In this document: positions 1-64,000 of the stretch, piece after piece
How positions within the stretch are numbered: position 1 is the first letter of the stretch
How the letters are laid out: every line of letters starts with the position of its first letter
Virus record (IMG/VR): IMGVR_UViG_3300041405_000299
Span: 1-64,000 of that record
DNA: 64,000 bases
Reading direction: 5' to 3' (one strand)
Source of the DNA: a virus
Notes under the pieces: model-generated
The model's input: only the letters and a program-made list of their open reading frames with translations
What the model was told of the DNA's origin: nothing
Database searches by the model: none
Made by a program: the position numbers and the translations under genes

Positions 1-7029: not shown

Positions 7030-7824
7030 ATGCAGAAAGAATCCAGTTTTTTATTCACGGCCCTCGGCGGCCACGTCCTGCAAAACATCGCCGGCGCCAA
7101 GCTCGTTAAATCCCGCGGTTTCCTGGAAGACACCGCTAAAGCTCTGATGTCAGGAGCCCTGGCCCGGAACGCCCGAAAGGGAACCCTGAAAGAAGCGGCT
7201 AAAACGGCAGTGACCAGTGTAGGTGTCCCTGAAGCTATTATGGCACAGCACCGTGCGTTTGAAGCCGGGAGAACGCTGTACGCTCGAGCTCGAGCCATGG
7301 GTATCGACCCGAACAAGCTCACGAAGAAAGAAGCGGCGAAGATGCGAATGGTGGCCGAAGGTCGTCTACCGGATAAGCACTCAACGCCGTTAACCGAACG
7401 GGCGAAGTCTCTTTTAGGTTCCAATACGTTGCCAAAGGGCACGATCAAAGCGGACGCCGTTAAGCAAGTGACCAGCCGGCCAATGGGTAGCCTCTCTCCA
7501 CACTCTCGTGGAGCGATCATTACCGGAAACGCCATTGCGTCCATTGCTGAACCGGGTATCGGTGCCTTAAACGCCGCGAAGTTTGGTACGGAACTGAAGA
7601 GCTTCCAGAATACTCGTCTAGGCAAGTACGTTGAGAAAAACATGGTGCAGAAGCCACTGACCGATGCCTTCCAGTCTGGGGCGGCCGGTAAAGCGATGAA
7701 CAACCTGAAGTCCTTTGGCTACAAGTACGGCGTGAACGGTGCCGTTGGTCAGGCGATCGAAGGGGCTCATAAGCTCGGCTCCAACTCAATGAAGAAGTTG
7801 CCAGGTGGTATAAGTAAGAAGTAA
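7030..7824 (+). CDS. Basic Lys/Ala/Gly-rich protein (264 aa)
   Basis: SD GAGGAG. Low-complexity K/A/G composition. First gene after the tRNA-like leader. Confidence 0.8.
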   Translation: MQKESSFLFTALGGHVLQNIAGAKLVKSRGFLEDTAKALMSGALARNARKGTLKEAAKTAVTSVGVPEAIMAQHRAFEAGRTLYARARAMGIDPNKLTKKEAAKMRMVAEGRLPDKHSTPLTERAKSLLGSNTLPKGTIKADAVKQVTSRPMGSLSPHSRGAIITGNAIASIAEPGIGALNAAKFGTELKSFQNTRLGKYVEKNMVQKPLTDAFQSGAAGKAMNNLKSFGYKYGVNGAVGQAIEGAHKLGSNSMKKLPGGISKK

Positions 7825-7826
7825 CG
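7807..7826 (+). promoter_or_regulatory. Conserved phage promoter-like motif (GGTATAAGTAAGAAGTAACG)
   Basis: Motif family member embedded in the last codons of the 7030..7824 gene. Confidence 0.5.
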
Positions 7827-7837
7827 GAGGATTTACA

Positions 7838-7903
7838 ATGACTGGTATCGCAATCATAGCAATATGCATCGCAATTACTTACTGGTTCTACCGGGGTCGT
7901 TAA
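7838..7903 (+). CDS. 21-aa single-helix mini-protein candidate
   Basis: SD GGAGG 7 nt upstream. Translation is [22 protein letters not shown] terminator follows. Confidence 0.4.
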
Positions 7904-7916
7904 GGCCCCGTTTTTT
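7892..7916 (+). terminator. Intrinsic terminator
   Basis: CGGGGTC-gttaa-GGCCCCG followed by T6. Confidence 0.65.
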
Positions 7917-7926
7917 AGGAGACGTT

Positions 7927-8079
7927 ATGTATAAGCACAACCGAGGAGAGATCAAAGAGAGTGCTGTTAAAGCCATTCTCCATGATCCTCTTTTTAGCCA
8001 GAAAGTGGAACGCCCCAAGAAAGGGAAGGGTTCCTACCGCCGTTCTAAGACTTGGTCAAGCGGGCGCGAGCCTGCTTAA
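7927..8079 (+). CDS. arfA: Alternative ribosome-rescue factor A (ArfA) homolog, 50 aa
   Basis: [46 protein letters not shown] aligns with E. coli ArfA [38 protein letters not shown] (recalled from memory). Confidence 0.8.
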
Positions 8080-8179
8080 CTAACCCTCTCACGTTTCCTT
8101 CACGGATTGCCTTCACGCCGGGTCGCATTGAATTTGCGATGACGCTGTAGTTGTTGGTGAATCGAGCTGGATTGATCAT
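8045..8179 (-). CDS. Antisense 44-aa basic ORF overlapping the arfA 3' end
   Basis: Strong SD GGAGGT 4 nt before the ATG (8179). Translation is [44 protein letters not shown]. This is the C-terminal part of track ORF 8045..8512(-). Confidence 0.4.
8058..8077 (+). promoter_or_regulatory. 3'-terminal hairpin in the arfA-like ORF
   Basis: AAGCGGGC-gcga-GCCTGCTT, 8 bp including one G:U. It ends on the first base of the TAA stop. The position is analogous to the RNase III hairpin of E. coli arfA. Confidence 0.55.
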
Positions 8180-8242
8180 AGTTACCTCCAAATTGATTTT
8201 ATCGTAATGCTCAGGTATAGTCGAGAAAACGGAGGACTCCCT

Positions 8243-8734
8243 ATGCTTGACTACTACATCACTGGCGCCTACTTCAAAGGGGCCGAAGCGATTAAACCTG
8301 CCTTTACCGACTTCACTGATTTCCCCGCATGCTTTTCCGTGATGCAAGATTCTCTTGGCGTGCGTCCCGGTGCCCACATGGCCATGACGTTCATGCTCCT
8401 TGACGAAGAACCTATCGAAGACCGAGACATCACGATCCGTTACGGATGGGGTGGCCACGACGGCCAGATCCTCGCGTCCGTTCTTGATGAAGATGGCGCG
8501 GTGCTTAACCAAGGTTTTGTCATCATTCTGGACGTCAAAACGGGTAAGCTCGAGAGCCGTCGACTAGATGGTCGAACCGACGACGATGCTTTAGATGACG
8601 CTATTAAAATCATCCTAGAATACGGCAACTACATGCTTGCCGGTATCAACTGGGGTGCGTTTCTCCTGCACGAGTATGCGGAGGGGCGGCTCGAACAGTA
8701 CTTTGAAGACGCAATCAACCAGGAGATCCACTGA
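8243..8734 (+). CDS. Acidic hypothetical protein (163 aa)
   Basis: ORF track 8207..8734. The ATG at 8243 follows the SD GGAGG. TGATG overlap with the next gene. Confidence 0.75.
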   Translation: MLDYYITGAYFKGAEAIKPAFTDFTDFPACFSVMQDSLGVRPGAHMAMTFMLLDEEPIEDRDITIRYGWGGHDGQILASVLDEDGAVLNQGFVIILDVKTGKLESRRLDGRTDDDALDDAIKIILEYGNYMLAGINWGAFLLHEYAEGRLEQYFEDAINQEIH

Positions 8735-10509
8735 TGAGTGAAGGTAAAAAGACGCTGCACCAAGCCGCGTCCACCCTTAAGAAAAACCCAAGCCGTATTG
8801 ACCGCTTGGTAAAAGAAGCAGCGATGCGTATCGTTCCCGCTGCCCGTTACGCTACTGGCAATGCCAAGAAGATGGCTGAGCAGGCAATCGCTAAGCTGAA
8901 AGAACCGAAAGGTTTCGGCGGGGCCGACCTGTCAACGAAGAGCTCGAAGTTCTTCAAAGAAGCTAGCGACAAATCAAGAGAAGTCATGGGATCCGGTGCC
9001 ATCGGTGCTGCAGTGACTGGCGGTGCGGCTGCATTGGCAGAGCGTGCTCGTACTAAACGCGTTGTAAGCGGTCACGTGGTTCACCAGCATTACCGTGCCC
9101 TGCGTGCGGATAAAGGCTCAATGGAAGGACGTATGGCTGACACTGCCAAACGTAATCGTCGTTTAGGTGGCCTGGCCGGCCGTAACGCTTCACGTGCAGG
9201 TAAGATCGGTGCGATTGTAGGTGGAGCACTGGGTGCTGCTGCAGCCCTGAAGAAAGAAGCCAGTGACAAGACCCGTGATGCAGCCTTGACAGTAGTCGGG
9301 GCTGGAGCAGGAGCGACCGCAGGCCACTTGGCAGCTCGTATTCGCGGAGAAAGTAAGGTCTTAGACCGCGTAAGCAATGCAACCATGCGTGACTTAAAGT
9401 CAGACCGCTCTATCAGTCATTCGTTGGATCGCCAGTCTACTTACGAACGTCGCGGTGGCAAACTCGTCAGCAAAGCGAAAGGTAAAGCCCGTCTGGTCGG
9501 TGCGGCCATTGGTGCAGCATCTGCTTTAGCTGCGGGTAAGCTCGAAAAGAAAGCTGCTGCTAAGCCGGTGATCCACAAGGGTCAACACTTACTGCCAAAA
9601 GGCGCCCCGATCCCTGCCGGTGCTAAAGACGTGTCACCTAAAGCGGTACTGAAAGGTCGCGTGAACAAAGCCGGTAAGGTTGCGGTAGGTTTGGCGGCAG
9701 GTGCGGCTCTGGCCGGTGCCGTTAAGAACCACCTGGAGAAGAAAGCGGCAAAGAATGACGGCAAGGGTCACCTTTCTGTAAGTGGTGCAACCCTTGCCGG
9801 TGCAGGTTACGCGGCGTCTAAGCGTTTAGGTAAAGACAGTCAGAAAGCCCAGGAAGGTCTGAAGGCCCAGATCAAGCACATCCAGTCTAAAGGTGGACGT
9901 ATCGCCCCGATCGATGTGCGTATGGCGGTTGACTCGTTGAAGAAACCTCTCGCCCGTCGTGCCGGTAAAGCTGCCCTGAAGGGAGGTGCTCTGGGTGCTG
10001 CCGCTGCCGCCGGCCTGAACAAGCTGATGGATAACCACAAGGCCACGGCTCGTAAGAATGCCCGTCTGCAGAAACAAGCCGGCGAAACAGTAGGTTCCCA
10101 AGCCGATCGTGAAATCAACAAAGTCGTTGCCTCTAAGGGTAAAAAGGGGAATACCTCTTTGCAACCCGGAAAGGACAAAGGTCCGTTAAAGAAGCAAGCA
10201 GCAGAAATGATCGAGCGTAACGGCGTGAAGCACCGTAAGGGGACGCCGGGTTCTGCCGCGGCAACCATGGCGGGAATCGCGACGGGTTTGACTGCAGGGA
10301 ATAACGTTGCAGCCTACCGTGCAGCCAAGAAACACGCATTGGGTGAAGTGATTTCCCGCCGTTCCATCCTTAAAGGTGTGCCACAGCAGGCAGTACTCAA
10401 TGCTGCGTACGGGTATGCTTACGGAAGAATCCGTAGCCATTTTCGCAAGAAGCGTGGGGAAGTTGACACGTCACCAGCAGCATTTGCGAAGTTGAAGGCA
10501 GGTAAATAA
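8734..10509 (+). CDS. 591-aa basic protein with at least 8 Gly/Ala-zipper segments separated by Lys/Arg-rich linkers
   Basis: Segments such as GSGAIGAAVTGGAAALA, GKIGAIVGGALGAAAAL and VAVGLAAGAALAGAV. Recurring KKEASDK(S/T)R and LEKKAA linkers. Confidence 0.85.
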   Translation: MSEGKKTLHQAASTLKKNPSRIDRLVKEAAMRIVPAARYATGNAKKMAEQAIAKLKEPKGFGGADLSTKSSKFFKEASDKSREVMGSGAIGAAVTGGAAALAERARTKRVVSGHVVHQHYRALRADKGSMEGRMADTAKRNRRLGGLAGRNASRAGKIGAIVGGALGAAAALKKEASDKTRDAALTVVGAGAGATAGHLAARIRGESKVLDRVSNATMRDLKSDRSISHSLDRQSTYERRGGKLVSKAKGKARLVGAAIGAASALAAGKLEKKAAAKPVIHKGQHLLPKGAPIPAGAKDVSPKAVLKGRVNKAGKVAVGLAAGAALAGAVKNHLEKKAAKNDGKGHLSVSGATLAGAGYAASKRLGKDSQKAQEGLKAQIKHIQSKGGRIAPIDVRMAVDSLKKPLARRAGKAALKGGALGAAAAAGLNKLMDNHKATARKNARLQKQAGETVGSQADREINKVVASKGKKGNTSLQPGKDKGPLKKQAAEMIERNGVKHRKGTPGSAAATMAGIATGLTAGNNVAAYRAAKKHALGEVISRRSILKGVPQQAVLNAAYGYAYGRIRSHFRKKRGEVDTSPAAFAKLKAGK

Positions 10510-11186
10510 TGACCGAGCGCAAAGTCAAGGATAAAGACAAGGCGACTCTGGCAGGGGCGGCTTCGGCCGTCCTCGCTAGCCGGGCACCGAAGAATCTTCT
10601 TGGATATGAGAAGGTCCATCACGGCACGAGTACATCTGCTGCTGAAAGCATTAAGAAAACTGGTCTGAAGAAGTCTTACTCGGGCAAGGGTGTGGCGGCA
10701 AACGATGTGGCAATGGGCCGTGCAACACACGATCAGGTAAAAGGTAAAGTCTATACCTCAACGATGGGTGCTGTAGCCGATGCTCACCGCCCGGGGATCG
10801 GAGAGATGAAAATGGGCCAACGTTTGACGGCTCGCGTTCCGTACCGCAGCAAGAAGCGTTTAGGTGAAGACCATGTGTTTAAGAATATGGTGGATGGCAA
10901 AGATTCCCATACGAATTACGGTAAGGTCCAACGCACCCTGGCGAAGCCTCAGTTGAAGTCGCTTCGGATCTACAAGCACTCGATTCCTTCTCGCTTCATC
11001 GAAGGTAGTCATGACTATGCCGGCCGCAAACAGTTTGCCTCAAAGGGAAACCTTCGTCGCTACCTGTCACAAGCCGGTGGTAAAGCCCGTTTTGCCAAAG
11101 GTGTAGCTGAAGCTGCCGGGGCCGGCGCCGCTGGACTTTACGCTGCAGCCAAAGCTATCAAAGCCCATAAGGATGCCAAGAAATGA
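10509..11186 (+). CDS. Paralog A of an HGTS-motif protein (tentative ADP-ribosyltransferase/Tpt1-like fold)
   Basis: TAATG coupling. LLGYEKVHHGTSTSAAESIKKTGL and GKVYTST resemble the ART/KptA pattern LYHGT...I...GL...VHLS. Gly/Ala-rich C-terminus. Confidence 0.45.
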   Translation: MTERKVKDKDKATLAGAASAVLASRAPKNLLGYEKVHHGTSTSAAESIKKTGLKKSYSGKGVAANDVAMGRATHDQVKGKVYTSTMGAVADAHRPGIGEMKMGQRLTARVPYRSKKRLGEDHVFKNMVDGKDSHTNYGKVQRTLAKPQLKSLRIYKHSIPSRFIEGSHDYAGRKQFASKGNLRRYLSQAGGKARFAKGVAEAAGAGAAGLYAAAKAIKAHKDAKK

Positions 11187-11575
11187 GTCTGTACAAAATT
11201 GCCAAGAGTTTGAACCAGATCAAAGAAGAACGTTCTCACCGTAATCGCCGTCTGGAAGCCGCTCCGTACATTGCTACGGGTGCAGCTGCCGTTGGATCGG
11301 TCGCTCATGATCTTTCCAAGAAGACGGGGAACCCTCGGATGACCATGAAGGGCGGCAAGATGGTCCGTGGAGAACAGCGTAGTTACCATCAGTTCCGGGA
11401 GAAGAGTCCGACCGGGAAGATGAACTACCTGAAAGCTTCCGGTGCTAAAGCCATTCCGCGTGCCCTGGCCGTCGGTGCCGGTACGGCGATCGCCACGAAA
11501 GCCTACAAGTACCTGGCCGAAGAGAAGGCCCGCCGTGAGGAAAAAGCCCGTCGCCGTGAGCTTAAAGGCCATTGA
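11183..11575 (+). CDS. Basic Lys/Ala/Gly-rich protein (130 aa)
   Basis: ATGA coupling. Same compositional family as 7030 and 8734. Confidence 0.8.
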   Translation: MSLYKIAKSLNQIKEERSHRNRRLEAAPYIATGAAAVGSVAHDLSKKTGNPRMTMKGGKMVRGEQRSYHQFREKSPTGKMNYLKASGAKAIPRALAVGAGTAIATKAYKYLAEEKARREEKARRRELKGH

Positions 11576-11626
11576 CGGAGCAGGGCCGCCGGTGTAAGCT
11601 GGCAGCTCTACTCACAGGAGAACACC

Positions 11627-11854
11627 ATGAAAGACCAACACGAAAAGATCAAGGGCTACCGCGATCTGTCCCAAAAAGAAATCGACAAAATGAACGCGAT
11701 CAAAGACGCCGGTAACGCACTGGGTGCTCTGATTGAAGACCTGCAGGGCCTCGAAGGTCTGGACCAACGCTTCATCTCCATCGGTAAAACCGACGTGCAG
11801 AAAGGCCTGGCCATGATCATCCGTGGTATCGCACAGCCTACAACGTTCTGCTAA
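11627..11854 (+). CDS. Hypothetical small protein (75 aa)
   Basis: SD AGGAGA. Translation contains KGYRDLSQKEIDKMNAIKDAGN...GKTDVQKGLAMIIRGIAQPTTF. Confidence 0.75.
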   Translation: MKDQHEKIKGYRDLSQKEIDKMNAIKDAGNALGALIEDLQGLEGLDQRFISIGKTDVQKGLAMIIRGIAQPTTFC

Positions 11855-12015
11855 TGAACGCGTGGGGTTGGGCAACGGTCGTCGTCGCGTTTGCCGTTAT
11901 TGTGTTGATGATTTACGATGACCTTCGGGAAGCCAAGCAGGAGTGTGAAGAGGTGAAATCCTCATACCCATACTGGCTTTCTGCCGCGTTCTGGATCACT
12001 CTGTTTTCTCTCTAA
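11854..12015 (+). CDS. Small membrane protein (53 aa; below the ORF-track cutoff)
   Basis: TAATG coupling. Translation is MNAWGWATVVVAFAVIVLMIY... A terminator follows. Confidence 0.6.
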   Translation: MNAWGWATVVVAFAVIVLMIYDDLREAKQECEEVKSSYPYWLSAAFWITLFSL

Positions 12016-12035
12016 GCTCCTTCGGGAGCTTTTTT
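12015..12035 (+). terminator. Intrinsic terminator (UUCG tetraloop)
   Basis: AGCTCC-ttcg-GGAGCT followed by T5. Confidence 0.75.
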
Positions 12036-12046
12036 CATTTCAGGGG

Positions 12047-12075
12047 TTGACAGCCCGATTGGCCTCGGTTAGGAT
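12047..12075 (+). promoter_or_regulatory. sigma70-like promoter for tRNA island C
   Basis: TTGACA-N17-TAGGAT. Confidence 0.55.
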
Positions 12076-12084
12076 TATCCCATC

Positions 12085-12261
12085 GCTCCCTGGTACGTGG
12101 GAGCCTAAAGTGCCAGCGGATCCCTAACGAGTGCTGCAAACACTCCGAAGAAGATCACTGATAACGTGCAAGGCAACTGCGGAAGGTTTTTCTCTTTCCT
12201 TCCTTCCCGCCTCCTTTGCTGGTAGTCACGCCAGTGCCGAAAGAGTGATAGATGTACCGGA
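12085..12261 (+). ncRNA. ORF-free structured leader upstream of tRNA-Asn
   Basis: Hairpin GCTCCC..GGGAGC. GCGGAAGG pairs with a downstream polypyrimidine tract TCCTTCCTTCCCGC. No SD-led ORF. Confidence 0.35.
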
Positions 12262-12336
12262 TGGCCTATCGTATAGCGGTTATTACGGCGGACTGTTAAT
12301 CCGTTTACCCTGGTTCGATTCCAGGTGGGCCAGCCA
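12262..12336 (+). tRNA. tRNA-Asn (GUU)
   Basis: Anticodon arm GCGGA-CTGTTAA-TCCGT, T arm CCTGG-TTCGATT-CCAGG, encoded CCA. Confidence 0.8.
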
Positions 12337-12367
12337 AGCAGTATCTCGTATCCCATATAGTTACTTT

Positions 12368-12408
12368 GGGTGGGTTCCGAATCCTGAATGAGAACCCACC
12401 TCTTTTTT
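12368..12408 (+). terminator. Intrinsic terminator
   Basis: 10-bp stem GGGTGGGTTC/GAACCCACCT followed by T6. Confidence 0.7.
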
Positions 12409-12419
12409 CGGAGAGTAAA

Positions 12420-12605
12420 ATGCTGAGTCCAGAACAAGCAAGGCAGTACGAGAAGTTGTGTGTTGAGAGCGTATCTGCTCGCGTACCTTTAGCGTCCGAA
12501 GCCCCAGTGGGGAGCGAGTCGACTTTGGGGTGCGGGACCAAATGCGTTTTTGAACCCATTGAGGCGCTGGCTTTTGCGTCCGAAGGCTCCCGAGCAGCGA
12601 GTTGA
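12420..12605 (+). CDS. Candidate 61-aa ORF with an internal repeat (could instead be a structured RNA)
   Basis: SD GGAGAG 4 nt upstream. The nucleotide repeat GCGTCCGAAG..AGCGAG occurs twice. Overlaps a 13-bp inverted repeat. Confidence 0.3.
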   Translation: MLSPEQARQYEKLCVESVSARVPLASEAPVGSESTLGCGTKCVFEPIEALAFASEGSRAAS

Positions 12606-12634
12606 CAACTGAGGCGCCGCCTCAATGGGTTTAT

Positions 12635-12721
12635 CCGAGAGTGGTGAAACTGGTATATACATGAGACTTAAAATCTTCCGCTCGTAAGGGCATGTGGGTT
12701 CGACTCCCACCTCTCGGACCA
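12635..12721 (+). tRNA. tRNA-Leu (UAA), type II
   Basis: Anticodon loop CTTAAAA, long variable arm, T arm GTGGG-TTCGACT-CCCAC, encoded CCA. Confidence 0.8.
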
Positions 12722-12729
12722 GTATTTAC

Positions 12730-12805
12730 GCCGTTATAGCTCAGCAGGCAGAGCGCCACACTTGTAATGTGGATGTCCCGGGTTCGATTCCTGGTGGCGG
12801 CACCA
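12730..12805 (+). tRNA. tRNA-Thr (UGU)
   Basis: Anticodon arm CCACA-CTTGTAA-TGTGG, encoded CCA. Confidence 0.85.
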
Positions 12806-12807
12806 AC

Positions 12808-12883
12808 GGATAGACAGGCTTGTAACGGCACGGCGAGGGTACCCTAAGCGTGTCAGCGTGAGGTTCAATTCCTCACCTATCCA
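12808..12883 (+). ncRNA. tRNA-sized element with acceptor and T arm but no anticodon stem-loop
   Basis: Acceptor GGATAG(A)/(C)CTATCC and T arm TGAGG-TTCAATT-CCTCA. The central 44 nt give no 5-bp/7-nt anticodon arm. No CCA. Confidence 0.45.
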
Positions 12884-12890
12884 CTAATTT

Positions 12891-12969
12891 GGAAACTGTA
12901 CGGTACAGCTATCAGCTCACCGTTGAAAGAATACGGACAAGTCGGCTCGACTCAAGACGTACGGTTTCC
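12891..12969 (+). ncRNA. Structured RNA closed by an 11-bp terminal helix
   Basis: GGAAACTGTAC (12891-12901) pairs with GTACGGTTTCC (12959-12969). Internal hairpins AGCT-atc-AGCT and AGTCG-gct-CGACT. Confidence 0.4.
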
Positions 12970-12974
12970 TCCTT

Positions 12975-13049
12975 GCATCCTAAGTGTTGTCGGTGGCACA
13001 GCGTCCTTCCAAGTCGCGAGGACCGGTTCGAGCCCGGTAGGATGCTCCA
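12975..13049 (+). tRNA. tRNA-Gly (UCC)
   Basis: Anticodon loop CTTCCAA (one U:U in the stem), T arm ACCGG-TTCGAGC-CCGGT, encoded CCA. Confidence 0.7.
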
Positions 13050-13063
13050 ATTTGAGAGGCTGT

Positions 13064-13234
13064 ATGAATTACGTTAAGTTGATCGCGATGTTAATTGGCA
13101 TCGCCGCCCTGGTAGCAGGCTTTTACTTCTTCCTCGGTGTGGTACTGGCAGTTGCAGTCTTTGCGTTAGTCATTTGGTACCTCTCTGCAGCAGCAGAATC
13201 CCTTTGGATTAAGCTCTGCAGTAAGTTTCGGTAA
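13064..13234 (+). CDS. Small membrane protein (56 aa)
   Basis: Internal ATG of track ORF 12923..13234 after the SD GAGAGG. Its last 5 nt overlap the next tRNA. Confidence 0.55.
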   Translation: MNYVKLIAMLIGIAALVAGFYFFLGVVLAVAVFALVIWYLSAAAESLWIKLCSKFR

Positions 13235-13304
13235 AGTAGCTCAGCGGCAGAGCAGCTCCTTCATACGGAGACGGTCGGTGGTTCAATCCCACCCTTTACC
13301 ACCA
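13230..13304 (+). tRNA. tRNA-Met-type (CAU)
   Basis: Anticodon loop TTCATAC, T arm GGTGG-TTCAATC-CCACC, encoded CCA. Met versus Ile2 is not resolvable by eye. Confidence 0.75.
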
Positions 13305-13404
13305 GATAGTGCAGTGCCCGTAACGGAGGTGATCGCTATCTTGATGGTCCTAATGGACAAGTCCGAAGGTGCCGCCGCGAGGCAAGATCTGAGGGCGAAC
13401 CCGT

Positions 13405-13479
13405 AGCAGGGTGGAGAAGTGGCATCTTGCCAGGCTCATAACCTGGAGATCGAGGGTTCGAGTCCCTCTCCCGCTTCCA
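13405..13479 (+). tRNA. tRNA-Met/Ile2-type (CAU)
   Basis: Anticodon arm CCAGG-CTCATAA-CCTGG, T arm GAGGG-TTCGAGT-CCCTC, one acceptor mismatch, encoded CCA. Confidence 0.7.
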
Positions 13480-13510
13480 CATGAAAGCATATTCCAGAGT
13501 GTTCTTTCAT

Positions 13511-13587
13511 GTGGCCATATCATAATTGGTTAATGATCCTGGTTGTGAACCAGGCCTATGTCGGTTCAACCCCGACTGGTCACCCCA
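13511..13587 (+). tRNA. tRNA-His (GUG)
   Basis: Anticodon arm CCTGG-TTGTGAA-CCAGG, C73. The base at -1 is T, not G. Confidence 0.8.
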
Positions 13588-13601
13588 AACAGGAGAGTGT
13601 T

Positions 13602-13760
13602 ATGAAGCCTTACGGTTTGAAGCTCGGCGGAAACCCAGGATGTAACTGCGGTCGATGTAAACGTCGGGGTTGGCGTGAAGGCGCCACTCAGAACACCATC
13701 TGTAAAGCTTCTGCACGTCAGGAAGCAAAACGTATCATCAACGGCGGGTTGGCAGAGTGA
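13602..13760 (+). CDS. Small basic Cys-rich protein (52 aa)
   Basis: SD AGGAGA. Translation contains CNCGRCKRRGW. The last 18 nt overlap tRNA-Cys. Confidence 0.5.
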   Translation: MKPYGLKLGGNPGCNCGRCKRRGWREGATQNTICKASARQEAKRIINGGLAE

Positions 13761-19362: not shown

Positions 19363-19800
19363 ATGTTGAAGCTGTATTTCTCTTCAGCGGACGTCTCCGT
19401 TGACCACCAACGTAAACACATTCGTAATATCGCCATCTATGACGTTAAGCTCCTGCCAGATTTCCTCGGTCGCCTTATGTTCACCGGCAGCAATAAAAAT
19501 CTCGTAGAAGCCAACGAAGTGCTTGACCGCTTCATCAGCTTACTGCGCCCCGATACGACTCATCTGACGGTTGAAAATGCTGTCATGCGAGTCTGCCTGT
19601 ATAAAACGGACTTCATTCCCGAAACGGAAATCGATTGGGAACTCGGGCAGCGACCCGAAATGCCCTTCCATGAAATTCTACACACGACGACGGACCTTGT
19701 CCGTGCCATGAGCTACAACTCCCCATCTGCAGCGGATATTTATCGTAACCTGCAGGTACTCTTTGAAAAACACTCTGAACTTCCAAGGAAAAATTCATGA
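19363..19800 (+). CDS. Hypothetical protein
   Basis: SD AGAGGA. ATGA coupling downstream. Confidence 0.8.
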   Translation: MLKLYFSSADVSVDHQRKHIRNIAIYDVKLLPDFLGRLMFTGSNKNLVEANEVLDRFISLLRPDTTHLTVENAVMRVCLYKTDFIPETEIDWELGQRPEMPFHEILHTTTDLVRAMSYNSPSAADIYRNLQVLFEKHSELPRKNS

Positions 19801-20117
19801 ACGTACAAATCCAAGTGCACGGCATGTTCAACGTTGATTTCGTTTCCGCATACGGTTGGATCCGTAACCCTTCAGTGGAACTCTGCGGTACCGATGACAG
19901 CGACCCGTGCACCCATAACGTTGAGAAATTCCTGAAAAGCTTTGAGCCAGTTCCTTTCGAGAATCTGGCCATTTGTGAAGACTTTATGGACGGTGCCAAA
20001 GCCGACCTTATTAAAGCAGTTGAGGCATACAAAGCCAGCCCAGGTAAAGAAGTCATGGTCAAAGGTACCATTCTCGTTAACATCCGCCCGGTACCAAAAT
20101 CCTCACAGGATGCGTAA
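19797..20117 (+). CDS. Hypothetical protein
   Basis: ORF track. Coupled starts. Confidence 0.8.
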   Translation: MNVQIQVHGMFNVDFVSAYGWIRNPSVELCGTDDSDPCTHNVEKFLKSFEPVPFENLAICEDFMDGAKADLIKAVEAYKASPGKEVMVKGTILVNIRPVPKSSQDA

Positions 20118-20596
20118 TGGACGACATCTTCTACTTTGCTAAAGTGGGCTTCTTTCTGGGGTACTCTCCAGAATCAGTAGTAGCCTACATTCAGCGTCGT
20201 AACGATGTGGACAATCGGCGAGTTACCGCGGATACTCCTACATCGGCAGGCACTGAGCTCGAGGGCACCGGGTTCATCCCTAGTGCTCGTGAACTGGCAA
20301 TGTCTCGAGAGGAGGTGATTTCTGATATAAACTCTCGTAGAATACACTCAACGCCTTTCCCCGAAGCGGGTGACGAAATGGATGAAGAGCTTGACCGCTT
20401 CTTCCACGAGGACCCTGAGGAGAAAGTCCGACTGGCGTGGATTGCGTTCTTACTGAACGTCGTCCACAATGTAAAACAACGAGAGGAACCTCATGAATCA
20501 CATTTGTGTACTGACCCTGAACGGCGGCAGCGACTTACTCTTCAAACTCGAAGAGCAGACCGAGAAGCCGAAGCTCGTTCTGGAATTCCGGGGTAA
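20117..20596 (+). CDS. Hypothetical acidic protein
   Basis: TAATG coupling. Its 3' ~100 nt overlap the next ORF. Confidence 0.65.
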   Translation: MDDIFYFAKVGFFLGYSPESVVAYIQRRNDVDNRRVTADTPTSAGTELEGTGFIPSARELAMSREEVISDINSRRIHSTPFPEAGDEMDEELDRFFHEDPEEKVRLAWIAFLLNVVHNVKQREEPHESHLCTDPERRQRLTLQTRRADREAEARSGIPG

Positions 20597-20834
20597 AGAC
20601 CTCGGGGCAATCTCAGAGTCCGCTATGCTGGCGCTGGGTACCATTAAGCTTCTGCCGGCTACGGCCAAGAAGAAAGCCCGTGTGCTGCTCGGCCAAGAGA
20701 TGGTGAACCAAGTGGTCGCCGGCCTCAAAGACCGTTCCCACCAGCACTTCGAAATCACCGGTGACCTGTCAGCTTCTTGGCAGGTGTTTAACGTGCCGGA
20801 CTTCGCCCTGTACGACAAGACCTACACGGTCTAA
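20493..20834 (+). CDS. Hypothetical protein
   Basis: SD GAGAGGA. A terminator follows. Confidence 0.7.
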   Translation: MNHICVLTLNGGSDLLFKLEEQTEKPKLVLEFRGKDLGAISESAMLALGTIKLLPATAKKKARVLLGQEMVNQVVAGLKDRSHQHFEITGDLSASWQVFNVPDFALYDKTYTV

Positions 20835-20838
20835 CTCC

Positions 20839-20861
20839 AAGCCCACTTCGGTGGGCTTTTT
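20839..20861 (+). terminator. Intrinsic terminator (UUCG tetraloop)
   Basis: AAGCCCAC-ttcg-GTGGGCTT followed by a T-run. Confidence 0.75.
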
Positions 20862-20873
20862 CTTAGGGGACGT

Positions 20874-21131
20874 ATGACCAAACCTATTTACCGAGCTCGG
20901 ATAACGGTAGAGCTTTTTCATCGGCAGGTTTCTGAAGCGGTAGCCGAGGGAACGGAGACAGAAGTTCGACAACAAGCGGCAGACCTTCTGCGAGAGTATG
21001 ACATTCCAGCTGAATGGGCGTTGCTCAAAATACGCGTCTTGCATGCAATCCATCATTACAAAGATTACCACAAAGAGGAGATTTTCCCGTGCTCTCTTGA
21101 GTGGCATCTTTCCCAATTAAGGACTACTTGA
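20874..21131 (+). CDS. Hypothetical protein
   Basis: SD AGGGGA. ORF track. Confidence 0.7.
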   Translation: MTKPIYRARITVELFHRQVSEAVAEGTETEVRQQAADLLREYDIPAEWALLKIRVLHAIHHYKDYHKEEIFPCSLEWHLSQLRTT

Positions 21132-21133
21132 CT

Positions 21134-21715
21134 ATGAATAACACCCCTTCTTCTAACTGGTCTCAAAATGGCGAACCGGATCCTCATGGCGATCACTTTC
21201 ATGGCAAACGTGAAGAGTTGGTATTGGGCAACCTGACCGACGATCAGTTGGCTAACGCCGTCTTCATTCATAACCATCGCCACCTCGATGTTGAAGCGGT
21301 CCTGAGCGGGGAGCCTTCTTCTATCACCCTGTTGACTGCTGCTAAAGAACGAATCCGCTGGCTATCCCGTCAGGCATCGTGGCCCACCGGTCGCATCACA
21401 GTTATCGGTGAGGAGAGCTTCTCGCTGAATCTGACCACCCGTGAAGTACTACTGAATTTGGCGAAACAAATGGAGTGGAACTGCCTGCCTACCGGTGGCT
21501 TTGAAGATCGTGCGTACATCGCCTTTGAAATCACTGGGATCATCGTCGATGAAGGTACTGGGCAGACGGAAGCAGTGAGTGTGGATCATCCCGATATCAC
21601 CCAATGGTCCATCTATGGTCGTACCGAAACGCATCTTGCGTGTGCCCTGCACGACTGTGATTCTCTCGAAGATGCTAAAGCTCGAGCTTTACTTCTGAAC
21701 AAAATCTATCAATAA
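21134..21715 (+). CDS. Hypothetical protein
   Basis: Track ORF 21101..21715. The ATG at 21134 avoids overlap with the upstream gene. Confidence 0.65.
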   Translation: MNNTPSSNWSQNGEPDPHGDHFHGKREELVLGNLTDDQLANAVFIHNHRHLDVEAVLSGEPSSITLLTAAKERIRWLSRQASWPTGRITVIGEESFSLNLTTREVLLNLAKQMEWNCLPTGGFEDRAYIAFEITGIIVDEGTGQTEAVSVDHPDITQWSIYGRTETHLACALHDCDSLEDAKARALLLNKIYQ

Positions 21716-21728
21716 TTACCGGGATTCC

Positions 21729-21748
21729 GGTATAACTTAAGTATGGCA
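21729..21748 (+). promoter_or_regulatory. Degenerate promoter-like motif (GGTATAACTTAAGTATGGCA)
   Basis: Weaker member of the motif family. Confidence 0.35.
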
Positions 21749-21789
21749 ATAGTGCCATCTCGCAAAATCTATCCATAAGGAAAATACAA

Positions 21790-22251
21790 ATGGGTCTGTT
21801 CTCAATGCTGAAAGGCAAAGCTTCTTCTGCTGCATCCGACGCGTCTACCAAAATCGTTCGTCTGGAAAACAAAGATCTGGTCGAAGCGGTAGTGTTTGGT
21901 TCCGTCATGATGGCACACGCCGATGGCGAGCTGGAAGATTCCGAGCTCGAGAACCTGCACATGCAGCTGGAAGGCAACGATATCTTCCAGGGCTTCCCTC
22001 AGGCGGAGCTGGGCAAAATGATCGACAAAGCATGCGGCTACTACAAAATGGGCAGCATGATGGGTAACAAGAAGTGCCTGGACGAACTGAAGGACGTGAA
22101 GAACAACCCGGCGCACGCTGATGAAGTGATGACCGCTGTTCTGACCGTAGCGTTCGCCGATGGCAGCTTCGAAGATAAAGAGCGTGCGGTTGCTGAAAAG
22201 CTGGCCGGCATCCTGAACGTCCGTCTGAAAGACTACGTCGATGCTGCGTAA
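21790..22251 (+). CDS. TerB-like (tellurite-resistance TerB domain) protein
   Basis: SD AAGGA. Paired ADGE/ADGS acidic motifs (MMAHADGELEDSE, VAFADGSFEDKE) are typical of TerB. Confidence 0.6.
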   Translation: MGLFSMLKGKASSAASDASTKIVRLENKDLVEAVVFGSVMMAHADGELEDSELENLHMQLEGNDIFQGFPQAELGKMIDKACGYYKMGSMMGNKKCLDELKDVKNNPAHADEVMTAVLTVAFADGSFEDKERAVAEKLAGILNVRLKDYVDAA

Positions 22252-22402
22252 CGGTAAGTTACTTCTGGCCGCGGTGTTCGCACTGCTGGCGATCTTTGTA
22301 GACTTCACCAGTAAACTCCTGTCGGTCGTTTCTGACGGGCTCCTCATCGGCGTAGCCGGCTTCCTGATCTATCAGGTAGTGAAGAGCCCTAAGAAAGGCT
22401 GA
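22241..22402 (+). CDS. Small membrane protein candidate (53 aa; below the cutoff)
   Basis: The ATG lies inside the TerB 3' end. Translation is MLRNGKLLLAAVFALLAIFVDF... A terminator follows. Weak SD. Confidence 0.4.
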   Translation: MLRNGKLLLAAVFALLAIFVDFTSKLLSVVSDGLLIGVAGFLIYQVVKSPKKG

Positions 22403-22408
22403 CAGTGG

Positions 22409-22436
22409 AAGACCCCTTCGGGGGTCTTTTCTTTTT
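22409..22436 (+). terminator. Intrinsic terminator (UUCG tetraloop)
   Basis: AAGACCCC-ttcg-GGGGTCTT followed by a T-run. Confidence 0.75.
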
Positions 22437-22447
22437 AGGAGAGAATC

Positions 22448-22912
22448 ATGGAACTGACTTTTAAATCGGGCGTTGTATCCCACGAGCCGATCCCTTCGAA
22501 CAACAAAAATCAAGTTAAGATCTTATTGAAGACCGCGGAAGGCGAAACCGAAGGCATCTGGGCAATGCTCGATGATGAGGATAACGCCCGGTATAAGGAT
22601 GATGAGTGCTTTGAGATGGGACTCGCTGTGCTTCTGAACCATTCTCTTTGTGGGCTGCCGTGGGGTTGCTACCTGCCGATTCAGTTCAACGGTGACAGCC
22701 GACCGGTTTGCCAAGTAAACGAGCATTTTGACGAAAACACAGTCATCTCTTACCCAGACTGGGTAGCTCAGAGCATTCTGGAGTCTTATCTCGCGATGTT
22801 CCGGGATGATAAAATCCCGATTGAAACGGCGAAGAGTGTTTTCGAGCGTTTCTTACCACTAGCACCCGAGGACTTTGATGCCTCAGAAATCCATGACCTA
22901 ATGGGGAAATAA
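22448..22912 (+). CDS. Hypothetical protein
   Basis: SD AGGAGA. ORF track. Confidence 0.8.
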   Translation: MELTFKSGVVSHEPIPSNNKNQVKILLKTAEGETEGIWAMLDDEDNARYKDDECFEMGLAVLLNHSLCGLPWGCYLPIQFNGDSRPVCQVNEHFDENTVISYPDWVAQSILESYLAMFRDDKIPIETAKSVFERFLPLAPEDFDASEIHDLMGK

Positions 22913-22915
22913 AAC

Positions 22916-23266
22916 ATGCAATATCTTTACGCTGATTTCGCAAAAGCGGTCTACGAGAGCCTGGTTGCTGCAGGTTCAACCGAACAGTCATTCGAAGAGT
23001 GGGATAACGAGAACTTCTGGTCCACCGAACCCCCTCCGTCTGATATGACCGTGTGTGAACGCGTATTCGTGCCATGTGCAGGTTTTGAAGATCCCTTCCT
23101 GCTGGAAGGCAACGATTACGTCAAGCTTCAGCTGTCCTGCACCGGCGGTGCGTGGGAAATCTTCATCGGCGGCCAGTTCTATCTGGATGTCACTCAGTAC
23201 CAAACTGAGGAAGATGCCCGTGCTGCGTGGGAAGTTCTGCTGAAACAGGACGTCATCAATGCCTAA
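22916..23266 (+). CDS. Hypothetical acidic protein
   Basis: ORF track. Confidence 0.7.
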   Translation: MQYLYADFAKAVYESLVAAGSTEQSFEEWDNENFWSTEPPPSDMTVCERVFVPCAGFEDPFLLEGNDYVKLQLSCTGGAWEIFIGGQFYLDVTQYQTEEDARAAWEVLLKQDVINA

Positions 23267-23678
23267 AGCCCTGACGGTCCTCGAAATGGCGAAGCTCATG
23301 GCTCGCTTAGACAAAGGGACCATCAGGGAACGTATGAAACGGATGTCCTATAAAGTTGGCAAAGGTGACATGATCCCGTGGCTTATTAAAGACATTGGAT
23401 CCACTTGGGCCGAGCGAGTAGGCTTCTTTCCAGTCACGGACGACTGGTACCCCTCCTGGATTCTCCCCGGTCATGAACTTCAGTATGTCAAAGCGGTCAT
23501 AGACAATGGATACAACGGTCTGTATGTTATCGTTCGATTCCACGGCCATGACGATCACTCGGTAGATTACACCTTCAATACTCTCGTCGAAGCAGAGGTT
23601 TTCTGGGAACGCCTTGAAGCAGAAGCCCTCCTGTGTCACACCATGATTGAGTTGCTGCATGAGCCTTTCTCCGCGTAA
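23259..23678 (+). CDS. Hypothetical protein
   Basis: ORF track. Overlapping start. Confidence 0.75.
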   Translation: MPKALTVLEMAKLMARLDKGTIRERMKRMSYKVGKGDMIPWLIKDIGSTWAERVGFFPVTDDWYPSWILPGHELQYVKAVIDNGYNGLYVIVRFHGHDDHSVDYTFNTLVEAEVFWERLEAEALLCHTMIELLHEPFSA

Positions 23679-23700
23679 AATACCCTAGAGGTAAATTACT

Positions 23701-24093
23701 ATGCGGATATCTTGGAAAACTCCCTGCATTCAGGAACTCATCCCTGAACTTAACATTCTCCTCAGTGATTTCAACTGTGAAATCTCTGTGGATCAGTATG
23801 GCCGTGCTAAGGTTCGGGACTTTACCGGGGTAGAAGTATCCTGGGAAAGCCTCCAAGCTAATGGTATGGTATACTTGCTGGATCGGACGATCCTTCACCC
23901 GCTGGGATATTCGCTGTATCTCACGGAGGGAGTGTCTCCGGGATTCGACGTCTTAGAGGAAGGCACTTTCAGCTACACGCCGGAAGCCTGCCACCACTAT
24001 GACCGAGTTCTATCCTCGGTCCTCGAGGAAAAGTATCCGATGCATTTTGCTGATGATACTAGTAAAAAGGAGGGTCTAGCACCCTCACAGTGA
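23701..24093 (+). CDS. Hypothetical protein
   Basis: SD AGAGG. ORF track. Confidence 0.75.
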   Translation: MRISWKTPCIQELIPELNILLSDFNCEISVDQYGRAKVRDFTGVEVSWESLQANGMVYLLDRTILHPLGYSLYLTEGVSPGFDVLEEGTFSYTPEACHHYDRVLSSVLEEKYPMHFADDTSKKEGLAPSQ

Positions 24094-24100
24094 GGTGACG

Positions 24101-24550
24101 ATGAAGTGTCTTTTGACTATTTCGCTCTTGCTGGGACTGTTGGTAGCCAAGCCCGCCTTGGCTTCCGCAGACAGCATCTGTACGAAAGAGCCACTAGCAT
24201 GCAACATTTACTTTGAAGCGAGAGGTGAAAAGACCAAGGGTCAGTACGCCGTAGCATTCGCCACGGTAAATAGGCTCAAGAGTGGTAAATACGGCCAGTC
24301 CATGCGATCTGTTGTCTTCTCGAAGAATCAGTTCTCATGGACTAATCGCCACCGGAAGATCACCGATCCGGAAGCGTGGGCAAAAGCCAGAAAGATTGCC
24401 CGGGAAGTTAAAACGTGGTCGGCAGACCCTGACTTGTACGAGAAGAAAGACGTCACCCGTGGCGCCAAGTACTTTCACAAGAAAGGCTGCAAACCCAAAT
24501 GGAACAAGAAAGTGACGACCCGTATTGGGAAGCACGTGTTCTACGGTTAA
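24101..24550 (+). CDS. Secreted SleB-like cell-wall hydrolase (Hydrolase_2 family)
   Basis: Signal peptide MKCLLTISLLLGLLVAKPALA. Motifs CNIYFEARGE, GQYAVAFATVNR and NQFSW. Alternative GTG start at 24095. Confidence 0.7.
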   Translation: MKCLLTISLLLGLLVAKPALASADSICTKEPLACNIYFEARGEKTKGQYAVAFATVNRLKSGKYGQSMRSVVFSKNQFSWTNRHRKITDPEAWAKARKIAREVKTWSADPDLYEKKDVTRGAKYFHKKGCKPKWNKKVTTRIGKHVFYG

Positions 24551-24554
24551 GCCA

Positions 24555-24574
24555 AAGCCCTTCGGGGCTTTTTT
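24555..24574 (+). terminator. Intrinsic terminator (UUCG tetraloop)
   Basis: AAGCCC-ttcg-GGGCTT followed by T6. Identical to the one at 27915. Confidence 0.75.
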
Positions 24575-24588
24575 ACTTTGGAGACACT

Positions 24589-24942
24589 ATGAATACCAAC
24601 CATGTGTACGCCAGCAACGTGGCCAATAAGACGGTCGACGGTGTTTACGTGCTGACTCACTCACCGGTAGCCTTACCGGACAAAGACGGCCCGATTTACT
24701 TTAGAACGGATATCGCTATGGGCTACGAGATTGAAGGCCTGCAGGGGAAATACCTGCTCGGGTTCATCACGTCTCGTAAGTCCAACCTGAACCTCACTAC
24801 GCTAAACCTGGTCGGCCCCGACGGTATCGTGCACTCCCACGATGTCGTGGACACCAACGAAGCAATCCGTACGTTCTCCAAACTGAAGGCGGCAAACTCG
24901 GTCACGTACACCGATATCGGCACCGTCTACGTGGATGACTGA
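24589..24942 (+). CDS. Hypothetical protein (117 aa)
   Basis: Internal ATG of track ORF 24499..24942 after the SD GGAGA. Confidence 0.7.
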   Translation: MNTNHVYASNVANKTVDGVYVLTHSPVALPDKDGPIYFRTDIAMGYEIEGLQGKYLLGFITSRKSNLNLTTLNLVGPDGIVHSHDVVDTNEAIRTFSKLKAANSVTYTDIGTVYVDD

Positions 24943-25217
24943 TGGATTATATCTTAGCCAGTTACCTCGCGTGGCAAGGCCGTCCGGTTACTCGTCCGGG
25001 TTGGCCGGAAGGCGCCTATGCGGTACTGAAAGGTGCATCTCCGCACATTTTCATCCCCGGGTCGCCTGCAACTGTTTGGCATTCCACCAAGGAGGATCGC
25101 TTTGCAACAGACTTTAGAGAAATCATCGCTGACGTACCAGCAAGCTCTGACGAAGATTCTGGCGGGCCAACCGATGACTCGGAAGCATCTGACAACGACT
25201 CGGATCTTTCTGAGTAA
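24942..25217 (+). CDS. DUF2829 (Tad2-like) domain protein 1 with an acidic tail
   Basis: TGATG coupling. Motifs WQGRPVTRPGW and WHSTKEDRFATDF match the DUF2829 pattern. Confidence 0.6.
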   Translation: MDYILASYLAWQGRPVTRPGWPEGAYAVLKGASPHIFIPGSPATVWHSTKEDRFATDFREIIADVPASSDEDSGGPTDDSEASDNDSDLSE

Positions 25218-25353
25218 GGTTGGCCACATTGAGATCCAGCATCACGTGAAGTTCCCGGCCTCCACTCTGTGGTGGCCAACTGCCGAGGATATCCTGGCTG
25301 ATGATTACGTTCCGGCGTACTTCAACTCCGATACCACTCAACCCTTAAACTAA
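25174..25353 (+). CDS. DUF2829-like domain protein 2 (start uncertain)
   Basis: Frame of track ORF 25033..25353. WWPTAEDILADDYV is the C-terminal DUF2829 motif. Domain-like sequence (LTYQQALTKILAGQP) extends upstream of the first ATG. Confidence 0.45.
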   Translation: MTRKHLTTTRIFLSKVGHIEIQHHVKFPASTLWWPTAEDILADDYVPAYFNSDTTQPLN

Positions 25354-25462
25354 AGTTACGGGCGAGAAGCTGACTGCATCAGGGTGCGATAGTCAGTGGA
25401 AGGACGCTGGCATCCCCTGCAGGTGCACAGCGTGATACCCCGTTCCCTCTTTGGAAACCACC

Positions 25463-25888
25463 ATGAAAGTCACCTTGACCGCTGAAGTTATTCACATTAC
25501 CGAATTCCCCACTCGTCGATACGGAGAGTTACCCGATGACGTCCGCCAGGCGTTGAACAAGATGCCGGCAACGGAGAAGAAGTCCCGCTCGCTGCTCTTC
25601 ATTGATGGATACGACCCGAGGATCATCGATGACACTACCGTGCGTCGTTACTACCCGATGGCGCTGCCAATGACTTTCTCAGAAGGTGTTGCTCTGCTCG
25701 CCAAATCTGATAAGCTGGTCATGACACGTAACGGCACCACCGTCTCGTTCACCGGCCAGGAGTATCTGTCTGGCGGCAAATCCTGGGTGCCTTCACCCAA
25801 AGACATCATCTCGCAGGAGAAAAATTGGTATGTCCATCCGAAAAATCAACCGAATCAAGAGAAAGCAGAGCTCCCTGACATCGGGTAA
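25463..25888 (+). CDS. Protein with a C-terminal DUF2829-like domain (domain 3)
   Basis: MTFSEGVALLAKSDKLVMTRNG...WVPSPKDIISQEKNWYV. Confidence 0.55.
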   Translation: MKVTLTAEVIHITEFPTRRYGELPDDVRQALNKMPATEKKSRSLLFIDGYDPRIIDDTTVRRYYPMALPMTFSEGVALLAKSDKLVMTRNGTTVSFTGQEYLSGGKSWVPSPKDIISQEKNWYVHPKNQPNQEKAELPDIG

Positions 25889-26006
25889 GCACTGGTGTGA
25901 CGGTTGCGATGCCAACCTGGTGCACGCCAACGAAAAATGTCCATGCGGTTGGCACCCCGGTAACCAAGTGAAGAAGCGTGACTTCTACTTCGAGGAGGTC
26001 GCATGA
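25830..26006 (+). CDS. Zinc-ribbon mini-protein (58 aa; below the cutoff)
   Basis: SD AGGAGA 9 nt upstream. CDGC...CPC motif. ATGA coupling to the next ORF. Overlaps the previous gene by 59 nt. Confidence 0.5.
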   Translation: MSIRKINRIKRKQSSLTSGKHWCDGCDANLVHANEKCPCGWHPGNQVKKRDFYFEEVA

Positions 26007-26365
26007 GCCGATTACTTCCTGGCGGCCTCGCCCTCGTCATCTCATCCCGATTCGACGCCCGTAATCTCGGCAAGTGTGTCGTCACTGAACGCTTGCTCCT
26101 TCCTGGTGAAGAAGTCAGTACTCCAATCGGTCCTATTCACAATTGGTTAAGCCGACCGATCTGGTATTGTACTGGGAACATTGTCATTAAGTTTCTGTCT
26201 GGTCGCGAAGCTCACGGGCATGCGGCCTTCTTGCCACAACACTTATCCCCTTTGAATGGAGATCCCGATGCAGAACTCCTCGCTCTCCCTGACCATAGCC
26301 GGCGGGTTTTACTGGTGCCATCGCTGCCAGGTGAACCACGTGGAATGCTCCCCTTGTCCCAATGA
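26003..26365 (+). CDS. Hypothetical protein
   Basis: ORF track. Its 3' end overlaps the next ORF by ~100 nt. Confidence 0.6.
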   Translation: MSRLLPGGLALVISSRFDARNLGKCVVTERLLLPGEEVSTPIGPIHNWLSRPIWYCTGNIVIKFLSGREAHGHAAFLPQHLSPLNGDPDAELLALPDHSRRVLLVPSLPGEPRGMLPLSQ

Positions 26366-26645
26366 TCCGGATTACGTTCCGGAAGATCCCACCGTGCAAG
26401 CTGAACGCTTAAAGAAGGCCATTGAGCTGATTAAGCAAAACGAAGAAACCTGCCGCTGCATGGCGGTAGGTCGCCAGTTTGTACAATGCCGTCCGTGCCA
26501 ACGAGCCGAAGCCAAACGGGATTGGCCAGGAATGGCTACCAGTTGGTATTCCAATCAATGTTTCGGATGTAAGCTCCGCTTCTCAGGTCCTAAGAATGCG
26601 GTCTACTGTAACGTCTGTCGGGGTACCCATGAAGATCATCAGTAA
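26268..26645 (+). CDS. Cys-rich (multi-CxxC) zinc-binding protein
   Basis: SD GGAGA. Motifs CHRC, CSPC, CRC, CRPC, CFGC and CNVC. Confidence 0.65.
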   Translation: MQNSSLSLTIAGGFYWCHRCQVNHVECSPCPNDPDYVPEDPTVQAERLKKAIELIKQNEETCRCMAVGRQFVQCRPCQRAEAKRDWPGMATSWYSNQCFGCKLRFSGPKNAVYCNVCRGTHEDHQ

Positions 26646-27354
26646 GTTTCACGACTATTATGACTCTGCCGCCGCGTACGGCGTGTCAGAACAATTCTGG
26701 AAGCGCTCGGAAGAGAAATCTTTGTTAAAGCTTCCGGATATCGAAGAGGTGTTACGTAATGCGGATCGATCCTGGGGAGGGAATGCTAATATTCTACTCT
26801 TCTGTGGTCAGCGTTATGCTTTGATGGATATGCGTCCCTCTCTCTACGCTCCGGACAACTTCCTGATTACTCAGCAAGAAGACTTCAAGACGTACCGTGA
26901 GCTACGGGAAAAGGCCATCCAGGAGAAATCTCTTATCAATTGGCCAAAGGTTGACCTCCAACCTCGTTACATCTCACCTTCGAATTTCTCACGGTTAGGC
27001 TTTGATGCGTACCAACGGCAAGTTAATAAGATCGATGCAGAGGCGTTACACCGTCAGTTCGATTCCCCGATTATTCTTCTGACGTTGAGCGGTGGTTGGC
27101 CAGAATCCCAGTTGAGATATCAAGATAGTGCCGGCGTACTCCGTCATCAGGTTACTGTCTCCAGAAACGTTAGCTTGAAGGACCTCGGTTTTCAGAAAGT
27201 CAAAGACGCGTTCACGGCGTACCAGGAAATTGACTCGTATCTGTCCGGTGTGCTTGGCGTTCAGGTTAATCCAACGGTCGAAATCTCCGATACCCACCGT
27301 TTGGAAGGCCACGGGTTTGATAAAGTCACATCTTTCCGTAATATGAAACGTTAA
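26629..27354 (+). CDS. Hypothetical protein (241 aa)
   Basis: Internal ATG of track ORF 26479..27354. The upstream part of that ORF overlaps the Cys-rich gene. Confidence 0.65.
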   Translation: MKIISKFHDYYDSAAAYGVSEQFWKRSEEKSLLKLPDIEEVLRNADRSWGGNANILLFCGQRYALMDMRPSLYAPDNFLITQQEDFKTYRELREKAIQEKSLINWPKVDLQPRYISPSNFSRLGFDAYQRQVNKIDAEALHRQFDSPIILLTLSGGWPESQLRYQDSAGVLRHQVTVSRNVSLKDLGFQKVKDAFTAYQEIDSYLSGVLGVQVNPTVEISDTHRLEGHGFDKVTSFRNMKR

Positions 27355-27355
27355 C

Positions 27356-27375
27356 GGTATAAGGAATATAGAGAA
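27356..27375 (+). promoter_or_regulatory. Degenerate promoter-like motif (GGTATAAGGAATATAGAGAA)
   Basis: Motif family member. Confidence 0.4.
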
Positions 27376-27391
27376 AAACAGGAGACTCTCT

Positions 27392-27916
27392 ATGTTCACT
27401 ATCACCCATGTTGGTTTCAACACCATCATCCGAGTACAGGACATCACTGTAATCGTTGCTCGTCGCCCCGCTAAGAAAGGTATGTTCTTCTATGAGACTC
27501 TGTCTGACACGATCGCCATAGATGAACTGCTGAAACATGTCATCGAGTTAGATCAACTGGATGCCATCAAGCGTCTGTTCTCTGGTTATTGCCCCAAACG
27601 TGAAGCCTATTCATATGCTGCCAAAATCAGCGTCGATCCGAAAGCTCTCGTGGATTTACTGGAAGCACTGGGCGTTCTCAAAGAGAAGAAACCTGTAAAA
27701 GATAGCGTGCATGCTGAATACCGTCTGCGTGACGGCTACGCCATTCGCCTGGAAGAAACTTCGGCCGGGTTGGTTCTGGCGGAATACGAGCATGGGAACT
27801 TGGTTTCCACCGCCCGTGTTCTGAGCTTGCGTGAAGGTCAGTCCCGTATTAAGAAAACCGTAGCAAACATCGAGGATCTGGAAAACGTTTCATTCCAGAT
27901 CATTAAACCTGCATAA
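27392..27916 (+). CDS. Hypothetical protein
   Basis: SD AGGAGA. A terminator follows. Confidence 0.8.
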   Translation: MFTITHVGFNTIIRVQDITVIVARRPAKKGMFFYETLSDTIAIDELLKHVIELDQLDAIKRLFSGYCPKREAYSYAAKISVDPKALVDLLEALGVLKEKKPVKDSVHAEYRLRDGYAIRLEETSAGLVLAEYEHGNLVSTARVLSLREGQSRIKKTVANIEDLENVSFQIIKPA

Positions 27917-27934
27917 GCCCTTCGGGGCTTTTTT
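27915..27934 (+). terminator. Intrinsic terminator (UUCG tetraloop)
   Basis: AAGCCC-ttcg-GGGCTT followed by T6. Confidence 0.75.
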
Positions 27935-27945
27935 AGGAGTTAACA

Positions 27946-29166
27946 ATGAGTATCCCTGAGTATTACCTTCACATGTTCGCTGGCATTAACGGCGATCACG
28001 ACCAATACACCGGTGCCGGCCGCATTGCGATCGCGGCCTTAATGTCCGGATACGGCTTGAACGCCTCTACCAAGAAAGATCTGCAAGCCCGTATCAACTG
28101 GGTGCAAACTCCGGGTTGTTTCTTAGGCCAGAAAGAGTTGAAGCATGACTCTTGGGGTATCCGCCACCGTCCGGCGCTCGGCTTCCTGATCGACTTAGTG
28201 GAAACGCGTAAAGCTAACCGCACGTTGAACTACACTTTAAACTGGGCGACGCTCAACAAAGAAGGTCGCCGTCTGCACATCACCAGTGAAATCTGGCCGG
28301 TCGTGGCCCGCGTCTACTGGCTGGGTTACTTCATGTTCGGTCGCAACGTTATCCCACAGGAGATCCTGGCCGAAGCGAAAACCCGTTTCTCTATCTCTAG
28401 TCAGCAAGGCGAACAGATGAGCAACCTGCATAACGCCTACATCATGCAGTTTTTCTACAACGAAGGTTTCTTTGTGGGACAAACGATTCCCAGTGAGTGG
28501 ATCGAAGGCTTCATGCCGGCGTCTCAGGTAGAAGTGGAAAACACCCGCCTACCGCGGGAGAAGATCTTTCTGAGCTTAGCCTTAGCGATGAACTTCAGTG
28601 AGAACACCACAGGTTTCTTTGCTGCGTGTGCGGCGATACCGATGGTCCTAACTCCTGGCCAGTCTTTCGGCGGAGTTAATGATGCCTTCGAAGCATACGA
28701 TATGGCTCGGAGCTCTCTGGAGCGTGGCCATCAGATGCCAATGACCTCTCGTTGGGGATCTTCCTACAACCTGACTTCTGCGTCTATGCACGTGATTGAT
28801 GCCGCACCTAGCCGTTTCCCTACGTCTATGCGGGAGATCGTTCCACTGCTGCTCTGCGACCGTTCGACCACTCCTCAACAGGAAGCGGCCAATGGTTACC
28901 ACCCGAGCTTCGGGCAGTTCCAACCTGACCTGCTGGACCGTAACTTAAACACGTACATTGCCGGTACCCTACTGTACGAATATCACTTGCTGCTCACTGG
29001 CCGCGAGATTACGCCTTTGCAAACCCTTCGCGACGCCCGGGAACGTGCAGGCTTCACGGAAGAAAACATCGTGATCGCCGCCCAAAGCATGCATCCTATG
29101 GCACAGCGTAACTGTACCGTTTGGCGTTTAGTGAAATTCCATCTGGATCGTCAGAACCAGGTATAA
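27946..29166 (+). CDS. Hypothetical protein (406 aa)
   Basis: SD AGGAG. ORF track. Confidence 0.85.
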   Translation: MSIPEYYLHMFAGINGDHDQYTGAGRIAIAALMSGYGLNASTKKDLQARINWVQTPGCFLGQKELKHDSWGIRHRPALGFLIDLVETRKANRTLNYTLNWATLNKEGRRLHITSEIWPVVARVYWLGYFMFGRNVIPQEILAEAKTRFSISSQQGEQMSNLHNAYIMQFFYNEGFFVGQTIPSEWIEGFMPASQVEVENTRLPREKIFLSLALAMNFSENTTGFFAACAAIPMVLTPGQSFGGVNDAFEAYDMARSSLERGHQMPMTSRWGSSYNLTSASMHVIDAAPSRFPTSMREIVPLLLCDRSTTPQQEAANGYHPSFGQFQPDLLDRNLNTYIAGTLLYEYHLLLTGREITPLQTLRDARERAGFTEENIVIAAQSMHPMAQRNCTVWRLVKFHLDRQNQV

Positions 29167-29179
29167 GTAAGTTGTAAAC
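29160..29179 (+). promoter_or_regulatory. Conserved phage promoter-like motif (GGTATAAGTAAGTTGTAAAC)
   Basis: Consensus copy overlapping the stop of the 406-aa gene. Confidence 0.55.
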
Positions 29180-29199
29180 CAACTAACGGAGTTTTCCCA

Positions 29200-29829
29200 A
29201 TGAAGTTCACCCAGAATGTTGTAACCCTGCCGAAAGAAGTTGTCGATGTGTACTTAGATGCCTTGATGACTACGGTCGACCCCATCCTGAAGGAAGAAGA
29301 TGTACCGGCGTGCGTGCTGCAGGATTTGATCTACGCAGCCGGAGCCGCCGTTCGAAAGTCGATCGTCATCAAGAACTTGAAAGCGTTAGAAGAAGCCGGC
29401 TTGTTCAACGGGGTGACTTGTGTGGACTACCCAGGGTTCACGTGGACGCTCGGCTTGAAACGCCTGTACGCGGTCAACGTGTTTTCGCTGAGTTTGCTGC
29501 GGACACTGGCGTTGGATCTGGCGGCCGGCACCCGCACGCTCGATGACTATATCAACTACCTCGAAGTCTGCAGCAAGATCGAACTGGAAAGTGGTGTACA
29601 CACGGCGTTGAAGGACGCTCCGGAAGCCATGCAGCGCCGACTGGAAGGCGTCATCGGATCTATCACGCAGGCGAACACCAAGTACATGCTCGGCGTCACT
29701 GTTGAGAATGTGTTACGGTTGTTCAAGAACGTGAAGGATAACCTGGAGATGCAAGTCGATGATGGTCCGCTGAGCAACCTGGAAGATGATATGTCGCTGC
29801 TGATGCCGGAAGCGGTTATCGAGATGTAA
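29200..29829 (+). CDS. Hypothetical protein (209 aa)
   Basis: SD ACGGAG. ORF track. Confidence 0.8.
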   Translation: MKFTQNVVTLPKEVVDVYLDALMTTVDPILKEEDVPACVLQDLIYAAGAAVRKSIVIKNLKALEEAGLFNGVTCVDYPGFTWTLGLKRLYAVNVFSLSLLRTLALDLAAGTRTLDDYINYLEVCSKIELESGVHTALKDAPEAMQRRLEGVIGSITQANTKYMLGVTVENVLRLFKNVKDNLEMQVDDGPLSNLEDDMSLLMPEAVIEM

Positions 29830-29830
29830 T

Positions 29831-29861
29831 CAACTGTGGGCTTCGGCCCACGGTTCAGTTG
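29831..29861 (+). terminator. Long hairpin (UUCG tetraloop) without a clear T-run
   Basis: CAACTGTGGGC-ttcg-GCCCACGGTTCAGTTG. Confidence 0.4.
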
Positions 29862-29922
29862 TTATGATAAGCCCATAGTTGAACCGTGGGTATATCACCA
29901 TAGTTGAATAATTGGATTTCCT

Positions 29923-29942
29923 GGTATAAGTAAGTTGTAGAC
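29923..29942 (+). promoter_or_regulatory. Conserved phage promoter-like motif (GGTATAAGTAAGTTGTAGAC)
   Basis: Consensus copy upstream of the Ant-like gene. Confidence 0.55.
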
Positions 29943-29998
29943 GTAACACGATCATTTACACACTGCATTTGCAGGACATTAACACAAAGGAGTACGCA

Positions 29999-30922
29999 AT
30001 GAGTCAAGTAACCACCATTAATTTCTTCGGCGAGCCAATTCTGGTAACTGCAACTCAGCTGGAAATTAACGGGCGTCTTGAACCTGTTCTCGGAGTGGTT
30101 GCTCGTCGGTTGTGCGAACAGCTGGGCCTCGATTGGTCAACCCAGCATGCCAAGCTGATGGATGATGAAGATAACCGTTACCGTGCGTTTAAGTCAACCG
30201 TGACCGCCGGTGATGATAAAGAACGTGAAGTTACAATCATCCCGCTGTCGACTGTCAACGCATTCCTCTTCAGCATCAACCGCAAGAACCTGTCCGATAA
30301 CGACATGATCACTACGCGTCTCGCAAACGGTGAAGTGGTTCAGGAAAGCAAAAAGGCTAAACTGATCCGCTATCAAGATGAATGTACAACGGTGCTGTAT
30401 GACTACTGGCACCATGGAGTAGCTATGAACTTCCGTGCTGATCCGAAAGATCTGGACTCACAGAAAACCTACGACATCCTGCAGACTTCTCGCAAGCGTT
30501 ACGACAACATGTTCAACGGTCTGGTAGCATCGATCGTTGACGGTCAGGGTAAACGCGGTGCTGATTTCGAACAGGGCGTCAAAGAGTTCGGCGTTGAGCT
30601 GGACAAGCGTGTTGAAGAAGTAATCCGTACCTGCCTGGGTGCGGAAGAGCTGGACCTGAACAAAGGCCTGATCCGTAAATCCGGTGAGCCTTTCCTGCGT
30701 CCGGTTTCCGGTCATGAAGCCCTGAGCGTTTCCATTCTGGAAAACTGCGTGTGCGACCTGATTGGTCTGTATCGCCGTAAGGAGCTGGGTCAGGATGCCG
30801 GCTATGAAGTGATCCTCCAGGCTCTGGAAGATTACTATCACGACTACCTGGAAAACGTGGCGGGCAATGTTGTCACCATGCGTTCTACCTTCAACCGCGG
30901 CAAAGGCCTCTTCGCCAGCTAA
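29999..30922 (+). CDS. Phage antirepressor-like protein (P22 Ant N-terminal-like domain)
   Basis: SD AAGGAG. TINFFGEPILV...LCEQLGLDWSTQHAKL...IPLSTVNAFLFSIN resembles the P22_AR_N domain. Confidence 0.6.
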   Translation: MSQVTTINFFGEPILVTATQLEINGRLEPVLGVVARRLCEQLGLDWSTQHAKLMDDEDNRYRAFKSTVTAGDDKEREVTIIPLSTVNAFLFSINRKNLSDNDMITTRLANGEVVQESKKAKLIRYQDECTTVLYDYWHHGVAMNFRADPKDLDSQKTYDILQTSRKRYDNMFNGLVASIVDGQGKRGADFEQGVKEFGVELDKRVEEVIRTCLGAEELDLNKGLIRKSGEPFLRPVSGHEALSVSILENCVCDLIGLYRRKELGQDAGYEVILQALEDYYHDYLENVAGNVVTMRSTFNRGKGLFAS

Positions 30923-30960
30923 ACTGTGCGGCCCTCTTCGGAGGGCCCTAAGGATTCTCT

Positions 30961-31371
30961 ATGCAACTTTTAGTTACCCTTTCGACCAAACGCGGACGGT
31001 TCACCTCCACGTTCTTCAAGCCTACTAATCGGGCATGCTTGATCGTCAACATGCCTGACCACAGCGTCCAAGATTTACGTGATTCGAACAACGCGTGCGG
31101 GTTGGCCATGCCAGTGGCAAAGTGGTTGGACGCCGTCCGTTTGGAAGACTCCGACTTTGTTCCGGATACGTGGGACCGCTTGCTTAACGAGTTCGCCTGT
31201 TACATCGGTGACGCCAATACTCACGGGATCATCTGGGATCGCGAGGACGAATGCCTGGAGTTCACCATGGTATTCTCAAACCTGCATTTCCCAACCGGCG
31301 GCCGTGTCAGATCGCTTGAAGAGTTGAATTCCCTCACGAAAGATCATACACTGTCTCCTGACTGGGCCTAA
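30961..31371 (+). CDS. Hypothetical protein
   Basis: SD AAGGA. The stop abuts the tRNA-like element. Confidence 0.75.
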   Translation: MQLLVTLSTKRGRFTSTFFKPTNRACLIVNMPDHSVQDLRDSNNACGLAMPVAKWLDAVRLEDSDFVPDTWDRLLNEFACYIGDANTHGIIWDREDECLEFTMVFSNLHFPTGGRVRSLEELNSLTKDHTLSPDWA

Positions 31372-31458
31372 GGGCGGTGTACCCACAACGGTCTTCTAAG
31401 CCGTTAGCATATAAAAGTGGGAAGGAGCTGAGAGGTTCGATTCCTCCACCGTCTACCA
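31372..31458 (+). ncRNA. Atypical tRNA-Arg(UCU)-like RNA lacking a normal D arm
   Basis: Acceptor GGGCGGT/ACCGTCT with A-CCA. Anticodon arm ACGGT-CTTCTAA-GCCGT. T arm GAGG-TTCGATT-CCTC. Only 9 nt lie between the acceptor and the anticodon arm. CCCAC (31382-86) can pair with GTGGG (31417-21). Confidence 0.5.
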
Positions 31459-31470
31459 AAAGGAAAATCC

Positions 31471-31671
31471 ATGTTCACCAAACTCCGTATCTGGTGGCTC
31501 AAACGCCGCCTGCGTAAACTCATCTACCGCTTTCAGGATGACTACTCGTTCTGGCAGTGCGGCAACGAACTGCTCGATCAAGTCACCGGCGGACGCTTTT
31601 CTCGTGACAAAGCCCTTATTCAAACTATGAAAGATCATCTGCGGGCTATCGATCCGAATTGCCCAAAGTAA
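31471..31671 (+). CDS. Hypothetical protein (66 aa)
   Basis: SD AAGGA. ORF track. Confidence 0.7.
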   Translation: MFTKLRIWWLKRRLRKLIYRFQDDYSFWQCGNELLDQVTGGRFSRDKALIQTMKDHLRAIDPNCPK

Positions 31672-31693
31672 GCCCTAAATCGTTGTTCTCTCT

Positions 31694-31713
31694 GGTATAA
31701 GTAAGTTGTACAC
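31694..31713 (+). promoter_or_regulatory. Conserved phage promoter-like motif (GGTATAAGTAAGTTGTACAC)
   Basis: Consensus copy. Confidence 0.55.
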
Positions 31714-31729
31714 AACCAGGAGAACAACC

Positions 31730-32038
31730 ATGTTTATTAATAAAGACCCGAAGGAAAAGTTCGCAGAAGACATCACTGGCTTTGACTTCTACGCGGCTCT
31801 GCGTCAGTTTATTTCCGACAACGTTACCTTCTGCTTCTTCCTTCTCGCCGTATCCGCCGCGGCGGCCATGGCGAATGGAGCCAAAGGTATTCTCTCCCAT
31901 CGCCGAGTGGGCACCATCCTGCTCGTTATCTTCGTATGCCGTGCGTACCACGCCGGTAGCCGCAATGTTAACCGTACCATCGTAATTAAAGACTCTGAGG
32001 ACGCCACTCATGATGATCATGGAAAAAGTGAAGACTGA
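31730..32038 (+). CDS. Membrane protein (102 aa)
   Basis: Internal ATG of track ORF 31706..32038 after the SD AGGAGA. Hydrophobic core. Confidence 0.7.
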   Translation: MFINKDPKEKFAEDITGFDFYAALRQFISDNVTFCFFLLAVSAAAAMANGAKGILSHRRVGTILLVIFVCRAYHAGSRNVNRTIVIKDSEDATHDDHGKSED

Positions 32039-32426
32039 TCTGTCGACTTACCGTTCCTACGGTGATACGGCAAATCTTGAAGTAAAGATCCTGGCGAGCA
32101 TCGCTGGAGAAATGGAAAACCAGGCTCGTAAGGTTGGCGGTGCCAAGATCTCTGATGGTGATGCAAACATCATTATCAAGCGGCATCTGCGTCATGCGGG
32201 TATAACCCTTCAGATGAATGCTGGTGATCCTACTGCAAATCTGGTGGTCAAGCTGCTCGGCAAATATCACGTGGACGATGTGATGGGTGATGAAGAGATG
32301 CGGGAACGCATTCTCTCGTCCCAGCTGGGTTCGCCGAAGGAGGTTTTGAAGCACCTGAACGCATTTGGTCCGGCCGTTGATATGGGTCGGGCGAAGATGA
32401 TGGTCAGAACTCTCTTCGGCCAGTAA
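32010..32426 (+). CDS. Hypothetical protein (138 aa)
   Basis: ORF track. Confidence 0.75.
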   Translation: MMIMEKVKTDLSTYRSYGDTANLEVKILASIAGEMENQARKVGGAKISDGDANIIIKRHLRHAGITLQMNAGDPTANLVVKLLGKYHVDDVMGDEEMRERILSSQLGSPKEVLKHLNAFGPAVDMGRAKMMVRTLFGQ

Positions 32427-32432
32427 TAACTA

Positions 32433-32457
32433 GCCGGCCTCGTGCCGGCGTTTCCTT
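32433..32457 (+). terminator. Hairpin terminator candidate
   Basis: GCCGGC-ctcgt-GCCGGC followed by GTTTCCTT. Confidence 0.45.
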
Positions 32458-32487
32458 ATCGTGTTCGTTTTTATGAGGTAAAAGACC

Positions 32488-32658
32488 ATGACTCAATGTG
32501 TCTACTGTAATCGGGCTGCAGTCGAAGAAGTAAGAGAGCCCTGCGAAGTTAATGGTGTTCGATTCGATCATCTCTATACTCATTGCTCGTGCTGTGATAA
32601 CGACTTCGTTACACCTGAGCAGGACAAAATCAACGAAGCAAATAGGAGCAAACCATGA
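32488..32658 (+). CDS. Zinc-finger mini-protein (56 aa; YgiT/MqsA-N-like CxxC...CxxC)
   Basis: Translation contains MTQCVYCN...HCSCCDNDF. ATGA coupling to the HD hydrolase gene. Confidence 0.5.
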   Translation: MTQCVYCNRAAVEEVREPCEVNGVRFDHLYTHCSCCDNDFVTPEQDKINEANRSKP

Positions 32659-33494
32659 GTACAGCAATCACGGATCCTCAGGAATTTAACAAAGGGGAAT
32701 CCTTCGCTCGTGAGAACCTGCTCGATCGTGTATTCAAATTGGACCAGGACGTTGCCCTGAGTCTGATCAACCGCATCGAGGGTAAAACTTATGCTACTCC
32801 TTCTTTTGAAGCTGGCGTTCATAGTTATTGCCATAAACTACTTGGCCTCTTAGGGATTGAGACTATGACACAGCGTGAAGATACCGTGCGGGATTTCGGC
32901 ATTGCCGGGATGCACGTGCGTTTACAAGCTGCCTATGACTTAGCGAAGAAAGCCCACACGGGGCAGAAGCGTAAGGTCACCGGCGGTGATTACTTTAATG
33001 ATCACGTCCTCCAGGTGGCCCAAGCGGTCTCCCAGTACGTAACAATCCACAACCCATCCGAAGAGGTGATCACCACCCGTCAAACCAACATGATTTGTGC
33101 CGCTTTGCTGCACGACGTGGTGGAAGACACGGACGTGACTCTGGCGGCTATCGAGCATGAGTTTGGCGAGCAGGTTGCCCAGTGGGTCGACGGCTTAACG
33201 CACGCTACCGTCGGTGTTAACCGGGCGGACCGTGAGTACAAGACTCAGCAGAAGCTGATCTCAGCGTCATGGGAAGTGCGGTTGATTAAGTGTTTTGATA
33301 TCATGCACAACGCCCGTGATCTGGCCAATCTGGATCCGGCGTTCGGTGTACGTTGGTATCAGGAGAAGGTAGACTTGATCGAAGCGGAAGGTGGTAAGTT
33401 CTTGGAAGGGATCCCGCCGATTGTGACGGAATCCCTGAGTACTACGTTGAAGCTAGGTCTGCGTTTATCTCAGGCTTTAAGCGCTAAGAAATAG
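32655..33494 (+). CDS. RelA/SpoT-type HD-domain hydrolase (small alarmone hydrolase-like), TAG stop
   Basis: KKAHTGQKRKVTGGDYFNDHVLQVA...AALLHDVVEDTDVT...FGEQVAQWVDGLTH matches the (p)ppGpp hydrolase HD domain. Confidence 0.7.
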   Translation: MSTAITDPQEFNKGESFARENLLDRVFKLDQDVALSLINRIEGKTYATPSFEAGVHSYCHKLLGLLGIETMTQREDTVRDFGIAGMHVRLQAAYDLAKKAHTGQKRKVTGGDYFNDHVLQVAQAVSQYVTIHNPSEEVITTRQTNMICAALLHDVVEDTDVTLAAIEHEFGEQVAQWVDGLTHATVGVNRADREYKTQQKLISASWEVRLIKCFDIMHNARDLANLDPAFGVRWYQEKVDLIEAEGGKFLEGIPPIVTESLSTTLKLGLRLSQALSAKK

Positions 33495-33989
33495 TGCCCG
33501 TTCGGCCTGGCGTCTCTTAACCAGACCGGCCATGACGACCCCAGCGGAGCGGGTCCAGGAGAGCAGGCTGTCACCAGCTGCTTGAATGTTACCCGCCCGC
33601 AGATTTCGCAGAATACTAGAAGGATTGCCGTTGCGTAAACAAATAAGTCCATCTTTGACTCCTTTCTTGCCAGGACCTACATTGTACACAAAGGATACGA
33701 GAGCATCAAACTGATTCTGCTTAAGGTTTAAGCCTAATCCGTTGATGGAATCTTCCGCCCACGCCACATCCAGGGCAAACAGACGGTCAATCTCTGCGTC
33801 ACTCAGCGTGCGGCCATCATAGCTCGCATCACCCTTTTTGACTAAATGACCAATACCGATGGTCGGAAAGCCTTTAGCATCTGCTGCTTTAGCGATCGTT
33901 TTACCGGTTTTGTCATCGTACAGCTTGTTACGGCGGCCTTCGAACTGTTCCATTTCAGCTCGTCCGGCAGCACTCAATTTCATAGACAT
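33477..33989 (-). CDS. Endolysin, GH24 phage lysozyme
   Basis: SD GGAGGTG. EGRRNKLYDDKTGKTI...PTIGIGH...QNQFDALVSFVYNVGPG. Paralogous to residues ~335-500 of the 1171-aa virion protein. Confidence 0.85.
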   Translation of the reverse strand: MSMKLSAAGRAEMEQFEGRRNKLYDDKTGKTIAKAADAKGFPTIGIGHLVKKGDASYDGRTLSDAEIDRLFALDVAWAEDSINGLGLNLKQNQFDALVSFVYNVGPGKKGVKDGLICLRNGNPSSILRNLRAGNIQAAGDSLLSWTRSAGVVMAGLVKRRQAERALFLSA

Positions 33990-34023
33990 AATGTCACCTC
34001 CACTCTTAGTTTAAGGAAACATC

Positions 34024-34281
34024 ATGGATCTTAACGTCCTGGCTATCGAATATACTGTAGCCCAATACTTCTCCTCCACCGCTGAAACAATTGGTTTTCA
34101 GAAAGTATATGAACTGCTTCAGGAAAGCGTTGAAAAAGGTGAGGAACACCCAGACCTCATTCCTTGGCAACCCTTCGAAAACTGGGAGTTCTCAGCTCTG
34201 TTAGAGCAAATTGACTCTGACATCTTCGCCCTTACTGCTTTACTGGAGAAGGTCAAAAATGATCGTTACCAGTTGGTCTGA
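34024..34281 (+). CDS. Hypothetical acidic protein
   Basis: SD AAGGA. ORF track. Confidence 0.75.
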   Translation: MDLNVLAIEYTVAQYFSSTAETIGFQKVYELLQESVEKGEEHPDLIPWQPFENWEFSALLEQIDSDIFALTALLEKVKNDRYQLV

Positions 34282-34591
34282 TTTCTGTAAAGAATTAAAT
34301 GAAGCTCCGAAACGGCTGAAGCGTAAAGAACTGGACCGCTGGCTCCTGCGTCAGTTGGCCCAGCGTCCTAAGCAACGTTTCTCGGTCTTCGAGGCTTGTG
34401 AAGAGCTGCACGTTGCCAAAGCGATGACCCGTCTGTGTCGCCAGGGGTTCATCGAAACGATCCATGACGAACGCGACATCTTTCCGTGGACGTACTACCG
34501 CATCCACCAGCACCGGACATTACCCCGTCCTGTCAAACCGATCCGTTGCAAAGCCCAACTTGAAATCTTCCTGGAGAGTGAGAATGTATAA
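34259..34591 (+). CDS. Hypothetical basic protein (possible wHTH)
   Basis: Internal ATG of track ORF 34211..34591. Confidence 0.6.
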   Translation: MIVTSWSDFCKELNEAPKRLKRKELDRWLLRQLAQRPKQRFSVFEACEELHVAKAMTRLCRQGFIETIHDERDIFPWTYYRIHQHRTLPRPVKPIRCKAQLEIFLESENV

Positions 34592-35015
34592 GGTGTACGC
34601 ATTTATGATGATGGCGGCTTCGGCCAGCTACTTCTGGCGGATGTTTGCATCCAGAACGGGACAATGGGATGAGACAGGGCCTAAGTACACGCTTCTCTGG
34701 TGCGGTAATCTGGTCACAACCCTCCTCCTGTCCTTTTTCTTCGGGGCAGGATTCGTATCAATGCTGGCGGGTAATAACCCGGGGTCAATCCTTCCGCCGA
34801 ATGATTTCGTCTCCCGAGTAATGTTCATTATCTTCCTGGTCGGCACCTTGGTTGCCCTATGGATGGCTTCCGTGGAGATGGATTGGTTTGACTTTGTATG
34901 GGATAACCCTGGGGACGCAGGTATTCTACTCTTCGGCGGAACGCTGGCGTATTTCTCGTTGATTAGCTATTGCATCAACATTTCACTCTTCAAACTCTTG
35001 GTGGCTTATGCTTAA
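34584..35015 (+). CDS. Multi-pass membrane protein (143 aa)
   Basis: Internal ATG of track ORF 34464..35015 after the SD GGAGAG. Confidence 0.7.
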   Translation: MYKVYAFMMMAASASYFWRMFASRTGQWDETGPKYTLLWCGNLVTTLLLSFFFGAGFVSMLAGNNPGSILPPNDFVSRVMFIIFLVGTLVALWMASVEMDWFDFVWDNPGDAGILLFGGTLAYFSLISYCINISLFKLLVAYA

Positions 35016-35241
35016 ACCTGATCAGATCGAACTTGCTTCTCGCGAAGAGAGGATTGAATTCATCCTGCAAGAGCTGGCGTGCAATCCTGATATCGCCGGT
35101 ACCGACAATATGGATACTGCAGTAACCTTCTTCAGTCACATGTATAACCTCCGCTTGTCTAAACGTGAGTGGGAAAGTACTGTGTGGCCGCAATACCTGC
35201 AGAATAAGAATGGTCCAATCGTTGAGCCTCTTTCTTCATGA
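35008..35241 (+). CDS. Hypothetical protein
   Basis: ORF track. Coupled. Confidence 0.75.
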   Translation: MLKPDQIELASREERIEFILQELACNPDIAGTDNMDTAVTFFSHMYNLRLSKREWESTVWPQYLQNKNGPIVEPLSS

Positions 35242-35576
35242 TTGGCGATGATGTGGGGTACCGTAAGTACCCCAACCCCGTGGTTAAACACATCGTCCAC
35301 TCTTGGCATCAATTGGAGTGTTATGTCCGCGGGCATTTCTATCGCCCGTCCTACGTTCAGATAGGATCCAAAGTGCGTTACCGGTGTGATCGCTGCGGGA
35401 CACCAACTGACTGGATGAACCGAGAAGAGCACAAATTGTTCAATTTGGAACAATGCCCTACGTGGGGTGAGCGTGGGAGTGATTCCCAGGGCTACCGCTT
35501 CATCGGTCCAATCCAGAAGTACCCGAAGCGTAATCAAATAGGTAAGAAACGAAAACGCTATCGGAAAACAGCATGA
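35238..35576 (+). CDS. Zinc-ribbon-containing basic protein
   Basis: ATGA coupling. Contains CYVRGH...CDRCG. Confidence 0.7.
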   Translation: MIGDDVGYRKYPNPVVKHIVHSWHQLECYVRGHFYRPSYVQIGSKVRYRCDRCGTPTDWMNREEHKLFNLEQCPTWGERGSDSQGYRFIGPIQKYPKRNQIGKKRKRYRKTA

Positions 35577-35595
35577 AAAATCGGGAGCACTTATT

Positions 35596-35784
35596 GTGAA
35601 CGGTGTAATGATCGCTATACTATCGCTTTGTGGCTCAATGTTCGTCATGACCAAGGTGCCACCGGTTAAAACTCGGCCTAAAATCGTCCTTGAGACCAGC
35701 CGTGCTTTAGCAATGTATTTCGTCCTTTACGTCATCCACTCATTCCTCTACCTGGAGGTTATTTCGCCGTGGTCTCAGTCGTAG
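35596..35784 (+). CDS. Small membrane protein, TAG stop
   Basis: GTG start after the SD GGGAG. ORF track. Confidence 0.6.
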   Translation: MNGVMIAILSLCGSMFVMTKVPPVKTRPKIVLETSRALAMYFVLYVIHSFLYLEVISPWSQS

Positions 35785-35921
35785 GACCTGCAGCAATCGC
35801 TTGGATTGTTGGAGGTGTAGGTCTTTGGAAAATCATAAGAGGTGTCAATTCGTCCCTCTACTTCACAGTGGCAATCCTCGTTGAGTTAGGCTGTTGTGCG
35901 TTCTACTTACTGGTGCCATAA
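35769..35921 (+). CDS. Small membrane protein candidate (50 aa, GTG start; below the cutoff)
   Basis: SD GGAGG 9 nt upstream. Translation is VVSVVGPAAIAWIVGGVGLW... TAATG coupling downstream. Confidence 0.45.
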   Translation: MVSVVGPAAIAWIVGGVGLWKIIRGVNSSLYFTVAILVELGCCAFYLLVP

Positions 35922-36157
35922 TGTCAGCAATCGTCTTTACCGTCATCTTAGTGCTCATGTTGCTGATTTCCTTCAGCATTCTGATCCACTACTCGCGAAA
36001 GCGTAACTGGAAAGCGTACGATCGCGTAGTCGTATGCGTCACGTTCGTCATCTTCCTTTTCATGGCGGCGAACACAATCTCGGTCGGTGCTTACGGATAC
36101 AACACGATCAGAAACAACGGAGAAAACAGTGCAGGACTATCTCTTTCTCGGAATTGA
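35921..36157 (+). CDS. Small membrane protein (78 aa)
   Basis: Internal ATG of track ORF 35894..36157, coupled to the upstream stop. Confidence 0.6.
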   Translation: MSAIVFTVILVLMLLISFSILIHYSRKRNWKAYDRVVVCVTFVIFLFMAANTISVGAYGYNTIRNNGENSAGLSLSRN

Positions 36158-36644
36158 TCCCGGTTGGAAAAACCTGGGATGGGGTCTCGTCGATATCAAC
36201 GGGAAGTACGTGCGTTCGGGAACAATGAATCCCAGTACCCTTCCTCTCGGTGGGACCCCACTTTCTTTGCTCGAGACGCTTGAGCAGGAACAGAATTACA
36301 TCAAGGCAGTCTCCATGGAGCGCTACGTGGTCTATCAGGGTAAGTACAACCCAGACTCCGAGCACATCCTTCTGGTCACCGGCTCTCTGCAGTACATGGT
36401 CAAGGGCGATCTCGAAGCACCCCTGGACATGTACAAAGCGATTGACTGGAAGACGCCACTCGCCAAACACATCTACCTGACTACCGGTCAGGAAAACCCG
36501 TCAGATCGCCTCGACAAAGAGTTCTCTATCTTCGCCGCCGAGGTTGTTTCTGGGAAGCGATTCAAGGTCGACCACGAAGCTGACGCAACGTGCCTCGCCT
36601 GGCTCGCCTGCCAGCGCTGGCGCCGTGCAAACGGCATTAAGTAA
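36129..36644 (+). CDS. RuvC-like Holliday junction resolvase
   Basis: GTG start after the SD GGAGA. FLGIDPGWKNLGWGLVD and HEADATCLA motifs. Confidence 0.65.
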   Translation: MQDYLFLGIDPGWKNLGWGLVDINGKYVRSGTMNPSTLPLGGTPLSLLETLEQEQNYIKAVSMERYVVYQGKYNPDSEHILLVTGSLQYMVKGDLEAPLDMYKAIDWKTPLAKHIYLTTGQENPSDRLDKEFSIFAAEVVSGKRFKVDHEADATCLAWLACQRWRRANGIK

Positions 36645-36734
36645 GCTACCCTATTCCCAATCCTTAAAACCTCTCTGAGAGCTTCCTGGAGCGTCTCAGA
36701 GGGTACCATTGAAAACTCTATTACAGAGGACATT

Positions 36735-37256
36735 ATGAACAAAGAAGAAATGCTTAAAGCCCTCCTCGAGGCTCCTGCTGTTCGCCGTGCATTCATGACC
36801 CTAAGTATGTACGGAAATCTCTCGGAAGAATCACTCCCCGAGGCCATCTCGGACTACTACATGGCAGCGTCGGTGATTACCCGTCAGCTGTTCAAGATGA
36901 ATGTCCACAAGTTCAGCCCGATGGAAAACCCCGATAACGCCAACGTGCCCTACCTGATCCTGGGCCAAATGGGTTCCGTTCAGGGTGCCGGCCATGACAT
37001 GGTCATGTACCTGTGTCTGGAAGCGGCGAAGACCGAAGACAACGTTGAAGCGTACATCAAGGAACAAGTCGAAGCCGGTAACGATGGTAAGCCTAACTTG
37101 ATCCACGGCATCATCACCATGGATTCCGTTGGTAACTACATGACGGCTCTTCGGGATAACCTGATGCTCTCCTTCGTGATGCACGCGATCGATGATATGG
37201 GTGAAGAAGACATCCTTCAGCCGGTACCTCACATGTTCTCGAAGGAGCTGCACTAA
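36735..37256 (+). CDS. Hypothetical acidic protein
   Basis: SD AGAGGA. ORF track. Confidence 0.8.
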   Translation: MNKEEMLKALLEAPAVRRAFMTLSMYGNLSEESLPEAISDYYMAASVITRQLFKMNVHKFSPMENPDNANVPYLILGQMGSVQGAGHDMVMYLCLEAAKTEDNVEAYIKEQVEAGNDGKPNLIHGIITMDSVGNYMTALRDNLMLSFVMHAIDDMGEEDILQPVPHMFSKELH

Positions 37257-37768
37257 TGAACGAACTCTATCAGAAGTTCCGTCCGGCTTTCTCCAGTGAA
37301 GTGTTCAAAGCGGCTCTGCGAGAAGTGGTCAACGTTCGTCAGGCCCATGCAGCAGCTGCTGTCAGAGGAGATGATGCCTCCGTGGAATTCGCCCTGAAGA
37401 ACCTGGAATGTCTGCACCGCTTTACTGCGGCCCAGGCGGAAGTGTTCCGGATGGTCGAGCCGGCGGCGGTAGAAGAAGTCGGCTACGTATCTCTCGTGAT
37501 GTTCGGTACCGATCCTCGGGTCTTCCAGTTCATGCTGATGGCATTGAACGACGTAGAGGTTTTCTCCCGGGAAGCCTATAACGATCTGGTGATGAAGAAC
37601 CAGCGTCCGAACATGGATGCCATCCTTGCCGGCGACGGTAGCTTGACGGATGCTCTGATTTGGATGCACCATATGGGCACCAGCACGAGCAAATACCTCG
37701 TTGAGTGGACCGTTGCGACCACCAAAGAGAACGCCGAACGGGCTTACAACGCCGTTTTAAACGCCTGA
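37256..37768 (+). CDS. Hypothetical protein
   Basis: TAATG coupling. ORF track. Confidence 0.8.
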   Translation: MNELYQKFRPAFSSEVFKAALREVVNVRQAHAAAAVRGDDASVEFALKNLECLHRFTAAQAEVFRMVEPAAVEEVGYVSLVMFGTDPRVFQFMLMALNDVEVFSREAYNDLVMKNQRPNMDAILAGDGSLTDALIWMHHMGTSTSKYLVEWTVATTKENAERAYNAVLNA

Positions 37769-37774
37769 CGTTAC

Positions 37775-37834
37775 ATCGGCGTATCAACGAAAAGCCTTGC
37801 GCCATGCGGGTTTACAAGGGGTTGATACGCCGAT
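37775..37834 (+). terminator. 14-bp inverted repeat hairpin bridging into repeat copy 2
   Basis: ATCGGCGTATCAAC (37775-88) pairs with GTTGATACGCCGAT (37821-34). A nested CCTTG..CAAGG stem is present. Confidence 0.4.
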
Positions 37835-37937
37835 ACGTCTGAAACGTCACTTTTGACATACTTTAGAGTGTAACTGTTCCCCTATACTATAAACTACTTA
37901 CTAAGACTTTTTATAAGGTATATATAGTATGCCTACC
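37822..37937 (+). repeat. Direct repeat copy 2 (116-bp core; diverged homology continues to ~38050)
   Basis: Matches 140-255 with one mismatch (A versus C). Confidence 0.9.
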
Positions 37938-38091
37938 TACTCTATAGATATGGAAGGGTGTGTCATTCTCAGCGTGCACGACGTCCAGACGTATCAATCT
38001 TCTTTTTCGTTGACATCTTAACCAAATCCCTGGAACGTCTTCGTAACTTTGTGGTACAATCTCAATAATGCTTAATCCACAGGTATAACTA

Positions 38092-38111
38092 ACGTAGACA
38101 CCGGAGACTCC
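38092..38111 (+). promoter_or_regulatory. Degenerate promoter-like motif (GGTATAACTAACGTAGACAC)
   Basis: Also TGTGGTACAAT (extended -10-like) at 38050-38060. Confidence 0.4.
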
Positions 38112-38113
38112 CT

Positions 38114-38722
38114 ATGTTACCTATGATCGAGACCTTCAATGGTCAATTTTTTTCGTTGAACACCGATTCCCTTGAAGGCTTGACTATCGATAACATCGCT
38201 CACGCTTTGTCTATGGTCAACCGTTTCAATGGCCACACTAAATTCCCTTACAGCGTCGCTGAACACTCAGTGCACGTTGCGTCACAGCTTCCACCGGACC
38301 TGCAGCTGATTGGTTTGCTGCACGACGGTTCGGAAGCGTTCATCCAGGATATCCCCGCACCGTTCAAGCCTTACCTCCCTGACTACGCTGTCATTGAGAA
38401 GCAGGTGCAGGATCGTGTGTACCGAGCATTCGGTATGGACCCGGAGTGGGTAGATTCGGTCTACGCAGAAGTTAAACACGTGGACAGCATGATGTGTCAA
38501 GTTGAGGCAACTCACTTGCTGCATTCTACGGGTGCCGGTTGGGCCAGTAACCCAGCGAACCTCGGCATCTATGGACTTAGCCCGGTGGCCGCCGAAGGTC
38601 TCTTTTACTTGGCCTTCGACAAGATCACCAAGGGCAATTACTTTACGGGGCCTCTAACCCCAGCTTATTTGCAACAACTGATCGGAGAACACAATGCAAT
38701 CAATTCAAGTGGTAAAGCGTGA
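38114..38722 (+). CDS. HD-domain phosphohydrolase (YfbR-like 5'-deoxynucleotidase type)
   Basis: SD GGAGA. NRFNGHTKFPYSVAEHSVHVA...GLLHDGSEAFIQDIPAPFK. Confidence 0.7.
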   Translation: MLPMIETFNGQFFSLNTDSLEGLTIDNIAHALSMVNRFNGHTKFPYSVAEHSVHVASQLPPDLQLIGLLHDGSEAFIQDIPAPFKPYLPDYAVIEKQVQDRVYRAFGMDPEWVDSVYAEVKHVDSMMCQVEATHLLHSTGAGWASNPANLGIYGLSPVAAEGLFYLAFDKITKGNYFTGPLTPAYLQQLIGEHNAINSSGKA

Positions 38723-40991
38723 TGGTCGTAAAGAACCCTTTACTTGGGAAAAGATCGATCGCGTAATCGAATGGGCCGGTGAGGGCCTGGACGTCTCTAC
38801 CTCTCAGGTTGGCGTCAATGTCCGTCTGCACGTATTCGATGGGGTGACCACTCAGGATCTGCACCGTGCTGTGGTGAAAGCCATGGCCGACTTGATCTCA
38901 GCGGATGAGCCCGACTACCAGTACATGGCCGCTCGTGCTGCGATGTTCGGTATCCGCAAAGAAGTGTACGGGCAGTTCGAACCGATGTACTTCCCGCTGT
39001 TCGTGAAATCGATGGTGGCCAAAGGCCTGTACGACGAAGCAATCCTTAACGATTACGACGAGTACGAGCTGAGCGTAATGGCTGAAGCGATCGATCATAG
39101 CCGTGACCTGAGCTACGCGTACGCCGCAGTGAAACAGCTGGAAGGCAAATACCTGGTGCAGAACCGTGTGACCGGTGAAATCTATGAAACGCCGCAGATG
39201 GCGAACATGATGATTTCGGCGTGCTTGTTCTCCCGTTATCCGCAAGACGTCCGCATGGATTACGTCCTGAAGTTCTACGAATACCTGTCGACCTTCAAGA
39301 TCTCCCTGCCGACGCCGATCATGGCAGGTATGCGTACGCCGACCCGTCAGTTCTCCTCTTGCGTGCTGATCTCAGCCGGGGACTCCCTGGATTCCATCAA
39401 CGCAGCATCGGCGGCAATTGTTAAGTATGTGTCTCAGCGTGCCGGTATCGGTCTGAACGTCGGTGACATCCGTGCTTTGGGCTCTGAGATCCGTGGCGGC
39501 GAAGCGAATCACACGGGTTTGATCCCCTTCATCAAACTGATGCAAGCGGCAGTGAAGTCCTGTTCTCAGGGTGGCGTGCGTGGTGGTGCGGCAACAGTAT
39601 TCTATCCGGCTTGGCATTACGAAGTGATGGATCTGTTGGTATTGAAGAACAACCGCGGTACCGAAGCTAACCGTGTGCGTCACATGGATTACGCCGTGCA
39701 GCTTAATGGCTTCCTGTATCAGCGTCTGCTGTCTAACGGCAAGATTTCCTGCTTCTCTCCGCACGAAGTCCCTGGCCTGCTGGATGCATTCTTTGCTGAC
39801 CAGAAAGAGTTTGCCCGTCTGTATGAAATCTACGAAGCCGACTCCAGCATCCGTCGCCAGACGTACACTGCTGCAGAGCTCTTCGGTGTGATTGCATCTG
39901 AGCGTGCCTCTACCGGTCGTATCTACATCCAGAACGTTGATCACTGCAACACGCACTCTCCGTTCCGTCCGGAAGTGGCACCGGTTCGCCAGTCTAACCT
40001 CTGCCTGGAAATTGCTCTGCCGACCAAACCGATGGAATTCGTCAATGACGGTTCCGGCGAAATCGCTCTGTGTACGCTGGCTGCGTTCAACCTGGGCGAA
40101 CTGACTCCAAGCGAGTTCCCGATTGCAGCTGACCTCCTGGTCCGTGGCCTGAACGAACTGCTGGATTATCAGGACTACCCGGTACTGGCCGCCAAACAAG
40201 GCAGTGATTACCGTCGTACCCTCGGTGTGGGCGTGATCAACTATGCTTACTGGCTGGCCAAACAAGGCCTGAAGTATTCAGATGGCTCTGCTAACGAACC
40301 GACTCACCGTCTGTTTGAACAAATGCAGTACCACCTGATGAAAGCGTCGGTTGAACTGGCCAAAGAGAAGGGTGCCTGCCCGGGCTTCCATGAGACCACG
40401 TACTCACAGGGTATCCTGCCAATTGACACGTACAAGAAGGATGTTGACTCCATCGTCAGCTCTAAACTGTACTGCGATTGGGATGGCCTGCGTGCGGATA
40501 TCATGAAGTACGGCATGCGTAACTCTACCCTGTCAGCGTTAATGCCTTCTGAGACGTCCTCACAGATCTCTAACTCCACCAACGGCATCGAGCCGCCACG
40601 TGGTCTGGTCTCTGTGAAACAGTCGAAAGACGGTGTGCTGCGTCAGGTAGTGCCGGAAGTGGCCCGTCTGCGGGATGCATACCAAACGCTGTGGATGCTG
40701 CCGGATAACAAAGGGTACATCGAGCTGGTGGCTATCATGCAGAAGTTCGTCGACCAGACGATCTCTGCGAACACCAACTACGACCCGAGTAAGTTCCCGA
40801 ACAACAAGGTGCCGGCCAAGCAGGTCCTGAAAGACCTGATCACCGGTTACAAGCTGGGCGTCAAAACCTGGTACTACCACAACACCCGTGACGGTTCTGA
40901 CGATAAGTCCTTCGAAGACAAAGCGTTACCGCCACTGGAAGCAGTGATTGTGGAAGACGACGGCTGCGAAAGCGGCGCCTGTAAGATTTAA
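38694..40991 (+). CDS. nrdA: Ribonucleoside-diphosphate reductase class Ia, alpha subunit
   Basis: Collinear with E. coli NrdA over its full length, with high identity (e.g. VKQLEGKYLVQNRVTGEIYE, SNLCLEIALPTKP, C-terminal DDGCESGACKI). Confidence 0.97.
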   Translation: MQSIQVVKRDGRKEPFTWEKIDRVIEWAGEGLDVSTSQVGVNVRLHVFDGVTTQDLHRAVVKAMADLISADEPDYQYMAARAAMFGIRKEVYGQFEPMYFPLFVKSMVAKGLYDEAILNDYDEYELSVMAEAIDHSRDLSYAYAAVKQLEGKYLVQNRVTGEIYETPQMANMMISACLFSRYPQDVRMDYVLKFYEYLSTFKISLPTPIMAGMRTPTRQFSSCVLISAGDSLDSINAASAAIVKYVSQRAGIGLNVGDIRALGSEIRGGEANHTGLIPFIKLMQAAVKSCSQGGVRGGAATVFYPAWHYEVMDLLVLKNNRGTEANRVRHMDYAVQLNGFLYQRLLSNGKISCFSPHEVPGLLDAFFADQKEFARLYEIYEADSSIRRQTYTAAELFGVIASERASTGRIYIQNVDHCNTHSPFRPEVAPVRQSNLCLEIALPTKPMEFVNDGSGEIALCTLAAFNLGELTPSEFPIAADLLVRGLNELLDYQDYPVLAAKQGSDYRRTLGVGVINYAYWLAKQGLKYSDGSANEPTHRLFEQMQYHLMKASVELAKEKGACPGFHETTYSQGILPIDTYKKDVDSIVSSKLYCDWDGLRADIMKYGMRNSTLSALMPSETSSQISNSTNGIEPPRGLVSVKQSKDGVLRQVVPEVARLRDAYQTLWMLPDNKGYIELVAIMQKFVDQTISANTNYDPSKFPNNKVPAKQVLKDLITGYKLGVKTWYYHNTRDGSDDKSFEDKALPPLEAVIVEDDGCESGACKI

Positions 40992-40997
40992 CCTCAA

Positions 40998-41021
40998 GGG
41001 TCCTTCGGGACCCTTTCTCTT
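40998..41021 (+). terminator. Intrinsic terminator (UUCG tetraloop)
   Basis: GGGTCC-ttcg-GGACCC followed by TTTCTCTTT. Confidence 0.65.
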
Positions 41022-41032
41022 TGGAGCTCCTT

Positions 41033-41305
41033 ATGGGAATCCCTGCAACGATTTACCACCGCCCAAACGGCGAGCAACAATCAATCATCATTAACGACGT
41101 AGACGATCTGGACGCAGCTTGGTTCAAGGCTAACCACGTTCGGGTTTCTATGGAAGAAGACGGCACAGGTGGCTACATCCTATACGGTGATTATGGTGCG
41201 TCGATGGAGGACGGTACTCCAGAAGAAGCAATCGTATTCAGCGGCGGGAAGAGTTGCCGCGACTCCCTTAAGTCCCTGCGTGAAGCCATTGAAGAGCTAA
41301 AGTAA
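41033..41305 (+). CDS. Hypothetical acidic protein (90 aa)
   Basis: ATG after the SD GGAG, within track ORF 41021..41305. Confidence 0.7.
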   Translation: MGIPATIYHRPNGEQQSIIINDVDDLDAAWFKANHVRVSMEEDGTGGYILYGDYGASMEDGTPEEAIVFSGGKSCRDSLKSLREAIEELK

Positions 41306-41634
41306 TGCGTCTTGTAGAACTCTCGGAATTGGACGACAAACTGTGCGTCCGCCATGCGGCAAAGATCTATTTCCGCATCAAGAACCCCACCAGCAAACAG
41401 AAATGGACTAACGGCCGGACTCGGGAAGTCCTGAACTTACCGAAAACCGTGTTGCTTGATGACTACAACGTTGAAGTTTATGTTGATCCTGAGACGATTC
41501 TGGTAGTCCGATCTGCCGGTGATGCGGTATACTCTCACTTTCGCGATGCACAGTCAGGAAAATGCAGTCCGACTGTGACGAATCCGGCCTTAGCGGTCGT
41601 GTCTTATAAACGAGGAATTCCTTATGCCATTTAA
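41305..41634 (+). CDS. Hypothetical protein
   Basis: TAATG coupling. Confidence 0.75.
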   Translation: MRLVELSELDDKLCVRHAAKIYFRIKNPTSKQKWTNGRTREVLNLPKTVLLDDYNVEVYVDPETILVVRSAGDAVYSHFRDAQSGKCSPTVTNPALAVVSYKRGIPYAI

Positions 41635-42253
41635 CAAAATCCACGACCTGATGGATGATGCTCCTTCCGTTCCATACATGGACACCCGTCACGTTACCCG
41701 TGCGGGCTTAATGCTTAACACCGCTGCCAAGTCGAAGGCCGTTGTCCTGTCTCAGGCAGACATCGCCCGTCTGATGAACTTCACGGCTAATGAAGGTGTG
41801 CTCGACATGGATAAGCTGCGTGAACAAGGTCCTATCGTTCTGCAGTTCGATGGCCAGCGTGATGACAAAGGTCGCTTCGTGATCGCCTTGCTGACCGTCC
41901 CAATGGATGAAGGCAATCAGGTGACGTGCTTCCCGTACTCTAACAATAACGAAAAAGACAAAATGTGGCCGTACGATAAACACTTTGTCTTCGGTAACGT
42001 TAGTGACTTGAAGAAGATCACTATTCAAACCCGTGATACGCACCCGCTGGCGAGCGCCGAAGACCTGGACGAACTGGGTAAAACCCACTTGTCCGCCCTG
42101 AGCGCTATCGTGCTGAAATTCCTGTTTGCTCAGCAGCAAGGCCTGTTTACCGTAGTGCCGGACAACCGTGACTACTCCAAACTGAATAAGAAACGTGAGA
42201 AGAGCAAGAAGTCTCCGTTCGTCCCCGATAACCTCCTGGTATGGAGCAAGTAA
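41624..42253 (+). CDS. Hypothetical protein (209 aa)
   Basis: SD GAGGA. ORF track. Confidence 0.8.
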   Translation: MPFNKIHDLMDDAPSVPYMDTRHVTRAGLMLNTAAKSKAVVLSQADIARLMNFTANEGVLDMDKLREQGPIVLQFDGQRDDKGRFVIALLTVPMDEGNQVTCFPYSNNNEKDKMWPYDKHFVFGNVSDLKKITIQTRDTHPLASAEDLDELGKTHLSALSAIVLKFLFAQQQGLFTVVPDNRDYSKLNKKREKSKKSPFVPDNLLVWSK

Positions 42254-42759
42254 TGCAAACTCTCAACGCTTATTCTGATTTGATCCGCGGCTGGGCGGCC
42301 GACCGTAACCTTATCGAAGGTTCTAAGCCGGTAAACCAGTTCGATAAACTGTTCGAAGAGAACGGCGAGAACGCCGGCCACTCCGCCCGCGGCAAGCTTG
42401 ACTTGGTGCCAGATGATTTAGGTGACATGTTCGTTGTGATCACCATCCTGGCTGCCCAGTTGGGCCTGAGCGTACCTCTGGCCAAAGCCCAGACCTATGA
42501 AGGCAGCGAGACCCTGTGCTCTACCATTCGTCTGTCCTTGTATGCCGAGCTCGGCCATTTAGTCGTGCTGGTAGATAAACGCTGCCTGGACAGCGACATC
42601 GAGTTCTCCCTGTCGGAAGTTGCCTACCTGTTGCGTCGTCAAGCACAGGACTTGGGCACCACCCTGGAAGCCTGCGTTGATCACGCATGGAACGAAATCA
42701 AAGACCGTAAAGGCCGTATGATCGACGGCGTATTTGTTAAAGAGGCTGATTTAGCATGA
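42253..42759 (+). CDS. MazG-like nucleotide pyrophosphohydrolase
   Basis: TAATG coupling. W..DRNL...Q..KL.EE.GE, DDLGDMFVV and WNEIKDRKGRMIDGVFVK. Confidence 0.6.
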   Translation: MQTLNAYSDLIRGWAADRNLIEGSKPVNQFDKLFEENGENAGHSARGKLDLVPDDLGDMFVVITILAAQLGLSVPLAKAQTYEGSETLCSTIRLSLYAELGHLVVLVDKRCLDSDIEFSLSEVAYLLRRQAQDLGTTLEACVDHAWNEIKDRKGRMIDGVFVKEADLA

Positions 42760-43958
42760 GTTTTTCCACTTTCAATCCAAACGAAGTTAACTACCTGACT
42801 GAGCCAATGTTCTTCGGCCAAGGCTTGAACGTTGCCCGTTTCGATAAACTGAAGTATCAGCACGTTGATGATGAGTTCACTCAGAAAGTGCTGGCCTTCT
42901 TCTGGCGCCCGGAAGAAATCGATCTGTCCAAAGACCGCATCGACTTCAATGAGAAGCTGGCAGATCACGAGAAGCACATCTTCACCAGCAACCTGCAGTA
43001 CCAAACCCTGCTGGATTCTGTGCAGGCCCGTGGCTTAGAGTCAGCGTTCGCGAAGATTATCTCCCTTCCGGAACTGGAAAACTGGTTCCAGACGTGGGGG
43101 TTCTCCGAGACGATCCACTCTCGCTCGTACACCCACATCATCCGTAACCTGTACCCAGATCCAGGTGTGGTCTTCGATAACATCGTGATCAATCCTGAGA
43201 TCGCTGAGCGTACGATCAACCTGACCGGTAACTATGACCGCTTCATCAAAGGCGTGGACATGTGGTCCATGTTCGGTGAAGGTCGCTTCCAGGTTAACCA
43301 GATCAACCCCAACGTGCTGAGTGAAATCCTGGCGAATCCGATGGCTCCTCGCCCGGCGCCGAAGGTTATCGAGACACTGGACGTGTCTATGCCACAGCTG
43401 ATGTCCGATGCTCACTTCCTGCTGGCCGACATCAACACGTTAGAAGCTCTGCGTTTCTACGTGTCGTTCGCCTGTTCGTTCGCGTTCAACGAGCGTGAGC
43501 TGATGGAAGGTAACGCCAAGGTGATCAAGTTCATCTGCCGCGACGAGTCACTGCATAAGACTTCGACCACGTGGATGCTGAACAAGTTGGCAGACGGTTC
43601 GGAAGGTAAAGAATGGGCGGCGATCGCCCGGGCTAACGCTTCTCGTATTCCTGCTCTGTTCAAATCGGTTGCCGACCAGGAAATCCGTTGGGCGAAGTAC
43701 CTGTTCAAAGACGGTGCGATGCCCGGCATTAACCTGGAAACCATCGGGGCGTACATCGAGTATCTCGTTGACATCTGTCTGAACCAGCTGAACATGCCAG
43801 GTATCTACGGGCGTAAGAAAAACCCGATGCCGTGGATGAACACTTACACGAACTCGGAAAACGTACAGGTTGCCCCACAAGAAGTTGAGCTCTCAAGCTA
43901 TCTGACTGCCGACTTGCAGATGGAAGGCATGAACGACTTCGGCGACCTTACACTGTGA
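42756..43958 (+). CDS. nrdB: Ribonucleoside-diphosphate reductase class Ia, beta subunit
   Basis: Collinear with E. coli NrdB (FFWRPEE, SETIHSRSYTHII, RFYVSFACSFAF.ERELMEGNAK, NVQVAPQEVE.SSYL). Confidence 0.97.
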   Translation: MSFSTFNPNEVNYLTEPMFFGQGLNVARFDKLKYQHVDDEFTQKVLAFFWRPEEIDLSKDRIDFNEKLADHEKHIFTSNLQYQTLLDSVQARGLESAFAKIISLPELENWFQTWGFSETIHSRSYTHIIRNLYPDPGVVFDNIVINPEIAERTINLTGNYDRFIKGVDMWSMFGEGRFQVNQINPNVLSEILANPMAPRPAPKVIETLDVSMPQLMSDAHFLLADINTLEALRFYVSFACSFAFNERELMEGNAKVIKFICRDESLHKTSTTWMLNKLADGSEGKEWAAIARANASRIPALFKSVADQEIRWAKYLFKDGAMPGINLETIGAYIEYLVDICLNQLNMPGIYGRKKNPMPWMNTYTNSENVQVAPQEVELSSYLTADLQMEGMNDFGDLTL

Positions 43959-43987
43959 TCAATCAGCCCAGGGACGGGCGTTTTACT

Positions 43988-44007
43988 GGTATAAGTAAAG
44001 AGTAGAG
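43988..44007 (+). promoter_or_regulatory. Conserved phage promoter-like motif (GGTATAAGTAAAGAGTAGAG)
   Basis: Motif family member. Confidence 0.5.
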
Positions 44008-44021
44008 ATAAAGGGGATCTT

Positions 44022-44597
44022 ATGTTTAACAAGCAAGCATTACACAACCGCTTTCAAAACGGTTGTCTGGCAGCGATCGGGACAGCACCGATTGTTGGTT
44101 TAGCGTCTTATAAAGTCCTCGAGGACCTCAAACTCGACCGGGACTTGTATAAGATCGCGAAGTTCACCCTCTTAGCATCTCTTGTCTCTGGGCTGGTCTG
44201 GTCACTCTTCCCATCCGCTCGCCGCAAGCCTTCCGAAGAGGAAGAGTCTGCAGTGAAAAACTCGTACTCACCTGTTCTGCTTATTCAGATTAGTGAATCG
44301 ATTAAGGATGCAGAAGACGCCTACATCATGAAGTTGCACAGGGAACGTCAGGCCGATAAGGCTGCCGAAACCAGTTCAGCGGGTGTGCTGGAGCCAAGAC
44401 GATCTTCATCCTTCCCGGGCTATGTCCGTCCAGGAGAGATCACGGTTGAGCGAACTGAAACGCGTACTTCGGGTGGTTATGCTAACCCATTGCGTGCATC
44501 CAGTCCGTTCCGTTCTTCAACACTGAGCAGTGGTGATCGAGAGTTATCTTCGGTCGACATTTCTTCAGTACTGCTATCGGATGATCCAAATGATTAA
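44022..44597 (+). CDS. Membrane-anchored Ser-rich protein
   Basis: SD AAGGGGA. Two N-terminal hydrophobic helices. Confidence 0.75.
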   Translation: MFNKQALHNRFQNGCLAAIGTAPIVGLASYKVLEDLKLDRDLYKIAKFTLLASLVSGLVWSLFPSARRKPSEEEESAVKNSYSPVLLIQISESIKDAEDAYIMKLHRERQADKAAETSSAGVLEPRRSSSFPGYVRPGEITVERTETRTSGGYANPLRASSPFRSSTLSSGDRELSSVDISSVLLSDDPND

Positions 44598-44949
44598 GTC
44601 TAAAGTAACATTGGAGCTCTCCATTACGGAGGGTTCACGGGTAAGTGGATGGGGTGAATCCGCGGTCCAAGAGTACATCCTTCGGCATCCGAAGCTGGCC
44701 GGTGATATTCGTTTGCGTTGTCAGCGAAGGGATATTGACGAAGTACTAGAAGATCTGTCAGTATCTGCGGTATCCGAAACCTTCGGAGCCAATACTGAAG
44801 TGACTCTGGTCGATGTCGGTAACGAATTAGCCCGTTCTTCCACCGGTGTTCCGCTCTCGAAGAAAGAGCAGGAAGAATTGGAAAATATGCTCGAACAAAA
44901 AGATCCACAAACTCAACAAGATAACCCGTTCAAAATCAAGATCGGTTGA
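44590..44949 (+). CDS. Hypothetical protein (119 aa)
   Basis: Internal ATG of track ORF 44530..44949, overlapping the upstream stop. Confidence 0.65.
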   Translation: MIKSKVTLELSITEGSRVSGWGESAVQEYILRHPKLAGDIRLRCQRRDIDEVLEDLSVSAVSETFGANTEVTLVDVGNELARSSTGVPLSKKEQEELENMLEQKDPQTQQDNPFKIKIG

Positions 44950-44961
44950 TCTGTAAGCAAT

Positions 44962-44989
44962 AAACAGGAGATTGACCTCTCCTGTTTTT
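44962..44989 (+). terminator. Intrinsic terminator
   Basis: 10-bp stem AAACAGGAGA/TCTCCTGTTT followed by T5. The loop carries the -35 of the next promoter. Confidence 0.75.
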
Positions 44990-45001
44990 ATCCCGTATAA
45001 T
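44972..45001 (+). promoter_or_regulatory. sigma70 consensus-like promoter
   Basis: TTGACC-N18-TATAAT. Confidence 0.55.
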
Positions 45002-45024
45002 CATCCTAAAGAGGAAACTGAAAC

Positions 45025-45615
45025 ATGCCTAAACTAATCGTCGGAATCAACGGGTTAGCCCAACACGGTAAAGATACCAGCGCTGATATGCTGAAAGCGT
45101 ACCTGGCACTGCGTGGTATCACCTGTGAAATCATCCCATTCGCCAAGCCTATCAAGGACATGGCCCGCTATGTCTTCGACATGACGGATGAAGACGTGAA
45201 CACGTCCGCAGGCAAGAAGCGTGTGATCCCGACAGCTCGTGGCCTGACCTCTCGACAAATCCAACAGAAGATCGGTACCGAATCCTTCCGTGATGTGTTC
45301 TTCCCGGAAATCTGGACCGACTTTTTTATCAGAACTGCAGCGAAATCAGAGGCTGACGTCATCGCGATCCCTGACATGCGGTTCGACAATGAGATCGACC
45401 TGGTATCGGCCTTCCCTGAAACGCAGGGTTGGGGTGCGACTACCATGAAGGTCTTTAACCCGAACGTTGACGCCCAGGCGCCGGCCCACATTAGCGAGAA
45501 ACCGCAGCCCGACGAGAAGTTTGATACCGTTATCATTAACTCGGGGACGCTGGAAGATCTGCGTGATAAAGTCGTTTCCTGGGCGGATGCACGCATCCTC
45601 CCGAGACTCTCATGA
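45025..45615 (+). CDS. Deoxynucleoside monophosphate kinase
   Basis: SD AGAGGA. The pattern GINGLAQHGKDT...IKDMA...RQIQQKIGTE..R...IPDMRFDNE is typical of phage dNMP kinases. Confidence 0.7.
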   Translation: MPKLIVGINGLAQHGKDTSADMLKAYLALRGITCEIIPFAKPIKDMARYVFDMTDEDVNTSAGKKRVIPTARGLTSRQIQQKIGTESFRDVFFPEIWTDFFIRTAAKSEADVIAIPDMRFDNEIDLVSAFPETQGWGATTMKVFNPNVDAQAPAHISEKPQPDEKFDTVIINSGTLEDLRDKVVSWADARILPRLS

Positions 45616-46172
45616 ATATTACTAACCGGACGCCCCTCGCGGGCGTCAAACTGTTTGACAGCAATACCTATCCAGCCAGTTGTATCGATCTGTATTGGCG
45701 TGGCGCCGCCCCGATTATCTTCGAACTGTCGGATGATCCCGATGAAGGCGACGCGTACCCCCATTTTTTAGTCCATATCCACTCCCAACTTTCCGTTCAA
45801 GCCATCCAGCTCCTCCAACATGATGACCACCGCATCCTCGTAGCCGAAGTTAAAGGCGGCGACCAAACGTTTTGGGCCGTGCAGGATGATGACGTGGTGA
45901 CGTTGGACCTGAAGAAACCTATTTTTAGTGAGGAATACACGGTATTCACGGCTCCGTATTACCTGGAGGACGTGTTCAAAATGACGATCGGAGAAGCGGT
46001 GTTGGCGACAACGTTTTCGCCGGTGGATTTGTACTGGTTGCTCGGCCCGGCTGGCCGTACAGTAGGGTTGTATGATACGAAGATCTGGGAGGAAGCAGCT
46101 CGCCGCCTCCCAGGCTCTTATTTTTTAGATCTGCTCGCTACCACTGAAGGTACCTTGCTGGATCCGAAGTAA
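45612..46172 (+). CDS. Hypothetical protein (last plus-strand gene)
   Basis: ATGA coupling. Converges on the minus-strand module. Confidence 0.75.
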   Translation: MNITNRTPLAGVKLFDSNTYPASCIDLYWRGAAPIIFELSDDPDEGDAYPHFLVHIHSQLSVQAIQLLQHDDHRILVAEVKGGDQTFWAVQDDDVVTLDLKKPIFSEEYTVFTAPYYLEDVFKMTIGEAVLATTFSPVDLYWLLGPAGRTVGLYDTKIWEEAARRLPGSYFLDLLATTEGTLLDPK

Positions 46173-46621
46173 TAACCGATCACGTTCATCCACGCCGTGC
46201 TCAGGGATCCGAGCATGATGTTGACGATGTTCATGCTTTCCGTAGGGATTGGCACGAAGATCAGCATGAAGATGATCGCGAAGAGTCCACCGGTTACCGC
46301 TGCCGCCAGGGTAGCCGGCGTACGATCCCGCAGTGTCATCTCCCGTTCCCGGGCGTTAGCTACGTCCTGAAAGTACTCGTCCTTAAGGTTTAACTGAGTG
46401 AGGGTTGCACGGAATTCACCGTCCAGTTCAATCAGCTTGGCCAACATCTCCGGCGTTTGAGCCCCGATAGCGTCTGCCAGGGCCGCGTCAACGTCCTCTG
46501 GCGGAGTGTCGAAAAGCTTTGACGCTAAAAAACTAATGGCGATACCGGAAAGTGGCCCGTTAAGGGCCATTCCGAGAGTCGGCGCTACGCGGATGACGAG
46601 CGACTTCCAATCAAACGGCAT
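46118..46621 (-). CDS. Holin-like protein (3-TM holin family-like)
   Basis: SD GAGGA. N-terminal TM, coiled central region and two C-terminal TMs (LAAAVTGGLFAIIFMLIFV, IVNIMLGSLSTAWMNVIGYYF). Confidence 0.5.
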   Translation of the reverse strand: MPFDWKSLVIRVAPTLGMALNGPLSGIAISFLASKLFDTPPEDVDAALADAIGAQTPEMLAKLIELDGEFRATLTQLNLKDEYFQDVANAREREMTLRDRTPATLAAAVTGGLFAIIFMLIFVPIPTESMNIVNIMLGSLSTAWMNVIGYYFGSSKVPSVVASRSKK

Positions 46622-46973
46622 ATTCCTCGACCTCATCGACGGATCCCGCCGTGAACTGATCAACCAGCGATTTGAAGGTAGACTTCATGTGGTTAACCAT
46701 GTTCGTTTGTTCCTGGGCGGTATCCAGTTTGGCCAGTCCTTCCTTGTACCGGCAGTAACGGCTACCGAAGTTCGACTTCTTGTCGGGGTTGTACTTTGGA
46801 ATCTTGGCCAATTCCTTGAGGTGAACGATGCCAATATAGTCTCCCAGGCTGCCATCGTCAGTCTTCTCGTAGATGAAGATATCAGGGGAGACGTCGCTCC
46901 CCTCTTTCACCTTGGCCACTACCTCGTACTTCCCGTCCTTGAAATGCGTGATCAGGACAAGAGTATTAGGCAT
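46611..46973 (-). CDS. Hypothetical virion-module protein
   Basis: SD GGAGA. ORF track. Confidence 0.75.
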   Translation of the reverse strand: MPNTLVLITHFKDGKYEVVAKVKEGSDVSPDIFIYEKTDDGSLGDYIGIVHLKELAKIPKYNPDKKSNFGSRYCRYKEGLAKLDTAQEQTNMVNHMKSTFKSLVDQFTAGSVDEVEEYAV

Positions 46974-47460
46974 ACAGGATTCTCCACCAGAACTGCAGCG
47001 AGAAGGAATCTACCTTCGGTACCGCACGGAACGTCTTGATGTTGAACATGTCGCCGGACTCCTTGAACAGACCCACTTCGGAAATGTTCTCGCCGTTTGC
47101 TTCAGCTGGACCGAGCACGAAGTCCACTGTGATGTAATCCTGGGCGTCGGTCAGGGCTGACGGGGTGATGCTCAGGTTACGGTTATAGGTGATGATCGGG
47201 TTGTACAGATCATTCAGGGTTGGGTCCGGGCGCTTAGGCTTGCGGCCCAGCGAGTCGTAACAACCACCGTTACCGATCTTGAACGAGTCAATACGGTTCA
47301 CCTTTGCGTTCGGATCGTACAGGAAGCTTAAGTGCTCACGCTTCGCCGCACGGACGATGAGGTTCTTCTCTTCGACCAGGCGTTCGGTACGTCCGTCATT
47401 CCAGATCCGATCTACGATCAGGAAGCCTTCCAGCACGTCGCTGGATTCATTGAGTTTCAT
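46966..47460 (-). CDS. Hypothetical structural protein
   Basis: SD AAGGAG. ORF track. Confidence 0.75.
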   Translation of the reverse strand: MKLNESSDVLEGFLIVDRIWNDGRTERLVEEKNLIVRAAKREHLSFLYDPNAKVNRIDSFKIGNGGCYDSLGRKPKRPDPTLNDLYNPIITYNRNLSITPSALTDAQDYITVDFVLGPAEANGENISEVGLFKESGDMFNIKTFRAVPKVDSFSLQFWWRILYA

Positions 47461-47469
47461 GGTTTCTCC

Positions 47470-49635
47470 TTAGTCTCTGCGGATAATGACCTTGAGGTCA
47501 CCACCGAAATCGCCACTGCGGTCAAACTTCAGGTCGCCGCCGCCACGGCCGTCACGGTAATGACCATCCTGTACGGCACGAGCATCGGTTAACGCTCCGT
47601 TCGCCAGGTAGGTTCCACGGGTAATCGGAGAAGTCCCCGGGGTCTGCGTGAAAGCCAGTGTCATTTCGATCGGGTCACCGTCGTTCACTGGGAAGTACGT
47701 CGGCAGGATATCTGCTTGTTCAACCACCAGCGATACCGACCAGTTATCCTGGAAGATCTCTGAGAAGAGAAGCTTACCGGTCAACGGCAGGTCTTCCTTG
47801 CGTGGCACGTACATTTGGCCGGCATGCTTCGACAGAATCGGTGGCACGTAACCGTCAGTGTACTTGAAGGTAAAAACCTTCTCCAGTGTCGGATCGTAAG
47901 CGTCAGCGGTGGTACCTGCGGTTCGCACGATGATATCATCATAGTGATCCTGGAGGGCGATATCGCCGGCCCAGAAAGGATGTGCTCCGCTTTGTACCAA
48001 TGCCGCTGACACATTGATTTTAGCCAGTTTGTCCTTGAGCTCGTCTTCGTGACAGAGATACAGGGGGACAATGTTACGCGTGTCCGCTTGCAGAGCCTGG
48101 CCGTCGGCGTTTAAATAGGTCCGTACAAGGCCGATGGAGGTAGAGGTATCACTACCCCTCTTACCGCGGATACCGGTCGAACGGCCGCGAACGACTGCCA
48201 TAGATCCTCGTGAGGAGAAGACGGGGTCGACGCGATGAATGTCGGACTCGATGTCTTCTCCAGCTTCAGTAACCCATCCACCAATTCCTGAAATTGCGGT
48301 CCCATCTGCATTTCGTCCTCGAAATTCACCGAGTTTGGGGTTGTCACCGAGCAGTTGCTGATGGTAGACAGGGATCTGGCAACGGTTGTAGAAATTTGTG
48401 CCGCGATCAAAGTACGTAGCTCGGTCTCCTCGAACAAAGTCAATGATGGCCGTGTCATAAATGTTATCCTCGATGTCGACACGTTGATTCATCTCGAAGT
48501 CGGTGTCGGTGATGTAAACAATTTCGTCACCCATCGGTGCACGCCACACGAATACCGGGAAGGTATGGCTCGGGCGGGCCCGCCAGATAACGTCGGAAAC
48601 CGTGTAGTAGCCCTTGAGGTCCACGCCGGTTTGCTGGAATAGTACCATGAAGGTGTTGTACTTCAAGTAATTCCGCATGATGTAAGCCATATCGGTATTC
48701 GGCTGCACAGGAGGATACTGCACGCCACCGGTCAGTTCGCCAGGAATGAAGGTGTTGTACCACCATTCACCAGACTTCTGGTAATCCTTGATATCCACCC
48801 AGTTGATTAGCTGCGTGCCTTCAATCAAGTCGTCTCCGACGGCCACGTCCGGTTGGAAACCGTAAGGGATGTCGTAGAAGTTGGTGGCGGTCAGGATCTC
48901 CCAGTGACCGTTGATCGGGTTCTGCAGCACGTTCATCACTCGCTCGTTGGCACGAACGGTTGGGATCCCCAGAGCCAGGTTCACGCCGGCCTGGATGTAG
49001 TTGATCACCGGGCCGTGCGAATACAGGAAGTACAGACCATTAACAAAGTCTTTGTAGTTCCCAATCGCCCGGTCCTGCGTCATGCCCACGGCACGCCCAA
49101 ACTGAGAGTAGATGATATCTTCGTCAATGCACACGTTTGACGCCCACAGAGCAAACTGCGTGACGCCTTCTGCCGTGACACGCTGAGGGAAACCCAGCTC
49201 AGCCAGGGGCTTGTAGAAGGAGATCTGCGTGTAATCTTCACTGATCTCAAAGTGCACGCCCTGAGACAGAGAGATTGTCGGCAGCATCGGACGGTTCATG
49301 ATGAAGTCGATCTTCGTGGTACGTTCCGGAAGCTTGAACACCGAGCCCGTCAACCCATCGATAGCATCGGCTGGGTTAAAAAGAAACAGTTTCAGCTGAG
49401 AGTTGTAAGACTCCTGGATCGTACGCAGCGAAAGGTTACCCGCACGCTGCAGGAAGCCGCCGTAAGCGTCACCGAGCTGCTGGGTGGAAACCTCGAGGAG
49501 GGAATCCACGAGGTCTTGGTCAGCGAAGATCTGCAGCCAGAAGTCAGACAGCCCATAGTAATAGGCCATCTGTCCTTTCACTGCAGCACGCTCACCGATG
49601 CCGGTTAAATCGGCTGATGAGATGTAGTTGCTCAT
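47470..49635 (-). CDS. Baseplate/tail-fibre-like structural protein (721 aa)
   Basis: SD GGAGAG. Lies downstream of the baseplate-J-like gene. Confidence 0.6.
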   Translation of the reverse strand: MSNYISSADLTGIGERAAVKGQMAYYYGLSDFWLQIFADQDLVDSLLEVSTQQLGDAYGGFLQRAGNLSLRTIQESYNSQLKLFLFNPADAIDGLTGSVFKLPERTTKIDFIMNRPMLPTISLSQGVHFEISEDYTQISFYKPLAELGFPQRVTAEGVTQFALWASNVCIDEDIIYSQFGRAVGMTQDRAIGNYKDFVNGLYFLYSHGPVINYIQAGVNLALGIPTVRANERVMNVLQNPINGHWEILTATNFYDIPYGFQPDVAVGDDLIEGTQLINWVDIKDYQKSGEWWYNTFIPGELTGGVQYPPVQPNTDMAYIMRNYLKYNTFMVLFQQTGVDLKGYYTVSDVIWRARPSHTFPVFVWRAPMGDEIVYITDTDFEMNQRVDIEDNIYDTAIIDFVRGDRATYFDRGTNFYNRCQIPVYHQQLLGDNPKLGEFRGRNADGTAISGIGGWVTEAGEDIESDIHRVDPVFSSRGSMAVVRGRSTGIRGKRGSDTSTSIGLVRTYLNADGQALQADTRNIVPLYLCHEDELKDKLAKINVSAALVQSGAHPFWAGDIALQDHYDDIIVRTAGTTADAYDPTLEKVFTFKYTDGYVPPILSKHAGQMYVPRKEDLPLTGKLLFSEIFQDNWSVSLVVEQADILPTYFPVNDGDPIEMTLAFTQTPGTSPITRGTYLANGALTDARAVQDGHYRDGRGGGDLKFDRSGDFGGDLKVIIRRD

Positions 49636-51215
49636 GCACTCTCCGGAGTGATCGTAAAGGTATCCAGGTAGAAGCGCTGGGTCGAAGCCGCAGTGTACCC
49701 GTCAGTAACCGGGGAAGAAGTCTTCACCAGATCCTTCGAGATTGCCGTCGCCGTTACGTCCAGTGGCGCCTTCACGCTCGTCAGTCCTGCATCCCCGATC
49801 AGTTTGTAGATCTCTGATACGTAGATGGTACCATCAACTGGCGTCTGGTTGAAGTACGCTTCGATCGCCGCCCGGGCTGCGGAGAGTTTTGCCGTGTCAT
49901 AAGACGACTCGTACCCACTGGCTTTGATGTCAATCAGGATTGGCTCGAAGGCACGGGCCAGCTGGTTGGCACACACCACACGGTTCTGCTGATCTTCCAG
50001 GAATGACTGAATGTCTTCCAGACCAACAAACTTGCGAACCACGAAGCTCGCCGTCATGTTCGGGTAGTCCCGGCCAAAGTCGATGTGAACGATTTGGCTT
50101 GCTGACAGACCGTAGTCTTTCTGCGGTACGAGAGGCTTGTGATCCGTGTACACTGTGGTGTTCGGGTAGGACACAGCTGCTTCGGCGGTCATCGGGATAG
50201 TATCAGCGTCAACACCACCGGACAGCGTTGAGCGGTCAACATCGAAGATCGGACCGGTGATTTCAATCACACCCGCAGCGTTCGTCGTGTATTGCACAAC
50301 GGAAGTACGGAACGCGGTATCCGCATAGATGTCCACGGCGCCACCGATGTGGATACGGAATTTATCCTGCAGATCAGGATCACCCATCACGCCCTCCACC
50401 TGGACGTAATCACGCCACATGTCGGGGTCACCCATACCAACCACTTTGATGTACTTGATGTAGTTAAACACGTCGTACAAACGAGAGGTGATCGACGGAT
50501 CGTTGATCAGGTTACGGGTTGAGATCGAGTTGTATGAACGCTCCACCATTTCCAGGTTGGTTTCTTCACGAACGGCCGGTGAGTCCTGATACAGGATCTT
50601 CCCCTTCACGAAGTACGGGTTGAACAGCGTGAAGTACAACAGATCGCCTTCCGTCAGGTCGTTAAACGCTTCGTCAGACGACTGAGAGGACAGGTTTGTG
50701 TCGAAATACCACAGCTCTTCCGAAGAGTCGTACGACAGGTACACGTTTCCGGAGATCGGAGTGTCACCGTCTTTCAGCGGCTGGGCAAAGACTGGGGCCG
50801 TCGGGTAGAACATGTACGTGTTGTCGGTTGAGAAGTACGCCGACGTTGGCAGGCTCACGTTGCTCGGCGTACCGTTCTGAAACAGGAAGTACAGGCGTGC
50901 ACGTACCGTCGCGTAGGATCCACTGTTACGGTTAACGAAGAAGTTCGACAGGATGTTGTCGACCACTTCTGCCGGCGTATCATTGGTCACGTTGGCCAGT
51001 GTCGCTGAGTCAAAATACGTTTCGGTGTACTTGCGGATCAGGGCGATGAGCATTGCGTTAGGGCGAATCACTAAGTCCCGCACACCGGTACCCTGACGGA
51101 AGTCAACCGTCGGGAACTTCGACTCCAGGTATTGCTGGGCGAAGGTTTCAGCTTGCTGGACGTCATCGGCAGACAACTCCAGCGAATTCATTACGGAAAA
51201 GATATCGTTAGCCAC
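49632..51215 (-). CDS. Baseplate J-like protein (527 aa)
   Basis: GTG start after GAGGTG. Assigned by its position immediately after the gp25-like gene and by its size. Confidence 0.5.
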   Translation of the reverse strand: MANDIFSVMNSLELSADDVQQAETFAQQYLESKFPTVDFRQGTGVRDLVIRPNAMLIALIRKYTETYFDSATLANVTNDTPAEVVDNILSNFFVNRNSGSYATVRARLYFLFQNGTPSNVSLPTSAYFSTDNTYMFYPTAPVFAQPLKDGDTPISGNVYLSYDSSEELWYFDTNLSSQSSDEAFNDLTEGDLLYFTLFNPYFVKGKILYQDSPAVREETNLEMVERSYNSISTRNLINDPSITSRLYDVFNYIKYIKVVGMGDPDMWRDYVQVEGVMGDPDLQDKFRIHIGGAVDIYADTAFRTSVVQYTTNAAGVIEITGPIFDVDRSTLSGGVDADTIPMTAEAAVSYPNTTVYTDHKPLVPQKDYGLSASQIVHIDFGRDYPNMTASFVVRKFVGLEDIQSFLEDQQNRVVCANQLARAFEPILIDIKASGYESSYDTAKLSAARAAIEAYFNQTPVDGTIYVSEIYKLIGDAGLTSVKAPLDVTATAISKDLVKTSSPVTDGYTAASTQRFYLDTFTITPESA

Positions 51216-51714
51216 TGGTCACCTCATTAAGTACTAGGCCGTTACTGTTAAACGGCAGGGCAATCGGGGCACCCACACCGGCTTTGGTCAAGACGCGGAC
51301 CTTGATGATCGTCGTTTCGCTCCCCTGAACGGCGTCCAGTACCTCTACGCTCTCCAGTTGGGATTCCGCAGAGTACAAATAGGAGTTCAGGATGGCTTTC
51401 GCCTGATCGCTCGCCTGCTTGATCGCCGCAGTGATCGCCGCTTTGGCCGCCACAGAGTCCTGCGTGATGTTAGAATACCACACGAACTCCGAGAACTTGG
51501 TTCCCTGCTTCGGATAAATCGGATCGGTACCGGTACTCGTCATCAGACACTTCACAAGCACCTGAACGACTTTCTGCAGGCCGGTAATCTTACGCGGGTT
51601 GTTGCCCAGAGTAAATTCCAGCTTGGAGTTCGGGAAGCCGTCCGGGAAGCTCAGCAGCAGGAGATCGTAACGGTCCTGTTGTTTTAGGTTTTCACTATTG
51701 CCTACACGGGCCAT
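51208..51714 (-). CDS. gp25-like baseplate wedge protein
   Basis: SD GGAGGA. GLQKVVQVLVKCLMTSTGTDPIYPKQGTKF resembles the GPW/gp25 core. Confidence 0.5.
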   Translation of the reverse strand: MARVGNSENLKQQDRYDLLLLSFPDGFPNSKLEFTLGNNPRKITGLQKVVQVLVKCLMTSTGTDPIYPKQGTKFSEFVWYSNITQDSVAAKAAITAAIKQASDQAKAILNSYLYSAESQLESVEVLDAVQGSETTIIKVRVLTKAGVGAPIALPFNSNGLVLNEVTSG

Positions 51715-52103
51715 TATTCCTCCGGCGCCTGACGCGCTCCAGTTAAGTTGTACAGATTATTCTGCATGTTGTTCTGCCAGTTCGCCTGTCGAATTCCGGC
51801 GTCGGCAGCCGCTTCTCGGTAGTAATCCGCTCGTGTCATCTGTCGGAGGGCCATTTCTGCCGTGACCGAGTCGATGCTACGAAAGGAATCTAAAAGAGCG
51901 GCGTTGGTCGTAGAAGCAGAACCGTTTACACGGCTCTGGATGGCTCTACGCATATCGGATAGATCTAAGTCCTTGATCACTTCGCCGGCATCCTTAGCGG
52001 GAGTCTCAGGGTCCCCAAGGAACCCTGAAAGACCCTGGAAGTAGCTTCCAACCGCTTTGAAATGCTTGGTGACGAGTCCTGGAATATCTGTTAGTTGTCC
52101 CAC
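51714..52103 (-). CDS. Hypothetical protein (129 aa)
   Basis: GTG start after ACGGAG. Overlaps the end of the sigma gene. Confidence 0.7.
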   Translation of the reverse strand: MGQLTDIPGLVTKHFKAVGSYFQGLSGFLGDPETPAKDAGEVIKDLDLSDMRRAIQSRVNGSASTTNAALLDSFRSIDSVTAEMALRQMTRADYYREAAADAGIRQANWQNNMQNNLYNLTGARQAPEE

Positions 52104-52795
52104 GTTCCGTACTCCGTCAGTAAAGACTGCACTTTGTCTTTAAGCTTGCCGGACGCGTAGTTATACTGGTTGATGTTCATGTTGAGAGAGCTTGCAATAT
52201 CACCTGCGGCAATCTTGTTTGCCCGTCCCTCGAAGATCTTCAGCTCGTCCGGCGTCAACTTACCTTTAATGTAGTTTAGTTTCAGCGGATCAGAGTTGAA
52301 CTTCGAGTGCTCTGGGTCATACAGGTTACCGGATTCAGCATGGTCCTGGAAGATCAAGGACTTATACTTCGTGACTTCCTTCTCCGGCCAACCCAGACGT
52401 TCACCGATCTCTTTGTCCGTCGGGTCACGACCCAGTTCGTCTTCGAGGTTGGTAACGGCGAGGTTGAACTTGCCGTACTGCAGCTGCTTGTCCTCACCCA
52501 TGTTTGCCCGGTTCTGGTACGTGTAGTTCAGACGTTTAGCTTTACGCGTCCAGTTATACACGTGAGTCGAGAGCTTGGTGCCTTTGCTCGGATCGTAATC
52601 CTTGATAGCACGGATAGCCCACGACACGACCTCACCCTTAAGAGCAGACGGTGGGAGAGAACCCGACAGCTTGGTGGTTTCGCTCTGAATGATAGGCTTC
52701 AGGTTGTTCACCAGGTTCTTCAGAGCCTTTTTGTCGCCCGTGTTCTTCCATGCATGGAACAACTCAAGGTCTTTGTCGCCTAAATCATTACTCAT
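52091..52795 (-). CDS. Sigma-70 family RNA polymerase sigma factor (phage-encoded)
   Basis: Region-2-like segment LVNNLKPIIQSETTKL...EVVSWAIRAIKDYDPSKGTKLSTHVYNW. Region-4-like HTH LTPDELKIFEGRANKIAAGDIASSLNMNINQY. Confidence 0.65.
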   Translation of the reverse strand: MSNDLGDKDLELFHAWKNTGDKKALKNLVNNLKPIIQSETTKLSGSLPPSALKGEVVSWAIRAIKDYDPSKGTKLSTHVYNWTRKAKRLNYTYQNRANMGEDKQLQYGKFNLAVTNLEDELGRDPTDKEIGERLGWPEKEVTKYKSLIFQDHAESGNLYDPEHSKFNSDPLKLNYIKGKLTPDELKIFEGRANKIAAGDIASSLNMNINQYNYASGKLKDKVQSLLTEYGTWDN

Positions 52796-52796
52796 G

Positions 52797-53087
52797 TTAC
52801 ACCTCTTGAGTTAAATTGAATGCTCGTACTACGTTGTACGCGTAGTCTACCATGAGCTGCTGCATCTGGAGCGAGTTTCGACGGTACACGAAGCAATCCT
52901 TCGCGGCCGATGTTGTCGATAAACGCTGATCGGAAATCAGAACAGTAGGAATCATGTTGTTAAAACGACGTACAATATTCATCTTCTGGGTTTCAGCCAG
53001 ACTCTCGTCCGGCTGTACCACCTGAGACTCCGGCAGTTTCGCCGGGAGTCCTTCAGGATATGTTAGAATTGCACTGTATTCTGCCAT
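52797..53087 (-). CDS. Hypothetical protein (96 aa)
   Basis: ORF track. The ATG is directly abutted by a promoter-like motif. Confidence 0.7.
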   Translation of the reverse strand: MAEYSAILTYPEGLPAKLPESQVVQPDESLAETQKMNIVRRFNNMIPTVLISDQRLSTTSAAKDCFVYRRNSLQMQQLMVDYAYNVVRAFNLTQEV

Positions 53088-53100
53088 ATTACTTATACCC
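53081..53100 (-). promoter_or_regulatory. Conserved phage promoter-like motif on the minus strand (GGGTATAAGTAAT-ATG)
   Basis: The reverse complement of 53088-53100 is GGGTATAAGTAAT, followed immediately by the ATG of the 96-aa gene. Confidence 0.5.
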
Positions 53101-56100
53101 TTAACCTAAGCCTAAGTCGAAGTGAACCGGATCGTAGGTAGAGAAGTTCCCACCCCAACGCAATTTCACTCCAAGCGAGTTCGCGACCTGGATAACGTAC
53201 TGGGCAAAGTTCTGCATCACAGCACGGGAAGACGCATGCAAATCGTTACACGGCACCATGTCTACTGCCCATGACGGCGACTTACGGTGACGAGACCCGT
53301 TGCCGGCACCCTGAGCGTAGGACGATGAGTCGTTCTCAAGGGATTGCTGCTTGGCCGATGAGCGATAACCACTGGTGACCACCACTGGACGCGTCTCGAT
53401 GACCTTCATCACGACTTTAATCAAGTCCGGGTGGCAGGTAGCCAGGATCGACTGCGAATTCGCATCCAGTACGCCTACTGAACAACGCTTACCTAGTTTA
53501 GGCAGAACGGTTGGCGTCGCTGGAGCACTCTGAGTGGCTTTATTCTCTTCGCTCGTTACTGCAGTGCCTGGCGTCGGTTGCTGATTCGTCGGACGAACAC
53601 CTTGGTTAACGATTGGGTCCGGCGTCTCTCCGTCAAACTCATAGTCGATGAACGCGGAGGATTCCATGTCACGGCCCCGCAACGTGCTACTTGATTCCGA
53701 TCCCTTGCCGTCATTGACCCACGGACCTTTACGCACTTCCTCAACGGTTGGTGACCCTTGGTTCCACATGTCGATGTCAACGAAGGTTTCTGACAGTACG
53801 CAGTGATCCTGTTCGACGTCCATTAGGGTTGCGATGTTACGGGCCACCAGGTTCAGGTTACCGAGTGTCGTCGTGTAGAGCGTCGGACGGGACGGATCGT
53901 TTACGTACTCCGAACCCCCGATCTCCCAGACGCCCATATTACGCTTCACCGGAATCGGACGACCGGTTGAATAGGACTCGAGGATCGTCGGATCGGCGGC
54001 GCCCACACCCAGAACATCAACGTAGTACTCACAGGCACGCTGGAAGGCCTTGGTGTTGCCGTACATCGACAGGTTCTCATCCATTCGTAACTGAGCGAGC
54101 AACCATGGATAGGTTCCCGGAATGTAGCACGTGGCCAGTTCCGAGAAGGTGTACGCAGAGCTGATCCCGATGTTCGTGCTGGAATAACCGGAAGCATCGA
54201 TCGAGTGGTTTACGCTCGAGCAGAAGCCATGGTAAGACTCTCGCAGCGGTGATGGATCAACCACGTCCATTGGGTAGCCGGGAACGATGAACGGGTTGAA
54301 CACCCCATCGATCACGCCAGAGCGGGCCTGAGAGTAAATGTTCGAATACTCAACGTCCACACCGGTGAAGAACAAGCGTTCATACGCATTGGTTCCGGAC
54401 AGATCTGCATCCCATGGGTTCAGACTCGGGTCTTCCGGGTACAGCTTAAGCCACGCTGCTTTCAGTTTGGCTGCCGTGTCTGCGTCCGCCAAGTCACCCA
54501 CGTTGGCCGAAGGAGATTGCTGAGCCAGAACGGCATACCAGAACGGCAGAGTACCGTCAGCGGTACGTACACCGCTCGCCCACTCGTATTTGCCCGGCGT
54601 TGCTCGCAGTGGCAGCAGTGTCTTCGACAGGTTACCACCGTTTGCCAAGGCTTTACGGACAGAATGTGGGGCAATGAAGTTGTGGCCAAACACGTCGGTC
54701 TGGGCGTTCATGACCGAATCTGCTTGGAACGGCATCGCGTTGTAGATCACACGGGATGGCACGGAGTCCGTACCCAGGTTCACGCTCATGCTTTCATACA
54801 TGTGAGGCAGAATCACGTTACAGATTGGTGAGTAGTAGGCGAACATCTTCGGTTTGAAGACGTGGTCGATTACCTCACGCTTACCTGCAATCCCCAGGAC
54901 CGCCGGTGAGTTCAAGATCACGTGGTCATATTCCACGAGGTTCATAAACTGGTCGACAAACTGCCCAAAGGACGTCACTTCACCGGTCCCGCCGGACATC
55001 AGATCGTTGGACATAATGTGCAGCAACTGTTCAGCCATGGCCCGTGGCATCATGCCGTTCAGGTTACCAGGAATCAGCTTACCGTTACCTGACGCCATCT
55101 CCTCGTTCGACCCTTTAGCTGCTGCCGCATTGGCTGCAATCGACTGGGCGGACGGGAGTGGCGCGTCCAGGAAGAAGGAACGGTCACGAGAGCGACGAGA
55201 TACCAGACCCTGGGATACCGAACCGCCTGCATGCACCCAATCCATGAACGCTGCTGCGGCGCCTTCAGTATTGCCTTCCGTAATCAAACGGACGATCGTT
55301 GAAGGTTGGCCGCTAGCCTGCCACAGTGCTCCATCTTTACCACCGCGGCCGCCGGGCCCAACGTTAAAGGTAAGATCCACGAGAGCGTCAAACTGGCCCT
55401 GAGACAGGGTAAGCCCAAGCTTATTCACCGCATCTTCCGCAGAGCGAATATCCTGGGACAGTAACTTGTCGACTTCCAAGTCGCTTAATGTCTTACCGTC
55501 GTAGGCCGTCTCTGTTTTAGCTACGGCATGACCCACGCCGATCGTAGGCGTACCCACCGCATCTGCTGCGTGAGCAATCTCTTTGCCAGTCTTATCGTCG
55601 TACAGCTTATAACGACGGCCTTCAGAGAATTCAAGGAGCTCTTTCTTGCCGCGGGCAGACATAGACTTCGAACCTACCGTTGGCGTTGGCGTCGTACCTT
55701 TGTTTTCAGCCGTTTGCGTGGTCGTCGGGGCCGGCGTTGGGGCAGTCTTGCCGTCTTTCTGAACGGAACCTTCAATGACAGGATGTCCGGACATGCGGTT
55801 GAAGTAATTCAAACCGATTTCCAGCAGCGGGATGTACATCTTGGTCATGATCGACTTGTCCTGCTGGGTATCCGAGGAGTAAGCCGAGCGTTTCAGAGAG
55901 TTCCACATACCGACGACGATTCCAGGGATCCCCTGAAGACGCCAGTAGTTGTCACTCATGGTCTCTGACAGCACGGAAGTATCCCCGCCGCCCTGCTCGA
56001 TGCTCACGTCACCTTCACGGGGTTCGTGGACGCCGGCCAAGGCTTGTTCGATAGCGAAGACTGACCCGATGTTGTTCCCATCAACCATAATACCGAAAGC

Positions 56101-64000: not shown

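Follow-up and report, generated by a model that had tools for sequence, protein, structure and literature searches.

The window, by which the whole analysed stretch of 64,000 nucleotides is meant, belongs to an uncultured phage related to Salmonella phage Arash and carries on its plus strand an operon of basic-protein genes. The operon lies within a group of 25 tRNA genes, and the head genes are located elsewhere. The first gene, A264 (7030–7824), encodes a basic protein of 264 aa with a pI of 10.4, orthologous to Arash gp100. It is followed by three genes which the preliminary description had passed over. The first is a hydrophobic ORF of 21 aa (7838–7903), which has a GGAGGA Shine-Dalgarno motif and an end overlapped by a hairpin and T-run at 7892–7910; its status as a real gene is uncertain. 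The second encodes the alternative ribosome-rescue factor A, ArfA (7927–8079; Pfam PF03889, E = 1.2e-19), and its start is probably an internal Met within a 71-aa ORF. The third, B (8243–8734), encodes an acidic protein of 163–175 aa with a pI of about 4.4, orthologous to gp98; its ORF spans 8207–8734, and a GGAGGA motif of its own lies upstream of Met13 at 8243.

The modular basic protein C591 (8734–10509; gp97 orthologue) comes next, then D225 (10509–11186; 225 aa, gp96 orthologue), a predicted ADP-ribosyltransferase-fold protein, and the small basic protein E130 (11183–11575; 130 aa, gp95 orthologue). The same transcription unit as the basic-protein genes includes F75 (11627–11854), an Acb2/Tad1 hairpin-domain protein (Pfam PF24729, E = 1.1e-14) whose family comprises sponges for cyclic nucleotides, which act against bacterial defence. 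The final gene of the unit is an ORF for the small hydrophobic protein G53 (11854–12015), downstream of which lie a terminator-like hairpin (12014–12031) and a promoter-like site (12047–12075). A Shine-Dalgarno-like motif stands ahead of every gene. The TGATG, TAATG and ATGA junctions, reported earlier as a sign of translational coupling, are present as described, and B is coupled in this way to C591. The operon is apparently co-transcribed with ArfA and the Acb2-like gene, both of which are early-type functions. Further along the same strand, an accessory gene encodes the D225 paralogue H211 (15564–16199; 211 aa), which has the motifs RHGTS and RGKVHVT.

Synteny links the block to gp100–gp94 of Arash, and the order A, ArfA, acidic B, C, D, E, Acb2-like gene is common to the window, Arash and the clade members L002 and L003/L004. 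Identity to the Arash proteins is 83% for both ArfA/gp99 and F75/gp94, 74.5% for A264/gp100, 65% for D225/gp96, 58% for E130/gp95, 40% for C591/gp97 and 32% for B/gp98. B diverges faster than any other gene of the block and has no family or PDB matches. In L002, L003 and L004 a 47-aa ArfA gene occupies the unchanged position, and the F75 gene is likewise kept in place in these three and in L011. The preliminary description did not recognise the family of the basic proteins, with good reason: they have no Pfam, PHROG, NCBIfam or PDB matches, and sequence searches found no relatives outside this family on Arash-like contigs. When a profile of the C-terminal module of C591 was compared with 1.84 billion cluster representatives, only 19 proteins were retrieved, 18 of them strong matches (the identifiable ones belonging to this protein family) and one borderline. 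As far as sequence comparison can tell, the family is thus confined to the Arash-like clade and found in no other phage group.

The basic, Lys/Ala/Gly-rich composition noted at the outset is real, with pI values of 10.4–10.9. C591 consists of 19.6% Ala, 12.7% Lys and 12.2% Gly, and its net charge is +79. All of the basic proteins lack Cys, and the single Trp occurs in the 211-aa protein. The claim that three of the proteins are built of alternating Gly/Ala modules holds for C591 and, in miniature, for E130, as well as for D225 and H211. It does not hold for A264, which has no uncharged run of at least 12 residues and is therefore basic and Ala/Gly-rich, but outside the alternating-module type. 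C591 contains eight uncharged Gly/Ala-rich runs of 12–19 residues each, in agreement with the earlier count of at least eight, against 0.74 ± 0.81 in composition-preserving shuffles, none of which reached eight (0/2000). The 225-, 130- and 211-aa proteins have two runs apiece, one by each terminus (shuffle p = 0.011, 0.0005 and 0.0035, respectively). Within the window, such segments are limited to these four proteins and two large minus-strand proteins. The recurring linker motifs (F/K)KEASDK(S/T)R and LEKKAA were also found again, twice each. Both the GxxxGxxxG of segment 2 (G159, G163, G167) and the EKKA that follows segment 5 (K336, K337, A338) are invariant across 23 homologues of C591, so the pattern is under selection and is more than low complexity. 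The ungapped self-similarity of the C591 modules is marginal (best score 55, shuffle mean 39, shuffle maximum 57).

The two HGTS paralogues, D225 and H211, had been said to carry the same kind of terminal Gly/Ala segments. This is correct as architecture, but homology is not demonstrable: the similarity of the D225, E130 and H211 termini to the C591 segments does not exceed what composition predicts (z = 1.1–2.8), and only the two HGTS paralogues match one another (z = 6). Different operon members in different clade members share an MSLxxIAxxLxxxxEE leader, and the terminal segments may represent a shared targeting or assembly signal.

C591 is divided into a conserved N-terminal region (aa 1–75), an array of Gly/Ala zippers and Lys-rich junctions (aa 80–270), a conserved central helical region (aa 275–450) and a folded C-terminal module (aa 485–591) of about 100 aa, present in one copy (nt 10186–10509). 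Its AlphaFold2 model has a mean pLDDT of 51, with values below 50 at residues 55–344, about 70–78 at 350–450 and about 80 at 490–591. Homologues of 440–1012 aa are recorded for it, and the length span given for the orthologues is 215–1012 aa, with zero, one, two or three C-terminal modules; such a variable number fits non-catalytic filler or carrier proteins, or arms-race proteins. The A264 homologues form 22 clusters (62–100% identity, metagenome assemblies among the sources) of constant length, 254–264 aa, except for three shorter sequences (156–202 aa) on short contigs; the contigs reach up to 182 kb. E130 begins with the leader MSLYKIAKSLNQIKEE, followed by a Gly/Ala helix, a short core, a second Gly/Ala helix and an Arg/Lys/Glu-rich tail, and its orthologue in L003 is enlarged to 222 aa.

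The published proteome of Arash was obtained from sucrose-gradient-purified particles, and abundance is expressed here as spectral counts per residue. All four counterparts, gp100, gp97, gp96 and gp95, are detected in the particles, which bears on the question of packaging that the preliminary description had referred to virion proteomics; absence of expression, named there as an objection, therefore falls. The spectra number 1060 for gp97, 816 for gp96, 471 for gp100 and 406 for gp95, which corresponds to 3.63 per residue for gp96, 3.17 for gp95, 2.41 for gp97 and 1.83 for gp100, compared with 4.34 for the major capsid protein and 1.43 for the major tail protein. The gp94 (Acb2-like), gp98 (acidic) and gp99 (ArfA-like) proteins are undetected. 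Detection is thus selective inside one operon, and gp98 is absent though translationally coupled to gp97. The peptide coverage of gp95 reaches 99%, which gives no hint of N-terminal processing; neither a capsid-targeting sequence nor a maturation-protease site is identifiable in these proteins.

The same data can be read in terms of abundant intracellular proteins that are not packaged, but are made early together with the tRNAs, ArfA and Acb2, coat phage DNA or RNA or form condensates of polycation and nucleic acid, and turn up in particle preparations as contaminants adhering to DNA and capsids. The early-type context of one terminator-bounded unit with the ArfA and Acb2-like genes agrees with this, as does the very inclusive Arash proteome, which lists 116 of 252 proteins, many replication enzymes among them (ribonucleotide reductase, primase, ligase, helicases); its authors concede that abundant proteins may have been carried over. 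The C591 model has low confidence over about 60% of its length, which is what a disordered polycation would be expected to give, and one D-family member weakly matches the basic nucleoprotein family DVNP (E = 0.0049). Such an explanation is nevertheless rather unlikely, as the per-residue spectra rival the level of the major capsid protein, gp94, gp98 and gp99 are missing despite co-transcription, and family and PDB searches found no recognisable DNA- or RNA-binding domain.

The Gly/Ala segments bring in a further possibility, in which the conserved GxxxGxxxG helices would form oligomers within the inner membrane of the host. Once ejected, they might provide a conduit for the DNA or remodel the membrane where the phage enters; when newly synthesised, they might instead cause depolarisation or exclude superinfecting phages. 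This possibility draws on the invariant G159-G163-G167, on the 18 Gly-rich zipper matches in C591, whose segments are often paired with a short Lys-rich loop between them, and on Pfam matches within the C family to ETRAMP (6/23), Romo1 (4/23) and Gly-zipper_OmpA (2/23), every one of which falls below its threshold. However, the segments are just 12–19 residues long with charge on either side, their insertion energy, scored over 19 residues, never falls below +4.0 kcal/mol, and their Kyte-Doolittle mean peaks at 1.46, whereas genuine small membrane ORFs nearby reach −0.7 to −2.4 kcal/mol and 2.2–2.6. Hundreds of copies per particle, as suggested by the spectra, would also be atypical for channel formers, and a membrane role is distinctly unlikely.

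The HGTS paralogues are predicted, on the basis of modelling, to have an ADP-ribosyltransferase fold of the H-G-T type. D225 contains an invariant H38-G39-T40, a Gly/Ala-rich helix at either end and a Lys-rich C-terminal tail, and its AlphaFold2 model has a pLDDT of 81 (core above 85). The leading Foldseek matches are almost all ADP-ribosyltransferases, although weak ones (best E = 2e-3 to 7e-3, TM-score 0.3–0.6). Conservation does not extend to the Glu at the FIEG position, which is a candidate catalytic residue. H211 shares the D225 architecture, has 30% identity to gp96 and lacks a counterpart of its own in Arash; a gene of this type is present in L002, adjoins a D-like gene in L011 and forms a tandem double fusion in L003, so that one orthologue in the clade is a tandem ADP-ribosyltransferase fusion. 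The fold also raises the prospect of a module for translation or RNA repair, in which D225 and H211 would be Tpt1/KptA-like NAD+-dependent phosphotransferases acting on damaged tRNA or RNA ends, and the basic proteins would have tRNA or ribosomes as binding partners and cooperate with the flanking tRNA genes, ArfA and phage RNA ligases. Tpt1 is the best PDB sequence match of the D family (E = 0.012, at the HGT motif), the RGKVHVT of H211 resembles the Tpt1 motif RxxVHLS, and KptA structures and a phage RNA 2′-phosphotransferase are among the fold matches. The surrounding tRNA genes and the included ArfA suit this role, Arash encodes two RNA ligases, and phage KptA has been linked to tRNA repair (PMC9503650). 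The proposal is nonetheless highly improbable: profile-profile comparison with E. coli KptA aligns just 19 columns at 5.9% probability, PF01885 is matched by one of 26 D-family members (E = 0.026), the D225 fold core begins at about residue 30 and leaves no space for the Tpt1 N-terminal RNA-binding lobe, and the abundance in particles is left unexplained.

Since the Arash counterparts are among the most abundant particle proteins, packaging in the head and delivery with the DNA is most likely, and the preferred, still tentative reading, given not quite an even chance, is that of clade-specific internal or ejection proteins functioning like the T4 internal proteins plus Alt. The preliminary description had offered membrane-active, condensate-forming, nucleic-acid-coating and packaged internal proteins without choosing; the last gains from Arash abundance and synteny, and a classical membrane protein is weakened. 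Strong basicity, the lack of Cys and Gly/Ala segments not predicted to be transmembrane were counted for packaging, as were the shared gene order, the selective detection in particles, the predicted fold of D225 and the variable module number. Counted against it were the stickiness of polycations, which could co-sediment with particles or free DNA, the tRNA/ArfA/Acb2-like early-type context and the inclusive Arash proteome, along with the failure to identify capsid-targeting or protease signals, the weak Foldseek matches of D225 and its unconserved Glu.

In the packaging scheme, the operon would supply abundant proteins specific to the clade that are put into the phage head and enter the cell with the DNA. 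C591, E130 and probably A264 would be polycationic internal proteins, whose Lys/Arg-rich junctions may bind the packaged DNA electrostatically, while the conserved small-residue GxxxG-type helices would pack against one another and allow self-association. D225 and H211 are the putative enzymatic cargo, with the ADP-ribosyltransferase-fold domain placed between two small-residue helices, and would act on host or phage targets on meeting cytoplasmic NAD+. Acidic B would remain outside the particle and escort C591 before assembly, as a putative non-packaged chaperone or partner.

Phage T4 offers the closest functional parallel, as its head contains small basic proteins (hundreds of copies) together with an ADP-ribosyltransferase, which are injected along with the DNA (PMC9958956, PMC9503650). 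The packaged copies number about 360 for each basic internal protein and about 40 for Alt (PMC9958956). Like IPI, IPII, IPIII and Alt, the Arash orthologues are abundant in particles and one has a predicted ADP-ribosyltransferase fold. In contrast to T4, there is no sequence or profile similarity to the internal proteins or Alt, no T4-type capsid-targeting sequence or protease site is recognised, Alt falls into the R-S-E class and D225 carries the H-G-T motif instead, the Gly/Ala-zipper modules and their variable number have no T4 counterpart, and packaging is read from orthologue abundance in the Arash particle preparation. ADP-ribosyltransferases are reportedly often head-packaged in myoviruses (PMC9503650), and the polyvalent and MuF-fused ones described by Iyer, Burroughs, Aravind and co-workers are virion-delivered effectors of this kind (PMC5512222, PMC9503650); the structural matches of D225 in a viral library include a "PolyVal ADP-ribosyltransferase" and a "head morphogenesis domain" protein. 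Unlike those proteins, D225 and H211 are small and stand-alone, without MuF or portal fusion, and are flanked instead by Gly/Ala-rich helices and Lys-rich tails.

With Tpt1/KptA (PF01885) the paralogues share hHGT...IKKxGL and, in H211, R-x-K-V-H-V-T, but the alignment is limited to 19–23 residues, the N-terminal RNA lobe is lacking and the Pfam match is sub-threshold. The glycine-zipper membrane families Romo1, Gly-zipper_OmpA/YMGG and ETRAMP resemble the operon proteins in their small-residue GxxxGxxxG runs beside basic residues, with weak matches that are not significant; here, the shortness and polarity of the segments preclude predicted membrane insertion, and they are repeated up to eight or more times in a protein of net charge +79. 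The ejection or inner-body proteins of the giant phages phiKZ and SPN3US, like the P22, T7 and N4 ejection proteins, are similarly sets of poorly conserved, partly paralogous internal proteins that are abundant in virions (PMC5694885, PMC8954989). No homology to them was detected; the present genes sit in a tRNA/accessory region, and the Arash-like phages form a separate orphan clade.

The basic proteins are encoded within an operon of mixed content, which extends over 7030-12015 of the plus strand and contains genes beyond the three discussed in the preliminary description. The first gene, A264 (7030-7824), starts 29 nt after the end of a tRNA gene, and 25 tRNA genes form the cluster in which the operon is embedded. 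A264 is followed by a possible gene, a hydrophobic ORF of 21 codons (7838-7903) with a perfect GGAGGA Shine-Dalgarno motif, and by the gene for a 50-aa ArfA protein (7927-8079; PF03889, E = 1.2e-19). The acidic protein B is encoded next, ending at 8734 and starting at either 8207 or 8243; the second start is preceded by a GGAGGA Shine-Dalgarno motif and gives a length matching the orthologue. The 18-nt context AACGGAGGAnnnnnnATG of the 21-codon ORF is found again before this probable start. Then follow C591 (8734-10509), D225 (10509-11186), E130 (11183-11575), the 75-aa protein F75 with an Acb2/Tad1 hairpin domain (11627-11854; PF24729, E = 1.1e-14), and G53 (11854-12015), where the numbers in the names are lengths in amino acids. 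The gene overlaps TGATG, TAATG and ATGA are as first described, and Shine-Dalgarno-like motifs precede every gene from A264 to G53. A strong terminator-like hairpin (12014-12031), followed by a promoter-like site (12047-12075), marks the end of the unit, and a second hairpin with a T-run (7892-7910) lies just 5′ of arfA and runs directly into its Shine-Dalgarno motif. H211, the paralog of D225 that shares its HGTS motif, is encoded separately at 15564-16199 (+).

Two tRNA-like genes of the plus strand, at 4502-4575 and at 6925-7000 (the one ending 29 nt before A264), were assigned four-base anticodons by ARAGORN, agtg and caaa, without an amino-acid identity. They may represent miscalls, tRNAs whose loops are unusual, or tRNAs resembling frameshift suppressors. 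Another tRNA (16575-16649, +) has the amber-suppressor anticodon CUA and received the ARAGORN label 'Pyl'. Among the stop codons TAG is used least (it ends 10 of 85 greedily selected ORFs, the majority seemingly spurious antisense ORFs), and the plausible TAG-ended genes are 18260-19024 and 32655-33494.

Among 50,697 phage records, a single cultured relative was found: Salmonella phage Arash, an 'orphan' myovirus of 180.8 kb (PMC10585845). The operon and the Arash genes gp100 to gp94 are syntenic, and the protein identities are 74.5% for A264 and gp100, 83% for ArfA and gp99, 32% for B and gp98, 40% for C591 and gp97, 65% for D225 and gp96, 58% for E130 and gp95, and 83% for F75 and gp94. Divergence within the block is fastest for B and C591, which are translationally coupled. 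Identical copies of C591 and A264 occur on a 172,104-bp metagenomic contig, the gene order is found again in three more metagenomic loci, and a divergent form of the operon is present on a 175-kb IMG/VR contig. Homologues form 58 clusters for D225, 31 for C591 and 22 for A264, on long contigs of up to 182 kb; A264 shows 62-100% identity over its 22 clusters, with full-length members of constant length. A scan of IMG/VR with the D family (the homologues of D225) returned six loci only, five on contigs of 175-182 kb and one on a 40.6-kb contig. H211 is an accessory gene: it is absent from Arash, in which gp83 abuts gp82, single in the compared locus L002, and directly 3′ of a D-type gene in the divergent locus L011. 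Immediately 3′ of H211 in the window lies a gene for a DUF1353 protein (16192-16536, +; PF07087, E = 6.3e-28), whose Arash orthologue, gp82, has 103 spectra in the particle proteome.

ArfA occupies the same position in all related loci, and its Arash counterpart gp99, annotated as 'ribosomal protein L2', is corrected here to ArfA. F75 shares one transcription unit with the basic proteins, and gp94, annotated as 'hypothetical', is likewise revised to Acb2/Tad1-like. Members of the Acb2/Tad1 family are cyclic-nucleotide sponges that counter the CBASS and Thoeris defences. The basic proteins themselves were described at the outset as belonging to no recognised family, and this holds for A264, the C family (the homologues of C591) and E130, as it does for the acidic B. 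Pfam, PHROGs and NCBIfam searches of six proteins gave nothing significant, and PDB sequence searches with A264, the C family, B (B175) and E130 gave zero matches. A nucleotide search of the region against the 50,697 phage records also gave zero matches; by tblastn, C591 and D225 matched Arash only and H211 nothing. No sequence relatives were found outside these protein families, the members of which lie on Arash-like or short metagenomic contigs.

The highly basic composition noted initially is borne out, with pI values of 10.4 for A264, 10.9 for C591, 10.35 for D225, 10.6 for E130 and 10.7 for H211. C591 has a net charge of +79, and Ala, Lys and Gly make up 19.6%, 12.7% and 12.2% of its residues; Cys is absent from all five proteins, and the only Trp is in H211. 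The count of at least eight small-residue segments in C591 also stands: eight uncharged Gly/Ala-rich runs of 12-19 residues are present, as against 0.74 +/- 0.81 in shuffles of the same composition, none of 2000 of which reached eight. D225, E130 and H211 have two such runs apiece, near either end (p = 0.011, 0.0005 and 0.0035, respectively). The proposed architecture of alternating modules therefore applies to C591 and, on a much smaller scale, to E130, but not to A264, which has zero runs and is thus a different kind of protein, though basic and Ala/Gly-rich. The recurring linker motifs quoted earlier are each present twice. Within segment 2 of C591, the GxxxGxxxG zipper (G159, G163, G167) is invariant in 23 C-family homologues, as is the EKKA following segment 5, which indicates that the segment pattern is under selection. 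Recent or clear tandem repeats were rejected for C591: its best ungapped self-match has a score of 55, which is marginal given that shuffles average 39 and reach 57, and at the DNA level only short repeats of 14-27 nt were found. The HGTS paralogs do carry terminal Gly/Ala runs as proposed, but the local alignments of the termini of D225, E130 and H211 with the C591 modules do not exceed the composition expectation, and their homology to these modules is unproven. Elsewhere in the 64-kb window, Gly/Ala segments are carried only by two large minus-strand proteins and a 468-aa protein (57267-58673). The first of the large proteins (53101-56616, 1171 aa) has a phage lysozyme domain (PF00959, E = 4.7e-25) and probably corresponds to gp8 of Arash ('cell wall hydrolase, structural protein'); the second (58872-62213, 1113 aa) has a Gly-rich uncharged segment of 23 residues.

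C-family homologues range from 215 to 1012 aa and have four common parts. A conserved N-terminal part of ~75 residues is followed by a variable array, whose units read [R/K]xAGKxGAxxGGxxGAxxx and then (L)KKEA or LEKKA. The central part is again conserved (residues 275-450 in C591) and includes an almost invariant KDVSPKAV. The C-terminal module of ~100 aa (LKKQAAEMIxxxGxxxRKGTxxSAAxxM ... G..YG..R...R..RGE ... F..LK) occurs in 0-3 tandem copies per protein: none in Arash, one in the window, two in locus L003 and three in L002. The AlphaFold2 model of C591, built with 23 homologues, has a mean pLDDT of 51, with residues 55-344 below 50; two long helices are predicted for residues 350-450 (pLDDT ~70-78), and a beta-hairpin with two helices for the C-terminal module (pLDDT ~80). 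Foldseek of this model against the PDB gave a best E of 3.3. A profile of the C-terminal module matched 19 proteins among 1.84 billion representatives and gave no link to a characterised family; 18 of the matches were strong, the identifiable ones being C591-family members, and the 19th is a borderline stand-alone protein of 104 aa. Proteins of ~100 aa that correspond to one C-terminal module (MDNVE.LVKVARELK.NE+.GTVG...) occur at 6888-7193 (+) of L011 and as the protein P0125, so that the module is also an independent gene in divergent members of the clade.

Such elements are exchanged among the members of the operon. The homologue P0074 has a C body fused to an E-type C-terminus, and in L003 the H-type protein has two domains in tandem, linked by a Gly/Ala helix and LEKKA. 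The leader MSLxxIAxxLxxxxEE is present on E130 and gp95, and in L011 on C-like and D-like proteins; neither the rest of the window nor the 50-kb late region of Arash contains it. A cleavage of C591 as a polyprotein at its KKEA and LEKKA junctions is speculation. The prohead-protease consensus is L/I-x-E in T4 and S/A/G-x-E in phiKZ, and the junctions match neither.

Glycine zippers are also a feature of membrane proteins, and the C-family pattern resembles the glycine-zipper membrane domains (PF13436 and relatives; Romo1), but no match rises above threshold: ETRAMP, Romo1 and Gly-zipper_OmpA are hit in 2-6 of the 23 members, with best E values of 0.016-0.07. Insertion energies were calculated in 19-residue windows on the published Hessa biological hydrophobicity scale. 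The best window of C591 has +4.0 kcal/mol, the lowest of the basic proteins, and the others have at least +7.5, with maximum Kyte-Doolittle means of 0.9-1.5 (highest 1.46). For comparison, three nearby small membrane-like ORFs reach -0.7 to -2.4 kcal/mol and 2.2-2.6. On these values, the Gly/Ala segments were rejected as classical transmembrane helices, which they probably are not. A membrane-active role of the proteins, which could take the form of oligomeric insertion after ejection, is rather unlikely.

The mixed operon content and the fold of the HGTS paralogs escaped the preliminary description. The AlphaFold2 model of D225, from an alignment of 26 sequences, has a pLDDT of 81 (above 85 for residues 30-200), with low confidence for the two Gly/Ala helices (residues 4-25 and 191-223). 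In a Foldseek search against the PDB, the first 17 matches are all ADP-ribosyltransferases, including the pertussis-like PltA and PltC, the Rhs toxins TreTu/TreX, KptA, pertussis toxin S1 and Arr; the probability is up to 0.98, but the E-values are weak, with a best of 6.8e-3, and the TM-scores are 0.3-0.5. In a viral structure library, D225 matches a PARP catalytic-domain protein (probability 1.00), PolyVal ADP-ribosyltransferases, a phage RNA 2′-phosphotransferase and a head-morphogenesis fusion. Consistently, though with moderate strength, these searches identify D225 and H211 as proteins of the ADP-ribosyltransferase fold with its split beta-sheet core, and the annotation of gp96 is corrected accordingly. 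H38, G39 and T40 are invariant in the 26 sequences and stand at the end of strand 33-40, before a helix, as in the NAD-binding motif of ADP-ribosyltransferases (H/R, then G and S/T, at the end of strand 1), and they align with YHGT of Tpt1. A V-[Y/F/H]-T motif, a candidate for the second catalytic position (Y or S-T-S), is located on strand 81-84. For the third catalytic position (E/Q/D), the candidate Glu of FIEG gives way to V, A, K or G in some members, whereas D121 and H157 are invariant; catalytic competence is therefore putative.

The KptA match raises the alternative of an RNA-repair module, tied to the neighbouring tRNA and ArfA genes. The best PDB sequence match of the D-family profile is indeed Tpt1 (E = 0.012), from two short non-collinear stretches, with VhHGTs..aa.sIkktGL of the D family aligned to YHGTarrfvksIkekGL. 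Membership in Tpt1/KptA (PF01885) fails on several grounds: the Pfam match is sub-threshold (E = 0.026) and limited to one of the 26 members, hhalign against E. coli KptA covers 19 columns at 5.9% probability, and the N-terminal RNA-binding lobe with its catalytic Arg/His residues is absent, as only a low-confidence Gly/Ala helix precedes the fold core, which begins near residue 30. The D family is thus not Tpt1/KptA, and the repair module is quite improbable. Assignment to the T4 Alt/VIP2-type (R-S-E) enzymes, with their R, S-T-S and E-x-E motifs, was likewise rejected, as the motif is H-G-T rather than R and there is no Pfam, PHROG or NCBIfam match.

Evidence on the location of the proteins comes from the published LC-MS proteome of Arash particles, which had been purified on a sucrose gradient (0-45%) and then pelleted. 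From the published spectral counts (PMC10585845) and the protein lengths, gp96 has 816 spectra (3.63 per residue), gp95 406 (3.17, with 99% peptide coverage), gp97 1060 (2.41) and gp100 471 (1.83). The same measure gives 1333 spectra (4.34 per residue) for the 307-aa major capsid protein, 406 (1.43) for the major tail protein and 3516 (2.31) for the 1525-aa 'RNA polymerase beta'. The absence of expression that was initially envisaged does not apply: expression of the Arash orthologues and their abundance in the particle fraction are established, and the head is their candidate location. The acidic gp98, translationally coupled to gp97, the ArfA-like gp99 and the Acb2-like gp94 are missing from the list. 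Detection is thus selective within one operon, which argues against simple carry-over of highly expressed proteins. The same selectivity speaks against the rival reading, considered unlikely, of abundant unpackaged proteins, nucleic-acid-binding or condensate-forming, that co-purify with particles. Polycations could, on the other hand, stick to DNA or capsids. Of the four options first offered (membrane-active, condensate-forming, nucleic-acid-coating or packaged internal proteins), the packaged one is now the best supported, owing to the abundance of the orthologues in particles.

The operon proteins are tentatively regarded as putative clade-specific internal or ejection proteins of the phage head, a functional counterpart of the T4 internal proteins and Alt. 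The Lys/Arg-rich junctions would confer affinity for DNA, and the conserved small-residue helices may promote helix-helix self-association. D225 and H211 would be the enzymatic cargo, and the acidic B might escort C591 without being packaged itself. Two points count against packaging: the early-type context, with tRNAs, ArfA and an Acb2/Tad1-like gene in one unit, and the lack of a recognisable targeting or cleavage signal in the operon proteins.

An improbable extension of the packaged reading is that the operon forms a self-contained system of genome coating and release, with NAD+-triggered uncoating, or a portable head-loading module. The glycine-zipper polycations would condense or coat the head DNA and enter the cell with it as a protective protein-DNA coacervate. 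Delivered together with them, the H-G-T-type ADP-ribosyltransferases would have no activity in the capsid, which lacks NAD+, until cytoplasmic NAD+ allowed the ADP-ribosylation of the coat or of host factors, leading to uncoating or takeover. Such a system would parallel, in a phage, the loosening of chromatin by PARP. The order of leader, Gly/Ala helix, cargo, Gly/Ala helix and basic tail may in turn represent a portable module for loading cargo into phage heads.

The Arash-like clade has genomes of ~172-182 kb, is widespread in metagenomes and has one cultured member. If the proteins are truly packaged in the head, these phages carry large amounts of an undescribed, rapidly evolving class of internal proteins, accompanied by one or two effectors of the ADP-ribosyltransferase fold. 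This would provide a second, sequence-unrelated case of the strategy that T4 follows with its internal proteins and Alt, as well as a modular candidate tag for packaging and delivering cargo from phage heads, and it would point to a new ADP-ribosyltransferase subfamily. Even without packaging, few proteins of the phage are as highly expressed as these, and their architecture, in which glycine zippers and polycationic stretches alternate, is unusual.

In T4, the scaffolding core incorporates three basic internal proteins, at ~360 copies apiece, and ~40 copies of Alt, all of which are injected (PMC9958956), and head-packaged ADP-ribosyltransferases are reported to be common in myoviruses (PMC9503650). 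The Arash orthologues are abundant in sucrose-gradient particles, yet the particle list comprises 116 of 252 proteins, including ribonucleotide reductases, primase, ligase and helicases, and possible contamination was raised by the authors (PMC10585845). The known kind is the combination of basic internal proteins and a packaged ADP-ribosyltransferase, as in T4, to which the present proteins are unrelated in sequence. New in comparison are the protein families, the modular architecture of zippers and polycations, the variable number of modules and the H-G-T enzyme flanked by Gly/Ala helices, all confined to an orphan phage clade.

Follow-up and report, generated by a model that had tools for sequence, protein, structure and literature searches.

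The proteins closest to those described here are the Tad2 (Thoeris anti-defence 2) proteins, which correspond to the Pfam family PF11195/DUF2829 and are represented among solved structures by SPO1 gp34.65 (8SME), ModTad2 (9EIB), and HgmTad2/AcrIIA7 (8KBI). SPO1 Tad2 binds 1''-3' gcADPR between the protomers of a tetramer, through W25, N26, W73, D79, and other residues; other members of the family bind His-ADPR, N7-cADPR, cUMP/cCMP, or cyclic dinucleotides, some of them in a second pocket, and anti-CRISPR activity has also been reported for DUF2829 proteins (AcrIIA7). The family itself is known; what is new in the locus described below is a conserved overlapping pair of paralogues with an overprinted acidic tail, together with a probable third member consisting of two domains. 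Our literature search found no description of paired or overlapping Tad2 genes.

The locus lies in a stretch of 64,000 nucleotides (hereafter the window), positions 1 to 64,000 of the IMG/VR virus record IMGVR_UViG_3300041405_000299. The source is a large phage of Salmonella type, with 25 tRNA genes found in the window, and a comparison with 50,697 deposited phage genomes turned up a single relative, Salmonella phage Arash, with ~76–79% nucleotide identity. This phage is an orphan myovirus, 80% of whose genes are hypothetical, and the genes of the Tad2-like locus go unmentioned in the paper describing it. We regard it as fairly probable that the locus represents a small accessory module, with a probable counter-defence role, in an enterobacterial myovirus resembling Arash, and that it encodes three very diverged Tad2-like (DUF2829) proteins, the first two of them translated separately. 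The underlying reading frames, with the peptides quoted for them, were recorded in a first-pass annotation (ORF1 at 24942–25217, a frame ending at 25353, and ORF3 at 25463–25888), and all of them are present as described; the same is true of its observation that the second domain begins, in another frame, inside the acidic tail of the first gene. The two genes overlap by 116 nt. The features of the locus are as follows.

24942–25217, plus strand: gene 1 (ORF1), 91 aa, a diverged Tad2-like domain followed by an acidic tail
24942–25118, plus strand: Tad2-like domain of gene 1 (aa 1–59)
25089–25095, plus strand: Shine-Dalgarno sequence of gene 2, AAGGAGG, read directly from the sequence
25102–25353, plus strand: gene 2, Tad2-like, 83 aa from a TTG start, in the +1 frame relative to gene 1
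25102–25217, plus strand: dual-coding overlap of 116 nt, gene 1 acidic tail and gene 2 N-terminal helix
25119–25214, plus strand: acidic tail of gene 1 (32 aa)
25370–25442, plus strand: conserved intergenic element with two hairpins, between genes 2 and 3
25463–25888, plus strand: gene 3 (ORF3), 141 aa, two domains
Gene 3, aa 1–66, plus strand: N-terminal domain, separate from the rest and without recognisable relatives
25667–25840, plus strand: C-terminal domain of gene 3 (aa 69–126), compact and probably Tad2-like

On sequence comparison, the gene 2 family can be placed securely among the Tad2-like (DUF2829, PF11195) proteins. The window protein matches PF11195 with 20.5 bits over profile positions 2–71 of 73, below the gathering score of 25 bits, and has no other Pfam match; its orthologues fall on both sides of this cut-off, with Arash (29.1 bits) and L015 (26.5 bits) passing and L002 (23.9 bits) and L014 (22.4 bits) below, and PF11195 is the best Pfam match of every one of them and mostly the sole one. 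Aligned with hhalign to a profile of canonical Tad2 proteins, consisting of 41 non-redundant IMG/VR sequences and two solved ones, the family reaches 97.0% (E = 8.6e-11), and with the solved SPO1/ModTad2 proteins 89.8% (E = 1.8e-6) over the full length. A PDB search with the family profile returned only Tad2/AcrIIA7 chains, the best at E = 0.009. In PHROGs, gene 2 only weakly matches phrog_643, and the label of the nearest family there is "transcriptional regulator." Outside the overlap, gene 2 is under purifying selection (pN/pS 0.25–0.49).

The start codon of gene 1 overlaps the stop codon of the upstream gene (TGATG). Its product is a weaker match to PF11195 (16.3 bits, profile positions 2–71 of 73, again below the 25-bit cut-off and again the only Pfam match), and in seven of seven orthologues PF11195 is the sole Pfam match, covering the whole model at 15.6–18 bits, all sub-threshold. 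The gene 1 family aligns with the gene 2 family at 96.9% (hhalign, E = 2e-10) and with the canonical Tad2 profile at 53.8% (E = 1.3e-4, full length), and window ORF1 used as a tblastn query directly matched the gene 2 orthologues of L015 and L013; a PDB search with only the gene 1 family profile did not retrieve Tad2. These comparisons point to the gene 1 family as a clear paralogue of gene 2, and we consider it Tad2-like by transitivity, because it matches the gene 2 family. The domain is under purifying selection in the closer lineages (pN/pS 0.10–0.15). In the Arash record, the homologue of gene 1 is left unannotated.

Gene 3 is best explained as joining an N-terminal domain of unassigned fold family to a shortened Tad2-like domain. 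The N-terminal part is a unit of its own, and one truncated database protein matches it alone. The C-terminal half is probably Tad2-like, judging from profile comparisons and a structural model. It aligns with the gene 2 family in the expected register (hhalign 53%, E = 1.4e-4) and weakly with canonical Tad2 (27.8%, E = 6.4e-4), and none of 100 column shuffles reached the observed score against canonical Tad2 in either alignment mode: the local score is 22.7, with a shuffle maximum of 17.4 (z 5.2; 100 replicates), and the global score is 17.8, with a shuffle maximum of 11.9 (z 6.0; 100 replicates). Neither the window protein nor any of its eight relatives has a Pfam match, and the family profile found no Tad2 in the PDB. 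An AF2 model from seven sequences (pLDDT 83) shows residues 72–126 as a helix, four strands, a helix, and a strand, an order of elements that agrees with the Tad2-like fold (N-terminal helix, antiparallel beta sheet, short C-terminal helix, last strand). With this model as the Foldseek query, three of the top eight matches in BFVD are proteins with a "Thoeris anti-defense 2-like domain," all at E > 0.001, the best of the three with a TM score of 0.61 (normalised to the 75-aa target) and an rmsd of 2.5 Å over 75 columns; the PDB yielded nothing. An earlier model from four close sequences (pLDDT 60) gave a meaningless Foldseek result and was set aside. An exhaustive search with gene 3 returned only members of its own family besides P0011, a 3352-aa protein with Ig repeats, which we treat as a false positive since Pfam shows it to consist of Big_5/Big_12 repeats.

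PDB searches with the single sequence of each of the three proteins returned nothing relevant, NCBIfam gave no matches, and word-indexed homologue searches found just one to three close relatives per protein. A combined profile of the three families does find SPO1 Tad2 in the PDB (8SME, E = 1.8e-6), and its top seven matches are all Tad2/AcrIIA7; it should be noted that this is a statement of consistency only, because the profile presupposes the homology under test. The first-pass annotation had assigned a DUF2829 domain to each of the three products. For genes 1 and 2 this holds by Pfam and hhalign, and for the C-terminal half of gene 3 it is probable, from the shuffle comparison and Foldseek; the PF11195 check that it proposed on all frames gave the two sub-threshold matches reported above for ORF1 and ORF2 and no match for ORF3. 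Its description of the three as an array was overstated, as genes 1 and 2 are either both present or both absent among the relatives and form an obligate-looking pair, alongside one separate two-domain gene.

This distribution is best seen from the surroundings of the locus, which is anchored upstream by a conserved cell wall hydrolase gene and a gene of 117/147 aa, and downstream by a small gene encoding a zinc-ribbon-like protein, with differing gene content between these anchors among the relatives. Genes 1 and 2 are both found in the window, the Arash group, L002–L006, and L013–L016, with the sequence of L018 running out ahead of the gene 2 stop, and both are missing from L007–L012 and L099, where a gene for a 58-aa membrane protein precedes gene 3. 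In Arash, a phosphoesterase gene sits between the pair and gene 3. Such a pattern of presence and absence among small uncharacterised genes fits an accessory or counter-defence region, without amounting to proof. Family-specific HMMs found no additional copy in 826 six-frame segments of the window, and a scan for sigma-70 promoters and terminators gave nothing beyond shuffle expectation. The two-hairpin element between genes 2 and 3 occurs once in the window, has no match in Rfam, and is kept in L002–L005, L007–L012, and L099, with covariation in 4 of 22 predicted pairs; it may be a regulatory or boundary part of the locus.

The first ATG of the gene 2 frame (25174) lies downstream of the stretch encoding its N-terminal motif, as had been pointed out at the outset, when a non-ATG start, a frameshift from gene 1, and N-terminal truncation were put forward as the options. 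In the window, the sequence AAGGAGG, formed by the K-E-D codons of the conserved C-terminal motif of gene 1, is followed after 6 nt by a TTG (25102–25104) in the frame of gene 2, and initiation there would yield an 83-aa product with the entire N-terminal motif. An identical AAGGAGG is found in L002–L005, with GTG at the position of the TTG. L006 retains this ancestral GTG, followed by an in-frame TAA seven codons on, and has a new ATG with an AAGG of its own nine codons downstream of the window's TTG position; in Arash, L013, L014, L015, L016, and L018 the start is ATG. A Shine-Dalgarno-like sequence precedes the gene 2 start codon in every lineage, and the overlap holds no slippery site common to the six lineages, so a frameshift is unnecessary. 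Since an independent start is always present despite the turnover of start codons, and no slippery motif is shared, we favor ordinary non-ATG initiation at TTG 25102 and disfavor both the frameshift and the truncation. Database records treat the start variously: the entry for window gene 2 is only the 59-aa form from ATG 25174 (P0001), and in the Arash record gp60c is extended upstream into the frame of gene 1, an extension that is broken by stop codons in other lineages.

From the start position, it follows that the tail of gene 1 would be encoded by the first 38 codons of gene 2, because gene 2 begins inside gene 1. The overlap, of 92–128 nt, is retained in six lineages, and the tail after the A(T/K)D(F/Y) motif keeps a length of 32–41 residues in them. 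We compared the overlap with sequences in which the synonymous codons of gene 2 were resampled using the codon usage of the window. The chance of the gene 1 frame remaining open over the observed length is 0.06–0.66 per lineage, and multiplying these chances gives ~2e-4 on the assumption of independent lineages; as the lineages are related and independent only in part, this value overstates the significance. In six of six lineages the tail carries a larger net negative charge than expected from the resampling (P = 0.0009–0.076; lineages not independent). In the four lineages compared, the stops of gene 1 fall in non-homologous codons of gene 2 and yet within a few codons of each other. Between the window and L002, pN/pS in the overlap is 0.57 in the frame of gene 2, a sign of purifying selection, versus 1.78 in that of gene 1. 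With both frames open in diverged relatives and selection apparent on each product, the sequence data indicate that the overlap is genuine dual coding. Given the stronger constraint on the gene 2 frame and the excess acidity of the tail, we conclude from these comparisons that the overlap owes its sequence to the N-terminal helix of gene 2, with the tail of gene 1 apparently selected for composition and not for sequence.

Two other accounts of the pair have to be weighed against separate translation. A programmed +1 frameshift could fuse gene 1 to gene 2 into one protein with two Tad2-like domains, gene 2 then lacking a separate start. Gene 2 is indeed read +1 relative to gene 1, the window has a TTTG at 25101–25104, and it carries an odd tRNA-like gene at 6925–7000, which ARAGORN reads with the four-base anticodon CAAA. 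A shift at the TTTG would, however, remove the last strand (ATDF) of domain 1, the site reads CGTG in L002–L005 and TTTA in Arash, and the in-frame TAA just before the new ATG of L006 leaves only one or two codons for a shift; together with the lack of a slippery motif common to the lineages and the start codon and Shine-Dalgarno-like sequence that lie before the N-terminal helix in every one of them, this makes the fusion very improbable. The tRNA and TTTG as a mechanism were rejected because the site is not conserved. We consider it improbable, though less so, that gene 2 is a truncated remnant of 59 aa translated from ATG 25174, or that the overlap and its acidic tail are a functionless, neutral accident of a lost stop codon. 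This would agree with the database form P0001, with the poor conservation of the tail sequence (pN/pS ≥ 1 in its own frame), and with chances of an open frame that are not small in any one lineage. It agrees poorly with a conserved helix upstream of 25174 that aligns to helix alpha-1 of Tad2, with relatives that have no counterpart of this ATG as a start, and with the tail itself, for which length, acidity, and the near-identical position of stops reached at different gene 2 codons are all maintained as described above. Separate translation of two ancient paralogues thus remains our preferred reading: AAGGAGG inside gene 1 would drive initiation of gene 2 at TTG 25102, and gene 1 would take its acidic tail from the first 38 codons of gene 2, read in a second frame.

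As for function, the residues that contact the ligand in SPO1 Tad2 are partly preserved. Equivalents of W73 and D79 are retained in all three window proteins according to our alignment. At the position of W25, gene 1 has W, gene 2 has L in the window and W in its relatives, and gene 3 has F in the clade of the window and W in more distant relatives; at that of N26, genes 1, 2, and 3 of the window have P, T, and T, so it is retained in none. With N26 lost and W25 only partly kept, the known gcADPR pocket is therefore not intact. A nucleotide-type pocket in the window proteins is plausible from this analysis, with a ligand that the residues do not allow to be predicted. By analogy with Tad2, the proteins may assemble into oligomers and would trap an immune signal derived from a nucleotide, in pockets whose lining includes the conserved Trp and Asp from the C-terminal motif; a role of the three as signal sponges, and with it an anti-defence effect, is what this analogy suggests.

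The same residues leave room for a Tad2-like fold doing another job, such as attachment to a host protein or to nucleic acid, or an anti-CRISPR activity like that reported for AcrIIA7, with the C-terminal half of gene 3 perhaps not homologous at all and sharing only a short W-x-P-S-x-x-D-I motif. Besides the lost N26 and the partly kept W25, AcrIIA7 chains are among the PDB matches, an acidic tail and an extra N-terminal domain are foreign to characterised Tad2 proteins, and gene 3 has no match in Pfam, in PDB sequences, or in the PDB by Foldseek. We nevertheless find this unlikely, if by no means far-fetched: in the literature consulted, all functionally characterised members act as sponges, differing in their ligands and using two distinct pockets, the equivalents of W73 and D79 are kept, and gene 3 exceeds 100 of 100 shuffles against the Tad2 profile both locally and globally, with three proteins annotated as Tad2-like in its top eight Foldseek matches. 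A more specific and rather speculative version of the sponge reading, to which we give little weight, is that genes 1 and 2 form an obligate hetero-oligomer, whose mixed tetramers would have asymmetric pockets and a ligand specificity unseen in homomeric Tad2, with the acidic tail adding a second activity or controlling assembly. Gene 1 would then provide the Trp that is missing from window gene 2, and the two paralogues, gained or lost together, would be made from overlapping frames of one mRNA.

If the pair does form a mixed oligomer, phages would have a new means of diversifying their signal sponges. Even without one, the overlap is a clean and comparatively well-supported example of dual coding, and the locus adds to the Tad2 family copies that escape standard annotation. 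In practical terms it warns that gene callers shorten or omit such genes.

In several respects the locus resembles described Tad2 loci. Its genes encode small phage proteins of about 80–100 aa, sited in a variable region of small uncharacterised genes; they show the N-terminal helix motif F-x-x-A-x-x-x-L-x-x-G-x-x-V-x-R and the C-terminal motif W-x-P-S/T-x-x-D-I/M-L-A-x-D-W/Y/F, and for gene 2 the profile matches extend over the full length. In contrast to Tad2, the window copies are far more diverged, falling under the Pfam cut-off, with a shorter region of the beta2-beta3 loop and an altered GWNG motif (N26 lost, and W25 replaced by Leu in window gene 2 and by Phe in window gene 3); gene 1 has an acidic tail, gene 3 has an additional N-terminal domain, and two of the paralogues overlap out of frame by 116 nt. 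Neighbouring Tad2 copies do occur elsewhere, though infrequently: a second copy within 600 nt was found at 1 of 80 canonical Tad2 loci. Such a tandem in IMGVR_UViG_2974451483_000001 (L020) has, as in the window, two adjacent Tad2-like genes on one strand, but these genes abut and give strong matches to the canonical profile (E = 7.7e-34 and 7.6e-15), whereas paralogues of the window type are about 25–30% identical and overlap by 92–128 nt.

The pair can also be compared with overprinted phage genes in general. As in those, parts of two proteins are encoded by the same DNA, a disordered segment of biased composition comes from the frame that is younger or under less constraint, and the ribosome-binding site of the downstream gene lies within the upstream gene. 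Unlike in those, the overlapping genes of the window are paralogues of each other, and the overprint adds a tail to an existing domain instead of creating a new protein.

What lies between the 117/147-aa gene and gene 3 differs among the relatives (loci L007-L012 and L099, and L001 2056-2759 of Salmonella phage Arash): this slot contains genes 1 and 2 in one variant and a 58-aa membrane protein alone in another, and in Arash that membrane protein and also a phosphoesterase accompany genes 1 and 2. In L002-L005 the slot carries a pair of small membrane proteins (61 and 59 aa), and gene 3 of these loci shows an identity of only 23%. In the Arash region (L001, OQ632216 record 41321-41732), the annotation lacks the homologue of gene 1 (93 aa, record 41454-41735), and the annotated start of gp60c (record 41321-41662) extends into the frame of gene 1; for gp60c, the ATG of MSVTTLDF... 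is the conserved start and yields a protein of 79 aa.

The upstream neighbour of gene 1 (24499-24942) encodes 147 aa if it starts at ATG 24499, in which case it overlaps the hydrolase gene, or about 117 aa from the alternative ATG 24589, the form called in the relatives. Immediately 3' of the hydrolase stop, a hairpin with a run of T residues resembles a terminator (24554-24571) and favors the shorter form. At the other end of the trio, gene 3 (25463-25888) and the gene that follows it share 59 nt in different reading frames, the second long overlap of this kind, and a conserved intergenic element precedes gene 3:

25370-25442, two-hairpin element directly upstream of gene 3; copies in relatives at L002 about 3430-3500, L007 about 2750-2820 and L099 11037-11076 (- strand)
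25830-26006, 58-aa zinc-ribbon-like protein (C-x2-C ... C-x-C), starting within the C-terminal tail of gene 3

The overlap is also present in L007-L012, with an extended form in Arash, and the zinc-ribbon-like protein shows approximately 75% identity among relatives. The two-hairpin element occurs once within the window, and in relatives lacking genes 1 and 2 it sits upstream of the 58-aa gene instead. Covariation was seen in 4 of its 22 predicted pairs, with only three distinct lineages compared, and no match was found in Rfam; it may represent a structured RNA, or else a site for processing or regulation.

Most neighbouring genes in the window are without any annotation; two are notable:

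29969-30922, protein with a P22 antirepressor N-terminal domain (PF10547, E 7e-22)
32655-33494, protein with an HD_4 domain (PF13328, E 1.2e-13)

The window also encodes 25 tRNA genes, clustered on the + strand at 4140-19303, including:

4502-4575, +, tRNA called with four-base anticodon AGTG (Rfam tRNA 34 bits)
6925-7000, +, tRNA called with four-base anticodon CAAA (Rfam tRNA 50 bits)
16575-16649, +, tRNA with CTA anticodon (ARAGORN label "Pyl"; Rfam tRNA 56 bits)

The CTA anticodon of the last is amber-suppressor-like. Genes 1, 2 and 3 all stop at TAA, so that any TAG recoding would leave them unaffected.

Among 80 canonical Tad2 loci, a single one holds an abutting pair of Tad2-like ORFs (E 7.7e-34 and 7.6e-15), at 335-861 of the IMG/VR contig IMGVR_UViG_2974451483_000001 (L020); this pair is a simple tandem duplication that lacks a long overlap.

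Follow-up and report, generated by a model that had tools for sequence, protein, structure and literature searches.

Reviews of transcription in large phages divide these viruses into those that carry a multisubunit RNA polymerase of their own without a sigma homologue, and those that carry a sigma homologue without a polymerase (PMC7824862; PMC13282480). The virion RNA polymerases of the phiKZ- and AR9-like phages are multisubunit beta/beta' enzymes that are made late, reside in the particles and presumably serve the earliest genes once the DNA has been injected, and in jumbo phages the gene for an SNF2 helicase adjoins that for the C-terminal part of beta' (PMC7824862). In SPO1 (gp28, gp33/34) and T4 (gp55) it is phage proteins of the sigma family that give rise to temporal promoter classes. 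The lineage described here, which comprises the Arash-like Salmonella/enterobacterial phages, the Vibrio phages D69, D148 and D181 and around 30 metagenomic relatives, possesses both a polymerase and sigma factors, and one of these sigmas is encoded among the baseplate genes and reported in particles. Literature searches returned no paper on the Arash-like transcription system beyond the one that describes the isolation of Arash. We analyzed a stretch of 64,000 nucleotides (the window; positions 1 to 64,000 of IMG/VR record IMGVR_UViG_3300041405_000299), for which a first-pass annotation, made from the sequence alone, had noted a sigma-70-family gene within the tail module and a promoter-like motif just upstream of it.

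The sigma gene (52091-52795, minus strand) encodes a protein of 234 amino acids, which is the orthologue of gp10 of Salmonella phage Arash and matches PHROG 351. The assignment to the sigma-70 family was borne out, although the two Pfam models named beforehand did not carry it: Sigma70_r2 matched below its threshold (17 versus 24 bits, E=0.005) and Sigma70_r4 gave no match in this protein, whereas Sigma70_r3 scored above its cut-off (33.2 versus 25.3 bits, E=5.6e-8). The related Pfam domain Sigma70_r4_2 (PF08281) is present in the 62%-identical homologue P0014. The best NCBIfam match was FliA/WhiG (E=9e-10), at a score far under the cut-off of that family (38 versus 326 bits). A profile of the sigma family could be aligned to SigA in the PDB from region 2 to region 4.2 (E=2e-17), a phmmer search matched residues 412-501 of RpoD, and the AF2 model displays three helical domains, with helices across residues 170-233, for which the Foldseek neighbours are full-length sigma factors that align over the full length. 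The protein is thus a diverged yet complete sigma-70-family factor of the group-3 type, composed of sigma2 (~1-97), sigma3 (~101-149), a flexible linker (149-167) and the sigma4 HTH (~170-233). Alignment to RpoD revealed that, in E. coli numbering, four residues connected to the recognition and melting of the -10 element are altered in the gp10-type sigma (Y430H, W433N, Q437K and T440R), W434 and R436 being kept, which points to an altered specificity and not to a loss of family membership. In the alignment to the SigA profile, three of the four core-binding residues checked in region 2.2 have changed as well (D403A, Q406G, N409V), with E407 kept. The gene is preceded by what reads as a strong Shine-Dalgarno sequence, AAGAGGTG (52800-52807, minus strand), located inside the 3' end of the upstream ORF. 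The GC content over the sigma gene and this upstream ORF is mildly lower than elsewhere (0.49-0.50 versus 0.53-0.56), and apart from that dip the composition gives no sign of a recent acquisition of the pair.

All genes around the sigma gene lie on the same strand. On its upstream side it adjoins an ORF of 96 amino acids (52797-53087), the homologue of Arash gp9, which is preceded by the gene for a virion-type cell-wall hydrolase of 1171 amino acids (53101-56616) with a lysozyme domain (residues 348-477) and a C-terminal endolysin-like domain (residues 1050-1168); the orthologue of this hydrolase, Arash gp8, is a virion protein (PMC10585845). Downstream, an ORF of 129 amino acids (51714-52103; Arash gp11 homologue) overlaps the sigma stop codon, followed by the genes for a gp25-like baseplate wedge protein of 168 amino acids (51208-51714; a weak match to PHROG 43, E=0.007) and a gp6-like baseplate wedge subunit of 527 amino acids (49632-51215; PHROG 6, E=1.8e-11). 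The placement between a lysozyme/M15 virion protein and the baseplate genes therefore stands as far as the Phage_lysozyme domain and the wedge genes are concerned; Pfam did not find M15, and residues 1050-1168 matched only PHROG endolysin families. The product of the 96-residue ORF had no significant family match in Pfam or PHROG, the sole Pfam hit (SNURF) being under threshold, and an internal GTG start could be ruled out as the homology to D69 starts at residue 10. This ORF is always found directly 5' of the sigma gene in the Arash-like, D69 and L006/L008 clades, and its product could partner the sigma as an anti-sigma factor or a packaging chaperone.

The gene order gp7, gp8-core, (small ORF), sigma, gp12, gp13, gp14 was found by tblastn to be kept in the metagenomic loci L006 and L008 (sigma identity 43-45%) and in D69 (43%). 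In the loci L017 and L019 (28-35%) only the downstream genes gp13 and gp14 of this order were backed, with the gene for the 527-residue wedge subunit still 3' of the sigma gene; the gp25-like gene is kept beside the sigma gene in relatives. The place of the sigma gene inside the late baseplate operon of this Arash-like myovirus is thus retained down to 28% protein identity and, judged by this synteny, its embedding in the structural operon is ancient. Given the family-wide synteny and the finding of the orthologue in Arash virions, the location in the tail module is not incidental. In D69, L006 and L017 the sigma gene or the small ORF abuts or overlaps the upstream gene, which leaves no room for a promoter there. 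Within 46-64 kb of the window neither host-type promoters (8 versus 10.7) nor terminators (17 versus 15.2) are enriched, and no hidden sigma-70 promoter or terminator was found around the sigma gene in that interval.

The motif upstream of the sigma gene (motif 1) belongs to a family that is well above chance. Allowing at most one mismatch, GGTATAAGTAA matched 13 times in the window against 0.47 expected from shuffles, with 12 copies on the plus strand (1601-43988) and one on the minus strand (53089-53099). A scan with a PWM gave the same picture, the minus-strand copy at the gene junction scoring 21.2 and the other copies 18.8-30.3. In the consensus, GGTATAAGTAArgTGTA, positions T14, R15, T16 and A17 are informative. 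These results agree with the first-pass annotation on the reality and consensus of the family, on the conservation that extends past a -10-like TATAAG and on the single minus-strand copy. Its remark that a -35 element is lacking holds for TTGACA, but there is a weak box, tCcATAAA, at around -35 to -28 (44 sites; 8 adjacent positions with 0.3-0.5 bit each). The plus-strand copies precede ORFs and also a tRNA: they are located at 1601-1617 (with a conserved hairpin in the 5'UTR behind it, at 1623-1646), 5457-5473 (34 nt 5' of an ATG with a GGAG Shine-Dalgarno sequence), 6908-6924 (directly 5' of the tRNA gene at 6925-7000), 7807-7823, 18218-18234 (next ORF at 18260), 19326-19342 (ORF at 19363), 27356-27372 (ORF at 27392), 29160-29176 (ORF at 29200), 29923-29939, 31694-31710, 38082-38098 (a TATAAC variant; ORF at 38114) and 43988-44004 (ORF at 44022). 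Considering its position directly before a tRNA gene, motif 1 is not a translation signal, and the same copy puts the start site no later than motif position 18. In Arash, 35 sites are on the early-gene strand and one is on the late strand. The form of the motif is kept in D69 as tGTTATAAGTAATAT(G/A)(T/G)A, with tG-N-TATAAG as the consensus; the strand-asymmetric 8-mers of D69 were coding-bias words only, and the motif was seen there by direct reading of the intergenic gaps.

For sigma-70, which has a pocket for this base, the T at -7 is one of the two most important bases. Within the 44 sites of motif 1, G takes this position in 87% and T in 1% of the cases, so that the motif departs at -7 from an extended -10 promoter (TGn, TATAAT, A at -11, T at -7), with T at -15 in 61%, G at -14 in 98% and A at -11 in 98%. 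In addition, T-A-A is strongly conserved at -6 to -4, as is a T-G-T-A start region. The strict orientation of the motif towards genes and the G that practically never gives way to T at -7 support the earlier proposal that it fits a dedicated factor better than the host sigma-70.

Motif 1 represents one of three promoter classes, the other two being a host-type TTGACA-N17 class and a T4-late-like cTAAAATA class. The latter motif is found 5' of late genes in both Arash and D69, and a copy in the window, CTAAAATA (63149-63156, minus strand), lies 17 nt 5' of the ATG of the gp2 homologue, on the strand of the structural genes; in 15 aligned sites of this class no -35 box was visible by eye. The gene for the second sigma of the lineage (see below) is preceded by a conserved host-type promoter, TTGACT-N17-TACTAT. 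In D69 this gene is on the early strand, and its promoter there could not be assigned to a class.

At the junction upstream of the sigma gene the minus strand reads ...GGT TAA GGGTATAAGTAAT ATG GCA..., where the TAA (53103-53101) ends the 1171-residue protein, GGGTATAAGTAAT (53100-53088) forms the entire gap of 13 nt and the ATG at 53087 starts the 96-residue ORF. The motif 1 copy (G-GGTATAAGTAA-TATGGC, 53083-53100, with TATAAG at 53097-53092) is co-oriented with the structural genes; as had been noted in the first pass, it directly abuts the ATG, and it runs into the first codons of the ORF. A leaderless transcript of that ORF, which had been suggested on this basis, is unlikely: with TATAAG as the -10, the conserved T-G(+1) coincides with the last two bases of the ATG, hence the predicted transcript starts inside the start codon, at around 53085. 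Were transcription to begin at the A of this codon, the discriminator would have to be 4 nt long; the geometry of the family predicts motif positions 15-17 for the start, the A being position 13. Folding of the region 53040-53160 (minus strand) gave nothing beyond shuffles (z = -0.2), and a structural or attenuator role of the junction was dropped.

By composition the 8-mer GGTATAAG is expected around 0.9 times per strand, which makes a single match unremarkable on its own. What goes beyond chance is the exact 11-mer, of which around 0.015 are expected per strand, the fact that it is conserved, and its location in the single true gap within an operon of 18 kb. GGGTATAAG is invariant at the junction in six distinct relatives, and just 3 of the 13 spacer positions vary, versus 21 of 30 (70%) neighbouring third-codon positions; this copy on the structural-gene strand is under selection. 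We infer promoter activity for it, but the constraint could have a different origin. In that case the copy would be no promoter. A translationally coupled gene pair would have its stop codon, ribosome-binding site and spacer here, with a chance resemblance to the motif core, and the sigma would be made only from the long late transcript. The TAA stop followed by GGG indeed provides a possible ribosome-binding site, UAAGGG, at a usable spacing of 10 nt 5' of the AUG of the 96-residue ORF, which could explain part of the constraint, and near-matches to the motif do arise in such a setting, as seen at Arash gp237, where GGAATAAGTAATG is simply the ribosome-binding site with its spacer. The expectation of about one 8-mer per strand is compatible with this view, as are the incomplete resemblance of the copy, which is without the T16 and A17 that belong to the start box and agrees with the upstream box at only 4 of 8 positions, the score of 13.9 for the Arash version of the junction, which is near background, and the clade-specific occurrence of the junction motif, which is absent in D69, L006 and L008. 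It does not account for the exact 11-mer, nor for the agreement of the copy with the D69-type consensus ...TAAGTAATATG through position 15. Moreover, it is TATAAG, in the spacer, that does not vary, and the three bases next to the ATG do; a constraint that acted simply on a ribosome-binding site should produce the reverse pattern. On balance we regard a translational origin of the junction copy as a serious contender, somewhat short of an even chance.

Arash encodes a bacterial-type RNA polymerase in two polypeptides. A beta/beta'-N fusion is formed by gp206 (Pfam: Rpb2_6 at 2.8e-56, Rpb2_3, Rpb1_1 and Rpb1_2), whose beta'-N part matches bacterial beta' and cyanobacterial gamma at 1e-47 with an intact DxDGD and an alignable clamp-helix segment, and beta'-C is represented by gp216 (Rpb1_5). 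The enzyme is around 28% identical to bacterial RpoB/RpoC. There is one polymerase-matching place and there are two sigma genes in Arash, and the combination of gp10-like sigma, polymerase fusion and second sigma recurs in D69 and four IMG/VR genomes of 176-183 kb; the polymerase itself was found in every sufficiently complete genome with a gp10-type sigma. In the phage studied here the polymerase and second-sigma genes would lie outside the 64-kb window, and are expected from relatives such as L015, whose sigma is 89% identical. The second sigma (gp196 type) is more canonical than the gp10 type and keeps YAGWWVMQ; a recent paralogy of the two could be ruled out as BLASTP gave no significant similarity (E=1.4).

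Mass spectrometry of Arash virions has identified gp10 with 24 unique peptides (100% coverage), gp206 with 128 (100%), gp216 with 40 (89%) and the SNF2 helicase gp217 with 38 (100%), and gp196 is absent from the list of virion proteins (PMC10585845). From the published data we computed similar numbers of spectra per residue for gp10, gp206, gp216 and gp217 (2.0-2.4). The preparation was not clean, with 116 of 252 proteins reported, ribonucleotide reductase and ligase included (PMC10585845), so that abundant late proteins could be contaminants. The data do not support E. coli core as the partner of the sigma, as was initially envisaged; the partner core is probably the phage enzyme, considering its presence in all sufficiently complete relatives.

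The reading we prefer, with a probability of roughly 45%, is that of a holoenzyme delivered by the virion that reads motif 1, where the junction copy serves to boost the expression of the sigma. The lack of an own promoter across most of the family, together with the translational coupling to structural genes, suggests that the sigma is made late, along with the virion parts. It would then be packaged with the beta/beta'-N fusion, beta'-C and the SNF2 helicase and enter the cell together with the DNA at the next infection. As specificity subunit it would read the motif 1 promoters, consisting of the weak tCcATAAA box, a stretch of around 13 nt, tGGTATAAGTAA and the T-G-T-A start region, which head units for nucleotide metabolism, replication and some tRNAs on the opposite strand. 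The host sigma-70 holoenzyme would read the separate TTGACA-N17 set, which includes the promoter of the second sigma, and this more canonical sigma would most likely redirect transcription to the late class, cTAAAATA. For the junction copy, the most likely role is that of an internal promoter at which the incoming holoenzyme raises the supply of its sigma ahead of the late phase; with a transcript that begins at or just after the ATG of the 96-residue ORF, the sigma gene would be the first to be well translated. It counts against this role that baseplate genes over 7 kb would be transcribed early from such a promoter as well. This reading draws on the fold and domain order of the sigma, the synteny, the statistics and orientation of motif 1, the conservation of the junction and the co-occurrence with a polymerase and a second sigma, and it takes the presence in virions from the published data on Arash; the pairing of sigma and motif, the core that is bound and the injection into the host are what we infer. 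The altered -10 residues of gp10, next to a canonical second sigma, make gp10 the better candidate for the non-canonical hexamer, although such a residue-based assignment is only suggestive as both motifs begin with TA. More generally, we tentatively propose that the Arash-like lineage packs a two-polypeptide bacterial-type polymerase together with a true sigma from the baseplate operon, and that this core is later re-programmed by the second sigma.

The main rival is an arrangement of the same components as a sigma cascade, which we consider unlikely. Here, host sigma-70 would drive the second sigma, which would read motif 1 as the middle class, and a gp10-type late sigma would read cTAAAATA, including the promoters of the polymerase and structural genes. 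SPO1 and T4 run sigma-type cascades of this kind. The motif 1 copy at the junction would be the link that switches on the sigma gene, which explains why the lone conserved copy on the structural-gene strand is found just 5' of the sigma gene, and the host-type promoter and early-strand location (D69) of the second sigma would likewise fall into place. The sigma in particles would then reflect late abundance or passive trapping, in line with the non-structural proteins that contaminate the Arash proteome (PMC10585845). However, D69, L006, L008, L017 and L019, and with them most of the family, lack the junction promoter although the sigma gene is in the same operon, and the late sigma could not be made there before late transcription. 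Furthermore, the Y/W/W/Q of the second sigma suit TATAAG no better than TAAAAT (A at -11, T at -7), and gp10 possesses a sigma4 domain, whereas an upstream box is seen at motif 1 and not at the late motif.

A classical take-over, in which the sigma binds the host core like T4 gp55, SPO1 gp28 or phiEco32 gp36 and its place in the tail module has no meaning, appears improbable. Both the arrangement of its domains and the closest profiles (FliA/WhiG, SigD, SigA) correspond to factors that associate with a bacterial core, and reviews assume that phage sigma homologues act on the host polymerase (PMC13282480; PMC7824862). Against this are the presence of the orthologue in Arash particles (PMC10585845) and the baseplate synteny, which is kept far beyond what a chance placement would give. 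The constant company of a phage polymerase and the three changes in region 2.2, where E407 alone is kept, equally speak against it. More doubtful still is that host RNA polymerase reads motif 1 as a sigma-70 extended -10 (TGnTATAAg), possibly appropriated by an activator on the -30 box as at T4 middle promoters, with the gp10-type sigma doing something else: the TGn, the D69 consensus, a weak box centred near -31 like the MotA box of T4, the clear use of host-type promoters by the phage and an annotated Srd-like anti-sigma factor in D69 would suit it, but the base at -7, the T-A-A at -6 to -4 and the start region are not those of sigma-70, and two phage sigmas and a phage polymerase would be left without a promoter class.

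If the preferred reading of a virion-delivered holoenzyme is true, these phages possess a viral holoenzyme system that is self-contained and switches its sigma. They would provide a tractable enterobacterial system in which to study the use of a genuine sigma by a minimal beta/beta' core that lacks alpha and omega, and a route to how sigma specificity for a hexamer with G at -7 arises and to the packaging of a holoenzyme and its ejection through a contractile tail. If it fails, a phage sigma cascade of a familiar kind remains. The three clean promoter classes can be used to annotate the Arash-like family.

The sigma shares its size and three-domain order with FliA/WhiG (sigma-28), which are its best NCBIfam and Foldseek neighbours, and the promoters of that group resemble motif 1 in an A-rich box on the upstream side (...TAAA) and in a -10 region that is long, strongly conserved and ends in ATAA; the spacing between the two boxes differs by around 3 nt and the -10 core is GCCGATAA versus GGTATAAG here, and the similarity is a resemblance only. 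With extended -10 promoters (TGnTATAAT) motif 1 has in common the TG at -15/-14, the TATAA core and the lack of TTGACA, and it differs in the predominant G at -7, the TAA at -6 to -4 and the T-G-T-A start region. Like SPO1 and T4, the Arash-like phages have three promoter classes with a host-type early class among them, and cTAAAATA resembles the T4 late promoter TATAAATA. The SPO1 and T4 factors, however, act on the host core and are encoded among regulatory or early-middle genes and not in a baseplate operon. T4 gp55, which reads TATAAATA without an upstream element, corresponds to the sigma2-like part only, whereas the Arash-like sigma comprises sigma2, sigma3 and sigma4; searches of Pfam and PHROG gave no match of the window sigma to the gp55 family. 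Coliphage N4 is similar in that a particle-borne polymerase is injected and phage and host polymerases are mixed across the temporal classes, but its enzyme is a single-subunit T7-like domain within a giant protein, which uses hairpin promoters and no sigma. With the phiKZ- and AR9-like phages, finally, the lineage shares a phage-encoded beta and beta' (found in Arash, D69 and the four IMG/VR relatives) and, in Arash gp217, an SNF2 helicase whose gene adjoins that for beta'-C. In those phages there are two gene sets, for a virion and a non-virion enzyme, no recognizable sigma-70 homologue (PMC7824862; PMC13282480), and specificity subunits (phiKZ gp68, AR9 gp226) that are undetectable by sequence. 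The Arash-like phages, with genomes of around 176-187 kb that are below the jumbo-phage size limit, instead have a single polymerase set of a different build, in which beta is fused to beta'-N, and two sigmas that Pfam can detect.

The 234-aa ORF at 52091-52795 (minus strand) encodes a sigma factor. The Pfam Sigma70_r3 model scored over threshold and Sigma70_r2 slightly under it, the PHROGs match was 'RNA polymerase sigma factor' and FliA/WhiG ranked top in NCBIfam. A profile built from 16 members of the family aligned with SigA from region 2 to region 4.2 (E=2e-17), and the AlphaFold model (pLDDT 75), three helical domains with a disordered linker between, recovered only sigma factors in Foldseek, in full-length alignments. 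Together, these data bear out the sigma-70-family call of the first-pass annotation. Given that the -10-reading residues are atypical (Y430H, W433N, Q437K, T440R; E. coli numbering) and that, in the profile alignment to SigA, region 4.2 has other residues in place of the arginines that read the -35 element, an altered promoter specificity is expected. The family is a small one, with 22 clusters in a set of 5.8 billion proteins. Within the phage collection only Salmonella phage Arash (OQ632216; 76% nucleotide identity) is closely related, and its orthologue, gp10, was already annotated as a sigma factor.

Between 46.6 and 64 kb every gene lies on the minus strand, in dense packing. The junction upstream of the sigma gene reads ...GGT TAA GGGTATAAGTAAT ATG GCA..., in agreement with the initial description of this sequence and its ORFs. 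The TAA (53103-53101) ends the 1171-aa homologue of Arash gp8, which has a Phage_lysozyme domain and a C-terminal endolysin-like domain, the 13 nt of GGGTATAAGTAAT (53100-53088) constitute the entire intergenic gap, and the ATG at 53087 opens a 96-aa ORF (52797-53087), the gp9 homologue. The sigma ORF (52795-52091) starts one base after it, with a strong AAGAGGTG ribosome-binding site, and is followed on the same strand by a 129-aa ORF, a gp25-like protein and a gp6-like baseplate wedge protein. The small ORF directly precedes the sigma gene in all of three clades and its product is not among the proteins reported for Arash particles; judging by position, it could be a sigma partner (anti-sigma or chaperone). 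Gene order around the sigma gene is retained, backed by homology, in the metagenomic loci L006 and L008 (43-45% sigma identity), and likewise in Vibrio phages D69, D148 and D181 (43%); at 28-35% identity (L017, L019) it still holds for the downstream wedge genes. In D69, L006 and L017 the preceding structural gene runs up to, or into, the sigma gene or the small ORF in front of it. The sigma gene is thus an ancient, integral member of the baseplate operon, and its product is made late.

The phage promoter-like motif with a -10-like TATAAG (motif 1; GGTATAAGTAA) had 13 matches in the window at one mismatch or less, versus 0.47 expected. It is usually found 32-42 nt upstream of an ATG having a GGAG ribosome-binding site, and since one copy lies immediately 5' of a tRNA (6908 to 6925), it is a transcriptional element, whose start site must lie no further than motif position 18. 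Alignment of 44 sites yielded the consensus t-G-G-T-A-T-A-A-G-T-A-A-r-g-T-G-T-A, with a weak box, tCcATAAA, ~13 nt upstream. Numbering TATAAG as -12 to -7 puts the conserved T-G at -1/+1; at -7, 87% of the sites have G and 1% have T, which argues against host sigma-70 as the reader. In a weight-matrix scan of Arash, 35 sites came out on the strand that carries the non-structural genes and one on the structural strand, again at the gp8/gp9 junction. D69 (OZ195729) carries a near-identical element, tGTTATAAGTAATAT(G/A)(T/G)A; its exact GGTATAAGTAA on the structural strand (5391-5401, plus) lies within gene 0004, not where the Arash-like clade has its junction copy. A conserved stem-loop of 10 pairs (1623-1646, plus) occupies the predicted 5'UTR right after a motif 1 copy, with an Arash counterpart at 65056, and many D69 copies are likewise trailed by similar hairpins.

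Motif 1 is not the only promoter type, a point on which the first-pass reading needs correcting: two other classes are present. Positions 1-20000 contain 25 host-type sites versus 13.2 +/- 3.4 expected, an enrichment that was not found beyond the first 20 kb; those at 366, 6253, 12047, 13993, 16537 and 19027 (plus), for example, combine a perfect TTGACA with a 16-17 nt spacer and a TAnnnT hexamer. All of the nine best sites fall on the gene strand (plus), and several of the sites lie just 5' of tRNA clusters, interleaved with motif 1 copies. The window has 25 tRNA genes (4140-19303); the one at 16575-16649 has a CUA anticodon and is amber-suppressor-like, and ARAGORN made two four-base-anticodon calls (4502-4575 and 6925-7000). 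The third class, cTAAAATA(t), is similar to the T4 late promoter and occurs once in the window (63156-63149, minus). In Arash (1601, 30632, 109248, 128083, 137630, 139406, 142676, 173498) it precedes structural, lysis and polymerase genes on the structural strand, namely gp2, endolysin gp39, gp185, portal gp204, gp212, gp216, gp218 and gp241, and in D69 (1504, 31104, 34824, 41173, 47911) it likewise precedes structural-strand genes. Frequently it is paired, back to back, with motif 1 in reverse orientation (CTTATACC/CTAAAATA).

The relatives also encode a bacterial-type RNA polymerase. Arash gp206 (1525 aa) is beta fused to the N-terminal half of beta' and gp216 is the C-terminal half, a split point similar to that of cyanobacterial gamma/beta'; a SNF2 helicase gene (gp217) follows. 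The catalytic DxDGD motif of gp206 is intact, and a clamp-helix segment, where sigma2 normally docks, is alignable. A second sigma factor, gp196, has a region 2 near that of primary sigmas (LIAAGNEGL, YAGWWVMQ) and also a region 4. Its gene is preceded by TTGACT-N17-TACTAT, the hexamers being kept across two clades with a differing spacer. The annotated gp196 start (Arash 120656-121693; 30656-31693 in locus L005) probably lies 59 codons upstream of the true one. The extension is interrupted by stop codons in relatives and runs over the start of a gene on the minus strand; the true start is likely MGLTKYYEE at 120833, which the conserved TTGACT-N17-TACTAT precedes. Both sigmas and the polymerase fusion occur together in Arash, D69 and four IMG/VR genomes of 176-183 kb, and from these relatives we infer that the window's phage has polymerase and second sigma genes outside the window. 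In Arash gp204-gp206 and gp216-gp218 the polymerase genes are co-directional with portal and head-module genes and overlap them, as the sigma gene is with baseplate genes, so that every putative holoenzyme part sits in a morphogenesis operon. In D181 and D148 (~144.07-149.57 kb) the fusion matches as two pieces with an annotated homing endonuclease between, which suggests an intron or intein-type insertion.

Most likely, the three promoter classes correspond to three sigmas. Host holoenzyme would read the TTGACA class, including the promoter of the second sigma gene, the canonical second sigma would read cTAAAATA, and the diverged gp10-type sigma on injected phage core would read motif 1, since a late-made sigma cannot start transcription in the same cycle unless the particle brings it. 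A particle-borne sigma agrees with the Arash proteomics: gp206 was the most detected particle protein (128 unique peptides), gp216, gp217 and gp10 had 40, 38 and 24 (gp10 at 100% coverage), and gp196 was unlisted (PMC10585845). Spectra per residue calculated from these data (gp206 2.3, gp216 2.0, gp217 2.4, gp10 2.0) are compatible with one complex; contamination is a real possibility, because 116 of the 252 Arash proteins, metabolic enzymes included, were 'detected' (PMC10585845). The dedicated sigma of the first-pass annotation survives in spirit, but its partner enzyme is probably phage core and not the E. coli core given there.

In the Arash-like clade, the minus-strand junction copy (53083-53100) would add self-reinforcing early sigma expression. 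The main rival swaps the roles of the two phage sigmas and makes this copy the link in a cascade; it accounts for the copy better than a virion-borne holoenzyme does, but fails for the D69, L006 and L008 clades, in which the copy was looked for and is absent. That absence also favours a second alternative, that the junction is no promoter whichever sigma model holds, to which we give somewhat under even odds. The copy lacks T16 and A17, its upstream box is weak, and the Arash version scores low (13.9). Against this, T14 and G15 of its start box are supplied by the ATG, TAATATG being the usual form in D69, the exact 11 nt recur in the closest relatives (L009-L011), the Arash, L012-L014 and L015 lineages have GGGTATAAG followed by AAA, AAC or AGA, and the invariant block takes in TATAAG as well as GGG, a possible ribosome-binding site. 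Among six distinct sequences 3/13 spacer positions vary, versus 21/30 neighbouring third-codon positions (first and second, 11/60). By geometry, a junction transcript would start at the G of the ATG, leaving the 96-aa ORF untranslated and sigma as the first well-placed gene; the leaderless 96-aa mRNA proposed earlier would need a 4-nt discriminator and is the less natural reading.

Beyond the existing annotation, the analysis adds the conserved setting of the sigma gene in a structural operon, a division of the promoters into three classes, a junction element under selection, and the realisation that this lineage unites a phage polymerase of bacterial type with genuine sigma factors. According to reviews, phages with multisubunit polymerases have no sigma homologues, and those with sigma homologues have no polymerases (PMC7824862, PMC13282480); this lineage, having both, falls outside the two-way division.
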